From: a virus
Virus record (IMG/VR): IMGVR_UViG_3300028550_004390
Location: 2,734 to 66,733 of that record
Direction: 5' to 3' (one strand)
DNA: 64,000 bases
In this document: positions 1 through 64,000 of the stretch, one piece after another
Layout: each line of letters begins with the position of its first letter
How positions within the stretch are numbered: position 1 is the stretch's first letter
Notes under the pieces: model-generated
Database searches by the model: none
The model's input: only the letters and a program-made list of their open reading frames with translations
What the model was told of the DNA's origin: nothing
Position numbers and translations under genes: made by a program

Positions 1-135
1 TTGAATGGCATACTTCTTATAAGTCTTTAATGTTACTCCGAGGTATCTACTAGCTTGGCCATTCGAAATGGTGTGTTCCATCGCTTTTCTGATGTCCGAC
101 TCCATTATAGCAAACTTGCTTTTACCTCTACCCAT
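1..135 (-). CDS. N-terminal part of a gene running off the window (HTH-like start, possibly an HNH endonuclease); not in ORF track
   Basis: Manual translation from ATG at 135: MGRGKSKFAIMESDIRKAMEHTISNGQASRYLGVTLKTYKKYAIQ..., open to the window edge; QASRYLGV resembles an HTH; overlaps the stop of 135..329. Confidence 0.6.
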   Translation of the reverse strand, partial: MGRGKSKFAIMESDIRKAMEHTISNGQASRYLGVTLKTYKKYAIQ

Positions 136-329
136 TATACTGCTGCTATAATTTTAGTTGATTTGACTTCTTTCACTTCGAAATCACTAACACCTTGTCC
201 GAATTCTTGTACAGTTTTAGCTTCAGCTTCTGTAACTGATGCAGCTTCTACTAGGTATTGTTCGGTATACTTTTTAACTTTACCGTTGTGGTCACCTTCC
301 CACTTTGCTTTTACTAGATAATTAATCAT
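135..329 (-). CDS. DUF4494-like small protein
   Basis: TEQYLVEAASVTEAEAK resembles Bacteroidota DUF4494 (EqYLVdAlSfTEAEar). Confidence 0.65.
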   Translation of the reverse strand: MINYLVKAKWEGDHNGKVKKYTEQYLVEAASVTEAEAKTVQEFGQGVSDFEVKEVKSTKIIAAV

Positions 330-681
330 AACTTTCTTCCTTTTTTATATTATTATTTTCAATGAAATATTCATAAGACTTTTGGGTTGTTCCGTTTGGA
401 TCGTCCGCAGTGCTGTTCATAATGTCAGCAGCAAAGCCTCGGTTATTACGCTTTTCAATTTGCTCCCAATGATCTACAACAAATAAGTTTTTCCATGCTG
501 TAAACACGTCTTTAGCAGACTGTAGAGAGGTATATTTATGAGGTATTAAGCTCTTACCAGATTCGGACTGCACAGCAAACCCATTAGAGGTTGCTATAGT
601 TTTGCATCCAGGATACCGCTTAGTTAAAACTGCTTTAAGTTTTCGGAACTTAAACATCCGGAATTCTTTTGAATCTATCAT
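322..681 (-). CDS. hypothetical protein
   Basis: 119 aa ORF with overlaps to both neighbours. Confidence 0.7.
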   Translation of the reverse strand: MIDSKEFRMFKFRKLKAVLTKRYPGCKTIATSNGFAVQSESGKSLIPHKYTSLQSAKDVFTAWKNLFVVDHWEQIEKRNNRGFAADIMNSTADDPNGTTQKSYEYFIENNNIKKEESYD

Positions 682-2693
682 TAGATGAACATTTTATTAA
701 GTGAACGTGCGAGAGGCATAAGCTCATCGACTGAAATGTTTGAAGCTCCTTTACCATACATCTTTTGGAAATTAGCTAGACCATAGTCTCCACCATCAAT
801 AAAGTAGCTTAAGACTTTGATGCCTTTATTAGTCATTTTATTGACTTGCTTTCTTGTATGATCGATAGCGTATTCTCCACCATAGCTAATACCTTTGCCG
901 TTGAACCAAGGTTGACCGTCACTAAAGTTAATGAAGTAGCTATCAAGGTTACCAGCTGAACTAGACAAATGATTTTGTAGAGCTTCGAAGCATAGACCTT
1001 CTGGAGTTGTTCCTCCTGGGTAGATGTGCTTAAACAAAGTCTGAATCTTTAGTATTTTGTCTGTTCTTGAATCATAAGCAATTAAAGCAAGAGGCTGATG
1101 ATTTTCTGTACTTCTGAATGATATTTGAACGTCGAAGTTGTTGGTCATTGAAGCTGCTTTAGCTATTGCCACCGCAGCAGTCATTGATTTGGAGAATCTA
1201 GTCCCAGACATACTTCCTGAAGCATCTATTGATAAGTGGACTATAGCATTTTTGTGCTTTTGAACGTCCATAGTAGAAAAGATATTCTCTGCTCCATATC
1301 CTAATGAGGATAATAAACGCTTATCTATTCTGCCTTTAGGAAGACGAGTTGTTTTTAAGGTTCTGGACTCGTTTCTGACTTGGAGTTTGCGTCCTAGTAT
1401 TGATCCAAGTCTTAGACCTTTATCGACATCCCCTTGGGTTCTGTCTGTAGGGGTCCAACCATATCCTTGAGTAAGAATTTCCTTAAATGAATCTGAATCT
1501 ATTAGCTTTTTTGTAAGCTTTTTAACCAATATGCATTTGACTCCGGTATGAGTAGTCTTTCCATAGCGGCCAGTGAATTCTCCAGCTCCAACATTAGTTT
1601 CTTCCACTGCAGAATCTGCAATAGCTTCTACAGACTTGAGAGCAGATTTGCTAAGTTTAGATTTCTTAACACTGCCTTCTAGGAATTTTTCTTGAGCTTC
1701 TATAGCTTTTTTTAGTTGTTCCTGTTGGCGAGGACTTAATTGTGATGGAGCAGGAGCGTTTCCTCCAGGTCCGCCATTTCCAACTTCTGTTTGAGACATA
1801 GTAGTAGAACCATCGGCAGTAGAGCCGTCATCTTTACCACCTGAAGGACCATTGCCGAAATTTCCATTGCCATCTACGGGATTAGTATTCCCAGCTGTTT
1901 GGCTATCGCATTCGCCTTCGCCGCCTGTTTCGCCTTCTCCTTCACAGTCAGATTCTTCTGGTTCTGGTAGAGATTCATTGACCAATTCGTAAACATCCAA
2001 AGCAAGAGCTAAAGAATCCCATGTTGTTTCCAATCTTGAAATATCTTTGATGTTAATTAAGTCCCAAACTTCTTGAAGTTTTGGTAGAGCTGTTAAGTTC
2101 CTATTTGGATTAATGAAGTTGCAAATGTGAAACATGTAATTGCCCCAGTTTTCTTCGGAGTTTTCTCCGAGGATAAGAGCTTTATCAATGATCTTGGCAT
2201 TAAAGTATTTGTCATACATAGCATGATAATAGCCTTTATAGCCAGGAGATGTTTTAAATATGAAGTAGTCTATTCTACGGTCTTCGATAATATTAACAAG
2301 GTCCTTAACAGTAGCCCTAACATCCATAAGCTCTCCGGCATCAAAGCCAAACCTATCTTTAATAGCTTTTTCTATTGCTGGGAGAGTTTTGAAGTCTGTT
2401 AATTTGATGTGAGACCCTTCATGAAGAGCAAGTCCAACAGCAGCATCGAAGTTAGAATCTTTTAGATCTGCGCCTATAGTAACAGTTTTACCATCAGTGT
2501 AGCTATCCTTTCCAGTAAATGTAACTGGAATGTTTTCGCCTGTGACGATATTAACAAAATTACCAATGGCTCTTTTAGAGGCAGCCAATTTGACAAGGTT
2601 TTTACCTTGGTTTATCTTTTCACCAGTTAAGATGTCGAACTCATTGCTGAGTCCAGGGTTTAACCAAAAAGATGAATTTCCATATTTGTTCAT
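681..2693 (-). CDS. HExxH metallopeptidase-like N-domain + Gly-rich linker + C-terminal vWA domain (CobT/MoxR-partner-like)
   Basis: ALHEGSHI and NIIEDRRID motifs; MIDAS DASGSMS, GGTTPEG and FSDGQP. Confidence 0.8.
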   Translation of the reverse strand: MNKYGNSSFWLNPGLSNEFDILTGEKINQGKNLVKLAASKRAIGNFVNIVTGENIPVTFTGKDSYTDGKTVTIGADLKDSNFDAAVGLALHEGSHIKLTDFKTLPAIEKAIKDRFGFDAGELMDVRATVKDLVNIIEDRRIDYFIFKTSPGYKGYYHAMYDKYFNAKIIDKALILGENSEENWGNYMFHICNFINPNRNLTALPKLQEVWDLINIKDISRLETTWDSLALALDVYELVNESLPEPEESDCEGEGETGGEGECDSQTAGNTNPVDGNGNFGNGPSGGKDDGSTADGSTTMSQTEVGNGGPGGNAPAPSQLSPRQQEQLKKAIEAQEKFLEGSVKKSKLSKSALKSVEAIADSAVEETNVGAGEFTGRYGKTTHTGVKCILVKKLTKKLIDSDSFKEILTQGYGWTPTDRTQGDVDKGLRLGSILGRKLQVRNESRTLKTTRLPKGRIDKRLLSSLGYGAENIFSTMDVQKHKNAIVHLSIDASGSMSGTRFSKSMTAAVAIAKAASMTNNFDVQISFRSTENHQPLALIAYDSRTDKILKIQTLFKHIYPGGTTPEGLCFEALQNHLSSSAGNLDSYFINFSDGQPWFNGKGISYGGEYAIDHTRKQVNKMTNKGIKVLSYFIDGGDYGLANFQKMYGKGASNISVDELMPLARSLNKMFI

Positions 2694-2729
2694 GAGGTAG
2701 TGGGTTTAAGTAGTTAGTTAATGTACATA

Positions 2730-2784
2730 GCTAATATACAGCTTTATCTGTAAATACTATGATAAAAAGCGTTAAGAAACGTTA
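2730..2784 (-). promoter_or_regulatory. 55-bp class A promoter cassette, copy 1
   Basis: Ungapped match to copies at 3153, 31181, 36152 and 46640; ends in TGTATATTAG upstream of 2693. Confidence 0.75.
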
Positions 2785-3120
2785 AAACTTATTTAGTAGT
2801 TCTTTTATAATTAGGACATCTTCAGGAGATATTCTTCCTGCTCCTGGAACGTCGAGATACTCATCCAAAGAAGTCATTGTGGAGATGTTGTATTTTTTAT
2901 TCATCGTCCTCATTAACTCAATGGCCTCGTAGTGTAGTTCCATTTCTTTAGAATAAAACTTTTCTCTATATTCACTGTAGTTGGTCAGGATGTCTATAAT
3001 AGTGTCTGTGTCTAGACTAGAGTAGGCTGAGACTGTTTTAGTGTCGAACATATTGGTGACACCTGATTTGCGGACTGATTCGTAAGAATCAAATTCTGAT
3101 TTTGTAATTTCTTTTGTCAT
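2782..3120 (-). CDS. DUF5049-like protein
   Basis: VRKSGVTNMFD motif. Confidence 0.6.
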   Translation of the reverse strand: MTKEITKSEFDSYESVRKSGVTNMFDTKTVSAYSSLDTDTIIDILTNYSEYREKFYSKEMELHYEAIELMRTMNKKYNISTMTSLDEYLDVPGAGRISPEDVLIIKELLNKF

Positions 3121-3152
3121 GTTAGTGGGTTTATTAATGATTGATTGACATA

Positions 3153-3207
3153 GTCAATATACAACTTTTTAAGCAAAGACCACGATATAAACCGTTAAAA
3201 AACGTTA
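3153..3207 (-). promoter_or_regulatory. 55-bp class A promoter cassette, copy 2
   Basis: Plus-strand gtcaatatacaac...accacgat...cgttaaaaaacgtta. Confidence 0.75.
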
Positions 3208-3426
3208 AGAATCCCGAAATTTGTCATCCAATATCTTATCCATTATAGTTAGGATCTCTGATGGTCTTTTATCAGAGTTAAATATGCCTACAAGCTTAGT
3301 TGAAAACTCATCTTCGCACATCAAGGCATCTGCTTTGCCCAGTCTTCTTAGAACTTCTGTAATTCCTCCGGATTGAAACCATTCTCTTAGTTTCCATGTT
3401 GAAACGTATCTTTTGTTAAATCCCAT
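3205..3426 (-). CDS. hypothetical protein (likely start MGFNKRY)
   Basis: ORF 3205..3486; internal ATG at 3426 minimises overlap with the upstream gene. Confidence 0.6.
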   Translation of the reverse strand: MGFNKRYVSTWKLREWFQSGGITEVLRRLGKADALMCEDEFSTKLVGIFNSDKRPSEILTIMDKILDDKFRDS

Positions 3427-3598
3427 AAAATTCCTTTTTTGCTTTGTATAAATAATTAAGGGTCTGAAAGTGTATTCCCGCACCATGTATCAATTTAAAG
3501 TTAGCTAACATCCTCTTTGACCCATTAAAATGAGGGGTTGTTTTGCAACTATCTATTACCTTAGCTGTCTTTCTATATGCTTTAGTAATGCTTTTCAT
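3416..3598 (-). CDS. hypothetical protein
   Basis: 60 aa ORF just downstream of the promoter motif at ~3613. Confidence 0.6.
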   Translation of the reverse strand: MKSITKAYRKTAKVIDSCKTTPHFNGSKRMLANFKLIHGAGIHFQTLNYLYKAKKEFYGI

Positions 3599-3610
3599 TG
3601 TTATTGTCTA

Positions 3611-3650
3611 TGTTAATATACGACATTTATGGTAAGAATAAAAATTTATT
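3611..3650 (-). promoter_or_regulatory. class B promoter (TTTTTAT-N~15-CGTATATTAA)
   Basis: Plus-strand ttaatatacgac...aataaaaat; motif recurs in 7 intergenic regions. Confidence 0.6.
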
Positions 3651-4674
3651 GAAGGGTATTTACAATTGCTGCTGTTGCTAAATATGGATCCACATTTGAT
3701 GACGGTCTGCGATCTTCTAAATAGCCTTTCCAAGTTTTACCTACATTCTCTGGAATTCTTATGGAAGCTCCGCGATCACTTACCCCATATGAAAATTTAC
3801 GAATATCTTGGGTTTCATGTTTTCCGGTAAGTCGCTGGTCATTGTATAGTCCGTAGACCTTCATGTGCGTGTCGTGTTGGTCCTCTAAACGCTCGCATAT
3901 AGCTTCAAAATAGCTTTTTCCACCCTTACCTCTAGTCATTTTTGTGCTGAAGTTAATATGACATCCAGACCCATTCCAATCTCCTAGCACAGGTTTTGGA
4001 TGTAGTTCTATATCTGCTTTAGCATCTTCTGCTTCACGAATTAACAAGAATCTACTTAGTATTAGATTGTCACAAACTTCTAAAGTGTCTTTACCAAACA
4101 ACTGGAATTCCCATTGCCCAAGAGTAACCTCGGCATTTACCCCAGTTATGTCCATTCCAGCTGCTATGCATTGTTCGGCATGTTCTTCACATATCCATCT
4201 GCCAGCTACATTCTTATTTCCAGATGCACAATAGTTTTCACCTTGTGGTGGTGGAGTTCCTTTTGCTGGCCATCCCATTGGTCTTCCATCTTTGAATATA
4301 AAGTATTCCTGTTCAAATCCCCACCAATACTGGTTCTTAGTATATAGGTCTTTGAACTCTCTTAGTTTGGCTCTGGTGTTTGACTCATGAACTGTTCCGT
4401 CGGCATTGTAGACTTCACACAAAACTAATAGATGAGAATTATCATATCCATTTGGGATTATTCGTACAGGTTTCAGAACACAGTCAGAACTATTTCCATC
4501 GGCCTGTTTAGTAGAACTACCGTCAAAGTTCCATTCTGGAAGATCTTCTACCATAACTATGGATGAGTCCATGTCATTTATATATCTTACTTTACTTCTG
4601 ATGTTCTGGACATCATAACCATCAAGCCAAATATACTCGGCTTTTAGGACTTTTTGATTTAAATTATTTATCAT
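3646..4674 (-). CDS. glnII: glutamine synthetase, type II (auxiliary metabolic gene)
   Basis: AEYIWLDG, PEWNFDGSST.QA.G.SSD, GFEQEY, NAEV..GQWEFQ, HPKP..GDWNGSGCH.NFS, RLTGKHET, DRGASIRIP, GYLEDRRPSSN.DPY; likely start ATG 4674. Confidence 0.95.
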   Translation of the reverse strand: MINNLNQKVLKAEYIWLDGYDVQNIRSKVRYINDMDSSIVMVEDLPEWNFDGSSTKQADGNSSDCVLKPVRIIPNGYDNSHLLVLCEVYNADGTVHESNTRAKLREFKDLYTKNQYWWGFEQEYFIFKDGRPMGWPAKGTPPPQGENYCASGNKNVAGRWICEEHAEQCIAAGMDITGVNAEVTLGQWEFQLFGKDTLEVCDNLILSRFLLIREAEDAKADIELHPKPVLGDWNGSGCHINFSTKMTRGKGGKSYFEAICERLEDQHDTHMKVYGLYNDQRLTGKHETQDIRKFSYGVSDRGASIRIPENVGKTWKGYLEDRRPSSNVDPYLATAAIVNTLQ

Positions 4675-4897
4675 ATTTAGGCCATAACTTTTTAGGACAA
4701 CTTTCAGATGCCCAGATTGTTTTTGTGCGGATACGACATCCACATTCTTTACATTTTATTTTCTTCGCATCAAAGCTTGGGCAGGAAAAACATATAAGCT
4801 TTCTCCTCAACTCTACTTCAAATGGAACATCTGTGGGATCTTTCGATCTGCGCCACAACGCCTTTATAAATGTGAATACTACTTTAATAGTTTTCAA
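4664..4897 (-). CDS. small Cys-rich zinc-binding protein
   Basis: CxxC...CxxCGC...CP pattern. Confidence 0.65.
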   Translation of the reverse strand: MKTIKVVFTFIKALWRRSKDPTDVPFEVELRRKLICFSCPSFDAKKIKCKECGCRIRTKTIWASESCPKKLWPKYDK

Positions 4898-5266
4898 TTA
4901 CTTCGCTTTCTTAATGAGTGCTAATGCATTTTGTATTTCTGATAGCTTAAGCTGTAGTTCCTTTGTCTTCTCAGCTAGATTGATTACTTCAGCCGAGTAA
5001 TATCCGGTGAAATATACTTCACTCTTCTTTGAATCTACAGCAGCTTTTGCTCTTGCATGCTTTGGGCTATCCGCTTTATAATAGCCTACTGTTCTCATGT
5101 GACGTCGTCCGTCCAGTTCATATACTTCATATGTGCCCTTCTTCTTTGGACTGTAGGTCGAGAAAAAATCTTTTTCCGCTTGGGGAGTTTTATCTTTTGC
5201 AAGGGTGTTAAGAGCGGCTAACTCTTTGTCATATACACCTTCATTCATAATATCTTTTAATTTCAT
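4898..5266 (-). CDS. putative internal virion protein with MKLKDIMNE leader
   Basis: N-terminus shared with other local ORFs. Confidence 0.6.
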   Translation of the reverse strand: MKLKDIMNEGVYDKELAALNTLAKDKTPQAEKDFFSTYSPKKKGTYEVYELDGRRHMRTVGYYKADSPKHARAKAAVDSKKSEVYFTGYYSAEVINLAEKTKELQLKLSEIQNALALIKKAK

Positions 5267-5277
5267 TTTTATAGTCC

Positions 5278-8200
5278 TTATTTCAAACGGCTAAGTGCTT
5301 TACCACACGCTTTGTTGAATTTGTTCATGTGCGGTACAGCTTCTTTATTCTCTCGTTCTTGTATAAGCTCTATGGCCATATCTAAGTGGGCTGTTATACC
5401 TTCATACGTATTGTCGTCATTATCAATAAGCCATTCCTCAAATGCTTCTGAGAGCTTGTATAGCTTTTTCTCACCCATACTAACGGTAGCAAACTTGCCC
5501 AAACCTAATAGGGATTTGATAGGTAGATCTTGAAGTTGAGCTTCATTAACTGACTCTACTATTTTAGCCTTTTTCAATATCTTCATTACATAGTCTTCAG
5601 ACGAATTGCCAGAAGAGGGTGGAGAAAAACTACCATTAGCAGTGACGGACCCACCAACATGTTGACCTCCAAGGAGTAAGTAGTATCGATCGCCAAATCG
5701 AGTAGAATTATTCGAACCCTTAGGGACTTTTACTATTTCCCATTTACCCTTAGCAACTGTCTGTTCCTTTCCTTCATTAACTGATTCACTGAATAGCGTT
5801 TCGCCAGTGTTTGATTCAATCGATATAATAGCATTTGGATATTGTTTTTGTAATTCATTAAACGCTGCTGGAACTGCTGCTGGTGTGTCAACTAATTCTT
5901 GTTTAACAACCATACCGCTATTAATTACTACGATCGTTACAGGATAGCTTCCCTTCTTTGCAGCTTTATGTATCTTACCTCTACTAGCTTCATTTATTTT
6001 GCCTTCTTGGTATAGATCTTTACCTTTATGCTTCTTACCAGTTTTAGTTAGGTTCCTAGCTAGGATTGGGTGAAAGCTTTTTGGTCTTGAGTTAAATTTA
6101 ACATAAGCTACTTGGTTAGCACCACTGCCGCTTACTTTATTAACCAACCCAACTTCCTTTCCTGAGCCAACATAGTCTCCTTTACGAATTTCAGTTAGTT
6201 TGCCTTCTTTAACAACCAAGCTAGCAATTGTATCAATAAACTTTATTGACTTACCAGTCTTAGTGAATTCCACTGTCCATTTCCTTGGGTCCTTTTTGGC
6301 TCCATTGGTACTAACAGTAACTGATTTACCATCATATTTTCCATTTGCTTCACCATTCTTGAACATGAACTTCATGAACCTGTCTCTTTCACTAGTATTT
6401 TGTTTGCCAATGTTAAAATCTTCTTCAACAGATTCTTGGGCATCTTTCCAAGCCTTAGAGTCTGGGTATTCGTCATCGCCTGGCTTTGCAGGAGATTCAC
6501 CCCTAGCCTTTTTCTTTCTGACATTGTCCCAAAGACCTTCAGAAACTGATTCCTTAATTCCTTCTACAACAACCTTGTTTTGTCTGAACATCATGTCCAA
6601 CCAATCTTGAGGCTGCCAACCTGTGTTTCTGCCATAGTTTCCATTGCCTTCCTGATCTACTTTAACTCTATAGCCATCACCATGAGGATTAACAATTTTC
6701 CATTTAGCACCAGTTTTGAATTTTAATATGTCACCCTTTTTAAGAGTTACTTCGGAGATAGATTCCACCTTACCTTTGGATATCTTAGTTCTAAGCTTTT
6801 TAAACTTGTCGTTAATATAGTAGTACCCATATTTACCTGATTTACCACCGCCTAAACCTTTAATATGATTATAAAGAGCTTTATAATGTCCAGACCCTGT
6901 TGCGATAGAATCTATTAGCTTTTTAATTTTAGGATCTTCAGAAAGTATTTTAATAATATCTGCATCAGTTAACTCATCATTAATGTACTTAGCAACTTGA
7001 GCTGTCTGAAAGTCCTGGAGTTCTTTATACTTTATCTTCTTGCCAATGACAGGTAATAGCTTAGCATAGTTGTTGAATCCTTTTTTGAATATCTTACCTA
7101 TGCCTTTGACATCACTTTTTGTTTGTCCCATTAGTTTTGTAAACTTATCATCAGACATTAAAGCAAGTCTTCCTAGAATTCCAGTAGTAGTTATTAGCGC
7201 TGCAACTACCGGTAATGATAGCACCATCTCATTAAGAACCCCTTCAGAAACTGATTCATTATAATCTTCAATGTCAGAATATCTAATTTCGTGTTCTTCA
7301 CCATCTTCATCAACTCCAAAGATAACTTTATCTTGCCACATATCCCAAAAATCCTGCCCTCCTCTACCAGAGTTGGATTCGATATTACTATCGTCACCTT
7401 TCTTAGGATTGTAGATGACATATTGTTTTCCTCTATTGACAGTAATCATACCATCAGCCTTTTTCATGGCTTTCAACAATGAATTCTTGTTGAATTTAGC
7501 TTCGTTAATTGATTTATTCTTTTTCATTATTTTAGCTTCCTTTAAGCTGTATTCCTTTTTAAGCTTTTCCCAAACAGTTTTGTATTTACTTGATAGCTTT
7601 TCACGGCCAAGTACTTTGGATAGCATAATCTTATTGAGAGCAAGTTGCTCATACTCTGGCTCTTTGTCTCTATTGGCTTTTAGTCTAGACTTCTTTTCAA
7701 CATCTTTAATAGCAAGCTTGATCTTGTGCTCATCTTTATTGATGTGTTTGAATTCTGCTTCAGTTAATTTGCTTTCAGTAAGTTTTTTCATTAGCAACGT
7801 TTGAGTCAATGCATTTGCATCTACTGGTCCGTATTTTTTACCATCTTTAGTAAAGGTTACGTAATCTGTTCTTCCACTAGCTTTTTTCTTAACGTCCCAA
7901 CCAAGTTTTCTACCAATTCGCATTGCTTTAGAAGCTCCTAAAGTTGCTACTTCATTAACTGATTCCTTTACGCGATTGCTTGTAAAGGCTCTCTTAACGG
8001 CCTTGTAAAAGTCTTTATGGTATTTCTTAGGAACGTGGTCTGACTTTAAGTAGTCATATAGGTCTTGCTCGTAACTCCAAGATTGATTTGCTGCTTGGTG
8101 TTGAGTTGAACTCCACCTTGCAGCTATATCTAGCATAGTAGCTACATCACTGGGATCCATGAAGTCACCAAAACCTTCTGTTAATTCCACTGAACCTTTC

Positions 8201-10095
8201 GCATACTTACTTGATTTGGAGCCTAATTCTGCTTTATTCCTTTGGTGGTTATGTTTAAGACCACCCTTTTTTAAGAGATAGTTAAATGTCTTTATGGTTA
8301 TGGATGGTCCGACTTGGGATGGAAGCTTCTTAAAGTCTTTTACTTTACCTAAAGCATTACCTTTGAATTTGACGGACAAGTTTCCAAAACCAAATGCAAT
8401 CAAATCATCTAATGTACTGGTCCAAGAACCAATACCCTCGGTAACCGATTCTTTTTTGATTAAGTCTATAGTAGCTAAAGCTAATTTCTTCAATTTATCA
8501 TCCCCATTCTTTTCAGCTTTTACAAGAGAAGATTTAGCAATTTTTAAGCGATCTTCTTTTGATAATACTTCATTAACTGATTCGTCTAGATCTAGATCCC
8601 AACCATACTCTACATATGCAATTGCGTCATCTGGGTCCATATTAAATTTCTTAGCAGCCTTTAAAACAATATCTCTTGTTATTTTGGAGTTTGGTATCTT
8701 AGCGATTATTTTACTAAATCTAGCATCGACACCTACTTCGGGGTTGACCATTGTTTTTTCAAGTATTTCACCTTTGCCTAGATCAAATCTTAAACTAGGA
8801 AACTTAGCAATGTCTACTGCAGTACTACCTCTAAGGGATACTTTCATATTAAATTTCTCGCCGTTTTCATTCTCAACCTCAAATACTTTTTCTGCATTTG
8901 ATTTCTGACCGTAGCCTGTAATAGTGTAGGTTCCTTTCTCAGTTTTGACCGTACTACCAATCTTAAGCTTCTTAGCTGCTTTAGGAGCCATCATAGCTTC
9001 ATTCATCGATTCTCCTATGGTATCTCCTTCTATTCTATTGAACATTATTCCATACACATCACCCTTTCCAAAATCAACGTTAGCCATATCTTGCATCACT
9101 TTAACGACTTTTCCCTTTCTTCCATCCATATATAAAATGTCTCCAACTTTTACTGGTGTGTTAGGATTACCTTCATTAACCGATTCATTAGCCATTTGGG
9201 TTAATGCTTTGTCAATCTGACTTGCTGCCTTTGGATTAGTTTTGTATTGGTCAAGACCTTGTAACCAAGCTTGATATGATTTTTCCTTGTAATTACTTTT
9301 AGGTGTTATTTCTAGGGTTTTACCATTAGATGCTTTAACCATTATCTTATTCGGTCTAGTCTCTTCATGCCAAGATTTAACTGTAAGGCCTTCATTAACT
9401 GATTCGGTTTTTTTTCTGACCTCATCACTAACCCATTTCTTTTCGCTCTTAGACAATTGCTCCCAATCTTTTTTGAATTTCTTTTGGGCTATCTGATCTA
9501 CGTGGCCAGTAAAAAATGATTCTTTAACTGATTCATGGGAGAGCTCTTCGCTATCGTCATTGTGAGGATCTCCAGTCATAAGAGTACCATCAGGCATTTT
9601 ATGAGTTGGTCCAGTCCATTCCTTACCATCTTTTGTATAGTGTTTTTGGCCTGGTCCTTCATTAACTGATTCTTTTAATTTAGATATGCTCCAAAATTTA
9701 TTTTGATAGTCTGCATAACCATCTAGGTATTTCTGTGCATCCTTTAGGGTTTTAAATTTATAGGCTTTAGAAATCTTCCGATCAGATACCCACTTTGGAC
9801 CTTTTGAGTTATCCCTGACTCGCCAACCAATATCTTTTACATATTTAGGACTTCCAGTCTCCTTACTTTGAATAACATAATATTCTGCACCTTCATTAAC
9901 TGATTCTTTAAGGTCAAGTGCCTTGGCAATAGTCTCTCTAAACTCATCTAACTCATCGTCATTAAGCTTTCTAAATTCTGATCTGAGTTTAGCAACATAT
10001 TTGTCTGCTAGGTCCTGACCCTTACCTTCGGTTATTTGATCAACTAGTTGGTTGACTTCTTCACCTATTATTTTTCTTAAATCTGATGGTTTCAT
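5278..10095 (-). CDS. 1605-aa modular polyprotein-like protein with ~20 modules separated by ESVNE-like linkers (putative internal head protein precursor)
   Basis: 8 exact ESVNE plus ESMNE, ESVTE, ESVSE x2, ESISE, ESVEE, ESVKE, KSINE, KINE and KLTE linkers; Lys-rich small domains between them. Confidence 0.8.
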   Translation of the reverse strand: MKPSDLRKIIGEEVNQLVDQITEGKGQDLADKYVAKLRSEFRKLNDDELDEFRETIAKALDLKESVNEGAEYYVIQSKETGSPKYVKDIGWRVRDNSKGPKWVSDRKISKAYKFKTLKDAQKYLDGYADYQNKFWSISKLKESVNEGPGQKHYTKDGKEWTGPTHKMPDGTLMTGDPHNDDSEELSHESVKESFFTGHVDQIAQKKFKKDWEQLSKSEKKWVSDEVRKKTESVNEGLTVKSWHEETRPNKIMVKASNGKTLEITPKSNYKEKSYQAWLQGLDQYKTNPKAASQIDKALTQMANESVNEGNPNTPVKVGDILYMDGRKGKVVKVMQDMANVDFGKGDVYGIMFNRIEGDTIGESMNEAMMAPKAAKKLKIGSTVKTEKGTYTITGYGQKSNAEKVFEVENENGEKFNMKVSLRGSTAVDIAKFPSLRFDLGKGEILEKTMVNPEVGVDARFSKIIAKIPNSKITRDIVLKAAKKFNMDPDDAIAYVEYGWDLDLDESVNEVLSKEDRLKIAKSSLVKAEKNGDDKLKKLALATIDLIKKESVTEGIGSWTSTLDDLIAFGFGNLSVKFKGNALGKVKDFKKLPSQVGPSITIKTFNYLLKKGGLKHNHQRNKAELGSKSSKYAKGSVELTEGFGDFMDPSDVATMLDIAARWSSTQHQAANQSWSYEQDLYDYLKSDHVPKKYHKDFYKAVKRAFTSNRVKESVNEVATLGASKAMRIGRKLGWDVKKKASGRTDYVTFTKDGKKYGPVDANALTQTLLMKKLTESKLTEAEFKHINKDEHKIKLAIKDVEKKSRLKANRDKEPEYEQLALNKIMLSKVLGREKLSSKYKTVWEKLKKEYSLKEAKIMKKNKSINEAKFNKNSLLKAMKKADGMITVNRGKQYVIYNPKKGDDSNIESNSGRGGQDFWDMWQDKVIFGVDEDGEEHEIRYSDIEDYNESVSEGVLNEMVLSLPVVAALITTTGILGRLALMSDDKFTKLMGQTKSDVKGIGKIFKKGFNNYAKLLPVIGKKIKYKELQDFQTAQVAKYINDELTDADIIKILSEDPKIKKLIDSIATGSGHYKALYNHIKGLGGGKSGKYGYYYINDKFKKLRTKISKGKVESISEVTLKKGDILKFKTGAKWKIVNPHGDGYRVKVDQEGNGNYGRNTGWQPQDWLDMMFRQNKVVVEGIKESVSEGLWDNVRKKKARGESPAKPGDDEYPDSKAWKDAQESVEEDFNIGKQNTSERDRFMKFMFKNGEANGKYDGKSVTVSTNGAKKDPRKWTVEFTKTGKSIKFIDTIASLVVKEGKLTEIRKGDYVGSGKEVGLVNKVSGSGANQVAYVKFNSRPKSFHPILARNLTKTGKKHKGKDLYQEGKINEASRGKIHKAAKKGSYPVTIVVINSGMVVKQELVDTPAAVPAAFNELQKQYPNAIISIESNTGETLFSESVNEGKEQTVAKGKWEIVKVPKGSNNSTRFGDRYYLLLGGQHVGGSVTANGSFSPPSSGNSSEDYVMKILKKAKIVESVNEAQLQDLPIKSLLGLGKFATVSMGEKKLYKLSEAFEEWLIDNDDNTYEGITAHLDMAIELIQERENKEAVPHMNKFNKACGKALSRLK
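5541..9906. repeat. dispersed 16-bp repeat CTTCATTAACTGATTC (encodes ESVNE)
   Basis: Exact copies at 5772, 7950, 8568, 9390, 9657, 9891; single-mismatch copies at 5541, 9171; variant CCTTCAGAAACTGATTC at 6536 and 7241. Confidence 0.9.
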
Positions 10096-10096
10096 A

Positions 10097-10279
10097 TTAT
10101 ACCCACTTATTATTATATCCTGACCTTTGGTCTTCTAACACATATTCAACATGATCGTTTGTACCACAGTGTGGACAGTTCAATCTATCTAAATCAGCTG
10201 CCTCATTTATCTTCCATTCTTCGACACAACTGCTACACTGATAGATGTATGTGTGTCGTATGAAGACTTTATGTGACAT
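10097..10279 (-). CDS. zinc-ribbon protein
   Basis: CSSC...CPHCG. Confidence 0.7.
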   Translation of the reverse strand: MSHKVFIRHTYIYQCSSCVEEWKINEAADLDRLNCPHCGTNDHVEYVLEDQRSGYNNKWV

Positions 10280-10300
10280 TCCTTTATCCTATTATCTTAT

Positions 10301-10340
10301 TCTCAATATACGAAATTAACTGCAATTATAAAAATATTTC
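10301..10340 (-). promoter_or_regulatory. class B promoter
   Basis: Plus-strand caatatacga...ataaaaatattt. Confidence 0.55.
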
Positions 10341-10345
10341 AGCAG

Positions 10346-10570
10346 TTATTTTTTACCTGCAAACTTTTCTAAGCCTGCAATACCAAAGCATCCTAGTACT
10401 ACCATTACGAATGAATTGTATATAGCCTCATTAATAACTAAGTCCTTGCCAAAGGCTCCAGTTGTTACGTCAGCTACCATTACTACTGTCATTATTAAAA
10501 ATGCACAAAAACCTACTATAGATTTTTCATTGTAGTCATTTTTGTCTTTAAATATGTCTTTCCAGCTCAT
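10346..10570 (-). CDS. small 2-TM membrane protein (holin-like)
   Basis: Two hydrophobic segments, basic C-terminus, AGGAG RBS, late motif upstream. Confidence 0.55.
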   Translation of the reverse strand: MSWKDIFKDKNDYNEKSIVGFCAFLIMTVVMVADVTTGAFGKDLVINEAIYNSFVMVVLGCFGIAGLEKFAGKK

Positions 10571-10590
10571 TATTGTACTCCTAATTTATA

Positions 10591-10600
10591 TATAAATATC
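10591..10600 (-). promoter_or_regulatory. putative late promoter GATATTTATA
   Basis: Same 10-mer upstream of several structural/lysis genes. Confidence 0.65.
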
Positions 10601-10940
10601 AAAAACCATTCATTATAGCTTCACTTATTGCATCTTGAATTTCATCTTGTGTGACTTCTAATACCATCATTATGTTTGCTTGAAACCTTGCTACTTCAAC
10701 ACCATCATTAAATACTACCACCGATGGTACTACTACGATCTTGTGTTCTTTCTGTGCAGCTGTGTTGGCAAATATATCGATCCTTAGGGTTTCGCAGTCT
10801 TCCAGGGCTTCTAGGAATTCACATTTAGTTGGCGAGAATGGAGCATTGAACTCAACCACCTCTATTCCTTCACCTTGAATTTCTTGAGTATAAACCATTG
10901 TTGATATGCATATTAATAAAAACGCTAAAATGTATTTCAT
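10599..10940 (-). CDS. secreted thioredoxin-fold protein lacking canonical CxxC
   Basis: Signal peptide; VVEFNAPF...KIVVVPSVVVFNDGVEVARF (cis-Pro thioredoxin pattern). Confidence 0.65.
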   Translation of the reverse strand: MKYILAFLLICISTMVYTQEIQGEGIEVVEFNAPFSPTKCEFLEALEDCETLRIDIFANTAAQKEHKIVVVPSVVVFNDGVEVARFQANIMMVLEVTQDEIQDAISEAIMNGF

Positions 10941-10943
10941 GGT

Positions 10944-11291
10944 CTAATTCCTATTGGATCTGTTTATGTCGAACTGACTGCCTTCTACATATCTGATACT
11001 ATCGTATGATCCATCTTCATATTCTAGTCTTTCTAGTTTATATAGTATATTATCAATTGATCTTTTGATCGTGTCCATATCCATAGATGTTTGTTCTACT
11101 ATATTAAACATGCTATCTTGATATGCTATATCTGCCTCCGATGGTTGCCAAGGCTCTTCAGTAGTTTTAATTATAACTTTTTCTGGATCAAGCATGACAT
11201 CTGCCAGTAGTAAAGTACTGCAAGAAGCTATTGTCATCACGAATATTGATACTCTTGACGATAGGCATATGTTTGTGTTCCATATTTTCAT
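10944..11291 (-). CDS. hypothetical exported/membrane-anchored protein
   Basis: Hydrophobic N-terminal segment followed by an acidic coiled coil. Confidence 0.55.
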   Translation of the reverse strand: MKIWNTNICLSSRVSIFVMTIASCSTLLLADVMLDPEKVIIKTTEEPWQPSEADIAYQDSMFNIVEQTSMDMDTIKRSIDNILYKLERLEYEDGSYDSIRYVEGSQFDINRSNRN

Positions 11292-11297
11292 ATTTGG

Positions 11298-11585
11298 TTA
11301 CTTCATTGCATCTATTTTATCATTCAGTTTTACTAAGGTAGCCTTAATCTCTTTTACATCTTCCTGAGTCGTCATAATGGTCTGTCGGACTAATTGGTCC
11401 TTCATGTCAAATTCCATACGACTAATTTCTGGTGGAGTAGGTTCTGGTAATAGCCTTGCCTCTTCTATATCTGCCTGAAGTACAAACCACATACTGATTA
11501 CCGTTGCCATAGCTACACCAATACCAGCTAAGGTTTTTATGCTTATATTAAACCCAGTGTCTTCATTTAATTCTTTAGTTGCCAT
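11298..11585 (-). CDS. single-TM coiled-coil protein
   Basis: TM TLAGIGVAMATVISMWFVL, then heptad-like C-terminus; strong AGGAG RBS. Confidence 0.65.
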   Translation of the reverse strand: MATKELNEDTGFNISIKTLAGIGVAMATVISMWFVLQADIEEARLLPEPTPPEISRMEFDMKDQLVRQTIMTTQEDVKEIKATLVKLNDKIDAMK

Positions 11586-11597
11586 TTTCTCCTCTCC

Positions 11598-12665
11598 TTA
11601 GAATATTACATAGTTGACGCCGATAGAAAAATCGTGCCAAGCTCTGTTCCAGTATTTGTTATATTTTCCTTCTGCAAACACTCCAAGGTGCTTATCAAAT
11701 TTATATCCAAAAATTAAACCTCCTGAGAAGTCTGTCCATTGTCCATCATTGAATTCATGATAGCTAAATTCATTGTTGCCTTGTATATGGTATGGCATTA
11801 GGTTACCCCAAGAATGTAACCAAAAGTCTTTAGTGTAGTAATAGTAATCAAAGCCTACGACTAATGAATGTTGTAGGTTGTTAGCTAGTTTATTCCTTTC
11901 TTGTTCTGTATAGTCAGCTAATACATCAGGTATAACAACACCTTCCCATATCTGGATATTCTCTGCTACTAGAGTTCCTGAAGGGTCATAGTATGTTTCT
12001 CCACCTATTCCGTCAAAGTCTATTGTATAACCTTGTTGCAATGCTAGATCTGTATAGTGTAGATTACCATTTGACAATAGCCAATCTGATAGAGGATCAT
12101 ACCCATAAGGTTCTGATAGTCTTTGTACTGTTCCAATATTTAGGGATAGCTTTTTGCCTATGTTATATCTATACCTCTGTGAAGACTCGAAGTATTCTAT
12201 ATCTGCAAAGCCATCTTGTAAATATTCTACTTTTGCTATCCAATCATCAGCTACATACCTAAGGAAGTGATGCTGATTTAGAAAGTTAGTTCCTTGCTGT
12301 CTTGTGTAGTCACCTTCAAATAAGAATTCAAAGCCTTTTATCTTACCAATCGTTGCAGCATCTGCATATGAATTTTCAGTTCCATCATAAAATACTTTTT
12401 CTCTATTCTCATATCCCAATCTAGCAATCTTTCTTATGCCGAATGTAATTGAATAGTCGAATGGTGTTTCAATGACTTCTGTTTGTAATCCATTTGTAAT
12501 AGAATATACATCTACATCAGATATAGAATTTCCCCCATTTACTGCACCATAGAATGTTGCAAACTTGAAAGTCTTCTTTAGGTTCTTATTGAATGCACTT
12601 TGCTCCTGGCTTATTCCCAAGATAGGGATTAGAAGTAATAGTACTGATAATAAAAGGTTTCTCAT
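11598..12665 (-). CDS. putative outer-membrane beta-barrel protein
   Basis: Sec signal peptide, aromatic-rich alternating strands, C-terminal GVNYVIF (BAM beta-signal-like). Confidence 0.65.
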   Translation of the reverse strand: MRNLLLSVLLLLIPILGISQEQSAFNKNLKKTFKFATFYGAVNGGNSISDVDVYSITNGLQTEVIETPFDYSITFGIRKIARLGYENREKVFYDGTENSYADAATIGKIKGFEFLFEGDYTRQQGTNFLNQHHFLRYVADDWIAKVEYLQDGFADIEYFESSQRYRYNIGKKLSLNIGTVQRLSEPYGYDPLSDWLLSNGNLHYTDLALQQGYTIDFDGIGGETYYDPSGTLVAENIQIWEGVVIPDVLADYTEQERNKLANNLQHSLVVGFDYYYYTKDFWLHSWGNLMPYHIQGNNEFSYHEFNDGQWTDFSGGLIFGYKFDKHLGVFAEGKYNKYWNRAWHDFSIGVNYVIF

Positions 12666-13567
12666 TTCTTTATATCCATTTTTTTGTTTTTTATGTATTC
12701 AACCATAATCTTTATCTTAGGCTTATACCAATCCGGAGTCCTGTCTATTATACCAAGGTATTCCGACTTCTCTTCGTCCATTCTAACAGTTATCTGGAGA
12801 TCTGTCAAGTTTAAAAGGATTTGGCTAGATGTTGATAGAACATCCTTATCGGTTGAGTTTTGCACTTTGTCTTTGTCTCTATAAGGATTGTCCCTCATAT
12901 TCACTGGATAGTAGCCGCTTAGGCCATCTAATATATCTAGTGGGTTTTTAGCTTTAGTTAAAACTGCGTGAGCAATATTCCATCTTGATTCTGATGATTT
13001 CCTATTTGCCCCGGATGTATATCCTGAATCTTTGTATTCGTAACCATGATTAGTCCTAACATGGTTTAAGCTTCTATCCATTTTATTTATCGTTGGAGAA
13101 TGCTTAGAGGTCATTTCTATAGAGACAGAGTTTTTAGGGTCTGCTATGAATGTATGCCCCTTGACACCAATATCTAGTTTATCCTTTCCAAAAAATTTAA
13201 TTAGGGATTCAATGGACTTAGCGATTGTTGGATAGCTTAAAGCTTTTCTAATTTTGAGACCATCCTCAGAGACTTTACCTTTGTGCTTAATGATCTTCTT
13301 TTCTTTCTCATCAGCATTTACCATCAATGCTGAATTTAGAATGCCTATTCCTGCAGAGTTCATACCTTCAGACCAATCTGTTTCGTCGTCCAATATGTAT
13401 ACCAATTCAATATCACCTATCAATTCTCTTACAACATTTACCTTAGCATCGTAAGCTCGGTCACGATTCTTTGCTAATAATACTTTATTACCTAGTACTG
13501 AATGTGTTATTATGCATTCATTTAGGGTGGCTTTAGGTTTTATTAATATGTTTTTGAGCTTAATCAT
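12662..13567 (-). CDS. Ntn-hydrolase (peptidase C45/C59-like) with N-terminal leader
   Basis: LNE-CIIT...LLAKNRDR...WSEGMNSAGIGI...VRTNH...SSESRW; Cys18 is the candidate nucleophile. Confidence 0.7.
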   Translation of the reverse strand: MIKLKNILIKPKATLNECIITHSVLGNKVLLAKNRDRAYDAKVNVVRELIGDIELVYILDDETDWSEGMNSAGIGILNSALMVNADEKEKKIIKHKGKVSEDGLKIRKALSYPTIAKSIESLIKFFGKDKLDIGVKGHTFIADPKNSVSIEMTSKHSPTINKMDRSLNHVRTNHGYEYKDSGYTSGANRKSSESRWNIAHAVLTKAKNPLDILDGLSGYYPVNMRDNPYRDKDKVQNSTDKDVLSTSSQILLNLTDLQITVRMDEEKSEYLGIIDRTPDWYKPKIKIMVEYIKNKKMDIKK

Positions 13568-13866
13568 TTTATGATTCTTTTTATGGCTTGTACTGTGAAC
13601 GGATACGCCTTACCCTTTCCCTTTTCATCCCATATAACAATTTCTGATTTGTTGGTCTTTATTTTTAGTGCTGCTTTTGCCATAGTTAAAGCATTCCTAT
13701 AATCAAACACCAAAGGGTTGCCATCAACACTTGTCGTATGCTTTTGAATCATACCATCTCTATGGATAAAATAAGGGTCATCTCCACTTCTTTGGGATAT
13801 CTTTATTTGGAAATCATAGTAGATAGAATTCTTAGCTTCAGTTAATATGTCTTTAAGCTTGATCAT
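13564..13866 (-). CDS. putative internal virion protein with MIKLKDILTE leader
   Basis: Shared leader; ATGA overlaps. Confidence 0.6.
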   Translation of the reverse strand: MIKLKDILTEAKNSIYYDFQIKISQRSGDDPYFIHRDGMIQKHTTSVDGNPLVFDYRNALTMAKAALKIKTNKSEIVIWDEKGKGKAYPFTVQAIKRIIK

Positions 13867-14396
13867 TTACCATACATTCTTTTTATTACGGTTCCACCTT
13901 TCTTAAGCTTTCTTTCATAATAACCATCTTCAAGGTGTTTAATAAACTTAGGACCAACCATCTTTTCAATTTTCTTTTTATCCAAGACTACGGGTGCACC
14001 TTTAGATGCCATAATTTGATCCATTTTTTTACTGCCTTCTAGCCTATATCCGGACTTAACCATGGCGACAGCTTTTTTAACTACTGCACTTTTTGCTGCA
14101 CTTTGACCGTCAGTTGCTAATAGCTTAACCACCTTACCTCTTGTGAATATAAATGCATCTGGCATTGGGTCTTTATCTACATCTATTAACATTACTATTT
14201 CATAACTACTTTGTAGTTCACTTGCAGAGAATGCTGATAGTTGTAGACCTTCAGCTGAATAAACTGCACTATACATCTTGAATAGTTTGTCCATTATCCT
14301 TTCGTCAATAGATGAAAGCTGTTGGGATATCCACTTTTTCTTAGGGTGGTCGTCTAAGTTATAGTCTTCTTTTAATATGTCTATTAGTTTAATCAT
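13863..14396 (-). CDS. putative internal virion protein with MIKLIDILKE leader
   Basis: Likely start ATG 14396 (TAATG overlap with the upstream stop). Confidence 0.6.
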   Translation of the reverse strand: MIKLIDILKEDYNLDDHPKKKWISQQLSSIDERIMDKLFKMYSAVYSAEGLQLSAFSASELQSSYEIVMLIDVDKDPMPDAFIFTRGKVVKLLATDGQSAAKSAVVKKAVAMVKSGYRLEGSKKMDQIMASKGAPVVLDKKKIEKMVGPKFIKHLEDGYYERKLKKGGTVIKRMYGK

Positions 14397-15286
14397 TACC
14401 ATGCCTTGCAAGACCAATATCCTGCTGATGTTTTATCTTTCTTCTGGTCACACTTATGTCTTGCTCTAAATGATTTTCTTGCATCAGGATTATCCTTTCT
14501 GATCCTTTGGGTTTCTTGTCCTGCTTTCTTAGCGGCTTTACCACCTTGACCAAAGTGAACAACTTTTATATTTCCAGATGATGGATCTTTTACATAGACC
14601 TTAAACTTCTTTTGGTCACCTTGCATAGGTTTATTAAGCTTAACCTTTCTGCCTTTATACTCTGCCTCTTGAAATACAACAGGTTCTGAATGCTCTACTA
14701 GTTCTATTCTTAAAGAGCTATTTTTATATATTGATTTTTCCATGCTTTCCTTTATTAAGCTTGTTTTAGATTTAACTTCAGGATGTCTTTTTAACATTTT
14801 ATCTACTGCTGCTATATTTTTAGAACTGTCGTCCATAAAATACACTGTGTCATATCCTTTTTTAATTTGTCGTTCAATCCAATCTGCTTTAACTTTTGGA
14901 TCGGCACTACCTACCGGTACAACATATGCATCTATACCAACAGATCTTAAGAAACTAGAAACAGGAGCTCCTAAAGATCTTGCAGTTAATATAGTCACCT
15001 TCCTTGCACCCTTAGAAGATCTTCTGGCTTTATCTAATTGCTTTCTTAATAGATCTGCATTCTTTTTAATTAGCTTGGGATTCTGTAATGGTCGATCGAA
15101 ATCTTTGAAATCGAACTCTTCTTCTGGAGCAGCCTTGTATACTGCAAACTGAGCAGGGTCTAGCTTCTTAACTACCTTACCATTTTTTGTGACATATATC
15201 CATGCATCAGATTTTGCAATAGTGTCGTCGAAATCGAATACACTTAATACTTTGCCTTCCTCTAATATGCCTTTGAATTTAATCAT
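14396..15286 (-). CDS. HAD-family phosphatase-like domain fused to a basic C-terminal phage domain; MIKFKGILEE leader
   Basis: VFDFDDT (motif I), ILTAR (II), K, FMDD (IV); second module AEYKGRKVKLNKP...FRARHKC...YWSCKAW follows FQE. Confidence 0.75.
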   Translation of the reverse strand: MIKFKGILEEGKVLSVFDFDDTIAKSDAWIYVTKNGKVVKKLDPAQFAVYKAAPEEEFDFKDFDRPLQNPKLIKKNADLLRKQLDKARRSSKGARKVTILTARSLGAPVSSFLRSVGIDAYVVPVGSADPKVKADWIERQIKKGYDTVYFMDDSSKNIAAVDKMLKRHPEVKSKTSLIKESMEKSIYKNSSLRIELVEHSEPVVFQEAEYKGRKVKLNKPMQGDQKKFKVYVKDPSSGNIKVVHFGQGGKAAKKAGQETQRIRKDNPDARKSFRARHKCDQKKDKTSAGYWSCKAW

Positions 15287-15342
15287 AATGATGTGTCAGG
15301 GAACCAGTTGTCATTTTCTAATATGTTTTCTGGATCCTTCAT
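15283..15342 (-). CDS. 19-aa mini-ORF (MKDPENILENDNWFPDTSL); not in ORF track
   Basis: Fills the intergenic gap exactly, with ATGA start/stop overlaps at both ends. Confidence 0.5.
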   Translation of the reverse strand: MKDPENILENDNWFPDTSL

Positions 15343-17813
15343 TGCTTTAATATCCTTTTACTTATTCTAATCTCATCAGCTACAATAGTCATAACGTATA
15401 TCCCAGTAGGATAATCACCTAAGCTTATCTCCTTTGAAGTTTGAGATACTATTTTTTTACCATTAATATCATAAACTTCGATCTGTACGTTTAGTCTTGT
15501 ATTTACTATAAATATATCATTAGAAGGGTTTGGGTACACTACGATCATTTTACTATCAATATCATCTACACCTGCCGGCCATCCTAATTCGCAATAATCA
15601 TACATTGATTCACATGAAGCATCCCATTCTGTAGTACAACAATAGTCGTCTACATCTATTACCCAAGCAAAACATCCATCGTTTAGATAGTATGGTAAGC
15701 CTTCACCTTGGTAGCATCCTGCATCATATAGACAGCTGCCATCTTCTGTATTAACAAACTCATCGTAGTTAGCTGCTGATAGATCTGTGCATCCCATCAT
15801 AATTGTTTCGCAGAAGTTCAATGGCTCATAACATGCAGTAGAGTCATAGTTAAATGCTGTGGGGTTAGTACATCCTGAAACATAACAACATGTATTATCT
15901 AGGGAGTTTGCTAAAGGATTGAAGTTGAATGCTGCAGTATCTGTACAACCATATTCAAATGGTATACATGAATCATTGTCTACATTCGCTAGTGGGTCAT
16001 AATTAAACATTGAAGGGTAAGTACATCCAAATACCGGGAGAATACATGAATCATCATCAGTATTAACTGCTTCGTCATAGTTAAGGGCTGTAGCATCAGT
16101 ACAACCATAAATAAATGGTATGCACTCGTCATTAGTATTAGCATTAGAATCATAATTAAATGCCAAATCATTCATACATCCATAGATGAATGGAGTGCAA
16201 TTAGTTGCTACGTTTGCTGACGGATCATAATTAAACTGAGTGTCATCCATGCAACCAAATGCAGCCAATATATCACAAGAGCTATCATCGTAGTCAGCAT
16301 CATATCCTTGGGTGTAGAATTCTAAGTAACCTGCTTGAGTGCATCCAGGTAAATAGTAACATTCACCACTGTCTGTATTTGCACCATCTTCATAATTTAC
16401 AGCAAGATTGTCCATGCATCCTTCAACATAAGACTCACAGTAATTTAAACAAGTAGGTGTTCCTTCATATACAAATGGAAATTGCTTAAGGAGGTCTGTC
16501 CATGGGTTAGTTCCACTTTGGAGAACGATACCATTAGGTCCTTCCAATCTAAAACCACATTGGGCTGCAGTTGTTGCTGAATTGCCACTTGTAAAGAAAT
16601 AAACGTTAACCTCTTCATTAGAATTAAGATCTAATCCAAAAGATTCTTCATAACCATCGTCTGGTCCCATTTGGAAAGGACCGTAAATCTGATCTCCTTG
16701 AGTTATTCCTAGCCAACTACCGAACCAGCCATCTGCTCCACCGTCTGTAATGATAAGATCGTATTGGCATGTTGGATGAACGTCCATAGTATTTGCTAGG
16801 ACATCATAATTAAACATTGTAGCATCTATACAACCTAACTGTATTGGAGTGGTGCATGTGTAATCATCTACGATAGCAAGTGGATTATACTCGACATATC
16901 CAGGAGTCGTGCATCCTTCAAGTTGGTATGGTGTGCACTGAGGAACTATATATGGTCCTGATGACACTGTATCGAATTGTTGTTGTCCACCTATAGCAAA
17001 TATACTATCGCCACATGCAGTAAATACATTGAAATACCCATCTACTCCACCCCAACATGATCCGCAAAGACCATCACCAAAAGTATCATAAATAATTGTT
17101 TCAATGGTATCACCTTCAGCAACACAAAAGTAAGCTGATTGTGGAACGTCTGGGATGGTGAATCCTGTAGACGATGCGACTATATTGCTATTAACTATTA
17201 ATTCCCAAGATGTTTCATTAGGGTAGTTGTCAGGAGTAGTAATAATAATAATGCCAGTTTCCCCCATATCGCAAGGGACTGGAAGAAAGTTACATGATGA
17301 GGGTGCATTTGCCCATGGGTTGAAGTTTAAAGCTTCAGACTCCATACATCCATAAACTAAGCAGCTATAATCACAAGACCCATCGTCATTGGTAGCATTC
17401 TCATCATAATTACATGCTGCAATGTCTGCACATCCATATAGTGGTGGAGGGCAAGCTAGAAGATCGAAATATACAGTTGCTGTAGGACCTGCAAAGTCAT
17501 ATACAAACGTATTCAATCCACATGAATTAGATAGCCCGAAGAAGCCTTCACCATATGCACAGCAAATACCATCTCCAAACTCGTCATATATAACAAGGTT
17601 GTATTGTCCAGCATCGAGATTAACCATAGTCTCGTAATATGAATTGCCATCATATGTAGGAGAGGTGGCTACAATGTTAGTGTCTTGGTATATTTCCCAA
17701 GTAGTCTCACTGCCATAATTGTCTGTTTGAACTACTACATTTACCCAGCTGTCCTGTGCTACTGGGATTATTGGTAATAACGCCAGCAGTAGAAATATTA
17801 ATAAGTTTCTCAT
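15339..17813 (-). CDS. secreted Cys/Asp-rich repeat protein with T9SS C-terminal sorting domain
   Basis: Signal peptide; many GCxDxxAxNYDxxAxxDDxSC repeats; two D.FGDG.C domains; CTD IVVYPNPSND...GIYVMTIV...KRILKQ. Confidence 0.85.
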   Translation of the reverse strand: MRNLLIFLLLALLPIIPVAQDSWVNVVVQTDNYGSETTWEIYQDTNIVATSPTYDGNSYYETMVNLDAGQYNLVIYDEFGDGICCAYGEGFFGLSNSCGLNTFVYDFAGPTATVYFDLLACPPPLYGCADIAACNYDENATNDDGSCDYSCLVYGCMESEALNFNPWANAPSSCNFLPVPCDMGETGIIIITTPDNYPNETSWELIVNSNIVASSTGFTIPDVPQSAYFCVAEGDTIETIIYDTFGDGLCGSCWGGVDGYFNVFTACGDSIFAIGGQQQFDTVSSGPYIVPQCTPYQLEGCTTPGYVEYNPLAIVDDYTCTTPIQLGCIDATMFNYDVLANTMDVHPTCQYDLIITDGGADGWFGSWLGITQGDQIYGPFQMGPDDGYEESFGLDLNSNEEVNVYFFTSGNSATTAAQCGFRLEGPNGIVLQSGTNPWTDLLKQFPFVYEGTPTCLNYCESYVEGCMDNLAVNYEDGANTDSGECYYLPGCTQAGYLEFYTQGYDADYDDSSCDILAAFGCMDDTQFNYDPSANVATNCTPFIYGCMNDLAFNYDSNANTNDECIPFIYGCTDATALNYDEAVNTDDDSCILPVFGCTYPSMFNYDPLANVDNDSCIPFEYGCTDTAAFNFNPLANSLDNTCCYVSGCTNPTAFNYDSTACYEPLNFCETIMMGCTDLSAANYDEFVNTEDGSCLYDAGCYQGEGLPYYLNDGCFAWVIDVDDYCCTTEWDASCESMYDYCELGWPAGVDDIDSKMIVVYPNPSNDIFIVNTRLNVQIEVYDINGKKIVSQTSKEISLGDYPTGIYVMTIVADEIRISKRILKQ

Positions 17814-18415
17814 GCTAGATCCTTAGATTCTATTAAGGTGTATGTAAATGAATTTCCCCAAAGGTCTTTTGCATTGTTACATATTTGCATGAACTGCATG
17901 AAGTCATCATATGCTGCTATTACTTGACATCCTGCTGACCATCTGTCTATTTGGCTAGATTTCTTACCAGCATACTTAGTTGCTCTATGTATATTGATTC
18001 CGAAAAGACCTTCTTGGATTGACGATTCGTCGAAATCATAACAATCGTCTAGGTTATTGTCTCTATATACTTTAACAGGTTTTTGCTGACCCAGGGCTTC
18101 ATAACGACCTTGGTGCAATCTGATTTTGTGGGATCCTCGATATTGACCTGGTACTAGGATAGCTACACCGTTGTCGTTCATCACGTTTTCTACCCAGTGT
18201 TTTCCTGGATCTGTTGTGCAGTCAAACTGGTGGAATTCTCTGTTACCATCTATCATATATGATAGTGTAATTTGATCGTCAAATTTGTTGGTTACTTCGC
18301 CATTGGTATCGGAATTACGAACCCCAACGATGTTCAGGTTATAACTGTCACTTTCGAACCATTTGTAGTCTTTAGCTAAGACTGCATCTTTAATCTTGTC
18401 ATAAGTTAAATTCAT
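17810..18415 (-). CDS. putative endolysin / L,D-transpeptidase-like cell-wall peptidase
   Basis: GINIHRA...WSAGCQV (His...SxGC catalytic motif of YkuD-like fold); late motif upstream. Confidence 0.7.
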   Translation of the reverse strand: MNLTYDKIKDAVLAKDYKWFESDSYNLNIVGVRNSDTNGEVTNKFDDQITLSYMIDGNREFHQFDCTTDPGKHWVENVMNDNGVAILVPGQYRGSHKIRLHQGRYEALGQQKPVKVYRDNNLDDCYDFDESSIQEGLFGINIHRATKYAGKKSSQIDRWSAGCQVIAAYDDFMQFMQICNNAKDLWGNSFTYTLIESKDLA

Positions 18416-18450
18416 ATACTTTTCTCCTCTACATTATTAGTAGATTTGTA

Positions 18451-18460
18451 TATAAATATC
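18451..18460 (-). promoter_or_regulatory. putative late promoter GATATTTATA
   Basis: Exact motif ~35 bp upstream of 18415. Confidence 0.65.
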
Positions 18461-18462
18461 GA

Positions 18463-18627
18463 CTAGAGTACTAAGTCATTCTCTACAAGCCAAAATATGC
18501 GTCCTGTCATGTCACTGACTTTTACGTTAGATTCTGTGAATTCTAGTATTTTTACTGCTGATGCCTTCATGAGGAATCCTTCTGAAGTTTGAATGTTCCT
18601 TCGAGTTATAGTTCTTTTTACTGCCAT
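18463..18627 (-). CDS. hypothetical 54-aa protein (SH3-like); not in ORF track
   Basis: MAVKRTITRRNIQTSEGFLMKASAVKILEFTESNVKVSDMTGRIFWLVENDLVL; fills the gap and starts 1 nt after the upstream stop. Confidence 0.6.
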   Translation of the reverse strand: MAVKRTITRRNIQTSEGFLMKASAVKILEFTESNVKVSDMTGRIFWLVENDLVL

Positions 18628-18628
18628 A

Positions 18629-18886
18629 TTACTTTTTTTTAGAATACTTTACACCTTGGGTGATAAGCTTTTCTGCTCTTATTATTGCTTCGTTTTTGGT
18701 TTTAAATGGACCTGCCATTTTTGCTTTTGAATGGTAAATGAACAGATCGGTTTTCCCACCAATCATTTCAAATCCTCCATTTTGCATTCTTTGTTTCTTT
18801 GGTTGTACTACTTTCTGGCGGATATCAAAATACCCCACCTTACATATATAATTACCTAATCTTTGACCTTTTGAATTGTTCGACAC
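18629..18886 (-). CDS. hypothetical protein
   Basis: 85 aa, GTG start with AGGAG RBS. Confidence 0.65.
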   Translation of the reverse strand: MSNNSKGQRLGNYICKVGYFDIRQKVVQPKKQRMQNGGFEMIGGKTDLFIYHSKAKMAGPFKTKNEAIIRAEKLITQGVKYSKKK

Positions 18887-18917
18887 CGAATCTCCTTTAT
18901 TTATATATAAGTATATA

Positions 18918-19160
18918 TCAGTTTGATCTTACACTTAAATTTTGAATTCTTTCTAAGAATTGTTCAACAGATATGGACTCGCCCTTTTCTGTTTTTATTG
19001 TTACAGCCTCTAGCATTTCTGGTGCTTGATCTACCATCTTCATTAGAACTGTGAGGCCTTGTGCTGCCCAGAATACCTTGAATGAAGCTTCTCCTAAAAG
19101 GTTTGACTCATACATAGCAGACTCGGCGTCATCGCCTGGCATCATTATGTAGTATTTCAT
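18918..19160 (-). CDS. hypothetical protein
   Basis: 80 aa ORF in operon. Confidence 0.65.
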   Translation of the reverse strand: MKYYIMMPGDDAESAMYESNLLGEASFKVFWAAQGLTVLMKMVDQAPEMLEAVTIKTEKGESISVEQFLERIQNLSVRSN

Positions 19161-19161
19161 A

Positions 19162-20145
19162 TTACTTTTTTGATAGTTCGTAAAGCCAATGATTCATCAT
19201 TTCATCTAGCATTTCTTTGAATGTATACTTTGGTTCCCAGCCTAGATCATTTTTTATTTTACTGCAATCACCCTTAAGGAATTCAAGTTCTTCAGATCTA
19301 AAAAACTTTTGGTCAGCTTCTACATGATCTCTCCAATCCATTCCTAGTTCCCTGAATACGTATGAGCATAGATCTCTAACTGTATGAGATTCTCCAGTCG
19401 AACAAACATAGTCATCTGGTGTATCGGATTGTAGCATCAACCACATTGCATACACATAATCTTTGGCGTGGCCCCAATCTCTGCTAGCATTTAAGTTGCC
19501 AAGTCTTAGCTCATTTGAAAGACCCAATTTAATCTTAACTGCTTCTTTAACAACTTTGTTTGTTACAAAATTGCTGCCTCTTCTTGGTGATTCATGATTG
19601 AATAGGATGCCATTCCATATCTTCATACCATAAGCATTTCTATAATTTCTGCAGATATTATATGCATAGACCTTTGCACAACCATAAGGAGAGACTGGGC
19701 TCATTGGTGTTGTTTCTCTTTGATAGCCATCAGCATCTACACTATTACCAAACATTTCTGAACTACTTGCTTGGTAAAATCTTGCTTCTGGAGCCATCAG
19801 CCTCATAGCTTCTAAAAGGTTTAGGGTCCCTGTAGCTATTGAATGTGTAGTGTAGATTGGCATACTAAAACTAATTTGAACATGGCTTTGTGCTGCAAGG
19901 TTGTAAATTTCATCTGGCTTGCATAACTGTAGAACTCTGCATAATGAAGCCATGTCTAGCATGTCTGCATATTCTAAGTTAATTCTCTTATATGTTTCGT
20001 CAGGAATTCTTGCAGTTTGGTTTTCAGCTACGGAATTTCTTTTTAAGATTCCCCAGACTTCATAGCCTTTTTCTAATAATAATTCAGCTAGATATGACCC
20101 ATCCTGGCCATTGATTCCAGTTATCAGTGCTACCTTAGTTTTCAT
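19162..20145 (-). CDS. gmd: GDP-mannose 4,6-dehydratase
   Basis: ALITGINGQDGSYLAELLLEKGYEV, YNLAAQSHV, FYQASSSEMFG, PYGCAK, GILFNHESPRRG, RDWGHAKDYV. Confidence 0.95.
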   Translation of the reverse strand: MKTKVALITGINGQDGSYLAELLLEKGYEVWGILKRNSVAENQTARIPDETYKRINLEYADMLDMASLCRVLQLCKPDEIYNLAAQSHVQISFSMPIYTTHSIATGTLNLLEAMRLMAPEARFYQASSSEMFGNSVDADGYQRETTPMSPVSPYGCAKVYAYNICRNYRNAYGMKIWNGILFNHESPRRGSNFVTNKVVKEAVKIKLGLSNELRLGNLNASRDWGHAKDYVYAMWLMLQSDTPDDYVCSTGESHTVRDLCSYVFRELGMDWRDHVEADQKFFRSEELEFLKGDCSKIKNDLGWEPKYTFKEMLDEMMNHWLYELSKK

Positions 20146-21022
20146 CTAGCCAATCCTTTAATTTTACTTTTGGAGTCCATTTTAAAATGTCGTTTGCTTT
20201 TGAGATGTTTGCTTGAGTGAACCTACATTCACCAGGCCTTTCGTCAATATGTAAATATTCTTCCCCAATCATTTTAGCCAAGTCTAGAACGCTGGTTTGT
20301 AAGCCGGTTCCTATGTTGTAAATTCCACCAAAGCCTTCTGTGCATTTTGTAGCTGCTATATTTGCATTGACAACATCACTGACATGGGTAAAGTCTCTAG
20401 TTTGTAAGCCGTCACCTACTATGGTTATTGGCTCATCCATATTTTTCTGTCTTAAGAATAAACCTATTACTGGAGCATATTGACCTTTTAATGGTTGACG
20501 CTCTCCATAGACATTGAAATACCTAAATGTTATGGTTTTTAGGCCAAATAAATCAGTATACATTTTGCATAATTCTTCCCCAGCTGTTTTTGAGACCGAG
20601 TATGGATTCAAGCAATCTTTGGGCATTGATTCCTCTAGGGGAATTGAATTTTTTAGGCCATAAGCAGCTGAAGTTGATGAGTAAATGACTCTTTGCACCT
20701 TATTATATCTAGCTGCTTGGAGCACATTACATGTACCTACAACATTTATTTCTACGGCCTCTGTTGGGTTTAGGATTGCAGGCTGGATCCTTGATTCTGC
20801 TGCTAAGTGAAAAACAAAATCGACGCCTTTAAATAGGGGCTCTATCAAATCATAATTTCTGATATCATACTTGTAGTTTTTTGCTTTGTCATTCCAGTAA
20901 AAACTTTCATGAGCATCTGAATGTTCATTGTCTACTACAATTACTTCATGGCCTTCTCCTATTAGTCGATCTACTATATTAGATCCTATAAACCCTGCAC
21001 CTCCTGTGACTAGATATCTCAT
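20135..21022 (-). CDS. NAD-dependent nucleotide-sugar epimerase/dehydratase
   Basis: LVTGGAGFIGS, YSVSK (YxxxK), RYFNVYG, RDFTHVSDVV. Confidence 0.92.
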   Translation of the reverse strand: MRYLVTGGAGFIGSNIVDRLIGEGHEVIVVDNEHSDAHESFYWNDKAKNYKYDIRNYDLIEPLFKGVDFVFHLAAESRIQPAILNPTEAVEINVVGTCNVLQAARYNKVQRVIYSSTSAAYGLKNSIPLEESMPKDCLNPYSVSKTAGEELCKMYTDLFGLKTITFRYFNVYGERQPLKGQYAPVIGLFLRQKNMDEPITIVGDGLQTRDFTHVSDVVNANIAATKCTEGFGGIYNIGTGLQTSVLDLAKMIGEEYLHIDERPGECRFTQANISKANDILKWTPKVKLKDWLDEN

Positions 21023-21870
21023 TTTATTTCTCCGTATAATTCTATAAGTTTTCCAACTCTTTTTGTATATGTGTGTTTTTTTGCAAGTTTATATCCTGCA
21101 TTTCCAATTCTAATTCTTAAGTCCTCATCATTCAATAGTTCATCCAAGCAACCATACAGTTCCCCAATATTACCATAAAACATTGCATTAACCCTATGCT
21201 CAAAGCCAAGCAATTCATATTGATAGTTAGCACTCGTTACTAGAGGTATTCCACAGCCAATAGTTTCAAAATTCCTATAGTTTATGTCTGTAGATAGATT
21301 TTGATTGAAGTGAATTTTATATGAATTAATGGCTTTTACCATAGATTCTCCCAATACAAAATTGTCATGGACAAAACTATAATTTTCACTAAGACTACTT
21401 ACCAACATTTGGCGATTTAACATACTGCCGCAAAATCCTATGTCAGATCTATTTTCTACACTTCGCTTACCAATTAATGTATCATCATATGCATTTGGGA
21501 ACCATACTTTTTTTTCACCTGTTGCGTAATCTTTAGTCGAATGTAAAAGTAAGTCGTATTTACCATTTAAGAATTCATAGTCAAAAGGCTCCGTGCCACG
21601 GCAGTGAGCATCTATTGACCAAAGGAATTTTTTTGTTTTTACGTTACTTAGACTTGGCACCCAATCCCCTGCTGTGTTAGAATAATTTTCCAAATTTATT
21701 ATTAAGTCGTAAGATTCATAGACCGGAATTGTGTCATAGTTATCATGGCCTAATCCCCATACATCGGCTATGTGACCAAGGACTTTAAACCCTCTCTGTA
21801 AGCAAAAGCACTCTCTAAAATTCCTATTCTCTTCGTGACGTCCATTTTCTTGTATTATTAATACCTTCAT
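21019..21870 (-). CDS. glycosyltransferase (CgeB/GT-B type)
   Basis: KIHFN...NYRNFETIGCG...RIRIGNAGY...HTY..R C-terminal signature. Confidence 0.8.
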   Translation of the reverse strand: MKVLIIQENGRHEENRNFRECFCLQRGFKVLGHIADVWGLGHDNYDTIPVYESYDLIINLENYSNTAGDWVPSLSNVKTKKFLWSIDAHCRGTEPFDYEFLNGKYDLLLHSTKDYATGEKKVWFPNAYDDTLIGKRSVENRSDIGFCGSMLNRQMLVSSLSENYSFVHDNFVLGESMVKAINSYKIHFNQNLSTDINYRNFETIGCGIPLVTSANYQYELLGFEHRVNAMFYGNIGELYGCLDELLNDEDLRIRIGNAGYKLAKKHTYTKRVGKLIELYGEIK

Positions 21871-22676
21871 TTATTATCCTTAAATACTACTTGATCTATA
21901 CTAACATCAGTTCCAAATATGTAATCGGCAACTGGCTTTATACTTTTAAAATTTTCTCTGAAAGGCCTTAGGAAATTGCACGTTATATATCCATCTGAAT
22001 GAAGCTTATTTAGATCTATATTCCACCAAGACCTGTCTATCCAATCAATACTTACGTTTGCATTTCTATCGACCTTTGTGATTTTTCCAGCCCAAATATT
22101 TAATAGAACCCTCATTAGGGATTCATCTGAAAATATGTTAGACGGAATTTCTATAGCTTCTTTATGGTCGAAGGTTTCCGATCCGACAAATGACTTTATT
22201 AGCTTTTCATATGATAATCCATTAGGGTTTACTATAGCTTTAAATACACTTCCCTTTGCTGTCATTGTGCTCATAGGGAACTTGCCTTCATGGGGAGTTC
22301 CTTTATATACCTCAGACCCTACAACTATAACACCGTCTTTATATGTTGAAGTTCTATCTTCAAAGAATTTTTTTTGTAAAGGTATTGTATCCATATCTTC
22401 AATCATGCAAACTTCGTTTTCATATTCTGCTGCTATTATATGTCTACTAATTTTTGCTTGGTTTGCTGTCGGTATACCTGGAATGGTATTGAATATCTTA
22501 ACTTCTGCGTATGTTCTCATTCGCACAACTAATTCATCATCTTCACTTCGATCGCTTATAAAAGCAATACTCAAGGCTTTTTCGGGGAAGTATTTTTTCC
22601 AAGCTTTTGCAACTATCGGTACAAATTGTAAAAACATTGGGTTTTCATCTGTACTTACTATGATTCTATCAAACAT
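21867..22676 (-). CDS. putative GT-A-like glycosyltransferase
   Basis: DMD (DxD) motif and W/F-SDE-type motif; located in sugar cluster. Confidence 0.5.
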   Translation of the reverse strand: MFDRIIVSTDENPMFLQFVPIVAKAWKKYFPEKALSIAFISDRSEDDELVVRMRTYAEVKIFNTIPGIPTANQAKISRHIIAAEYENEVCMIEDMDTIPLQKKFFEDRTSTYKDGVIVVGSEVYKGTPHEGKFPMSTMTAKGSVFKAIVNPNGLSYEKLIKSFVGSETFDHKEAIEIPSNIFSDESLMRVLLNIWAGKITKVDRNANVSIDWIDRSWWNIDLNKLHSDGYITCNFLRPFRENFKSIKPVADYIFGTDVSIDQVVFKDNK

Positions 22677-23238
22677 TTTTTATCTTATCCTTTAGTATTT
22701 CTAATACTGGTTTTTTTATCATATCTTTATCGTTTTGGAAAACGAGGTCTATATTATTGCTATGGAACATATCTAGGTCCATATAGCTTTTGCCACTTGT
22801 TCCTGATATGTAAGATGTTGCATTCATAGATTTGCATATTTCTACTAATCTGGCTGTACCTTTTAGTTCTGTATCCTTATCTGAAACTATCTCTGTTTTT
22901 ATATCCAATATCTTGCAAATTTTTCTTATTAGATTTCCATTCGTTTCGAAAAGACTGTTGGATATGCATTCATCAAATATTTCTAAATTATAATCATAAA
23001 GACTTTTTTTAATCTTGGTCCAATCTCTTTGTGGGTTTACATACCTCTTATCGACTATACTTTCCAAACCTTTATTTGTACCCATGGTAAACCACCTTTC
23101 ATTCATGTTAAATCTATTTTGGAAATTATTCTTTTCAAACTGGCAATGATTTAACAGTACAAACACATCGGCTGACTCTATTTTTTGAAAGAATGGGTAC
23201 CAAGGCATAAAGTTTGGTTGGTGGATTGTTATTTGCAT
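22669..23238 (-). CDS. WbqC-like family protein
   Basis: IHQPNFMPWYPFFQKI..ADVFV...QFEKNNFQNR...YISGTSGKSY. Confidence 0.88.
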   Translation of the reverse strand: MQITIHQPNFMPWYPFFQKIESADVFVLLNHCQFEKNNFQNRFNMNERWFTMGTNKGLESIVDKRYVNPQRDWTKIKKSLYDYNLEIFDECISNSLFETNGNLIRKICKILDIKTEIVSDKDTELKGTARLVEICKSMNATSYISGTSGKSYMDLDMFHSNNIDLVFQNDKDMIKKPVLEILKDKIKNV

Positions 23239-23248
23239 TTGGAAACTT

Positions 23249-23803
23249 TTACTTTAGCCATTGTTTAAATCCTTCAAATGTAAATTCTCTTGCATGTATA
23301 TACCACAAGTTGTGTTTTGGATTATACTCGTTATATTCACAGCATAGCCATCCATCTTCAAATTTTACTAGCTTTATTCCATGTTCACTACATATACTTT
23401 CAGTATCTATATTCCACTTATTGAATGGAGGAACAAATATAGAAGCTTTTGCTAAGTTACAGCTAGTAATGATACTAAGCTCTTGGGTTTCCTTTGTAAG
23501 TAGTCTGTGGTCAACGTGGATGAGACCATGACCTGCTCGGGTGATCCATTCTGGGAATTCTGGTATGCCGCAATCATCGACTTCATAGAATTTTCTATGG
23601 TCACTATGGGCATTGAGAATTTTAGGAAAAATCCTTTCGGAGGTGATTCCCTCTTCCGAAGTCATATCATGTACTAGGGGTGAGATGCAGAAAATAACTT
23701 CAGCGGATGGTATTTTCTTTTTTATTAACTCTGCAAATCTGATTGTCAAGTCCATATCTGCATTTATGCAAATGTCGTCAAATCTAAATGTCCTCTTACT
23801 CAT
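23249..23803 (-). CDS. polysaccharide deacetylase-like protein
   Basis: FRFDD, HGLIH.DH, FVPPFNKW (NodB/CE4-like motifs). Confidence 0.75.
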   Translation of the reverse strand: MSKRTFRFDDICINADMDLTIRFAELIKKKIPSAEVIFCISPLVHDMTSEEGITSERIFPKILNAHSDHRKFYEVDDCGIPEFPEWITRAGHGLIHVDHRLLTKETQELSIITSCNLAKASIFVPPFNKWNIDTESICSEHGIKLVKFEDGWLCCEYNEYNPKHNLWYIHAREFTFEGFKQWLK

Positions 23804-24444
23804 AACATATCTCCATGTTCAGGGTGTAATTTAGCATTATGCTCATCGAATGCTTGGCCTATAAATAGACCTGGCTTCCTTTTTGTTGGGAATGGAATTT
23901 TTTGGAAGTACTCATCGTGAACGCAGCTATTGTTTTTTACCAAAGGAAATACCATTTCCCTTAGAAAGTTTTGATCAACTTGCCAAAAGTTTCCCTTATC
24001 ATAACTGGTTATTAGCTCTTTAAGGTTTGCCAAAATGTTTCCCCTTACTCCCCACATACCACCTAGTATTTCAGTACCGTGCTGTGGATGATCTCTCATG
24101 ATATGGAAGTCTTTTTCACTTTTTAGCCATTCATTAACAGCTGCTGACTCTCTGCTATTCAATCTGCTATCAGTATCCCTAGATATCATTACTTCTACGT
24201 CGGTCTCTGAAGCAGGGTAGAATCTCCAGAACATTGCTGTCCAATCTCCAGGACCCATTTCTACTATTTCTGTATTGTCTTGAGATTTTATGGTATTGAT
24301 AATATCTTCAGGCACACAATCAGCTACATAAAATCTACAGATCCAACCTGGATAATGTTTTTTGGCAAGAGCCGATTGCTTTACTGCACCTATTGTATAT
24401 GTAGGGTTATTTCCCCATAGACTAAAACTAATTATTTTTTTCAT
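23800..24444 (-). CDS. putative glycosyltransferase-like protein
   Basis: IISFSLWG, MFWRF, SRDTDSR, IMRDHPQH, ILGGMWG, DQNFL. Confidence 0.65.
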   Translation of the reverse strand: MKKIISFSLWGNNPTYTIGAVKQSALAKKHYPGWICRFYVADCVPEDIINTIKSQDNTEIVEMGPGDWTAMFWRFYPASETDVEVMISRDTDSRLNSRESAAVNEWLKSEKDFHIMRDHPQHGTEILGGMWGVRGNILANLKELITSYDKGNFWQVDQNFLREMVFPLVKNNSCVHDEYFQKIPFPTKRKPGLFIGQAFDEHNAKLHPEHGDML

Positions 24445-26010
24445 TTAGCCCTTTCCAAATATATGTTTATAATTATTGAATACTAAAGATTCTTCAATAT
24501 GCTTTTCTTTTTGAGTTTCTAAGCTGGTTGACATTCCTTTTGGGTTCATATAGTACATGCCATATATTCCTGGTATTTTTGAGAACACAGATCCATTTTT
24601 AACCATTCTAAGCCACATTTCCCAATCTCCAGCAGATTTATATGAATCGTCAAACATTTCCTTTTCATGTATTTTAGCTCTCCAAACGGGCATACAACCT
24701 GGCAAGCATTTCTCCATATTTCTAATTGAAAATTCTTTGATAGGATAAACTCTTCCTTGGGATGTATTATTATAGTAGCTTTCAAAGTCATTCATTGTTA
24801 GGTATGCTTCACTATAAGCTAAGTCTATGTTTTCATTATCCTCTAGGAACCTTACATGATGTTCAATATGGGTATCTGCTCTTCTATCGTCTAGATTTGC
24901 ATTTGTTATATACTTACCTTTTGACAGTTCGATGCCTTTATTCCAGCAACCATATATTCCAGGATCATCTTCTAGTTTTTTATATATTATGTTGTCGTGT
25001 ATTTTCATTTGTGAAAGAATAGTTTCACATAGTGGTCCTGGTGTGGGATCAACTATAATAAGTTCACACGAACTAAATACTGACTGGGAGGTCATATTTT
25101 CTAAGAAAGCCTTTATATGGTCTTCACCTTTAAACTTTGAAGTAATGATTGAAACTAGAGGTAATGCGTGTTCATATAACTTTGGTTCTTGTATAAAGTT
25201 CTCTATAAAGCTCTGTTTGGATGCTCTAATGAAGTCTAGTAGCTCGATACCTTTTAACTTAGGAAACCATGGTTCTGAAGTGCATCCATTTTTATCGTCC
25301 GTTATAACCTTACATCCTAGCATCCGGGCCTCAACTATAAACTTATTATATGTTTCCAATACCCCAGGTAAAAATAGTACTGTTTCGTATTTTGCCATGG
25401 TTTCCATAAGGTCCTTATATGGCAATGGGCCTACAAGATCATATTCTATACCGTTAGTTTCACAATATTGAATACAAACGTTAGTATTTTTTATCGGATT
25501 AGGCGAATTCAATATCATAGTTTTTGATTTGGTCTTTTCACAAATAGATTTTTCAATGATATCTAGATGCTCATCAGACCATATACTAGTCGATAAATTA
25601 ACAACGTTATTTAAACCTACATTTTTACTAACAACATCGCTGTGTAGCCTAGATTGACAATAAACATATTTTGCATTTGTGTAGAACTTTCGGTTAATTA
25701 TCTGGTTTGGTGGAACCATATAGTCTTTATATTTTGATACATCCCTTTGAGGTATGTATTTATGGTCATGTTCAATTATGCAATAGTTACATTCTTGTAA
25801 CTTAAGCTTAATATTTTCTGACAGTTGTACGAAATTACTTATGAAAATATTCTCTGTTAAGTGTTCATTGGTAACATTTGAACATTTTACTCTACTAACT
25901 TGACAACCAAGCTTTTCTAGTTCTTTAATAATTTCTTCATTAACTAGTTCTGCTCCGCCGAATATTTCATCTAAGAAAAAGTCTGCTATAAATGTTATAC
26001 TTTTACTCAA
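24445..26010 (-). CDS. bifunctional glycosyltransferase (GT-B N-domain + GT2 C-domain)
   Basis: GGAE...ETYNKFIVEARMLGC; PLVSIITS...WNKGI..SKGKYITNANLDD...GDWEMWLR. Confidence 0.85.
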   Translation of the reverse strand: MSKSITFIADFFLDEIFGGAELVNEEIIKELEKLGCQVSRVKCSNVTNEHLTENIFISNFVQLSENIKLKLQECNYCIIEHDHKYIPQRDVSKYKDYMVPPNQIINRKFYTNAKYVYCQSRLHSDVVSKNVGLNNVVNLSTSIWSDEHLDIIEKSICEKTKSKTMILNSPNPIKNTNVCIQYCETNGIEYDLVGPLPYKDLMETMAKYETVLFLPGVLETYNKFIVEARMLGCKVITDDKNGCTSEPWFPKLKGIELLDFIRASKQSFIENFIQEPKLYEHALPLVSIITSKFKGEDHIKAFLENMTSQSVFSSCELIIVDPTPGPLCETILSQMKIHDNIIYKKLEDDPGIYGCWNKGIELSKGKYITNANLDDRRADTHIEHHVRFLEDNENIDLAYSEAYLTMNDFESYYNNTSQGRVYPIKEFSIRNMEKCLPGCMPVWRAKIHEKEMFDDSYKSAGDWEMWLRMVKNGSVFSKIPGIYGMYYMNPKGMSTSLETQKEKHIEESLVFNNYKHIFGKG

Positions 26011-26030
26011 TTGTTTTTTCCTTTAGTATT

Positions 26031-26080
26031 TAATAGACATGTAAATATAAGGTATAACTAGCGAAATAAAAAATTATTCC
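26031..26080 (-). promoter_or_regulatory. class B promoter, near-duplicate of 45652..45700
   Basis: taatagacatgtaaatataag..ataact....aaataaaaaattatt in both places. Confidence 0.65.
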
Positions 26081-26084
26081 CTGG

Positions 26085-26504
26085 TTATTTTCCTAAGTTA
26101 TAATCTAGAAGCATTATCCCTGACATCTTTTTTATATCTAAGGTTCTATAGCTTGTGTTGTATTTACTACCCATTTTAGATTTTAAAATGCCCTCATATA
26201 TTGCACGAGGACTTCCAGGCAGATTTAGCTTTGGGATATTATTTTTAACCCCAGGTTGGGATATAGAAGTAGTACCTACTGTTTTAGCTAGATTTATAAA
26301 TGTTATAGAATTAAACTCATTGAGAGATAAAGCATGTAACTGGCCTTTGTAATTTACATCTAGAACCAGAAGAATATATTCGCCCCCTGATTGGTCCTGG
26401 CTCGTATACCTGCATTTAACAATCATTCCCTCGGTAAGCTTGTCTTTAGATATTATAAATCTAGATTTTACTCTAGTATTATGTTCACTATAAAAGTTCG
26501 CCAA
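26085..26504 (-). CDS. hypothetical protein
   Basis: 139 aa ORF, TTG start. Confidence 0.6.
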   Translation of the reverse strand: MANFYSEHNTRVKSRFIISKDKLTEGMIVKCRYTSQDQSGGEYILLVLDVNYKGQLHALSLNEFNSITFINLAKTVGTTSISQPGVKNNIPKLNLPGSPRAIYEGILKSKMGSKYNTSYRTLDIKKMSGIMLLDYNLGK

Positions 26505-26961
26505 GACTATATCCTTTTATATTCTTAATAGCAGATAGATATGCGTCATAGTACTGAGCATTATCCATATCTATTTTCGATTCATAATTAACATCCTGGG
26601 AGTATTGCTTCTCTTCAGATTGGGTTAACTTAATTATAGGGGCATAGCACCATTTGTACTCGTTTTTATTCCCAGTAGGAAATACAATGCCTTCTGTTGT
26701 TTGAATAGATGATGGGTACCAATACGATTCACCATCGTCGAATCTGAGGTCTTTCATAAGTCTAGGCATTTTAGATTCAAAAGTATTTAAATCAAAGTCT
26801 GGGTTCTTTTTGTAGTTTAATGGAAATTCATTTGTAAAAAAGCCAGAGCTAAGATCCATTCTGGTTTGCATATTTTTATCATCATACTCAGTTAAGACCC
26901 TGTCTTTTCCTGTGATAGGACTTTTAGTCCAGACATCTTTTGTCGCTTTTTTATTATTCAT
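26488..26961 (-). CDS. hypothetical protein
   Basis: 157 aa ORF in operon. Confidence 0.7.
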   Translation of the reverse strand: MNNKKATKDVWTKSPITGKDRVLTEYDDKNMQTRMDLSSGFFTNEFPLNYKKNPDFDLNTFESKMPRLMKDLRFDDGESYWYPSSIQTTEGIVFPTGNKNEYKWCYAPIIKLTQSEEKQYSQDVNYESKIDMDNAQYYDAYLSAIKNIKGYSLGELL

Positions 26962-28219
26962 ATGTTTGAAGTGCCTCTAATTTTGGTACTTTGGGTTCAA
27001 AGCTAGGAACGTTATTTTCTACTTGCTTTGTAAATAGTTTAGTCATTTCATCTAATGTAAAATTATCTTTTATATATTGTTTTTGCTTTCTAGATTTAGC
27101 AAGATGTTTTTTGTAATTAGATTCAACATCCTTTATAACTCCCATAGCATATCCATAGTCAACGTAATACCAACTAGAACCTTCAATAATAACTTTTTCC
27201 CACTGAGCTGACTTGTGAACTGGCTGTAGTTGGCCTTGTAGTAGTAACCCATGTTCAGAAAGGAAATCAAGATGTCCAGACCAATTTGAAGCCAAAATAG
27301 GTTTTCCAGTTATTCCAAATTCTAATAGCGGTCGTCCGAATCCTTCTCCATGAGTAAAACTTACCATAGCCTTAATTTTAGGATGGTGGTATAAGCCATT
27401 CATTTCTTCAGAGGATAAGTCCCCATGTAATAAATACACATTTGGGACTGTACCTGAAGTCTCTACCGAGCTTCTGATCTGACGTATTCTATCTAGCATG
27501 TTTTCTCTATCAGTAACTGAATACCCTGCTGAAGATGTTTTAATTATTAAAGCAGGTTGATTTTTAGATGCTTTATTTTTAAAGGCTTCTAAAAAAGTCC
27601 TAAGTGTTCCTCCGGTGTCTTTTCGATCGTGGCCAAAGTCCCCATTAAGCCAATGGCCAACCATTAAATAGCAATTCTTTTCAGGAATAGTGTCTAATGA
27701 TGAACAAATGGACTCTGGATATTTTTGGAACTTATTAAATACTGACAGGTCTAAGCCTTCAAATAGGACTTCTATTTTTGTATCTAAAACAAGCTCAGAT
27801 GTTACTTGTTGGGTGTTCGGATCCTTTCCTTGGTACTTAGTATTTTCAAATACCTTTTTAGCATGCTCAGATGGTACAATAACCAGGTCCATCCTATTAA
27901 CTCCCTGTAACCATTCTGGAGAAACCATAGTTGTTTCCATTCCGGCAGTTATGCCTATATTATATTTGCCTACTTGTTGGAATTCCGAAGGCACTGTTAC
28001 TTGGATCCATACATCTGGCTTAGCCGTTAATTGCGGAATTACCATTTTAGAAAATTCTTGAGGCATAGCATTTCTAGGACACGATCCCCAGGGCTGATCT
28101 AGGATCCCTATAGAAAACTTATCCATAGCTATTAAGCTACGTATTAGATCTCTAGCATGGTCACCATACCCAGATCTACTAGAAGCTGGGGCACTTATTA
28201 CTAAATTAGGCTTAATCAT
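26954..28219 (-). CDS. glycosyltransferase family 4-like
   Basis: SRSGYGDHARD, HGEGFGRPLLE, NWSGHLDFL; likely start ATG 28219. Confidence 0.88.
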   Translation of the reverse strand: MIKPNLVISAPASSRSGYGDHARDLIRSLIAMDKFSIGILDQPWGSCPRNAMPQEFSKMVIPQLTAKPDVWIQVTVPSEFQQVGKYNIGITAGMETTMVSPEWLQGVNRMDLVIVPSEHAKKVFENTKYQGKDPNTQQVTSELVLDTKIEVLFEGLDLSVFNKFQKYPESICSSLDTIPEKNCYLMVGHWLNGDFGHDRKDTGGTLRTFLEAFKNKASKNQPALIIKTSSAGYSVTDRENMLDRIRQIRSSVETSGTVPNVYLLHGDLSSEEMNGLYHHPKIKAMVSFTHGEGFGRPLLEFGITGKPILASNWSGHLDFLSEHGLLLQGQLQPVHKSAQWEKVIIEGSSWYYVDYGYAMGVIKDVESNYKKHLAKSRKQKQYIKDNFTLDEMTKLFTKQVENNVPSFEPKVPKLEALQTYE

Positions 28220-29616
28220 ACTAAGACTCCTGAAGGTGCTACTGGAGCATGTATTGCTGCATTTATGAGAGTAAAGTTTTTCCGTGGCTCCCATGTTTCT
28301 AAACACGTATTAATTGAATTTGTCATAGCTTCTGCCATTCCTTTAGCTGTAAATTTATTTTTAATTGCCCAGGTTCTTCCTGATAGGCCTTTTTCGGCTC
28401 TAATTTCTTTTCCCATTTCATACCAATATTTTAGTCCTTTTGTTATTTGATCTAGGGAAACCCTTGAATCGTAAATATATGGGGTTGCTGGTGATCCCTG
28501 AAGGGCTACTTGTGGCCATAAAGGATATACCCATTCTCCATGTTCCTGGGCAATTTTACCTGTGCTATTACTAGGTATTTCAGCAGTAAAATCTTCGAGA
28601 CCCATTGGGCGATCATTAATAGTGAACCCCATTTGATCTTGTAATCCTCCTATGACTGATGCTATTGTTGGGGTACCAGCCATTATAGCTTCCATATGAG
28701 TTAATCCAAACCCTTCTGCTGATGATGGGTTGCACATAACGTCTACTATATTATATAGATAATTTAATTGTTGTTGCTCTAACTTGCCATTACTAAATAT
28801 AATGTCGGAATCCTTAGCTAGCTTTTGGGCCACAACCTTTAAATCTGTTCCTGCTTGGTCTACTATATCCGTATGAAGTATTAGGGCTGTTTCGGATCTA
28901 GCTTCTTTTGGAATTGACAATACAAACGAATTAAATGCTGAAATAAGATCAGCAGGATGTTTTCTTAAAATATTTCTAGAGTTGAAAAGAGCAATATAAT
29001 TATATTCTTTATTTCCAAATAGTTTTTTCTTAAATTCTAATAGTTCTGGATCGTCCTGAGGTAGAGGCTTAAATATGGTTTCGTCTATACCATGTTGGAC
29101 ATATGTTAGGTCTTTACCTTCAATTCTAGGTTTTCTAACACAGACATTTTTATTTATATTATATGTTTGCTGGGATATTGCCATTAACATGTCGCACGAT
29201 TCATAAGCATTTTCATTCCAATGCGGATATGGAAGATCATCCCATATATTATAATACATAATAGGAATGTTCTGGCGTAGCTCGTGCTCCATATCATACA
29301 GCCAACCCCAAAATCTTGGGTCTGTGAAGTGTAATATTGCATCAGGTTTTTCCTTAGCAATTACAGCTCTTAGAATATTAGGATCTCCATAACCGCTAAC
29401 AGGATATAGTCGAAGCGATGCATCTTTAACTCCTGTTTCTTGAGCTACATGCCCACTCATATCTAAAAATTTTCCTTGTTCGGGGTGTGATACTGCTCCA
29501 GCCATTTGGACCCAGTCAAAGTCTTTTAAACTGTTTATGACAAACGATTTGGACATCGTGCCGATACCAGATGGGATCCTTAGATCATCTGACAATAGTA
29601 ATATTTTCTTTTTCAT
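28216..29616 (-). CDS. glycosyltransferase family 4-like
   Basis: LLLSDDLR..SGIG, RNILRKH, SSAEGFGLTHMEAIMAGTP..GGLQDQ. Confidence 0.9.
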   Translation of the reverse strand: MKKKILLLSDDLRIPSGIGTMSKSFVINSLKDFDWVQMAGAVSHPEQGKFLDMSGHVAQETGVKDASLRLYPVSGYGDPNILRAVIAKEKPDAILHFTDPRFWGWLYDMEHELRQNIPIMYYNIWDDLPYPHWNENAYESCDMLMAISQQTYNINKNVCVRKPRIEGKDLTYVQHGIDETIFKPLPQDDPELLEFKKKLFGNKEYNYIALFNSRNILRKHPADLISAFNSFVLSIPKEARSETALILHTDIVDQAGTDLKVVAQKLAKDSDIIFSNGKLEQQQLNYLYNIVDVMCNPSSAEGFGLTHMEAIMAGTPTIASVIGGLQDQMGFTINDRPMGLEDFTAEIPSNSTGKIAQEHGEWVYPLWPQVALQGSPATPYIYDSRVSLDQITKGLKYWYEMGKEIRAEKGLSGRTWAIKNKFTAKGMAEAMTNSINTCLETWEPRKNFTLINAAIHAPVAPSGVLV

Positions 29617-29622
29617 TAAAAC

Positions 29623-29790
29623 CTATTTATTTTCATTAATCATTTTTCTAAATTTAGTATCTTGGACATACTTCTCCAAGACTATATTTACTAAACTTTG
29701 GAAAGTCATATTGTCTTCTATAGACATTATTTTAAACCTTTTATGATTGTTCTTGTTAACATTGACCGAGGTCAGTTTTGCATTTTTCAT
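29623..29790 (-). CDS. 55-aa ribbon-helix-helix-like DNA-binding protein; not in ORF track
   Basis: MKNAKLTSVNVNKNNHKRFKIMSIEDNMTFQSLVNIVLEKYVQDTKFRKMINENK; AGGAG RBS; beta-alpha-alpha pattern. Confidence 0.7.
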   Translation of the reverse strand: MKNAKLTSVNVNKNNHKRFKIMSIEDNMTFQSLVNIVLEKYVQDTKFRKMINENK

Positions 29791-29839
29791 AACTTATTCT
29801 CCTATAACTCATATATAAGTATATATTAGAAGAGATTAT

Positions 29840-30268
29840 TCATGACACAATAACTATTTTTTTATTTAATTTATGGGCTTCTCTAATGGTATGTAAACTA
29901 CCTGATGATTTTTCGCCTTCAGTTATAAAGGCAATGATGTAGTCCGAAGACTTTGCTAACAACTTATTCCTATGAAAGAAATTTTTTGGACTGTAAGTCT
30001 TACCATAGAATGCCTCATTCATTGCTGAATATAGATTCTTATTCGTATGGGAGGGGTTAAACTCCCGATAATAACATTCGAACTCCAAAGCATATTTTTT
30101 GGCCAAAGCATCTGCCCCATGAGGACATCCTCCTGAAAGTATTATTAGTTGGTCACCGAACTTTTGCTTTAGCGAATAGATCATCTCCTTCACCTTCTTT
30201 TTGTTCTGCCATGTTCGGCTTCCAACTATGCCTACCTTTACTGGGCTTGTCGAGTTTCTTTCGGACAT
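29840..30268 (-). CDS. SLOG-superfamily (YspA/DUF2493-like) protein
   Basis: VGIVGSR, SGGCPHGADALA, RNKLLA, SSGSLHTI. Confidence 0.8.
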   Translation of the reverse strand: MSERNSTSPVKVGIVGSRTWQNKKKVKEMIYSLKQKFGDQLIILSGGCPHGADALAKKYALEFECYYREFNPSHTNKNLYSAMNEAFYGKTYSPKNFFHRNKLLAKSSDYIIAFITEGEKSSGSLHTIREAHKLNKKIVIVS

Positions 30269-31161
30269 ACATTATAATCTTTTGCGAATGGACACCAACG
30301 ACAATTACAGTTTTTTTCTCCAGATATAGCAGGAAATTCTGCCTCAGTCTTATATGTACCATCCATGTTAAACACATTATCTACAAAGGTATCTAGTTTT
30401 TTAGACATCTTATTAAGTGATGGTTTTCCATTTGATGGTTCGTAGACCTGAAAACGTTTCATAGGAAAGTCCATATTTTCATATAGCTTTCTTTTTACGA
30501 TTAGGTATTCTACGGTTATATCTGACTCAGGCACATCATACTGCTTAGAAAAAAATCTTTTGTAAAGCCGGAGCTGATCGCCATTTTTCTTTTTCTCAGC
30601 TTTAGACCAACCCCAAGTAGATGTTTTTAAATCTAGGATTCTGATCTTATTACCTTCTTTAAGAACCACGTCCATAAACCCAAATACAATTATATTAGGA
30701 TTTGTTTCGGTTTCCATAAAAATAGGCATTTCTATTCCGAGAAGTTCTGTGTTTTTCTTAGAGAAGTACTTGCCCCTATTCTTAACCAGATAGTCTAGAA
30801 TGTCTACGCCTTGATAGTAAATATCTTGAAGGTCATCCGCTGTGCTAAAGTGTTTGCCCTTTTCCTTCTCTACTGCTTTTTTATAGAGGTCGAACATTGT
30901 TTGCTTTAGCATTTGAGCCAGAGGCAAAGCTTCTGCTTTTTTAGCAGTTTCGCCATACATAACTTCTAGGAATTCCTGAATGACTTCATGTATAGCAGTT
31001 CCGAAAACATTGAAAATGGTAGGGTCCCACTTGCCAAGCTTCTTTATGTACTGTAGCTCCCAATGTTTTGGGCACTGCGAATACATATTGAATTGACTAT
31101 ATGAGATGGTTTTCTTACCCATCTTTTTAGCCTTAAGATAATATTCAGTATGTTTTTCCAT
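30238..31161 (-). CDS. PD-(D/E)XK exonuclease (RecB/Cas4-like)
   Basis: ISYSQ...CP, FGTAIH, GFMDV...ILDLKTS, QLRLY, CNCRWCPF...C. Confidence 0.88.
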   Translation of the reverse strand: MEKHTEYYLKAKKMGKKTISYSQFNMYSQCPKHWELQYIKKLGKWDPTIFNVFGTAIHEVIQEFLEVMYGETAKKAEALPLAQMLKQTMFDLYKKAVEKEKGKHFSTADDLQDIYYQGVDILDYLVKNRGKYFSKKNTELLGIEMPIFMETETNPNIIVFGFMDVVLKEGNKIRILDLKTSTWGWSKAEKKKNGDQLRLYKRFFSKQYDVPESDITVEYLIVKRKLYENMDFPMKRFQVYEPSNGKPSLNKMSKKLDTFVDNVFNMDGTYKTEAEFPAISGEKNCNCRWCPFAKDYNVCPKETRQAQ

Positions 31162-31180
31162 TTGACCTATTTTGTATACT

Positions 31181-31235
31181 ATTAATATACGACTTGTTTA
31201 GTAAATACTACGATGTTAACCGTTAAAAAACGTTA
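31181..31235 (-). promoter_or_regulatory. 55-bp class A promoter cassette, copy 3
   Basis: Similarity to copy 5 extends ~85 bp into the start of the downstream gene. Confidence 0.8.
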
Positions 31236-31445
31236 TTTCGAGATCTTATTCTCTGTGTGTTCTATTAGCCTATCCAGATACTGTTTGGCTTTGTATAGAT
31301 CCTCGAGGCCATTCTTATGCCGCCATCTAGTGACGTACTTAAGAATGTTACCCTCGAAGAAATCCATACTGTGAGAATACGCATAGTCCCACATTTCAAT
31401 GCCATCAGTATAATGGCTTGGATGTTTTATCCTATCCTTATCCAT
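31233..31445 (-). CDS. DUF3310 (SaV-like) protein
   Basis: HPSHYT.GIE...FFEGNILKYVTRWRHKNGLEDLYKAKQYL; start ATG 31445. Confidence 0.85.
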   Translation of the reverse strand: MDKDRIKHPSHYTDGIEMWDYAYSHSMDFFEGNILKYVTRWRHKNGLEDLYKAKQYLDRLIEHTENKISK

Positions 31446-31683
31446 CGCTAGGATCGTTTGGGAGGAACACTTTATTAATGTGCCCACAGCTGTCGCATTT
31501 ATATGTTGGCAGGGGAACCATAGACTCCTGGCCATTTGGTGACAGTATAGCTGATATCTTTTTAAATAAAAATACCGGAGTGAAGACTTGATGACCGCAT
31601 TCTGTACACACTACGTCTGTTAGGTCTTCTGGTTTAATGGCCACTTGCTGTTGCTGTTGGCCCATGTTAATTTGTTTTCCCAT
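31438..31683 (-). CDS. zinc-ribbon protein
   Basis: CTECG...CDSCGH. Confidence 0.7.
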   Translation of the reverse strand: MGKQINMGQQQQQVAIKPEDLTDVVCTECGHQVFTPVFLFKKISAILSPNGQESMVPLPTYKCDSCGHINKVFLPNDPSDG

Positions 31684-31687
31684 GATA

Positions 31688-33349
<1,662 letters not shown>

Positions 33350-33359
33350 TTATATCTCT

Positions 33360-33638
33360 TTATACTATGGTTAATAATTCAGGTTCTCTTATGACTAGGT
33401 ATTCCTCGCCTTCATGGTCAAACTTTTTTGCCCCATGCTTTGGGTATATTACGTGGTCTCCCACTTTTGTTTGCATATCGCCACGGTCTCCACTCATTAG
33501 GTGAAAGCCAGGACCTACCGCGATTATTTCCCCGACCATTGTTGCCTCTTGGGACGTGTCAGGGATTATTACTCCGCCAGTTGTGATGTCTTGTGCATCT
33601 ACGGGCTTTAAAACTACCTTATCGGAAATTGGTTTCAT
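33360..33638 (-). CDS. groES: co-chaperonin GroES
   Basis: KPISDKVV...TTGGVIIPD...AVGPG. Confidence 0.95.
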   Translation of the reverse strand: MKPISDKVVLKPVDAQDITTGGVIIPDTSQEATMVGEIIAVGPGFHLMSGDRGDMQTKVGDHVIYPKHGAKKFDHEGEEYLVIREPELLTIV

Positions 33639-33666
33639 ATATATTACTCTTTTTTTAATTTAATAT

Positions 33667-36129
33667 TTAAGCTGGTTGGGATACCTTTTTGATATATCCC
33701 TTGTATGCATTAAGCATAGTTTTAACTTCTGGTATGAGTGCGAACTCTTCTAGTTGCTCATAGATCTGCTTTTTGAAGTAGACATCATAATCAATACTAA
33801 AGATGTCTGGTCTGTCATCTATAAACTTTAGGTCTGATTCATTCAAGCATATTGCAGTTTGACGGTCACCTTTCTTTAGATCTGCCTCGCAATTAGACTT
33901 GATGTAGAATAAGAATGGATTATCCTTATTCGTGATCTCAGTACCTAATTTGGTGTTTGCCCACTTAGATGCTTTTACGTGTTGAGGCATAGTCTTTATA
34001 TACTCTGCAAATGGTTTACCAAAAGCTTTGGCTATTCCTAGATCAGCATATGGTATTGTTTCAATCTCTGCCCTAATCTTTAATAGCCAACTTAAGTCTA
34101 ATTCATTCCGAACCGCTTTTTCAGCCATTTCATTAAGTTTAGACTTTAGGAATTCAGGGGTGTCTTTTCGGATTATATTTAACCCGCGAATGACTTTTTT
34201 ATTGTTTTCCCGAATGATGCCGTAGTATCGCTTTTTAGCTGAACTGAAGTAGATGTATTCTAAATCATACTCGAACTTAAGATCCATATGCTGATAGTTC
34301 ATATCGATACCGGGATTGTAGTGCTTAACGAAGTTGTCTTCTAGATCCTTATTGAATCCTATAAGCTTCTGTTCCATAGCTTCCGGAGTTTCACCTGCGG
34401 ACTTAACAAATATTGAATCTGTATCTCCATAAAGAGTTTTGTGGCCACGATCCTTAAAGTTGACTATGGCATACTTTAGAGCTTGTCTAGCAAAGAATGT
34501 AATAGCATCTGCACATTCATATGAGCATAGTCTGAAATAGTTAAAGCCCATTGCACCGTATGCCGAATTCATAATAAGCTTAAATGCCCATTGTCTTTTG
34601 TGCATAGCATCAACCTGACTATCATCATACTCACCTGCTTTTAGCTTCCGGTTAATCTCCACTCTTTGGTGAAATAGACCTTTTAGAGCTTGTGGTAATA
34701 TACCTTGTTGGTGTGAGTGTGCGTAGAATAGGTAGCGACCACCGATCAAGTCAGTTTGTTTACCAGTATCGACATAGTCAATATTCTCGGCTTTTAACTG
34801 AGCTATAATATCTTCTATATCCATTCCAGCTTCAATGCATGCTTGTTCTGAAGCTATGAATGTTTCAGGGCTAATATTGAAAGCCATTATAGTTGTTGGA
34901 TATAGAGAAGTGTAGTCCATTACAGTAACATCTTCGGTCCTACCAGGTTCGGTAGGGTCTATTACAATAGCACCGGTGAATGGCTTTCGAGGAATTGTTC
35001 TTCGTGTCGGGAATATTAACTTGTTGTGGAATTCCTTGATGATGTAGTTGTCTACGATCATTGACTTAAAGAATACCAGAGAAAGTGATTCTAGATTAGC
35101 AATCTGTTGGATGGCTGTGTATAGATCGAACATCTGGATCTTATCATTGATCTCTTTTAGAATTTCAACGTCACGAATGGCGTAGCGAATAAACCCATCA
35201 TAGTCTTCTAGCCAATCACGCCAAGTCACATCAGTTAACTTATCTAGATCAGGGTCGCCTAAGATCTCCTTAGCAGCAGTAGCTAGCTTCCAGTTAGGTA
35301 GATTGTACCCCATGTCCTGTAGACCCGTCATCATATCTACGTGGTCTAATCCACGAATAGCTGTTCTCCAGAATTCACCACGTTTACGCATATAGATGTC
35401 ATTAATAGGCGATAGCATTTCTGCAGGTAAACCTAAGATCTTACAACGATTAATGATGTATGGCATATCATAGCCATCAGAATACCAACCTGAAAGAATA
35501 TCTACTTTGCTAACCCTAACAAGGTTAAGGAATGCCATAATCATTTCCTCTTCGGTCTTTGTGTAGATGTAGCTGACATTGCCCTTGTCTTCGAGCTTAG
35601 GCTCTTCTAAGTTAGCAGTGTGTTTAGGATGCCACGACATAACAAAGTATTGGTCTTTTTCAGTTGAATAGGTTACCAATGAAGTAATAGGCATTAAAGC
35701 CTTTTCTGGCTTATTCATAGACGAATCATTAGGATCATACCATGTCTCAATGTCATAGTACATGATGTGGCGCTTAGTAGACCATTCCTGCTTATTGTCT
35801 AGTACATATTTGAATTCAGGCTTTACGTCTGCTTGAAATACCTTTCCTGGTTGGCTTTTGGATAACTGGTTCTTTTCTTTGATTGAGCTGTAGTAAACCC
35901 GTTGAACCATTTCACCGTGCAAAGTCTTATAGATCTTTGTATCATTACAATCAAATTGCTTCTTGTCATCAAGATCCGCAATATCCTCATACTTGTAGTA
36001 AAAGTAATCCCGATACTTATCCACGTGTTCTTTATAATTCCCTTTTGAATCATAACCGAACTTGTGAATGTTCCACATACCCCTATCGAATTTAGCGGCT
36101 ATTCTTGAAAGTTTGAAATCCATGTGCAT
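33667..36129 (-). CDS. DNA polymerase family B with 3'-5' exonuclease
   Basis: DIET (ExoI), YDMPY, DYTSLYP, KLIMNSAYG, YGDTDS, KKRYYG. Confidence 0.96.
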   Translation of the reverse strand: MHMDFKLSRIAAKFDRGMWNIHKFGYDSKGNYKEHVDKYRDYFYYKYEDIADLDDKKQFDCNDTKIYKTLHGEMVQRVYYSSIKEKNQLSKSQPGKVFQADVKPEFKYVLDNKQEWSTKRHIMYYDIETWYDPNDSSMNKPEKALMPITSLVTYSTEKDQYFVMSWHPKHTANLEEPKLEDKGNVSYIYTKTEEEMIMAFLNLVRVSKVDILSGWYSDGYDMPYIINRCKILGLPAEMLSPINDIYMRKRGEFWRTAIRGLDHVDMMTGLQDMGYNLPNWKLATAAKEILGDPDLDKLTDVTWRDWLEDYDGFIRYAIRDVEILKEINDKIQMFDLYTAIQQIANLESLSLVFFKSMIVDNYIIKEFHNKLIFPTRRTIPRKPFTGAIVIDPTEPGRTEDVTVMDYTSLYPTTIMAFNISPETFIASEQACIEAGMDIEDIIAQLKAENIDYVDTGKQTDLIGGRYLFYAHSHQQGILPQALKGLFHQRVEINRKLKAGEYDDSQVDAMHKRQWAFKLIMNSAYGAMGFNYFRLCSYECADAITFFARQALKYAIVNFKDRGHKTLYGDTDSIFVKSAGETPEAMEQKLIGFNKDLEDNFVKHYNPGIDMNYQHMDLKFEYDLEYIYFSSAKKRYYGIIRENNKKVIRGLNIIRKDTPEFLKSKLNEMAEKAVRNELDLSWLLKIRAEIETIPYADLGIAKAFGKPFAEYIKTMPQHVKASKWANTKLGTEITNKDNPFLFYIKSNCEADLKKGDRQTAICLNESDLKFIDDRPDIFSIDYDVYFKKQIYEQLEEFALIPEVKTMLNAYKGYIKKVSQPA

Positions 36130-36151
36130 TCTTTTGTTGTTTGTTTATATA

Positions 36152-36206
36152 GCTAATATACGACTTATTTGGCTATTACTACGATAAATAGCGTTAATTT
36201 TTAAGA
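36152..36206 (-). promoter_or_regulatory. 55-bp class A promoter cassette, copy 4 (upstream of PolB)
   Basis: gctaatatacgactt...actacgat...cgttaa. Confidence 0.7.
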
Positions 36207-36644
36207 TTATTTTTCACCCGTACTGCCAAAACCACCTTCACCTCTTGCTGACTCTTTTTCATATAACTGAGCTTCTGGGACAATATTAACATTGTGTGGA
36301 CCTAATGGTAATAATACAAATTGAACAATCTTATCACCAGGATTAATGACCTGTTCGAATTCCCCAACGTTTGTCAAATTTATATGCACTTCACCTTGAT
36401 AGCCATTATCAACTACGCAAGCTCCTACATGCAAAGATTTTTTGACAGCTATTCCTGATTTATTAAATGCAACTAAAACAAAGCCTTCGGGGACATTTAC
36501 CTTGACTCCAGAAGCTATTAAGCAAGATTCTCCAGGAGCTATCCTTACCATAGGGTTATCTTCTGGCACGAAGAAGTCTATTCCAGCGTCGGTATTGTTT
36601 GCTCTTGTAGGAGCCTTTACATTTCTAATTTTAGATATTTTCAT
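36207..36644 (-). CDS. dut: trimeric dUTPase
   Basis: AGIDF, KSG, VVDNGYQGE, GDKIVQ, RGEGGFGSTG. Confidence 0.93.
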   Translation of the reverse strand: MKISKIRNVKAPTRANNTDAGIDFFVPEDNPMVRIAPGESCLIASGVKVNVPEGFVLVAFNKSGIAVKKSLHVGACVVDNGYQGEVHINLTNVGEFEQVINPGDKIVQFVLLPLGPHNVNIVPEAQLYEKESARGEGGFGSTGEK

Positions 36645-37387
36645 TATTTATTCTTTTGTCTTAAGACTCCAAGTTCATTCTTGAAGACGTGTAGGGAAAC
36701 TATATGCATATTAAAATAGCCTGGTTTAACATTTTCCCAACCGGGCTCTTTTTTAAGTTGCTCTAACATCCAAAATAGCTTTCCACAAGCTAAATAGATA
36801 TCATCTCTTAAGTGTCTTAGGTAGTCACAAGATCTCATATAGTAAGTTAGATGCATAACATCGCCTCTTCTGATAAAGTGGTATCCTATTGTACATGGGA
36901 CTCTTTCATTATGGGTTGCTCCAGTATCTTCTGGAAACCACATAGGCAAAAATGCTTGTCTGGTGAATGGCTCTTTACGTAACATATCTACTACGTCACC
37001 CATATTGCCATAATCATATCTTATGCCTTTTAGCTTTGGAGTCCATAGCCTTTCTGGATACGTATGACTAAATTTAGTATCAGCTTTGAATTGGGTATTA
37101 CCACTTTGTGCAAATGGCCACCATTCATTACTTGGGGGTGGGTTTAGAGGTTCGCCACCGACTCTTTCATTCAAATGGTCTTTAGCCCATGGGAGGTTTG
37201 GTCGAACCTCATCAATCACTTGTACCATATTGTCAGGTATGACGAATTTGATGGTGTGGTTTAGAAGTTCGACCATTGGTTGTTCAACATTAATAGATTG
37301 CCATTTGCCAGAAAATACCTCGACACCGTTTTTGTGGAGCTTTTCTTTTGCAAATCTAATGGCATCTTTTGGTTTTGTGAACATCAT
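36644..37387 (-). CDS. thymidylate-synthase-family enzyme, probably dCMP-modifying (hydroxymethylase-like)
   Basis: TRQA, VPCT (catalytic Cys), MRSCD...LRDDIY with Asp at the E. coli ThyA Asn177 position, SLHVF. Confidence 0.8.
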   Translation of the reverse strand: MMFTKPKDAIRFAKEKLHKNGVEVFSGKWQSINVEQPMVELLNHTIKFVIPDNMVQVIDEVRPNLPWAKDHLNERVGGEPLNPPPSNEWWPFAQSGNTQFKADTKFSHTYPERLWTPKLKGIRYDYGNMGDVVDMLRKEPFTRQAFLPMWFPEDTGATHNERVPCTIGYHFIRRGDVMHLTYYMRSCDYLRHLRDDIYLACGKLFWMLEQLKKEPGWENVKPGYFNMHIVSLHVFKNELGVLRQKNK

Positions 37388-38745
37388 TTTTCAGTGTGGT
37401 AATCTACGAACAGATCCAATACTTTTTTACGGTATTGCATTTGATCTTTTTTAATACTAGGGTTTTTTAGAGGTGCTTTGGTTCTATCCAATATCTCTTT
37501 TGGGATATCATCTTTGAAAGCTTCCTTTAATATAGATTTGTGAGTTCGATCCTTTAAATCTAAAGATCTAGCAAACCTGATAACGTCATGGCCTAAAAAT
37601 GGGGATCTCAATTCGATGGTGTGTGCCATAGACATACGGTCAAGTCTAGGTAAGTGGTAGTATGTTAGTTCGTCGAAGATGTCTGAACCTTGAGAATCGT
37701 ACTCATCTATTCTGCGATAGCCTCCGAATAACTCATCAGCACCATCTCCAGATATAACTATTCTATGTCCAGTTTTAGCAACTGCTTCGAATAGGTGGTA
37801 TTGAGGAATCACCGAACCTAAGTCAATAGGAGTCTCATTCCATTTACAATATATTTCAGACAGCTTAGATTCATCACTAAGGTCATAAGTAAGTCTATTA
37901 ACTTTAATTCCCCAGTGGTCTTCACAAAGCTTTACATATTCATCTTCGCCATTGGAAATGGTATAATAAGTTACGTCTGCACCAAGATCCTGTAATATAG
38001 AAGTTATAATAGTTGAATCAAGCCCGCCAGATAATAATACTGAGATAGGGTAGTTCTTTGATAATAGCCTGCGCTTTACTGACTCAACCATGATTTCTTT
38101 TAGGGTCAAGTCAGGTGGAGAACCAAAGGTTACATTCTCTGATATCCTCATTGCTCGGGGTTGACCGAATCTATAGTTATACCAATACTTGGGATCCAAC
38201 CTTTTTATCCCATTCCATGGAGTTCTATTGTCATGGTTATATCCAAACTTATGAATAGCTCCAATATATGAATCGTCTATGGTATCATATGGTAGGATTA
38301 AGGGCTCAATCTCCGAACATACTTCACCATGGGTATTTATATACAATTGCTTCTTTCCTAATGGATCATTCATCGTAGTTATCATTTTAGTTCTAGCATC
38401 ATAAAGAACTATAGACCAAAACCCATCCCATTGGGATATTCCTCTTTCATACTCTCGGATTTTATCTAGGTCTATAGATCCTATATTCTTGAAGAAATCA
38501 ATGAGATATTCTGTGTCCGAGTCATACATCTCGGTATCATAATTGAATATCTCACCATTAAATAGTAAATACAAATCTGGTGCATACTCATATGGCATTG
38601 CCCATTTATCGTTGTCTACAGTTTGAATTGGCAACCTATGGTGTGATAGTCTTATATGATCTACCATAATAGTTTTGTGTTCTGTTCCGCGATGACTTAT
38701 GAGGTGAGTCCTATCTCTACCTCCTGAAATTGATATTCCGCACAT
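37384..38745 (-). CDS. asparagine-synthetase-like glutamine amidotransferase
   Basis: MCGI, HRG, HHRL, FNGEIFN, LLSGGLDS, SGDGADELFGGY, DRMSMAHTIELRSPFL. Confidence 0.9.
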   Translation of the reverse strand: MCGISISGGRDRTHLISHRGTEHKTIMVDHIRLSHHRLPIQTVDNDKWAMPYEYAPDLYLLFNGEIFNYDTEMYDSDTEYLIDFFKNIGSIDLDKIREYERGISQWDGFWSIVLYDARTKMITTMNDPLGKKQLYINTHGEVCSEIEPLILPYDTIDDSYIGAIHKFGYNHDNRTPWNGIKRLDPKYWYNYRFGQPRAMRISENVTFGSPPDLTLKEIMVESVKRRLLSKNYPISVLLSGGLDSTIITSILQDLGADVTYYTISNGEDEYVKLCEDHWGIKVNRLTYDLSDESKLSEIYCKWNETPIDLGSVIPQYHLFEAVAKTGHRIVISGDGADELFGGYRRIDEYDSQGSDIFDELTYYHLPRLDRMSMAHTIELRSPFLGHDVIRFARSLDLKDRTHKSILKEAFKDDIPKEILDRTKAPLKNPSIKKDQMQYRKKVLDLFVDYHTEK

Positions 38746-38746
38746 T

Positions 38747-39286
38747 TTAATTATTTCCTTTTAAAAGTTCCCGAAATTCAAGGGATGAAAACATTGTGAA
38801 CTCGTTTGCGAATCTAGTTATTTTTAAATTTGGAAGTGCTTCATGAAGTTCAGACAATAGCTCTTCATATAATAAAACTTCTTTATTTTTAGATGAGTCA
38901 TCCCAAACGTCTTTTGCACCACGTTCACGAGGATTGGTCCCGTGAATATATATTATTTCAGTCTCATCAAATAATCCTTCATTAGCAAAGGTCCAAAGCT
39001 GTTTAACAGCTTCATCCATAGTTACACGATTTTCCATTACTCCCCAAACTAAAACCGTGAGGATACCCCGATCGATGTATAGTTTCTTAGTAATGTGCTT
39101 ATCCCGATTTAAGTGGTGTAGCATTATTTCTTTACTAATAGCAAATTGGTGTGTACCAGGATCATTATTACTTAACTTAAGTTTCCCATACCAAAAAGGA
39201 AATGGAAACTTATAAGTCTTAATGTGTGATTGCTGCAGTAAGTACGTTTTGCCAGTGTTTCTGGCACCTTCAATTAATTTTAACAT
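38747..39286 (-). CDS. P-loop dNMP kinase (thymidylate kinase-like)
   Basis: IEGARNTGKT Walker A; IDRG motif. Confidence 0.75.
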   Translation of the reverse strand: MLKLIEGARNTGKTYLLQQSHIKTYKFPFPFWYGKLKLSNNDPGTHQFAISKEIMLHHLNRDKHITKKLYIDRGILTVLVWGVMENRVTMDEAVKQLWTFANEGLFDETEIIYIHGTNPRERGAKDVWDDSSKNKEVLLYEELLSELHEALPNLKITRFANEFTMFSSLEFRELLKGNN

Positions 39287-39309
39287 CTATAACTTTTATT
39301 TATTGTATA

Positions 39310-39345
39310 CTACAAATATACGAAACTATTGGCGATATAAAAAAT
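39310..39345 (-). promoter_or_regulatory. class B promoter of the kinase-amidotransferase-TS-dut operon
   Basis: Minus-strand TTTTTTAT...TCGTATATTTG, matching the Bacteroidota -7 consensus TAnnTTTG. Confidence 0.65.
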
Positions 39346-39381
39346 ATATCACAGGGTATTTCACAATAGCCCGTAATATAT
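39339..39381 (-). terminator. putative intrinsic terminator after nrdJ
   Basis: Imperfect hairpin ATATATTACGGGCTATT-GTGA-AATACCCTGTGATATAT followed by a T-run. Confidence 0.5.
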
Positions 39382-39404
39382 TCTCGTTATCCAGTCGTCA
39401 CGTC

Positions 39405-41273
39405 TCATAAAGCTTCTACTGTGCAGCTTCCACCACTACAAGCTAATTCTCCAGATAGGTCTGTATTATCTTCCATTTCAATTACACGGGTAAGATCGAT
39501 AGAATTTAAGGACTCTAGCATTGACTCATACTGTGCCTTTGTTATATCTTCAAATGGTGCTTGGACGTATGTTCCTCCGTCATGGGGTAATACTGATAAG
39601 CCATTATAAGATTCTCTATTTTCCCACATCCACTCTCCAACTGGTTCCCAATCTTTTTCTTTAAGAGAAACAGTTGCAGATACATTATGAGTATTAGATC
39701 CATTTCTATGTCCAGGTTTAACCCATTCCGTAGCTACTCTTTTGATTCTTTCTAATAGGTCGAGAGGCTTTTCTGTACGAAGGATTGCTCCTCGTGGAGC
39801 TTTCTGAGGTATGCTGATAACTGCAGTATCATGAGTTCTAAAATAGTCATCTTCAACTAATTCTGGATGGTACTCCATCAGATATCCATAGATAGCTTCA
39901 TTCTTACCAACTCGAAGCCTTCTGATATAATATGTATTGTGCCATGCATGAATTCCGGATGATGTTCCCAATACTAATGATGTTGTTCCTGCAGGTTTTA
40001 CCGTAGTGATTCTTGCTGCTGGGTTAATGCCTAATATTTTAGCCATTCTAGTATTTTCTCTTTTTGCTACGCTTGACGCTTTTTTGAGATCATACTTTAA
40101 TACCTCACCAGAGCCAATACCAGTCATTGAAACTCCAACCAAAGCATCTTTTTCTGTGGTCTCTTTCCAGACTTCTCTAAGGTAGTGAAAGTCCGTATAT
40201 GAAGCTTGGATAGTTCCAATAAATGAAGCGACTTTAACTCTTTCGTTAAAATCTTCTTGAGATTCTATATTAGATACATTTACTTCGCATAGGTTACAGA
40301 ACTGATAAGGCCGAAGAGCAATTTCGCAGCAAGGATTAGTTCCCCAGTCTTTATCATTTGATAAGTAAATTCCTGGCTCTCCAGCTCCGGATAGCTCTAC
40401 ACGTTTCCATAAGTCCATAAAAAATTCTTTTGTTATTTTATGACGCATTAGGACTGCTGAATTGTTTGCACGACCTCTTTGGGCATTTAGTTCCCACCAA
40501 TTTCCAGATTTACAAGAAATCATTTTTTCATCTGTAGCTGTAAATAGACTAATAAGAGCTGCTCTGCGAATACCCCCAGCTAGTACTGCGTCTGCAATAT
40601 AGCAAACAATATCATGTACTTCTAGTGTTGATAACCTGTCACCTTCTAACTTAGACTCAAGAATACCTTCTATTTTTAAAATGCACTCTTTTAGGGGCTG
40701 AGGTCCTGGTGCTTTACCACCTGAGGTTACTAGCATTGCTCCTTTGGGCCTGATGTCAGAATAGTCAAATTTAATTCTGGATCCTCTTTTGTTGCCAAGG
40801 AATGACTTCATAAGCACCTTAATAGCATCTGCCCATCCTTCTATAGAATCACCTATTACAAACCTTCGTTCTCGTTTTGGAAATGGCTTTAGAACGTGAG
40901 GTAATTGATCTACGTGATGATTTTGCACACTATAGCCAACTCCACAGCCGCTAAGCAATAAAAACATTGTTTCACTAAAAGAGTCAATGTGATCTATAGG
41001 TAGATAGCTGCAATTATAAAGTCTGTTAGGAGAAATTTCTATCGGACGACCTCCGAATTGTAAGCTTCGCATAGATGGCAATACTTTTTTAGAATATACA
41101 AATTTGTAGCATTCTTCTATTTCATTAGCCAGGTTAGGGAATTTTTTTATATGCATAGCTTTGTTGCGATCTACTAGCTCTTCCCATGTTTCCCTTCTAT
41201 TTTCATCGGGGGAGTATTTTGCATATTTCATATGCACTGTCAAATCAGACAGGATTTTATTCGATATATTCAT
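39405..41273 (-). CDS. nrdJ: class II (adenosylcobalamin-dependent) ribonucleotide reductase
   Basis: LPSMRSLQFGG, NC, TNPCCEI, TVKPAGTTS, C-terminal CSGGSC; no small subunit nearby. Confidence 0.9.
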   Translation of the reverse strand: MNISNKILSDLTVHMKYAKYSPDENRRETWEELVDRNKAMHIKKFPNLANEIEECYKFVYSKKVLPSMRSLQFGGRPIEISPNRLYNCSYLPIDHIDSFSETMFLLLSGCGVGYSVQNHHVDQLPHVLKPFPKRERRFVIGDSIEGWADAIKVLMKSFLGNKRGSRIKFDYSDIRPKGAMLVTSGGKAPGPQPLKECILKIEGILESKLEGDRLSTLEVHDIVCYIADAVLAGGIRRAALISLFTATDEKMISCKSGNWWELNAQRGRANNSAVLMRHKITKEFFMDLWKRVELSGAGEPGIYLSNDKDWGTNPCCEIALRPYQFCNLCEVNVSNIESQEDFNERVKVASFIGTIQASYTDFHYLREVWKETTEKDALVGVSMTGIGSGEVLKYDLKKASSVAKRENTRMAKILGINPAARITTVKPAGTTSLVLGTSSGIHAWHNTYYIRRLRVGKNEAIYGYLMEYHPELVEDDYFRTHDTAVISIPQKAPRGAILRTEKPLDLLERIKRVATEWVKPGHRNGSNTHNVSATVSLKEKDWEPVGEWMWENRESYNGLSVLPHDGGTYVQAPFEDITKAQYESMLESLNSIDLTRVIEMEDNTDLSGELACSGGSCTVEAL

Positions 41274-41329
41274 AAACTATATTTCCTCTAGTAAATTGGT
41301 GTAGTAATAAGTATCCACATATTTGTATA

Positions 41330-42685
41330 TTACTTTGGATCTGCTTCATTTAATTCTGTAAATTTTTGAGCCAACATTTTTCTCATGAATTCGCTACTTC
41401 CATTTATTTGTTGTTGAGTCTCTTGGCCCTGCAATGTACTAGCTTCGAATATTTCTATCATGCCATTCGAAGCGTTTATTTTGCTTGGTAGGGTTATACC
41501 ATCTGGTCCAAATCTATTTTTAATGACGTGCCATCTTCCTGTTCCAGCAACCTTATCTTCGATCTTACGGGATAGGGATGCTACAAAGTCGGCTGTCATA
41601 ATCTTTGAATAATCTTCTGCAATTTTATCTGCTTGGATTACATCTTCTTGTAGTGCAGATCTATTGGCCTGGGATGCTGTCCAAATTGGTATTTGGTATT
41701 CCCCAGCCATACCTCTAAGATCCTCGTATATGTTTCCAATTTCAAATCTCTTTTCTTTACCTTGGCCTCTTAAAAGGTCTGCATAATCTACTATTATTAG
41801 ATCTGGCTTCTTATCGTTAATTCTGCATCTTTCTAGGTGAGCAGCCAACGTATTAACTCCAGCACCCTTTGTGGGGTAGTACTTAATTGTTAATTGGCCA
41901 GGTAATTCCCCAACCATTTTAGCAACCTTTTCCTGGTGGAAACGTAGATCTTGAGCAGATATTCCTGTGAACACTGCGTCATATCGTAAGCCAACATAAT
42001 GCTCATTTAACTCTAAAGTATAATGGACTACATTAAGGCCCGCTTTAACAGCATTTGCTCCTATATTGACTAATGCCCAAGACTTTCCAATACCAGCTGG
42101 TGCTACTATCACACCTAGTTCTCCGCTACCAAGTCCACCATCAGCTAAGTCATCAATAACACTCCAACCAGTTGTAACAGTATTTCTTACGGACTCTTCA
42201 TATCTTAAGGCTATTTCTGTATTGTAATCATGGCCGAGATCTTTTTCCACCCCGGCTTTCATAGCATCATCAATCTTAACTTTAATTGCATCAAACTCGC
42301 CATGCTGTAGTAGATCTACAGACTCAACTATGGCTTTTTTTAAAGCTTGATTTTTGCAAAAGTCTAAGGTTTTAGTCTTAACAAATTCTAGGTCAGTTGC
42401 CTCGAATTGTTTGTAGATATCCTTTAGATGGGTTTTAATCGTTTCAACTAATAAAGCATTTTCGATTTCACCCAACTGGACTTTCATTACTTCCATAGTC
42501 GGAGCATCTTTATACTCTTGGAAGTATTCCATTATTGTGCCAATTATAAATTGATTTGCTTCAGACTCAAAGAACTTAACATCTAATATGTCAGAAATTT
42601 GTTGTAGAAACAGGCGGTCGGTGAAAAGGGCTGAGATTAACTTTATTTGAAAGTTATAGCCCCAATCGGAAATTCTATCGGTCAT
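41330..42685 (-). CDS. replicative helicase (T4 gp41/DnaB-like)
   Basis: APAGIGKS, TLEL, IVDYADL, WTASQANR, KNRFG. Confidence 0.93.
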   Translation of the reverse strand: MTDRISDWGYNFQIKLISALFTDRLFLQQISDILDVKFFESEANQFIIGTIMEYFQEYKDAPTMEVMKVQLGEIENALLVETIKTHLKDIYKQFEATDLEFVKTKTLDFCKNQALKKAIVESVDLLQHGEFDAIKVKIDDAMKAGVEKDLGHDYNTEIALRYEESVRNTVTTGWSVIDDLADGGLGSGELGVIVAPAGIGKSWALVNIGANAVKAGLNVVHYTLELNEHYVGLRYDAVFTGISAQDLRFHQEKVAKMVGELPGQLTIKYYPTKGAGVNTLAAHLERCRINDKKPDLIIVDYADLLRGQGKEKRFEIGNIYEDLRGMAGEYQIPIWTASQANRSALQEDVIQADKIAEDYSKIMTADFVASLSRKIEDKVAGTGRWHVIKNRFGPDGITLPSKINASNGMIEIFEASTLQGQETQQQINGSSEFMRKMLAQKFTELNEADPK

Positions 42686-42692
42686 ATATATC

Positions 42693-43742
42693 TTATTGTT
42701 TTAAACCTGCCATAGTGTCGAGATAAATAAACGAGTCCCTGAGCCAAAACTCTGGGTTGTTAACTATCTTCATCCTATCATCTTGCAAGTATTTTAAAAA
42801 TTCGGATGGAGCCAAACGGGCTGTCGGCTGCTCTACGATATTTCGAATGGATTCTTTAGCCACTCCAGATATATCAACTTCATGTAACTGCATCAATCGG
42901 AAATTTAGATCTAAAAGCTTTTCAGAGGCTGCTATAGTGTCTAGCACTTTAGCTTCGTCTTTCCTCTGCTTAGCATCTTCTATCACATCATCCATTGAAA
43001 CAATAGTCTCTCCAAATAACATTGGGAGACGTTTCTCTAGTGTTTTCTGCCCAAGGCCTTTAATGCCTGGTATGTTGTCGGACTTATCCCCAGTCAGAGA
43101 CTTATATAGAATATAGTTCTCAGGCCTTAGCTTGAACCGATCTTTCATATCTTCCTTGAAATAAAACTTTTTTGCTGTTGGGGACCAAACTGCTATCTTA
43201 TCATTGATAAGTTGTAAAAAGTCCGTATCCGTAGACATGATAAAGTGTTGGCTTTCTGGCAGGATCTGTTTTGCTATATATGCTATAGCATCATCAGCTT
43301 CTATCTTTTCAGTAGCCATCACAGTAACAGGAAGATGCTCCAAGTACTCAGTCAGTCTATGTATTTGTTGGCCCATAGAAACTCGTTCGTCTTCACCACT
43401 CGAATTAGAATTTATTCGGGTTAAGCGATTATTAACTGTTCTTTGGGCTTTGTAGTTTGGAAATAGCTTTTTACGTCTAGCAGATCCGCCCTTACCATCA
43501 AAACAGATTATAACTCTCGTTGGCTTAATATGCCTTATAGCATATCCAATAGAAAGGAGGAATCCTGTTATACCACCGATATGTATTCCATCTTCGTTAG
43601 TTGCTGGATTACATGTGTATGACCTGATAAACGTATTAAGTCCATCTATCAACAACACCCGGTCGTTAAGCCCCCGAGGGGCAGATTCCTCCTTTAGATT
43701 GGCTAGGATATCTAAATATTTAACCTTGTGGGACATCGTCAT
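42693..43742 (-). CDS. 5'-3' exonuclease / RNase H (FEN family)
   Basis: LIDGLN, FDG, YKAQR, EADDAI, STDTDFLQL, GDKSDNIPGIKGLG. Confidence 0.92.
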   Translation of the reverse strand: MTMSHKVKYLDILANLKEESAPRGLNDRVLLIDGLNTFIRSYTCNPATNEDGIHIGGITGFLLSIGYAIRHIKPTRVIICFDGKGGSARRKKLFPNYKAQRTVNNRLTRINSNSSGEDERVSMGQQIHRLTEYLEHLPVTVMATEKIEADDAIAYIAKQILPESQHFIMSTDTDFLQLINDKIAVWSPTAKKFYFKEDMKDRFKLRPENYILYKSLTGDKSDNIPGIKGLGQKTLEKRLPMLFGETIVSMDDVIEDAKQRKDEAKVLDTIAASEKLLDLNFRLMQLHEVDISGVAKESIRNIVEQPTARLAPSEFLKYLQDDRMKIVNNPEFWLRDSFIYLDTMAGLKQ

Positions 43743-44844
43743 TGCCTATTTCAATGTCATCAATACCTATAGCATCAGTCTTGTAATCCATAATCATGGA
43801 ATCGCAAATCTGATTATATAGCCGGTCTTTCCGTTCAGGGTCATTTAATATTTTAGATTCGAACTCTTTAGATTGAAACTTAATAATCTCTCCAGTTAGT
43901 TCGTCAGTATAGGTATACCAAGCTCCAGCTTGTGCTACTAGTTTTGCATCTTTCATCATTTGTAGCCAAGAGCCATAGTCATCAATCCCACTATCAAATA
44001 GAATATTAAATTCTGCTGTTCGTAGTGGTGGTCCCATTCTATTTTTAACTACTTGGGCTTTGGTTTTGATCCCAATGACTTGGTCTTTACCATTCACTTT
44101 GACTTTGATTTGGCCTGCAGCTTTGAGTCTTAATCTACAACTTGCATGAAAGCCAATAGCTTTACCGCCTGATGTAGTATAAGGATCTCCAAACATAGCA
44201 CCCAACTTAACTCTCAATTGATTTGTAAATATCAAACATATTCTTTGACGTCCAATCATCTGAGTTATCTTTCTCATTGCTTTTGAAAGAATGATAGCTT
44301 TTTGGGTTGCCCAACCTGTCTGGTCGAAATCATCAGCCTGTTCAACTTTTGTTGTAGCTGCTGCCACAGAATCTACTACGATAGTAACCAAACGGTCTTT
44401 ATCTGATTCTCTAACTTTGGTAATAATATTCTCGATAACTTCGAAAATATCTTCAACCGTTTCCAATTGAATATATAGCATCTTAGATACGTCAATACCA
44501 ATACACTTTGCAAAGTCTTCATTCATTGCATTTTCAGTATCAATATAGACAGCTAAGCCACCTTTCTTTTGAGTGTTTGCCAGAAGATGGGCAGCTAGCA
44601 GGGATTTCCCGCTAGCTTCTAAGCCCGTCAATTCTGTTATCCTACCTACAGGTAAGCCTCCATTTTTGCGATTGGAAATAGCAAGGTCCAATATACTTGA
44701 ACCTGTGCTAATCCATTCTCCTAGATCAGTTGGAGTATCCTCCGAACCATCTAGAAAGTACGCAACCTTGAAAGACTTAAACTTCTTGTTTAATGAGTCA
44801 GCTAATGAATTAGCCAAGTCGTCTGTTCTTTGAGCTTTAGACAT
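43720..44844 (-). CDS. uvsX: RecA/UvsX recombinase
   Basis: GLPVGRITE, GLEASGKS, IDTE, VVDSVAA, FTNQLR, GGKAIGFHASCRL. Confidence 0.93.
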   Translation of the reverse strand: MSKAQRTDDLANSLADSLNKKFKSFKVAYFLDGSEDTPTDLGEWISTGSSILDLAISNRKNGGLPVGRITELTGLEASGKSLLAAHLLANTQKKGGLAVYIDTENAMNEDFAKCIGIDVSKMLYIQLETVEDIFEVIENIITKVRESDKDRLVTIVVDSVAAATTKVEQADDFDQTGWATQKAIILSKAMRKITQMIGRQRICLIFTNQLRVKLGAMFGDPYTTSGGKAIGFHASCRLRLKAAGQIKVKVNGKDQVIGIKTKAQVVKNRMGPPLRTAEFNILFDSGIDDYGSWLQMMKDAKLVAQAGAWYTYTDELTGEIIKFQSKEFESKILNDPERKDRLYNQICDSMIMDYKTDAIGIDDIEIGNDDVPQG

Positions 44845-44851
44845 TCAGATC

Positions 44852-45631
44852 TTAGCTAAATAGGTCATCAAATGCAGCTGAGATGTTGTCTGTCTTCTTG
44901 ACACTGGCTGGAGCATCTGCTGCTGTGTCCTTAAATGGACTTTCAGATTTACCTGCTGTTACTGGAGCTGCACCTTCTTCACCACCATTAAGCCAAGTTG
45001 CTAGAGCAGCTTTTAAGTCGTCATATGTACACTTCTTGTAGATGTCAAAGATATCAGTCTGTCCATTCATTACCATTTCAGCAACATTTTTATCTTCTGT
45101 TGCTGGTGTAACATTAGGCTTAACCATGATAGTGGTCTTTGGATATCTTTCGCTTCCTTCTGGAGGAGTATAAGTGATTGTTAAGTCACGGCCTGCTGTA
45201 GGATCTGTGATGTCACCATAATCAGGATCAGCAATAAATGTTAATAATTCTTGGTAGACTTGTTTTCCAAATCCCCACATCTTAACACCTTCTGACTCCT
45301 TCCCACGAATTAATACTGGTAGGTATGTTCGCATCTTAGGCTCAAGCTTCTTTCCCAACTTCCAGTCGTCAGAGTTACCTGATGATTTTAATTGTTCTGC
45401 AAATTCGAGTACCGGATCTGGCTCACCAAAAGTAAGTGGTGATAGATAGTTGCGCTTACCCAAATCATAGTGGAAGTATAGTTCCATAAATGGGTTTTCT
45501 TTATTATGCTGGTAAGGCACTATTCGTAGTTGGTTTTTACCAGGTTCTGGTTTCCAAAGATTCGATGTTCTCTGGTTAGTTGTTTGAAGCTTGTTCAGCT
45601 TATTGCGGATTGCATTTAGATCAATTGCCAT
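44852..45631 (-). CDS. single-stranded DNA-binding protein (gp32-like)
   Basis: WKPEPGKNQLRIVP, WGFGKQVY, DITDP..GRD, acidic C-tail FDDLFS; next to uvsX. Confidence 0.8.
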   Translation of the reverse strand: MAIDLNAIRNKLNKLQTTNQRTSNLWKPEPGKNQLRIVPYQHNKENPFMELYFHYDLGKRNYLSPLTFGEPDPVLEFAEQLKSSGNSDDWKLGKKLEPKMRTYLPVLIRGKESEGVKMWGFGKQVYQELLTFIADPDYGDITDPTAGRDLTITYTPPEGSERYPKTTIMVKPNVTPATEDKNVAEMVMNGQTDIFDIYKKCTYDDLKAALATWLNGGEEGAAPVTAGKSESPFKDTAADAPASVKKTDNISAAFDDLFS

Positions 45632-45651
45632 TGAGTTCTCCTTTTAATTGT

Positions 45652-45700
45652 TAATAGACATGTAAATATAAGACATAACTTCTCAAATAAAAAATTATTT
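45652..45700 (-). promoter_or_regulatory. class B promoter upstream of SSB
   Basis: Near-identical to 26031..26080. Confidence 0.65.
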
Positions 45701-45705
45701 GGTGG

Positions 45706-46629
45706 TTAGTTTTCAAGATTTGTCATATAATCTTGAATAGATAATTCTTTTGCTTTAGATTCCACCATGATATCTAGTGGTAGGCCCCACGAGTTAATTT
45801 TGTCGTGTATATAGTCTGAGTGAGCTTGCGGCTTTATTTTTGGATTATTTTCGTGCAAGGCTTTAGATTCTGAGTAGTGTACACATTGCTTGATTTCGTC
45901 CGGCCAGGTTTTAGATGCTAAGTGTAGTGCAGCTTCTTCGGATAAGTCCCCAGTGCAAAACTGGTGGTGGTGATAGTCGAAGACAATGGGTATGCCAACA
46001 ACTTTGTGTATACCATGATACAAATCCATTACAGAATACATTGAAGCACGGTCGTCGTTTTCTATAGTAAGCCTAGATTGTGCGCCAGGACTAAGACGTT
46101 TAAAGCTTTTGCAGAAGCGATCCATTGCCGATGTTTTATCCCCGTATGCGCCACCAACATGTATATTGATTTTTGCATAGTTGGATTGTGGTAGGCCCAT
46201 TAGATCCATGACTTCCGCATGTTGGTTTAATTCGTGAATAGATTTATCTACGACCGACGGAGTTGGTGAAGCCAAGACCACAAATGGACCTGGATGGAAT
46301 GATAAGCGCTGATTGTATGACTTAGCCAGTGTACCAGCACCTTTTAATATGTTTGATATTTTGGTGTAATCTGGTAGGTCCGATATAGCATACTCCGACA
46401 TCCAAGGAAATATTCCTGATGACATGCGAAATAGCTTGATGCCATTTGCATGATTCCACTTTATAATTTCCACCAAGTCTTTTGAATTTTGCAATGCTAA
46501 TTCAGATGCATACTGAATGCCTTTAGCGTTAAAGGTTTTTTTGATCATTGACCGACTTGTAAATATACCCGACTTGCGAAGGTGGGTATTGATACATGCA
46601 TATCCTAATTGTGTTTCCATTTTATCCAT
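45706..46629 (-). CDS. uvsE: UV-damage endonuclease UvsE/UvdE
   Basis: LGYACIN, FRMSS, RLSFHPG, NIHVGGAYG, IENDD, FDYHHH, HYSES, AHSD, MVESKAKE. Confidence 0.93.
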   Translation of the reverse strand: MDKMETQLGYACINTHLRKSGIFTSRSMIKKTFNAKGIQYASELALQNSKDLVEIIKWNHANGIKLFRMSSGIFPWMSEYAISDLPDYTKISNILKGAGTLAKSYNQRLSFHPGPFVVLASPTPSVVDKSIHELNQHAEVMDLMGLPQSNYAKINIHVGGAYGDKTSAMDRFCKSFKRLSPGAQSRLTIENDDRASMYSVMDLYHGIHKVVGIPIVFDYHHHQFCTGDLSEEAALHLASKTWPDEIKQCVHYSESKALHENNPKIKPQAHSDYIHDKINSWGLPLDIMVESKAKELSIQDYMTNLEN

Positions 46630-46639
46630 TTTGTATACT

Positions 46640-46694
46640 ACTAATATACGACTTATTTAGTAAAGACTACGATATTAATCGTTAAAAAACGTTA
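46640..46694 (-). promoter_or_regulatory. 55-bp class A promoter cassette, copy 5
   Basis: actaatatacgacttatttagtaaagactacgatattaatcgttaaaaaacgtta. Confidence 0.8.
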
Positions 46695-47045
46695 TTTCCA
46701 GAATAGTTGCACACAGATAATACCTGTTGACAAGATCAAGGATGTTAGGGTTTTTATACTGATACCTTCGTTCATAAAGTAACTAGTTAGTAGGGCATAT
46801 GCCACCATGCCAAAGCCAAAGCCTAAAAAACGGCCAGGCCATAATAGGCCATCAAAATACTCATAGGAATACTTAGTTGCTTGGATAAATAGATAGGAAA
46901 TAATTGAACCCATACCGACCGCTAGGAGCAGGGGGTTGCGTTTGAACCATGGCCATAGGAATTGACCATTTACTTGGAACCAAATTAGGGTTTGTCCGCC
47001 GAGGAACAGGCTTATAGCCAGTAGAAGTTTATGCATAATATTCAA
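46692..47045 (-). CDS. 4-TM small membrane protein (DMT/SMR-like)
   Basis: Four hydrophobic helices in ~115 aa. Confidence 0.6.
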   Translation of the reverse strand: MNIMHKLLLAISLFLGGQTLIWFQVNGQFLWPWFKRNPLLLAVGMGSIISYLFIQATKYSYEYFDGLLWPGRFLGFGFGMVAYALLTSYFMNEGISIKTLTSLILSTGIICVQLFWK

Positions 47046-47132
47046 TCTTTAATTAGTACTTAGTAAATATAATAAATCTTTGGTGAATAAAAAAATTTAT
47101 TGGGGGTTATTTTTTAATTATTTTTAATTGTC

Positions 47133-47366
47133 TTATAGGTTTGGAAGTTCGCTAGACTTTCCGACCTTTGGCTGCATACCGCCTACATCAAATGAAATGT
47201 ACTTGCCATTAGATAATTCAACGTAGTATGTACCCTGCTCATAAAAAACCTCTATGACCTTTTTACCTTTCATTACTTTAGAGGCCTGCTTATGGATAAA
47301 TGCATCTTCTATAGATTCATTTGTGAAGGTTTCGTTCCCTTTTCGAATGTCAGTTAACTTAATCAT
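47133..47366 (-). CDS. hypothetical protein with MIKLTDI leader
   Basis: Leader resembles those at 12.6-15.3 kb. Confidence 0.6.
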   Translation of the reverse strand: MIKLTDIRKGNETFTNESIEDAFIHKQASKVMKGKKVIEVFYEQGTYYVELSNGKYISFDVGGMQPKVGKSSELPNL

Positions 47367-47370
47367 AAGG

Positions 47371-47733
47371 CTAAATGTTTCTAAATTTAGGAGCCCCTTT
47401 TACAGCCTGGACATTACGGAAGTCTGAGTCTACATAGATGTAGTACTTTTCACTGTCCTTAGTTAGGTAGTGGACAACAAAGTTTTCCATATCTTGGTAT
47501 GATTTAACGCCTGTGAGTTGGTCATTTGCGATTTCACCATCCCGAGCTACTTTATCTAATGCAGATTTTTTACCAGATGGGAAGTTTTCAAATTCCCAAC
47601 CATTGTCCCACATATTTTGAACGAAGTCAGGAAAATTACTAGCTTTAACTACATCCTGTGGATGCGTGTATGACGATTCGTATAGGTGCTTTTCATTCCA
47701 TTCGCGAATGTTAAATTTTTTAGGTCTTGACAT
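47371..47733 (-). CDS. hypothetical protein
   Basis: 120 aa, downstream of the late motif at 47801. Confidence 0.65.
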   Translation of the reverse strand: MSRPKKFNIREWNEKHLYESSYTHPQDVVKASNFPDFVQNMWDNGWEFENFPSGKKSALDKVARDGEIANDQLTGVKSYQDMENFVVHYLTKDSEKYYIYVDSDFRNVQAVKGAPKFRNI

Positions 47734-47800
47734 TATAATATCCTTTTTTGTTGAAGGGGGGCCTTTAGTGAAAAAACCTTCCTCGATAATTTTTTACATA

Positions 47801-47810
47801 TATAAATATC
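47801..47810 (-). promoter_or_regulatory. putative late promoter GATATTTATA
   Basis: Exact motif. Confidence 0.6.
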
Positions 47811-47817
47811 AAGCTAT

Positions 47818-48210
47818 TTACTTTGTATGCACCACATCATGAATGGTCGTGTTTATACGTCGTAGTTCTTCGACATTTGTTGTTAATAAACAGTTTTGAT
47901 AATCATTCCAGTCCACCTGAAAAGTAGGGTCTAACTCATTTCCATTTACAGATCTGATTAGGGTATTCAGTGCATTGATTGTGTATAGGGTATTGGTGTG
48001 CCTTTTCCTATGTAGAGATATTGTACTGCCAAGAATATTGAAATCCACAGCGGATGTTACATTGTACGTACACATGTAATCATACTGTTTATCTGCATTT
48101 TCTAAGACAAATATTTTACTATATAGCACATCATAATTCTCGGTTATTGAATCTAGAGTCTGATCTAAACTTTCACCGAAAGTAAATGTGCATAGGAGTT
48201 GTGATTTCAC
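47818..48210 (-). CDS. conserved phage hypothetical protein
   Basis: 130 aa, GTG start; LLCTF...HRKRHTNTLYTINALN. Confidence 0.7.
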   Translation of the reverse strand: MKSQLLCTFTFGESLDQTLDSITENYDVLYSKIFVLENADKQYDYMCTYNVTSAVDFNILGSTISLHRKRHTNTLYTINALNTLIRSVNGNELDPTFQVDWNDYQNCLLTTNVEELRRINTTIHDVVHTK

Positions 48211-48215
48211 TTGTA

Positions 48216-50300
48216 TTATTTCCTAGCAGCCTTTACTTGTAAGCAATCTCTCATTCCCTTCCCAAACCCGGTAGCGACCTTTTGGGAGGTTCCAGCGGTT
48301 CGCCAGGTATCATCAAATAGGTCTTCGCCTTTTCCACTTTCATCGTCAATTGTAATCCTGTCACCACCTGGTTGCACCCTACATCTTTTTCTTAAATGGT
48401 TTTTAAGTGCTGCCTTGCCTTCTGTGGTTGAGCTATCACCTTTAAACCCACTTCGTTCTCCTACACACTTTCTTATCATAGATGGCTTTACTCCGTTAAT
48501 TCCCATTTGAAGTAACATGCCATCGTCTGAGTCCATATCGATATATGTGTCAATATGACATGCGTCTAGAACCCCACTGATATATCCCTCTTGATGTGGA
48601 CCATTATCAGCATCCGGATTGTCTTTCGAATATCCATCTGGTTTGTCTGCTTCTACCAAATCGTTAACTGCAGCAGCGTGTGAACTTTTGACTACGTCTT
48701 TTTCCGTTTGTTTTATCTCTGCAGATGCTTTGACACTCTCGTCATCGAAATTTAATGTTGGATTGTCCCTTTTAAACTTACCATCTGCTGCAAACTCTCC
48801 CACTTTAATAGCAATTTTGCCATATGTTGTGTATGAGGGACTTTTCCCTTCAGCAGTAAGTTTTTTTGAATGAGCATTCATTTCAGTTAAAAGTTCTTTA
48901 GTATCCATCTTGTCAGGATCTAAGCCGTTCTTTTTAAGATGAGCTCTAAACTTTGAATTTTCCCTTAACTTTTTGATGTAGGGTTTCATTTCTTTTGATT
49001 CGCACACAGCAACAAAGTCATCAGTAATTTTAATGTCGCTTGCTGATTTAACAGTATTTTCCTTGACCTCATCAACTTTTTTTATATTTTCCTGAAGAGA
49101 TTTTATTACTTCTTTGGCAACCTTAGGCCCATACTTAGTTTCTAGCTCGCGGAAACGTTTACTAGGTGACGAGTTGTTTTGAGGATCTCGAATCTGATCG
49201 TCTTTTTTGTTAGATATGCCCATATATGTAGTTCTGCCTTTGTCGTCCTTACCTACAACATAGGTGTCATGATATGATTTGAACTTGGAAAAGTTTTTCA
49301 GTTGCTTTTCAGCGTATTTCTTATCTTCAGGAGTTTTAGCATTTTTTAAATTATCTTCCAAATGGGCTTCAACTGCTTGGTCTGCTTCTGGAGTAGACTG
49401 AACTGTCACGTTAGGCTTTGATGTGTCTATTGACGACTCCTCTATAGATTGCTTAGTTGATAATGCTCCATCATAAGCAGTTTCCATCCATTCATCATAT
49501 GCTTTATCGTTGCTATTAAAGCCTTTTTTACCTTTTTTATGGAATACACTCTTTGGATCTGCCTTAGCTTTCTCCTTTTGCTGTATGGACCAGACTTCTC
49601 TTTTTGCAAGGTAAGCATTGAATTCAGGAGAATCGGGTTCTAAACCTAAAGCTTTAGCAGTTCGGGAATCCTGTTTAGTCTTTGGCCTATCATTAATTTC
49701 TTTTTCTTTTTTTAATATAGACTCTTTATTGTCCGAATCAAATTTATCAAAATCAGTGTTAGTAGCCTCACAATACTTGGACTCTCCTTCACTAGCTAGT
49801 GCACCGCCTGGACCGGCAATACCTAAGGCCCTGTTGGTTTGTACGCCATTTTGGAATTCTACAAGAACATCTAGATTCCCAGAGTTTAGGTCATCTAAAA
49901 CTTCCTTTCTAGTAGGTCCTTTAGGATTATCCTTATGAGTTTTATCCTTTTCACCAAACTTACTTCTATCAACATTTATTTTAGGATCTTCTTTTGGGAC
50001 ATCATCCTTATCTATTTTAGGGTCATTTTTAGGTTCCTCTTTAGACTTTTTTGGAGAGTCTCCAGGACTTGACCCGTATGGTTTTCCCACTCTTCCAAGG
50101 CCCCTATTCTGAGAATTATCAACGTACGTACGTTCTTCTGTAAGGGTTTCTATTAATTCATTAATAGCAGGTGTAGTCCACCTATGCATAGTGAGTACTA
50201 CTTTTAATTCTTGTAGATGTTCGGGATTGTTAAAGTCTGGAGTTCCATCTTCTAGTCTCCAACAAAGTTCTGTTATTATTCTATTAAAATCCATAGGCAT
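48216..50300 (-). CDS. large hydrophilic hypothetical protein, possibly virion-internal
   Basis: 694 aa Lys/Asp-rich; late motif at 50311; LIETLTEE after an N-terminal helical domain. Confidence 0.7.
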   Translation of the reverse strand: MPMDFNRIITELCWRLEDGTPDFNNPEHLQELKVVLTMHRWTTPAINELIETLTEERTYVDNSQNRGLGRVGKPYGSSPGDSPKKSKEEPKNDPKIDKDDVPKEDPKINVDRSKFGEKDKTHKDNPKGPTRKEVLDDLNSGNLDVLVEFQNGVQTNRALGIAGPGGALASEGESKYCEATNTDFDKFDSDNKESILKKEKEINDRPKTKQDSRTAKALGLEPDSPEFNAYLAKREVWSIQQKEKAKADPKSVFHKKGKKGFNSNDKAYDEWMETAYDGALSTKQSIEESSIDTSKPNVTVQSTPEADQAVEAHLEDNLKNAKTPEDKKYAEKQLKNFSKFKSYHDTYVVGKDDKGRTTYMGISNKKDDQIRDPQNNSSPSKRFRELETKYGPKVAKEVIKSLQENIKKVDEVKENTVKSASDIKITDDFVAVCESKEMKPYIKKLRENSKFRAHLKKNGLDPDKMDTKELLTEMNAHSKKLTAEGKSPSYTTYGKIAIKVGEFAADGKFKRDNPTLNFDDESVKASAEIKQTEKDVVKSSHAAAVNDLVEADKPDGYSKDNPDADNGPHQEGYISGVLDACHIDTYIDMDSDDGMLLQMGINGVKPSMIRKCVGERSGFKGDSSTTEGKAALKNHLRKRCRVQPGGDRITIDDESGKGEDLFDDTWRTAGTSQKVATGFGKGMRDCLQVKAARK

Positions 50301-50310
50301 TTCCTTATAC

Positions 50311-50320
50311 TATAAATATC
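50311..50320 (-). promoter_or_regulatory. putative late promoter GATATTTATA
   Basis: Exact motif 10 bp upstream of the ORF. Confidence 0.6.
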
Positions 50321-50323
50321 ATT

Positions 50324-51322
50324 TCACAAAGCCAAAGGTCTCATGGCATCATAATTCTTGCCATACTTAGATTTGGTTGGTAGACCCATCAGGGCTTTTA
50401 GTTCGAACAATAGGGATTTGCCATCCTCGGGGGCAACGTCAAACAAAAATGAATCATAGGTATATAAGACCAATTTGGTTTTACGATTCTTTAATAGTGC
50501 TTGAATTTTTTCCATAACTTCGATATTCTTTTCTGTCTCATATGCTTGGATCAAATAATTGAATAGCTTCTGAGGAGACATCTCCTCGTAATTCTTCTTA
50601 TAAAACCTTCTGCCAAATATAGGGGTCTCGATGTATCCCCTCTCATTATAACTATCCCATAATTCAAAAATATAGGTCTTAGTCTTCTTAAAGTATTCTA
50701 TGTTCTCAAACTCCTTCGGTATACCTCCATAGAGCACCCTAAACGAGATCCTTTTCGACTCTTCATATTCCTCATTGGTCAGGTTATTAGTGTCAAAGTA
50801 CATTTTTCCGAGATGGGTGTGAACTGAAGATTCTGAGAATTCATAATCAATAAGTCCAGCTATCAGCCTTAGATGGTAGGCATCATAATCAAACTCAACT
50901 AAAACGCCGTCCTCATGTCTACTGATGAACCTTTCTCTAGACTTGTCGTCTTTGTTCAATGCAGCATAGTTTACACCCTTGTTTGTATTCGAAGGTCTTC
51001 CTGTTAGTGTATATAGGTTGTATCTGGAATGTTCTGTGCCTGTGGTGGTAAAGATGCCGCTATCTTCAATTGATTCAAATAACGGAGTGATCTTATCCAT
51101 GTACGTTTCTTCACATACTGCCTTTGGCATACCTTCTAGCACTCTGGTGTTTATGGCTACTTGCTCTCTGTGCTTATTCTTTGGGATAATCATATGGACA
51201 TCCTTTCTGTTCCAATACTTATGGCCAAAAAATTTGAATATTGGTAGTTGAATGGTTTCTAGATCTGTGGCTTTCCCTGTGTTCAGGTAACTGCGAACTA
51301 GAATCTGCTTCAAAATATCCAT
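50324..51322 (-). CDS. truncated DNA polymerase A-family protein (polymerase domain only)
   Basis: TGRPS, DYDAYHLRLI (motif A), KRISFRVLYGG (B), ETPIFGRR, NYLIQ, YTYDSFLFD (C). Confidence 0.85.
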   Translation of the reverse strand: MDILKQILVRSYLNTGKATDLETIQLPIFKFFGHKYWNRKDVHMIIPKNKHREQVAINTRVLEGMPKAVCEETYMDKITPLFESIEDSGIFTTTGTEHSRYNLYTLTGRPSNTNKGVNYAALNKDDKSRERFISRHEDGVLVEFDYDAYHLRLIAGLIDYEFSESSVHTHLGKMYFDTNNLTNEEYEESKRISFRVLYGGIPKEFENIEYFKKTKTYIFELWDSYNERGYIETPIFGRRFYKKNYEEMSPQKLFNYLIQAYETEKNIEVMEKIQALLKNRKTKLVLYTYDSFLFDVAPEDGKSLLFELKALMGLPTKSKYGKNYDAMRPLAL

Positions 51323-51324
51323 AT

Positions 51325-51364
51325 AGCTAATATACGAAATAAAGGCTACAAATAAAAATATTTA
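51325..51364 (-). promoter_or_regulatory. class B promoter upstream of the PolA-like gene
   Basis: gctaatatacgaa...aataaaaatattta. Confidence 0.6.
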
Positions 51365-51907
51365 TGAGGTTATTTTGGCTAAATCATGAGCCGGAATAAC
51401 TAGTGGGAGTTCAGGGAATTTAGCTTTGTAAAGAGCCATAGATTTCTGGTTGGTTTCTATAATGCCAGTTTCCACAATTGTACCACTAGAATTTAATACA
51501 TCATTCAAAGGGCCAGATATTTTCCACACCAGCTTTATTGTCTCATACAAGTTTTTTAAGATTATATCTTTTTTCTTGTAGATAGTATATGTTGGTTTTG
51601 ATACTTCAAATATAGTTTTTGTATACATGTTTTTAACAAAGTATCGGGTTATACTTGAAATTCTGTAATCTTTTTCTAAAGGACTAGGTTTAAAACTTAC
51701 TGGGTCGTCAAGGTGTTGGCCGAATGTAGGATGTAAGCTATTAAATTCTAATGCTTCTACTCCAAATTGAAATTCGCTAAGCCTAGTAGAAGGTTTAGGA
51801 CTGTCGGCCCCTGAATATGGAATCCCTTTGTAATAATGGTATAGGCCCACATACTCATTTCTGGTAGATATTAGTATGAATTCCGAGCCTAGAGTAGAGT
51901 AGATCAT
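51362..51907 (-). CDS. hypothetical protein at end of tail/baseplate operon
   Basis: 181 aa, ATGA overlap; RYFVK...WKISGP. Confidence 0.65.
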   Translation of the reverse strand: MIYSTLGSEFILISTRNEYVGLYHYYKGIPYSGADSPKPSTRLSEFQFGVEALEFNSLHPTFGQHLDDPVSFKPSPLEKDYRISSITRYFVKNMYTKTIFEVSKPTYTIYKKKDIILKNLYETIKLVWKISGPLNDVLNSSGTIVETGIIETNQKSMALYKAKFPELPLVIPAHDLAKITS

Positions 51908-54123
51908 GCTTTGTTTCCGTATCCACCTCCAGTACCAACACCCTTAGTCCATGCTGCGGGTGCGGGAGCAGGCTTTGTGACTCTTAAGACCCTTTCTGCT
52001 GGAGGAATAGGCTTTATTCTTAAAACTGTAGATATTGAAGTGTCCCAAGAATCTAAACTTATACTATGGTCTATTCCAGTTACCATAAAAGTACACCCAT
52101 CATACCTTGCAGGAATTGGCTCTATAGTTAAAGAATGTCCCCATTTAAATCCTCCAATACCATCCATTTTAAATGATAAGTTTATTGGGAGTATAGGGGG
52201 GGAATTTTGTACTGCATCTTCGTATCTACTAAATGCCTCTAGGCCCTTTACCGAAGCTTTCATAGTGTCTATAGTGTCAGGATCTACACCTTTGACCAAA
52301 GCTAACCAAGCATCTGTATATTGCTCCTTAAGGTTTTTCAGGTCTGTTTCCCAATCGTCTGTTATATTAGTTTCAGCTGTGCCATTTTCATCTTCTTCAC
52401 ACTGATTTACTACTTTCATTTCCATTTCACCCCATCCCGGAGTTGCATCTGTGAGACCTATTCCAAATAAGCTAAACTCATCATTATTAGGGGGCTCTGA
52501 TCCATTTGAGGTTGTTGGAACTTTTGCATTTGAACCATACATTATTTGTGCTTTAATGTCATTAGAAACTTTGGTGTCTAATGTTACATCTTTCATTATG
52601 CTGTGATTCCCATAAATACTAAGTGGATATGCTGAGACAGCCTTTCCTAAAGATTTAGCATCAACGACAGTCATTAAAGCAGGGTTTTGGGGAAGTGGTG
52701 TAACAACTAGTTGCCAATTATTTCCACAAGCTTGATTTATCCCGTCTAAAACTTTATTTACTAATTCCTCAACGGTTTCAGATTCTAAAGCCATTCGGTG
52801 TAGAAATCTGACATTAATACATATATGAGCCAACCACCCTAAATTATCGTATGCAGGGTCTTCAGTTTTCCATACTTTAAAAGGTTCCATTTGGTTAAGC
52901 CCTAGCATTTGTTCAAAGTCTAAAACATCGCCTTCTGCATTAGCCGATTTTTTTTCGTGAACTAAGTCCCAAAAGTTTTGACCAGGTAGCATGCAAACAG
53001 TAGGGTCTGCTGAAACTAATCCCTTCCCTTCATATCCGGGATTTGCAAGAGTTGTCATGCGGGTGTCGAACCTATATGCAGACTTAACATTTCCATTTCT
53101 ATAGCTTGCTGGTGCCTGCTCCCCAGCGGTTCCTCCATTGGTAGAGGTTTCAGAACCAGGGGACTTTGGCAATAAAGCATCGTTTATCAGTTCTTCTTCA
53201 AACCAAGCATAAGTTACAAATTTCTGAGCGGTCATTATTGAGCCTCCTCCTAAAAATGCTTTGAAGTTATCCCATGAATTATTATCATCTTTTTCTTCGT
53301 CGGACTGCTTTTTGTCCATTTTCATTGCAAAGCCCCAGGGCTTGCTATATTTAGATTTAGATTTTCCCATTGGGATTACACCATCAGATGATAAAAGCTG
53401 CTTTAGTTTTCTAGATAAATCAGACTCTTTTGCGCAATTAGATCCGTCTTCCTGTTCTTCAGTTTTACAGCAAACAGCGTCTTGCCCTACTTTGGTGGAC
53501 TCATGAGACATCATCATTTCTGCAGGAGATGAAAATGTTGTGGTACATGAATAAACTCCGTCATTGTCTTGGGTCCATGAAAAATTTGACACCACACCTT
53601 TTTCTGCGCCATAACAACCTTCATTGGTTACAGCAAGTTCAGCAGCTTTAACTAGGAATTTATCAAATGCTAATGCATGGTCATCATCACCCATGATATC
53701 TACCATTCTTTTTCCAGATGGTTTTACCGTCCATCCATACTCAAGAACAACAGTTTTACCAAGAGACATAAAAAGCTTTTCGAGTGCTTCAAGATGGACT
53801 ATGTGATAACATTTATAACTAACCTCGATTTTTTTAAGAGTTTTTAAAGTTCCTGTGTGTTTTATTTCTGCAGATATAAGTCCTGGTGTTGGCGCCATCC
53901 GGGAGTTGGTGTCGTATAAATTACCACTACTTATACTTTCTAAAGATTGATAAGGGCTTTTTTCTTTTTTTTCCCCGTTCTGTCGTACATTTGAAGTAAA
54001 CTTTAACCAAACCATTCTAGCCGTTGTCCAAGCAAGGTTGTCACCTGGAGACTTGGCTGCACTTATTCTATTGGTAAGGGCTTTTTTCAGGTCTGCATCA
54101 ACCGGTATCATTTTCATAGCCAT
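51904..54123 (-). CDS. putative baseplate hub / tail protein
   Basis: Position after the LysM-like gene; LEYGW, DGIGGFKWG...FMVTGIDHSI...WDTSI hub-like C-terminus. Confidence 0.6.
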   Translation of the reverse strand: MAMKMIPVDADLKKALTNRISAAKSPGDNLAWTTARMVWLKFTSNVRQNGEKKEKSPYQSLESISSGNLYDTNSRMAPTPGLISAEIKHTGTLKTLKKIEVSYKCYHIVHLEALEKLFMSLGKTVVLEYGWTVKPSGKRMVDIMGDDDHALAFDKFLVKAAELAVTNEGCYGAEKGVVSNFSWTQDNDGVYSCTTTFSSPAEMMMSHESTKVGQDAVCCKTEEQEDGSNCAKESDLSRKLKQLLSSDGVIPMGKSKSKYSKPWGFAMKMDKKQSDEEKDDNNSWDNFKAFLGGGSIMTAQKFVTYAWFEEELINDALLPKSPGSETSTNGGTAGEQAPASYRNGNVKSAYRFDTRMTTLANPGYEGKGLVSADPTVCMLPGQNFWDLVHEKKSANAEGDVLDFEQMLGLNQMEPFKVWKTEDPAYDNLGWLAHICINVRFLHRMALESETVEELVNKVLDGINQACGNNWQLVVTPLPQNPALMTVVDAKSLGKAVSAYPLSIYGNHSIMKDVTLDTKVSNDIKAQIMYGSNAKVPTTSNGSEPPNNDEFSLFGIGLTDATPGWGEMEMKVVNQCEEDENGTAETNITDDWETDLKNLKEQYTDAWLALVKGVDPDTIDTMKASVKGLEAFSRYEDAVQNSPPILPINLSFKMDGIGGFKWGHSLTIEPIPARYDGCTFMVTGIDHSISLDSWDTSISTVLRIKPIPPAERVLRVTKPAPAPAAWTKGVGTGGGYGNKA

Positions 54124-54425
54124 TATCGTTCTTCCTGGAGTTTTCTATATAATGACTGAATTGTTGTTATTTCTGTAGGAATTCTAAGTTGTATTCCCGG
54201 GGGCACTATCATACCATGCTTGCCAAGACCATTTGCTACTGCTATGATCCACCATAGTGTTTGGTCTTCATAATACTTACTAGAAAGAAGATCTAGCCTG
54301 TCTCCGGAATTACTTATTAAGTAAATATCACTTATGCTTCTTGGGATTTCCGGGTAGATATTGCTTTTTAATTGCCTGGGTTTACCCTTGTAGCGAATTT
54401 CTGGGTTGGATGTGTATCTGCTCAT
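54123..54425 (-). CDS. LysM/tail-X-like baseplate wedge protein
   Basis: GDRLDLLSSKYYEDQTLWWIIAVAN...PGIQLRIP. Confidence 0.85.
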   Translation of the reverse strand: MSRYTSNPEIRYKGKPRQLKSNIYPEIPRSISDIYLISNSGDRLDLLSSKYYEDQTLWWIIAVANGLGKHGMIVPPGIQLRIPTEITTIQSLYRKLQEER

Positions 54426-56240
54426 TCTGTGGATTCTCCAAAATCAGTTTTCCAATATCTAGTGCCTTTGGAAAAGAAGCCCCCATCAGCGTTTGTTAAT
54501 AGTTTATAGCCTAGGTTTAATTTTATTACCATAGGTAATTCAGCTTCTGCGGTTTCTGTGTCGGGTGTCCCTATGTTTATGTCCCAAGGAACATCTTCAT
54601 CTACAGTAAAAGTTATTTTATCTATAATTACATTTTGATCTTTATAGAGATCCCCTAGTGTGAGTTTACAAAATGCAGCAGTTGCAAGACCACCAGATAG
54701 TGATGGTGAAGCCATTTGATAGAGCTTATTTAACCGAATATAGTTTTGTTTTGCTTCTACTGCTGTAAAGGAAACTACCATTAGATCATGGGAAACGTCT
54801 CTAGATACACTATCAAACTTTTGCTGGGCCATTGTTCTTCCTGCATACTTAACTTCTGACCAACTGAATGAAGTGTTGTCAGTAATAGAGCCTAAGCCAT
54901 AAGATCTAAATCTAATAACGTCATCTCCTCTTGTGAGCTTTAAAGTAACATAATCAGATGGTGAGTTAAAAAGTTCGCCATATTTATCGTGTTGACCTCC
55001 TTTAGATTTTCCATAGTCTATAAGACCAAGTCTTGCATATGAATTATCCTGAGTATCGTATTCTGTTCCTTTTCTAAATGACCTAATAGTATTTGAAGAG
55101 TCGTTGATTTTTCCCTTTCTAGTTATGGCCCCATACTCTAAAGCCCCATACTTTATAATAGCATCGTCACCGCTTTTAGCTGGAATGTTAATTGGAGAAA
55201 AATCGTTCTTTTCTGCTATTTTTTTAAAGTCACCTTCAGTTCCTTTTAGGTCTTTATATGAATCTGGACCAGGATCTCCTACTGGTAAAGGTCTTTCTGA
55301 AGGCTTGTATTTATTTGGATAGTCTTTATCAGTTGTAGGGTCAAAAAAGTAGGGTTTATTATTTTTTTCTGAAGCAATCGCCCCTACATAGTTTCCCCTT
55401 TTTTTATATTTGCCTTCATATGAATTATCTCCGGTTTCTCCGATAGGCAGGTTTGTCCCTGTTGGAGGTTGATACATGACAATGACTTCACCATCAATTC
55501 TCGGGGGTTTGGAGGTTCTGTGGGTGGTAAAGCCTATTCCAAATACAGAGTTAGGTCCTCCTAATCCAGACATAGCATTTATTTTTTTGCTACGATTAAT
55601 ATACCAATTGGTATTTTTTATTTTATCAGCTACTTTTTGGATAAATGTCTTGTCTGACCTTACCTCCTCATTTTCAGACGGTGCTATGACTAGCTTTTTA
55701 AAATGCCCGACATTTAGTTGACTTGCTATGCTAACTAGTCTATTTTGTCCGAGAAAGGCTTTGGCTTTAATTCTTTTTTCATAATTAATAGCTTCAAGAT
55801 TAAGGGGTCCTAGACCATGACGATCAATATGAATCCCAAGAGCTCCTGCGGGAATTTGAGCTACAGTAGCCAGAGGATTATATATTCTTCCTGCATTAAT
55901 AGGCCCCGGAGCTAGAAATTCTCCTTTTGGATTTGACAATTGCAAGCCTGCTTGCTTTGCAATAAATAGAAGACCTTTTGGAGATCCCATAAACTTAGCT
56001 ATTCTGCCTGTGTCTATTACAGGAGCAGTTAAAAAGTTTATTTTATTTGAGGGGTTGGATTGCCCTTTTTGGATTCCTCTTTGCATAAATGGCTGAGCCA
56101 TCCATAATGGAGTTCTAATATTTCTATTTTCAGCTTCTGCTCGTATACTTTTAAATGGAGCTGCGCCAATATGAGTCTGGTAGTGGTCTGCCATTTTATT
56201 GGCAAAAGCGTCATTAGTTAAGTTTTCTAAAAATCCCATA
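54422..56240 (-). CDS. putative baseplate/tail-tube initiator protein
   Basis: Directly after tape measure; C-terminal tube-like domain (ITDNTSFSWSEVKYAGR...LTLGDLY...PWDI...LPM). Confidence 0.6.
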
Positions 56241-58808
56241 TTAAGTTCCCATTGGTCCACGAGCAAGAGCTATTACATCTCCAACCTTTTTACCGTCCAT
56301 TTTAACAACCCCTGGTTGGCTCATAAGGCCTATTAGTATATCAAGCTTTTCTGCTATAACATTGCTATTATCGTCTTTGCCGCCCTCTTCACCAAGTCCA
56401 CCTGTTATAGCACCTACAGCCATTGCCACTCCACCTAGTAATAATAGTGTTGGTAACATAGGGGTAAGCAATACTAAACTTCCAGCTAATGCTGCGATTC
56501 CCATAGCCATTGAGCCAAATGCGGGGCCTAATGATGCAATGCCAGCTGCTAATGGGGTTAGTATAGCCATACCTGCAGCAAGTCCTGTTATAATTTCAGT
56601 GCCACCTACCAATCCGAATAATCCTACCCCGATCGCTGCTACACCAAAACCTGCTCCTAAAAGTATTAAGCCATATCCTATAAGTGGCATAACTGGTATT
56701 GCGGGTACAAGAGTTAAAAGCCCAATCGCTAGTTCGGGTAACATTGGAATAAGTAATAAGAAGTTTGGTACGGCTTCACTTACAATTTTAAGAGCAACTG
56801 CCAACACTAGCATCGCTCCAGCAACTATTAACATTGCTGCAGCACCTGCTATGATTGCTAAAGCCCCTACTCCTGACATCATGATCGCCCCAAGCAAAGC
56901 TACAGCTCCAACTAATGCCAACATCGAAACAACTGCCATGCCTACTGCGGACCAACTTACACTCATGAATTCTTGTACTGCCTTTCCAAATATAAACACA
57001 GCACCTGCTACTAGAACCATAGCTGCAGCTCCCATTACTATGTTTTTCATATTTTTGCCTAGCTTAGACACACCCATATCTGACACCTTCCCTTTTGGTC
57101 CTTTTGGCATTGACTTGATTTTTGATGGACCTTTTAAAGATTTTAAGTCTGGTTTTGCCATTGACTTGATTTTTGATGGACCTTTTAAAGATTTTAAGTC
57201 TGGTTTTGCCATTGACTTGATTTTTGATGGGTCTTTCATAAACTGGCCTTTTACATTTCTTAACATACCCTTTGCATCTTTTTTGCCGCCATCTCCGGTA
57301 AGCATGGCTTTTGCCTTATCTTTTATCCCATTTAATCCTTCTTTTAGTGCTTTTGCTTGATCTTTTCTAAACTTAGATGATGTTGCCATTTTCCAAACCA
57401 AGTGAGCTTTTTCTGCAGCCCAACGTCCTACTTTCTTTGCAAATTCTACACCATCTGCAATGCGTTCTTTTATTTTCATCCCATTCCAGTTTACCAACAT
57501 ATTAGACATTGATGCTAATAGACCCATATTTTTTTTAATAGTTGTCCCTGCTCCCATTATAAACCCTAGGGATTTTTCTAAAGTGCTTGCTTCGACAAGT
57601 CCCATTTCGATTTGCTTTTCCTTGTTTCCAATCATGGATTGCATCGTTGCAAGATCAACTCCAGCAGCATCTGCTAATGCTTTTCTCTGAATCACCGACA
57701 TTTTTTCAAATTCTGCTATACCACCTACTTGTTTGAGAATAGCTTTAGTTGCTCCTACAGTATCTCCTGCCATAGCTAGTTGTCTGGCTTTGTCGAATGA
57801 TATTTGGCGACCTAGTAATACAGAAACCTGCATTTCTTTTTCTATAGATGTTTCTATATCCAAAATGCTGGTCATCATCTGATCTATAGAAGACATATTC
57901 GTACCGAGCTTGGCTGCTTGTACTGCAGTTTCTGCCATCGATAAAGCACTCTTACCGCCAAACTTTGCCATAAATTCTGAACTTTGAGCCATGTCTTCCA
58001 TGACCTTTCCTGGAGCTACATTATTGGCTTTGGCTAAGTTGGCTACACTTAGCATCTGGTGTTTAACCATTTCGTCAGACTCATTAGACATTAATTTAAT
58101 CTGTTTAAATAGCTTGGCTCCAGATGCTTCTGTTACCCCATATGTTTTGCTCAACTTTGCAACAGCTACAATTGCTGTAGAAGTTACACTACCCAGGTCA
58201 CCCATTTCAGTAGCTAGGGCTCCTGCAGCTTTTGCAGACTTTTCAAAGCCAATACCAAGAGCCATTCCTTTTAATGATGCTTTACCTAAGGTTCCTGCCA
58301 TTGCTAGACCCTGGGTGTATGATAGGCCCATTGAGTGCTGGGCATCCATTAAAGTGTCCTTTATCTCCATTGCTTTATCAGCTGCAGCTACTAAAAATAA
58401 TCCTCTAGCTATTTTAGGGTCAGTGGCTAAATCATAAAATTGTTTAAATTTCTTTTTAAACCCACCCATTAGAGCATCAATTTTGTCTTGTGCTGCTATT
58501 TGATCCTGATACACCTTTAATAGCTTTTTAGACGCACTCACATCTTTCGATTTATCTTGAATAGCATTCTTCTGAAGTGTTTCAAGTTGTTTGGTGTAGC
58601 TTAGTGCTTTCTCAGTTGTTTCTGCTGCAAGCTTATATAGATCATTTTTTCTTATAGCATTTGCGATCTCTCGGTCAGACATCGTTAATAATTTTTTGGC
58701 TGCTATAGCTTCTTCATTTTTGAACTTAGCAGTTTTTTCAGCTGCTATCCGTTTGGCCTCTGCTGCTGCAATAAACGCAGCCTGTCTTTTTGATTCCCCC
58801 GGAGTCAT
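56241..58808 (-). CDS. tail tape measure protein
   Basis: Ala/Lys-rich helical N-half, hydrophobic Ala/Gly-rich C-half, ends MDGKKVG; position in tail operon. Confidence 0.85.
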   Translation of the reverse strand: MTPGESKRQAAFIAAAEAKRIAAEKTAKFKNEEAIAAKKLLTMSDREIANAIRKNDLYKLAAETTEKALSYTKQLETLQKNAIQDKSKDVSASKKLLKVYQDQIAAQDKIDALMGGFKKKFKQFYDLATDPKIARGLFLVAAADKAMEIKDTLMDAQHSMGLSYTQGLAMAGTLGKASLKGMALGIGFEKSAKAAGALATEMGDLGSVTSTAIVAVAKLSKTYGVTEASGAKLFKQIKLMSNESDEMVKHQMLSVANLAKANNVAPGKVMEDMAQSSEFMAKFGGKSALSMAETAVQAAKLGTNMSSIDQMMTSILDIETSIEKEMQVSVLLGRQISFDKARQLAMAGDTVGATKAILKQVGGIAEFEKMSVIQRKALADAAGVDLATMQSMIGNKEKQIEMGLVEASTLEKSLGFIMGAGTTIKKNMGLLASMSNMLVNWNGMKIKERIADGVEFAKKVGRWAAEKAHLVWKMATSSKFRKDQAKALKEGLNGIKDKAKAMLTGDGGKKDAKGMLRNVKGQFMKDPSKIKSMAKPDLKSLKGPSKIKSMAKPDLKSLKGPSKIKSMPKGPKGKVSDMGVSKLGKNMKNIVMGAAAMVLVAGAVFIFGKAVQEFMSVSWSAVGMAVVSMLALVGAVALLGAIMMSGVGALAIIAGAAAMLIVAGAMLVLAVALKIVSEAVPNFLLLIPMLPELAIGLLTLVPAIPVMPLIGYGLILLGAGFGVAAIGVGLFGLVGGTEIITGLAAGMAILTPLAAGIASLGPAFGSMAMGIAALAGSLVLLTPMLPTLLLLGGVAMAVGAITGGLGEEGGKDDNSNVIAEKLDILIGLMSQPGVVKMDGKKVGDVIALARGPMGT
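57108..57230. repeat. perfect 51-bp tandem repeat (2.4 copies) in tape measure gene
   Basis: Unit starts at 57108, 57159, 57210; encodes PSKIKSMAKPDLKSLKG. Confidence 0.95.
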
Positions 58809-58811
58809 CTA

Positions 58812-59096
58812 TTAGAGCTCACCTCTTTTTTTCATTTGCTCAATTTCCGCCATATCAGCTTCGAGTTGGTCTGAGAACTTTTTTAAATTGTCTACTACTT
58901 TCTTTCCTTCAGGAGAGCTTTTTGCTAGAGATGCAAGGCTTCGCTCATACCCTTTACTATTTGTTTTTTGAAGCACACTGGCAATGTGATTCACCACATT
59001 ATCAAATAATCCTTCTTGTAATTTATTGGGATGTTTTGCCATTTGGGCAAGGATTACAGGCCTTAATGCTTTTCTAAGTTTTTTCTCATTATCCAT
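58812..59096 (-). CDS. hypothetical helical protein
   Basis: 94 aa, AGGAG RBS, late motif at 59124. Confidence 0.7.
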   Translation of the reverse strand: MDNEKKLRKALRPVILAQMAKHPNKLQEGLFDNVVNHIASVLQKTNSKGYERSLASLAKSSPEGKKVVDNLKKFSDQLEADMAEIEQMKKRGEL

Positions 59097-59123
59097 GGCT
59101 ACTCCTATGTAGATCTATTCAAG

Positions 59124-59133
59124 TATAAATATC
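59124..59133 (-). promoter_or_regulatory. putative late promoter GATATTTATA
   Basis: Exact motif. Confidence 0.6.
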
Positions 59134-59134
59134 A

Positions 59135-59377
59135 CTAATTTGGAGTTTTGGTTGAATTAGGATATCTTGGGGGAGGTGTCCTAGATGATTTTCCCTTACT
59201 TGCTTTTTCCTGAGCTTCCGCCTCTTTTTTCAACTGATCTGACAGGGTCTTATAATAAAAAGTTCTTAGGTATACTGGAAGGGTGTAGACATCAGTGTGC
59301 GTAAATGCACCTTGAGAATGGTATGCTATCTCAAAGATTTGTTTGTGCAGAATGGGCTTGTAATCAAGCCCTAGGCC
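59135..59377 (-). CDS. frameshift extension (GT/gp51-like) of tail assembly chaperone; no start codon of its own; not in ORF track
   Basis: 80-codon +1 frame GLGLDYKPILHKQIFEIAYHSQGAFTHTDVYTLPVYLRTFYY... beginning at the T7 run. Confidence 0.75.
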   Translation of the reverse strand, partial: GLGLDYKPILHKQIFEIAYHSQGAFTHTDVYTLPVYLRTFYYKTLSDQLKKEAEAQEKASKGKSSRTPPPRYPNSTKTPN

Positions 59378-59384
59378 AAAAAAA
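59354..59384 (-). promoter_or_regulatory. programmed frameshift signal: U7 slippery run, 6-nt spacer, 7-bp hairpin
   Basis: Minus-strand CAA TTTTTTT GGCCTA GGGCTTG-ATTA-CAAGCCC. Confidence 0.75.
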
Positions 59385-60236
59385 TTGGACGTTCATTGGC
59401 ATTTGAACTGTTGGATCTTCGTGACCACAGCTTTCACATTCAAAGTCAATCGTCATGTCTACGTCGGGGGATACTGTGTCTAAGTACTGACGAAATGCTA
59501 AAGAATCTCTAGATAAAAATTCATTATCAACAAACGATCTAATTTCCGTTTTGTCTTCTTCACCATCTATAGCTACAATCATATATTTAAACCGACTGGT
59601 TAGTTCATATGTTACTCCGTTGCCACCAACCTTCTTTTTTTTCATTCTTTTTGCTTCTGCTTCAACTAGCTTTTCGTCAGCGTGAGTTAGAATTTTAAAT
59701 GTTAAGGTTTTTTTAGCTATTGGAAGTTTAAATGTAAATCGACCTTCACTGTCTGGGGCATCGCCTTCTAGAATTTTATTTTCTAAAGATGTTAAATCGA
59801 CATTTTGTTTATGTTTAGCGCCACATGCAGGACAAGCCAATTCTACTGGATATTCAGCACCATATCCTAGCACTCTTGCTGCTACCATGATTGCATTCTT
59901 ATCTCCGGTAACTAAGTCGTTATAGTTTACAGATTTACCTTCACCATTACTTACGATCAGAGCTCTAAGTAGTGTGTCAATAACTAAGCCTTTTTGGATT
60001 AGATTAGAAGATGTTAGGATGTCTTCTTCTTTAGCAGTCATATACTTCATTTCAACCTTACCTGACGATAATGCACTATGTTCAGGATATAATGTTCCTC
60101 CGCTTGGAAGGTCTATGATTTCTGTTGGAAATTTAGACTCTTTAATCAGAGTCGTATTAGACTCATTTGCAAGTTGTTGTTTTAGGTCGTCTGTGGATAG
60201 GGCTTTGCCTGGGTAATCATCTGTAACTTTATTCAT
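59364..60236 (-). CDS. baseplate hub/tail assembly chaperone (T4 gp26-like)
   Basis: IDLPSGG, MTAKEEDIL, GDKNAI...AR..GYG..Y, CPACG, CESCG, ends FFWP. Confidence 0.8.
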   Translation of the reverse strand: MNKVTDDYPGKALSTDDLKQQLANESNTTLIKESKFPTEIIDLPSGGTLYPEHSALSSGKVEMKYMTAKEEDILTSSNLIQKGLVIDTLLRALIVSNGEGKSVNYNDLVTGDKNAIMVAARVLGYGAEYPVELACPACGAKHKQNVDLTSLENKILEGDAPDSEGRFTFKLPIAKKTLTFKILTHADEKLVEAEAKRMKKKKVGGNGVTYELTSRFKYMIVAIDGEEDKTEIRSFVDNEFLSRDSLAFRQYLDTVSPDVDMTIDFECESCGHEDPTVQMPMNVQFFWPRA

Positions 60237-60264
60237 AATTTAGGTTCCTTTTGAGGTTCGTATA

Positions 60265-60274
60265 TATAAATATA
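60265..60274 (-). promoter_or_regulatory. putative late promoter TATATTTATA
   Basis: Variant of the late motif. Confidence 0.55.
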
Positions 60275-60281
60275 TAGCAAT

Positions 60282-60308
60282 AAAAAAAGCTCCCTGAGGA
60301 GCCTTTCT
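60282..60308 (-). terminator. intrinsic terminator downstream of tube-proximal genes
   Basis: Minus-strand AAAGGCTCC-TCAG-GGAGCTTTTTTT. Confidence 0.75.
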
Positions 60309-60330
60309 TAAATATATTATTTAGGGTTAT

Positions 60331-60591
60331 TTATACTGCTCTATCTGCAATATTATATGTGTGTCCGCTTCCAGATGCACTTAATAATGAAACTACCACT
60401 TTATTACCAGCAGGGCTGCCGTCAATATATGTTTGAGATATAGTAGTGTTCATAGATATAATACTTCCTGTATGAAGTGTTAAGATATGGTCATTAACTG
60501 CTTTAGATAAAGTGCCTGCAGTGTCTGATGTTTCATTTGCATTGACGTTACCAATAAATATAGACATTGTAGTATTAGAATGAAGGGCCAT
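60331..60591 (-). CDS. hypothetical small structural protein
   Basis: 86 aa Ser/Thr-rich, AAGGAG RBS, directly after the tube gene. Confidence 0.65.
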   Translation of the reverse strand: MALHSNTTMSIFIGNVNANETSDTAGTLSKAVNDHILTLHTGSIISMNTTISQTYIDGSPAGNKVVVSLLSASGSGHTYNIADRAV

Positions 60592-60603
60592 AAATATTAC
60601 TCC

Positions 60604-61098
60604 TTAGTATTGTAAGATAGCGTGATCATATCTAATGTCTAGTGAAATCATTAGAGGAGTTCCGTCCTCTTCATATGATAAATCTCCAAATGTTGCTTTT
60701 GTTATAAAAGCACCTTTAAGATTCCATTCTTCAACCTTATCACCTACTGGACCCAACACATTGATTGTTATATCCTTTTTATACATATCAGAATAGCCAT
60801 TTCGGCCAGTAACTGATTCGTGATGTAGTCTTACCCATTCCATAACGGCTTGTGCTCCAGACGGAACAATTGGATCGTAAAGTTCCATGCCTGATATTGC
60901 ATCCCATTCTGACCTACCTTTAATGTATCTAGTAGTGTTCATATGCTTGATTGCAGTTTCACCATTACTAATACTAGGCCTTGGGCACTTGCGTATAAGA
61001 TATGATGGTATTCCGTCAACATACATGATAAACCTATTTGCAACCTTAGGTTCAAAATTAGTGTGCATCAGTTCTGTTGGGTCTATTAAATTTGCCAT
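60604..61098 (-). CDS. tail tube protein (T4 gp19-like)
   Basis: FEPK..NRF, YDPI.PSGAQAVMEW, YKKDI...LGPVGD.VEEW.LKGAF; follows sheath. Confidence 0.9.
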   Translation of the reverse strand: MANLIDPTELMHTNFEPKVANRFIMYVDGIPSYLIRKCPRPSISNGETAIKHMNTTRYIKGRSEWDAISGMELYDPIVPSGAQAVMEWVRLHHESVTGRNGYSDMYKKDITINVLGPVGDKVEEWNLKGAFITKATFGDLSYEEDGTPLMISLDIRYDHAILQY

Positions 61099-61116
61099 TT
61101 AGTGTTTCTCCTTGTA

Positions 61117-61126
61117 TATAAATATC
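61117..61126 (-). promoter_or_regulatory. putative late promoter GATATTTATA
   Basis: Exact motif upstream of tube. Confidence 0.65.
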
Positions 61127-63238
61127 TTAGTCTTCGAAAGTTGCGCCAGTTGGCATGATGTTAAAGTCAACTACGATAAACTCTGCAGCTTTTGCAGGTT
61201 GTAAGAAAATCTCTCCTTTCATGATATTTCTATCGATAAGATCTGGAGTGTTGTTAGACTCGTCCATAACTACTTTAAATGCATATAGACCTTGGTTTTG
61301 TTGAACAGATTCCATATATGGATTAACTGAACCTAGGAATCTATTGCGAGTAGCTGCTGTGTTGTTCTCGAATACAAGGTATTTAGAAGTACTAGCTATG
61401 AATTTCTTAAGATTGATTAATAATCGACGTACATTCACACGATCAAGAGCAGAAGCTTTTTTCTGAAGAGTCTTTTGACCCCATACGCAAACGCCTTCTC
61501 CTGGGAATGTTGCTAGAGGATTAATATTGTCCTCGTATAAAGTGTCACGGTTTGCATGTGTTAGCTTACGCTCTGCTTGAACTACAGTTTCTAAACCACC
61601 TCGGTTAAGACCTGCAGGAGCATACCATTCAGCAGCAACTTTATCATTAAAGGCATAAATACCAGGAATAAGAGTTGATGGTGGAACCCATACGAATTTG
61701 CCATTTGCTGATGTCTGTACCCAAGGCCAATACATAGCTGCATAGCTTGAGTCGAGTAATTCACCTTGTCCTGTGGCTACTGAGATATTTTGAGAAGCTA
61801 ATGTAGGATCAATAACAGCAAAGCAATCACCTCTTGTTTCACAAGCAGTAATTAGCTTGTTGGTTAATGCAGAATGGTCTCTAGTAGTTAAACCTGGCAT
61901 TGAAATCATATTGATATCATACTCATCGGCATTAGTTAGTAGGTCTATTGCATTTTCATACGAAGTTTGACCATTGGCAGGTGATCCAGGGTTTAATCCT
62001 TGGATGTTTGCTGCGATCATTTTATCAAAGTATAAAGCTGGATTAACTTTACCACCATCACTACCTCCTGTAAAAGTTCCTGTTGCTGCTTCTGGAAGTT
62101 GTCCGGCATTAGCTGCTGAACTTGTTGCTCCATTAGCATCAAGGTAGTCTGGTATTTCATTGACTTCAGAAACATAGACATACTTTGACTTGTTTGGGTA
62201 GTTACCTTTTGGTTGTAGGTAAACTCCACCGTCTTGAGCTATAGTTTGGTATTGATCTCCAATCATTTTACTAATAAAGTTTGGCTGGTTTGGATCAAGA
62301 CTTAGACCTGACCAAGTTTCTAAAATAGTTTTACGTTTAGATGTGTCATCACCTCGACGAACTAGAAGAGTAAATGTACCCTTATTGCCAGATACATTTG
62401 AAATCTCAAACCTTAGGTTGTCTTTTGACCCATTTGTTAATAGATCATTAGTACCTGCTGAACCTGAAGAATTCATAGATGCACCATCAGCAATTGTATT
62501 TAGTACAAAAGATGTAATTGATGTACCTACAGTTGATGTTCCTCCAGCTGTGGCAAACATTGCAGCAGTTGGGGCTCCAGATGAACCTGATGTTATGATC
62601 AAACCATTTCCACCGACGTGATTTCCAGCTGTTCCTGCTGCTGAAGCTGTTACTTCTATAGATGCTCCGGTATTATCAGCAGTAAATGCAGATAGACTTG
62701 AAACGGAATTAAATTCTGCAGCAAAGTTTTCTGCGTACTTCGTTGTGGAGTTCCCTCTATCAAAGAATCTAATTGAATCATCAGATGCGTCTGGGCTTGG
62801 GTTCAATTGACCTATAAAGTTAATTGTTGTTCCGTCAGTTTTAACTACCTTAATGGTATCAGATTCGTTTGCTGTAAGTACTACGGATGAACCAGAGGCT
62901 TTTAATATTCCTGTTGGAGATCCAGCAGAAGCTACTGATTGGGATGCATTGCTATAGCTAGTTCCGAGGATTCGGACTACGGTTAAAGCACCTGAGTGCT
63001 TTAGGTATTCTCTTGCTGAGATTGAGGTTAAGTATTCTGTTACTGTACTACCAGATGTGAATGTATCGCCAAACATTTGAACATATTCTGGATAGTTTGA
63101 TACTAGTGTTGGTATTAGAGCAGGACCTTTGACTGTAGGGCCTATGATAGCTCCACCTATTTCACCAATACCTTGCGGTACAAATGACAAATCGTTTTCT
63201 TGCGTAAATACACCGGGGCTTATTAATTTTTCAGCCAT
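61127..63238 (-). CDS. contractile tail sheath protein (T4 gp18-like)
   Basis: SPGVFTQENDLS, GPTVKGP, YWPW, WYAPAGLNRG, INP, WGQKTLQ, RVNVRRLL. Confidence 0.95.
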   Translation of the reverse strand: MAEKLISPGVFTQENDLSFVPQGIGEIGGAIIGPTVKGPALIPTLVSNYPEYVQMFGDTFTSGSTVTEYLTSISAREYLKHSGALTVVRILGTSYSNASQSVASAGSPTGILKASGSSVVLTANESDTIKVVKTDGTTINFIGQLNPSPDASDDSIRFFDRGNSTTKYAENFAAEFNSVSSLSAFTADNTGASIEVTASAAGTAGNHVGGNGLIITSGSSGAPTAAMFATAGGTSTVGTSITSFVLNTIADGASMNSSGSAGTNDLLTNGSKDNLRFEISNVSGNKGTFTLLVRRGDDTSKRKTILETWSGLSLDPNQPNFISKMIGDQYQTIAQDGGVYLQPKGNYPNKSKYVYVSEVNEIPDYLDANGATSSAANAGQLPEAATGTFTGGSDGGKVNPALYFDKMIAANIQGLNPGSPANGQTSYENAIDLLTNADEYDINMISMPGLTTRDHSALTNKLITACETRGDCFAVIDPTLASQNISVATGQGELLDSSYAAMYWPWVQTSANGKFVWVPPSTLIPGIYAFNDKVAAEWYAPAGLNRGGLETVVQAERKLTHANRDTLYEDNINPLATFPGEGVCVWGQKTLQKKASALDRVNVRRLLINLKKFIASTSKYLVFENNTAATRNRFLGSVNPYMESVQQNQGLYAFKVVMDESNNTPDLIDRNIMKGEIFLQPAKAAEFIVVDFNIMPTGATFED

Positions 63239-63275
63239 TTATTTGTCTCCTAATAGATTGTATTATTATTCAATA

Positions 63276-63285
63276 TATAAATATA
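63276..63285 (-). promoter_or_regulatory. putative late promoter TATATTTATA
   Basis: Variant of the late motif upstream of sheath. Confidence 0.55.
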
Positions 63286-63307
63286 TTTCAGGGATTCTAA
63301 ACGTCAC

Positions 63308-63559
63308 CTATTTGGAAATAAAAACGCCTGTTTCTGGATCTAATGTGCCATCACCATACTTAGCCGTTATATCAGCTATAACTTTAGATTCATTGGCTTT
63401 TACCAAAACAAATTCTTTTTTAAGCTTTGTCTTTTCTAGTTCTAAATTTTGGATTTCTAATTCTATTTGACCGAATTTAAAAGTTAATTCTTCGAATGAT
63501 GATTTAATAGATGAAACGGAAGTCATTTCTTCTGGTGTAAACTTGATTTCTTTTAACAT
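63308..63559 (-). CDS. hypothetical coiled-coil protein
   Basis: 83 aa; ends KYGDGTLDPETGVF. Confidence 0.7.
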   Translation of the reverse strand: MLKEIKFTPEEMTSVSSIKSSFEELTFKFGQIELEIQNLELEKTKLKKEFVLVKANESKVIADITAKYGDGTLDPETGVFISK

Positions 63560-64000
63560 GGATTATTTTGTTCGTTTGTTGGAATATCATTTATAGAACC
63601 TAAGGTTTCAGTCCCAATAACGATTTTTGCAGAAGAAAATGTTTTAGGATTGAAATTACTTAAAGATTTCTGGATGTTGTTTGGTATAACGTAGCCATTC
63701 ATTTCTATTGTGAATGTAGCCTTTGAAGCACGGTCTTCACCTGTTTCAGAGGTTAAAGATGTTGCAAATGTAGATATCTTAGAAAGAAATTTAAATCGTT
63801 CATTACCCCAGTACTGGTTAGCAGCATAGTTAATATCCTCTATAATTAAATTTAATTGTGATATATAATCTGCCCAAATAATGCAATCATAACTTAGTTT
63901 AACATAGTCGGGAACGACTATATTTGTATATTCTCTAACTGGAGTTCTTTCATTTAGTACTGAAAAGTTATCATATCTATTTTTAGAACTGTATGGTTTT
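63553..64000 (-). CDS. C-terminal part of a tail terminator/sheath stabilizer (T4 gp15-like); 5' end outside window
   Basis: Manual translation ...YDNFSVLN...VPDYVKLSYDCIIWADYISQLNLIIE...KATFTIEMNGYVIP... to TAA at 63553. Confidence 0.7.
   Translation of the reverse strand, partial: KPYSSKNRYDNFSVLNERTPVREYTNIVVPDYVKLSYDCIIWADYISQLNLIIEDINYAANQYWGNERFKFLSKISTFATSLTSETGEDRASKATFTIEMNGYVIPNNIQKSLSNFNPKTFSSAKIVIGTETLGSINDIPTNEQNNPC

Follow-up and report, generated by a model that had tools for sequence, protein, structure and literature searches.

A phage gene unit combining a putative cytosine-type thymidylate synthase homolog with an accessory AsnB-family amidotransferase, a candidate pathway to modified cytosine in phage DNA

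Judging from the sequences of the encoded proteins, four phage genes that specify a nucleotide kinase, an amidotransferase, a thymidylate synthase (TS) homolog, and a dUTPase form a unit whose probable product is a modified cytosine nucleotide destined for phage DNA, and its amidotransferase may add a chemical step so far undescribed. The unit was found in the window, the 64,000-nt stretch of virus DNA analyzed here (positions 2,734 to 66,733 of IMG/VR record IMGVR_UViG_3300028550_004390), the source of which is an uncultured, marine-type, contractile-tailed phage, probably with a Bacteroidota host. Hypermodification of phage DNA decides the efficacy of restriction, CRISPR, and other nuclease defenses and is a source of nucleic-acid enzymes. 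The pyrimidine pathways characterized so far employ a TS homolog followed by kinases, glycosyltransferases, or DNA-acting amino-acid transferases, and to our knowledge none of them includes an AsnB-family amidotransferase. A literature search (supplements not included) returned no paper in which modification of phage DNA is connected with an AsnB-like enzyme.

Layout and surroundings of the four-gene unit

The four genes are co-oriented on the - strand (36207-39286) and abut or overlap, as the sequence-only reading had claimed and the ORF coordinates confirm: in transcription order, a 1-nt gap separates the kinase and amidotransferase genes, the amidotransferase and TS homolog genes overlap by 4 nt, and the TS homolog and dUTPase genes by 1 nt (Table 1). 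Downstream, after 77 nt, comes the gene for a family B DNA polymerase (PolB); upstream, at a distance of 118 nt, is a class II RNR gene. The same reading had placed one promoter at ~39310. A sigma-70 scan of 39287-39404 on the - strand gave no match, and a sigma-70 promoter at this site was rejected in favor of a phage-specific motif, TCGTATATT, which is present in seven exact copies in the window, all intergenic and all on the - strand, each followed by a start codon about 15-30 nt downstream. Because one copy precedes the unit and the next precedes PolB, a single promoter for the four genes is plausible, as is their forming one transcription unit. The sole return of a DNA-level search of phage records was a 125-nt match within mycobacteriophage TS genes. 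A block of GDP-sugar and glycosyltransferase genes elsewhere in the window could glycosylate a hydroxylated base; one of its glycosyltransferases (28216-29616) is conserved at 58-60% identity in a sister clade of phages that lack the amidotransferase.

Table 1. Features of the four-gene unit and of other genes in the window
Feature	Position	Strand	Basis
Phage motif TCGTATATT, promoter-like, preceding the four genes	39315..39323	-	Exact repeat
Next TCGTATATT copy, upstream of PolB, marking the end of the unit	36155..36163	-	Exact repeat
P-loop nucleotide kinase, TMPK/dNK-like fold, putative modified-dNMP kinase	38747..39286	-	179 aa; AF2, Foldseek
AsnB-family glutamine-dependent amidotransferase, virus-restricted clade, accessory	37384..38745	-	453 aa; Pfam
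Putative cytosine-type TS homolog (Cys165, Asp196, Arg162)	36644..37387	-	247 aa; alignment, profile, fold
Trimeric-type dUTPase	36207..36644	-	145 aa; Pfam, phrog_135, TIGR00576
Family B DNA polymerase (PolB), presumed incorporating enzyme	33667..36129	-	Pfam DNA_pol_B 8.5e-46 + exonuclease domain
Class II (B12-dependent-type) RNR	39405..41273	-	phrog_367 1.6e-134; Pfam RNR barrel + RNR-II insertion domain
GDP-sugar and glycosyltransferase block	19162..29616	-	GDP-mannose 4,6-dehydratase 2.7e-120, epimerase, WbqC-like, GT1/GT2/GT4-conflict domains
Glutamine-synthetase-like gene	3646..4743		

The TS homolog, kinase, and dUTPase

The TS homolog matches PF00303 of Pfam at 26.7 bits (cut-off 24.3) over residues 127-242 only. 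A HMMER alignment to L. casei TS sets its RSCDYLRHLRDDI opposite RSADIFLGVPFDI and bears out the earlier statement that Asp replaces Asn177: Asp196 occupies the ThyA Asn177 position and is invariant in all 15 family members, down to 25% identity, as is an R-x-P-C motif with the catalytic Cys165 (compare E. coli Cys146). Both the Asp and the motif are also conserved in three siphophage homologs. According to PMC8670742 and PMC13326640, Asn177-to-Asp mutagenesis shifts TS toward dCMP, and the former describes Asp177 as enriched among modified contigs. When the profile was compared with PDB sequences, the CMP hydroxymethylase MilA matched at 1.1e-17 and TS at ~1e-10. An AF2 model (pLDDT 78.6) gave 396 PDB matches at E<=0.001 in Foldseek, those listed being TS-fold enzymes, with MilA first (TM 0.71) and the phage dCMP hydroxylase AfhB next. 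The protein has the TS fold and catalytic Cys of ThyA but lacks its Asn177 and misses the NCBIfam thymidylate synthase equivalogs (30.6 vs 174.55 and 17.1 vs 327); compared with dCMP/CMP hydroxymethylases, it has the Asp at the Asn177 position but no acidic residue at the Leu143 position. The invariant Asp and the profile and fold matches thus support the proposed dCMP type, and both sequence and modeled structure argue for a cytosine-type enzyme rather than a dUMP methylase.

At the Leu143 position the family has an invariant Arg (Arg162), whereas MilA has Asp at this place, three residues before the Cys. PMC13326640 correlates the change of L143 to Asp or Glu with hydroxymethyl products and gives D169N as the diagnostic substitution of 5-hydroxy-dCMP synthase; the family, in which Asp188 is invariant within an RS-x-D motif, does not have the latter. 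The Leu143 position, with its invariant Arg in the family, is where enzymes with methyl products differ from those with hydroxymethyl products. The family is rare, being found in 116 of 50,697 phage records. All three complete jumbo phages encode, besides this homolog, a canonical ThyA (273-325 bits), and the TS homolog is therefore not their thymidylate synthase. A search of the window's record and of four relatives, two of which are 77-80% complete, turned up no canonical ThyA or ThyX, so the examined DNA of this lineage holds no other TS-family gene. Two conserved genes beside the jumbo-phage amidotransferase (226 aa and 242 aa) were considered as diverged TS homologs and rejected, with an hhalign probability below 1% for each.

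The 179-aa kinase had no family match in Pfam (including PF02223 and PF01712), PHROG, or NCBIfam searches, and against PDB sequences the single sequence returned nothing usable and the profile nothing below E 0.5. It has a Walker A P-loop, GxxxxGKT, of which G7-x4-G12-K13 is invariant in the alignment, as is a DR motif (D72-R73), and its AF2 model (pLDDT 91.7) has the P-loop NMP-kinase fold, with dAK, TMPK, and YorR as top Foldseek matches (E 2.6e-4 to 1e-3, TM 0.53-0.64) and TMPK/dNK/NadR-like neighbors in the Atlas. This fold backs the dNMP kinase assignment of the sequence-only reading and points to a nucleotide rather than DNA as the substrate. The dUTPase is of the trimeric type, scoring 64.5 against a cut-off of 22 for PF00692 (1e-17), 104.8 bits against 102.55 for TIGR00576, and 5e-42 for phrog_135.

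The amidotransferase and its linkage to the TS family

By its sequence, the amidotransferase is a glutamine-dependent enzyme of the AsnB family. It combines Asn_synthase (1.2e-41) and GATase_7 domains (Pfam) and has the N-terminal Cys nucleophile and SGGLDS PP-loop of AsnB enzymes, the M1-C2-G3-I4 N terminus and the S239-G-G-L-D-S244 loop being invariant in 15 of 15 members. It further shares with asparagine synthetase B the glutamine-site motifs and the SG-D/E-G-x-DE motif, and its best matches among solved structures are asparagine synthetases from human (4.6e-17) and E. coli (5.2e-15), but it is ~100 aa shorter and does not reach the NCBIfam thresholds for asparagine synthase (TIGR01536, 198.7 vs 267.1; PRK09431, 132 vs 499). 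Unlike asparagine synthetase B, it belongs to a tight, virus-restricted, TS-linked clade, which is large (at least 474 IMG/VR loci) and well conserved and has no cultured representative. The best identity to it in 50,697 phage records is 26%, and among 185,579 prokaryote species five MAG contigs reach at least 33%, with all others at 29% or less. Those MAG contigs show a phage-like gene order. The motif SGDGADE, in which Asp stands in place of the Glu of the human and E. coli enzymes, was considered as a sign of changed substrate and discarded, the Asp being present in 57 of 65 matches to the motif in generic bacterial AsnB-like loci as well.

Like the domains, catalytic motifs, and folds, the gene order and comparative linkage described here are matters of observation. 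Synteny was compared across 85 amidotransferase loci, 37 of which fall outside the jumbo-phage architecture A, and genome-level co-occurrence was tested in five architecture-A records and 25 TS-bearing records. Outside architecture A, 35 of 37 loci have a TS homolog no more than 7 kb from the amidotransferase, both misses being truncated contigs, and the pairing spans about six gene orders, with the two genes in either relative order; within architecture A, the TS homolog is found elsewhere in the genome in four of the five records tested. Because the 85 loci include many near-identical phages of a single sample series, the independent linkage events number about six or seven rather than 35. 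In 53 of the 85 loci a P-loop kinase gene immediately precedes that of the amidotransferase, in 31 a dUTPase adjoins the amidotransferase, and in eight architecture-A loci a RimK-like ATP-grasp ligase flanks it.

The expected synteny of four genes held for the amidotransferase and the TS homolog but not as an obligate set. Phages of ~36 kb have the TS homolog and amidotransferase as a pair flanked by two MazG-type pyrophosphohydrolases and a dUTPase, and lack the kinase. Five loci of the sister clade have the kinase, TS homolog, and dUTPase genes, two of them overlapping, without the amidotransferase, which was not found elsewhere in those records (77-80% complete) either. The amidotransferase is present in eight of the 25 TS-bearing records and in three of the six that are at least 90% complete. 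What is conserved is a core of kinase, TS homolog, and dUTPase, and the amidotransferase is dispensable; these data support its genetic coupling to the TS family across unrelated phages, while the reverse does not hold. When clades that have the amidotransferase were compared with those that lack it, the active sites of kinase, TS homolog, and PolB did not obviously differ, which counts against an altered nucleotide product, since such a product might demand differences.

Proposed pathway, alternatives, and known systems

We put the probability that the unit encodes a modified-dCMP pathway of the T4 kind, with ATP/glutamine-dependent amidation as an optional step, at about 0.48. For all of its steps we infer the substrates and products, and with them the modification of virion DNA itself, as follows. 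The dUTPase would exclude dUTP from DNA and yield dUMP; the catalytic Cys of the TS homolog would attack C6 of dCMP and a one-carbon substituent would be installed at C5; the TMPK-like kinase would phosphorylate a noncanonical dNMP that host kinases refuse; and the adjacent PolB would incorporate the modified nucleotide. The AsnB-family enzyme would hydrolyze glutamine at its N-terminal Cys, and its PP-loop would adenylate an oxygen function of a pathway intermediate or appended group, which ammonia would then replace, converting the modified pyrimidine into a nitrogen-bearing derivative. AsnB-type enzymes normally amidate carboxylates; the folate-dependent TS homolog makes none, and no gene here obviously does. 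This counts against the amidation step, and the amino- or carboxamido-dC named as a product in the sequence-only reading is a guess. The invariant Arg at the Leu143 position, where hydroxymethylation goes with Asp or Glu, also counts against this pathway. A more specific proposal, that the AsnB-like clade is a new kind of nucleotide-modifying enzyme, an ATP/glutamine amidotransferase whose substrate is a pyrimidine deoxynucleotide, C5-modified or with a ring carbonyl, from the Arg143/Asp177 TS, giving a nitrogen-bearing cytosine derivative new to DNA, in hundreds of uncultured aquatic phages of 36 kb to >400 kb, strikes us as somewhat doubtful.

It is rather unlikely, in our estimate, that the amidotransferase is instead an auxiliary metabolic gene (AMG) that makes asparagine or amidates a non-DNA metabolite, in aid of phage protein synthesis in a nitrogen-limited host, and happens to be placed in the early/nucleotide region next to a modified-dC or dTTP module. 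Such a role would fit the complete AsnB architecture, with both glutaminase Cys and PP-loop, the asparagine synthetases as nearest solved relatives, and the AMG-like gain or loss of the gene between close relatives, and PMC12619734 counts asparagine synthases and glutamine synthetases of phages among AMGs. The lack of cellular relatives above 29% identity, save the phage-like MAG contigs, would be odd for a recent host capture, the curated asparagine synthase cut-offs are missed, and an independent AMG would not be expected to sit near a rare TS family in 35 of 37 loci with several different gene orders. The glutamine-synthetase-like gene of the window fits nitrogen metabolism and so counts against the modification pathway, and one jumbo phage with the amidotransferase has a copy 55% identical to it. 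This gene was present in one of five records searched and then in none of five, being absent from four further large amidotransferase records and from the closest relative, and a glutamine-synthetase link was rejected because the gene is no consistent partner.

The core could also be an ordinary dTTP route in unmodified DNA, with dUTPase supplying dUMP, the TS homolog dTMP, and the kinase dTDP; the trio of activities is the textbook thymidylate pathway, and, as stated above, the record and its four relatives yielded no canonical ThyA or ThyX. This is improbable given the invariant Asp, with the shift toward dCMP that PMC8670742 and PMC13326640 cite for it, the cytosine-nucleotide enzymes as top profile and fold matches, the wide margin to the NCBIfam thymidylate synthase cut-offs, and the canonical ThyA alongside in jumbo phages. 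Quite improbable is an amidotransferase that feeds the pathway by GMP-synthetase-like amination of a ring carbonyl, converting dUMP to dCMP or dTMP to 5-methyl-dCMP and so providing more substrate or product for the cytosine-type TS route. The AsnB-related PP-loop enzymes GMP synthetase, TilS, and ThiI do activate nucleobase carbonyls, which favors such a reaction, and it would require no change in TS homolog, kinase, or PolB between clades, as observed, and agree with the dUTPase adjacency in 31 of 85 loci; we know, however, of no AsnB-family enzyme that acts on a ring carbonyl. Genes for dCMP deaminase, moreover, occur in 10 of 15 records and in seven of the eight that are at least 90% complete, all eight of which carry the amidotransferase; this would create a futile cycle in most of them and weakens the dUMP-to-dCMP version, and in the ~36-kb phages the MazG-type pyrophosphohydrolases could already supply dCMP.

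Cytosine replacement in T4 relies on the dCMP hydroxymethylase gp42, the dNMP kinase gp1, and the dCTPase/dUTPase gp56, followed by glucosyltransferases. The phage unit resembles it in having a TS homolog of similar length with Asp at the Asn177 position (profile residues 37-244 align to gp42 at 4.4e-10), a dedicated kinase, and a dUTP-clearing enzyme, along with glycosyltransferases in the window and dCMP deaminase in relatives. It differs in the Arg that replaces the Asp/Glu of hydroxymethylases, in a kinase that is TMPK/dNK-like rather than gp1-like, and in the amidotransferase, which has no T4 counterpart. MilA, the CMP 5-hydroxymethylase of the mildiomycin pathway, is the best solved relative of the TS homolog by profile and fold and also has Asp at the specificity position but, besides its Asp in place of the Arg, is a bacterial protein of 325 aa with a ribonucleotide substrate. 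In the 5-hydroxy-dCMP synthase clusters that Lee et al. (2026, PMC13326640) describe from RB69, DLP3, and RL38JI, an N177D TS homolog stands beside a TMPK-like cognate kinase in genomes with sugar-nucleotide/glycosyltransferase genes, which resembles the window, and phage dCMP hydroxylase structures (9iqu, 9iqc) come right after MilA in Foldseek. As described there, those clusters lack an amidotransferase, and their synthases have D169N and Glu at L143, where our family has Asp and Arg. Thymidine hypermodification (5-HMUDK) likewise sets a P-loop kinase beside a glutamine amidotransferase, and PMC8989533 and PMC13229309 associate amidotransferases with its clusters in a putative role; the RimK-like ligase of architecture A recalls its amidoligases. 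In contrast, no aGPT-Pplase/AADT, TET/JBP, or partner of DNA-glycosylase fold was named in the window (PHROG on its ORFs and Pfam on about half of them), the kinase is TMPK/dNK-like, and the TS homolog is predicted to be of cytosine type, not a dUMP hydroxymethylase.

If the link between amidotransferase and DNA modification is false, the clade would be a widespread nitrogen-metabolism AMG of aquatic phages, a more modest result. If it is true, there would be two enzyme activities to discover and possibly a DNA base new to science.

Organization of the unit and its phage

The kinase, AsnB-like amidotransferase, thymidylate synthase (TS) homolog and dUTPase genes lie exactly where, and in the arrangement in which, the sequence-only reading had placed them, with junctions of +1, −4 and −1 nt. 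A single promoter near 39310 had also been claimed; no sigma-70-like site was found upstream of the four genes, but the 9-mer TCGTATATT is present ahead of the unit at 39315-39323 and next only at 36155-36163, before PolB, so the genes look like one unit. The window holds exactly seven exact copies of TCGTATATT, all intergenic, on the coding strand and about 15 to 30 nt from the next start codon downstream. Their flanks are also alike: TATCGTAGT often stands about 20 nt upstream of the copy, and AGTAGTATACAA often follows it. The set suggests a promoter class specific to the phage.

The dUTPase scored above its curated cut-offs. The 179-aa protein matched no family in Pfam, PHROGs or NCBIfam, and searches of the PDB by sequence gave no match. 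Walker A and DR motifs persist across an alignment of 19 relatives, and the confident AF2 model (pLDDT 91.7) has deoxyadenosine kinases, thymidylate kinases and YorR as its top structural matches (TM 0.53-0.64), in agreement with the protein atlas. Judged from this predicted structure, the label dNMP kinase is fair at fold level.

The window covers bases 2734-66733 of a 66.7-kb IMG/VR virus record estimated by CheckV to be 39% complete, and all its genes are on the minus strand. Tail sheath, tail tube and baseplate genes, together with a UvsX-like recombinase, DnaB-like helicase, SSB, GroEL/GroES, class II ribonucleotide reductase (RNR) and PolB, indicate a contractile-tailed phage. The type IX secretion C-terminal sorting domain is a Bacteroidota marker, and its presence at the end of an 824-aa protein suggests a host from this group. 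In addition to its full PolB, the genome encodes a partial match to family A DNA polymerase.

Features of the window
Feature	Position	Strand	Remarks
P-loop kinase	38747-39286	-	179 aa
AsnB-like amidotransferase	37384-38745	-	453 aa
TS homolog	36644-37387	-	247 aa
dUTPase	36207-36644	-	145 aa
TCGTATATT copies	3615, 10305, 31184, 36155, 39315, 46643, 51329	-	
Glutamine synthetase (GS)-like gene	3646-4743	-	Gln-synt_N + Gln-synt_C
Type IX sorting-domain protein	15339-17813	-	824 aa
GDP-sugar/glycosyltransferase (GT) block	19162-29616	-	GDP-mannose 4,6-dehydratase, second epimerase/reductase, WbqC-like, four or five GTs, one GT4-conflict domain
DprA/SLOG-family protein	29840-30268	-	142 aa; flanked by GTs and PD-(D/E)XK nuclease
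Partial family A polymerase match	50324-51322	-	332-aa ORF; PF00476, model positions 78-224

The TS homolog and the proposed core pathway

The PF00303 match of the TS homolog covers residues 127-242 only and is barely above cut-off. Across 15 relatives, the most distant at 25% identity, the invariant residues include R-x-P-C around the catalytic Cys, RS-x-D, Asp196 and S-x-H. Asp196 aligns with L. casei Asn229, the equivalent of E. coli Asn177, confirming the proposed Asp at that ThyA position; the best single-sequence PDB match, an N229D mutant, also has Asp there. The TS family profile matched the CMP 5-hydroxymethylase MilA at 1.1e-17, thymidylate synthases at about 1e-10 and T4 dCMP hydroxymethylase at 4.4e-10, and Foldseek with the AF2 model (pLDDT 78.6; residues 80-124 poorly predicted) returned MilA first (TM 0.71) and then a phage dCMP hydroxylase. 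Lee et al. 2026 (PMC13326640) set out positions 177, 169 and 143 as diagnostic, the last being Asp/Glu in hydroxymethylases and Leu in TS; by these positions, the TS homolog has N177D, keeps D169 and carries Arg at the Leu143 position. It is a predicted cytosine-type enzyme whose product is not readable from known signatures.

In siphophages of Brevundimonas and Serratia and in a phage from spring water (loci L189 4038-4877, L190 4186-4995 and L191 2909-3679), a paralog-like protein of about 270 aa precedes the Arg/Asp TS homolog. This protein has the RS and D motifs but no catalytic Cys, and one of the records names it pyrimidine hmase; the spring-water phage record also carries ThyX.

A dUTPase, a putative cytosine-type TS homolog and a TMPK-like kinase beside PolB fit T4-style pre-replicative cytosine replacement. 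In RB69 and DLP3, a TS homolog is likewise accompanied by its cognate nucleotide kinase (PMC13326640). The GDP-sugar/GT block would be suited to glycosylating a hydroxylated base, a putative link, and it could either glycosylate DNA or remodel surface glycans; in the sister clade, one of its GTs is conserved at 58-60% identity.

Distribution of the amidotransferase

The N-terminal Cys, glutamine-site motifs and SGGLDS PP-loop of the amidotransferase are invariant in its family, which is tight (about 465 aa, 64% mean column identity). Among solved structures, the asparagine synthetases of human and E. coli are closest to it, and it scores below both curated asparagine synthase models. The family search gave 4377 proteins at E<=1e-5 among 7999 candidates scored, and IMG/VR holds at least 474 loci. 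The best match in 50,697 phage records has 26% identity. A scan of prokaryotes (one genome per species, 185,579 species) with two peptide patterns invariant in the family gave five MAG contigs at 52, 51, 51, 45 and 33% identity, the rest being at most 29%; two of the five, both from Saprospirales bins, show phage gene order.

We mapped 85 loci, comprising the best 80 of the at least 474 in IMG/VR, four others and the window. They represent roughly six or seven independent cases, because one sample series contributed many near-identical phages. The kinase adjoins the amidotransferase in 53 of the 85 and is absent from four small-phage-type records, two of them complete. In the window's close relatives the genes again run RNR, kinase, amidotransferase, TS, dUTPase, PolB, and phages of about 36 kb have DUF6378, MazG-like pyrophosphohydrolase, TS, amidotransferase, a 133-aa protein and dUTPase.

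A single architecture of T4-like phages with Gp23 capsid protein (an 820-aa protein, kinase, amidotransferase, then conserved unknowns) accounts for 48 loci, none with a TS homolog within 7 kb of the amidotransferase. Outside it, a TS homolog lies within that distance in 35 of 37 loci, with about six gene orders, the two misses being a 4-kb contig and an amidotransferase 207 nt from a contig end. Whole-record searches of five T4-like-architecture records found the TS homolog elsewhere in four (E 1e-96 to 1e-100), including all three complete ones. In eight of the 48 loci (L106, L118, L121, L123, L127, L128, L135 and L136), the pair of kinase and amidotransferase has a neighbour on the opposite strand, next to the amidotransferase: a 498-aa protein in which a RimK-like ATP-grasp ligase is fused to a Zn-protease-like domain.

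Read the other way round, the association is weak: only 4 of 80 TS loci have the amidotransferase within 7 kb, and it occurs in 8 of 25 TS-bearing records (three of the six at least 90% complete). The TS family is present in 116 phage records, for the most part from actinophages and from siphophages of Proteobacteria (37-45% identity among the 40 listed), with the same Arg/Asp signature in the three homologs aligned; none of these carriers is among the amidotransferase matches in the 50,697 phage records. On these counts, the amidotransferase is found almost only alongside the TS family, and the TS family does not need it. Five sister-clade loci read RNR, two small ORFs, kinase, TS (overlapping the kinase by 4 nt), dUTPase and PolB, and the amidotransferase is absent both there and elsewhere in their 77-80% complete records. 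It is therefore accessory, and the four genes do not form a fixed set.

Possible role of the amidotransferase

In the main texts searched, no paper was found to assign an AsnB-family enzyme to the modification of phage bases; PMC8989533 and PMC13229309 each mention, in a single passage, functionally untested amidotransferases or GATases near thymidine hypermodification genes.

An ordinary dTTP pathway is still conceivable for the core in the window's lineage, where no other TS gene was found, but the invariant Asp argues against it, as does the canonical ThyA that jumbo phages with the TS homolog also keep (three T4-like-architecture records). The ThyA matches fall within 407-414-aa open frames at 180428-181618, 173375-174574 and 147210-148265 of complete records G001, G002 and G003; two of these records show the match split in two pieces, and the gene may be fused or hold an insert. 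A supply role for the amidotransferase, which would convert dUMP to dCMP, loses weight from the dCMP deaminase genes that seven of eight near-complete records carry. Real weight attaches to its being an auxiliary metabolic gene: it comes and goes between phages as such a gene would, and the window has a GS-like gene. The latter is not a consistent partner, however, having a 55%-identical copy in one 348-kb jumbo phage and being absent from the window's closest relative and nine other searched records.

AsnB enzymes usually act on a carboxylate, and none is evident as a substrate in the unit; an activated hydroxymethyl group or a later-appended group is a possible target, without precedent. The family has no cultured member, and we infer all substrates and products of the unit's enzymes. 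On the best reading, the amidotransferase would contribute a further, optional step to the same putative modified-cytosine pathway.
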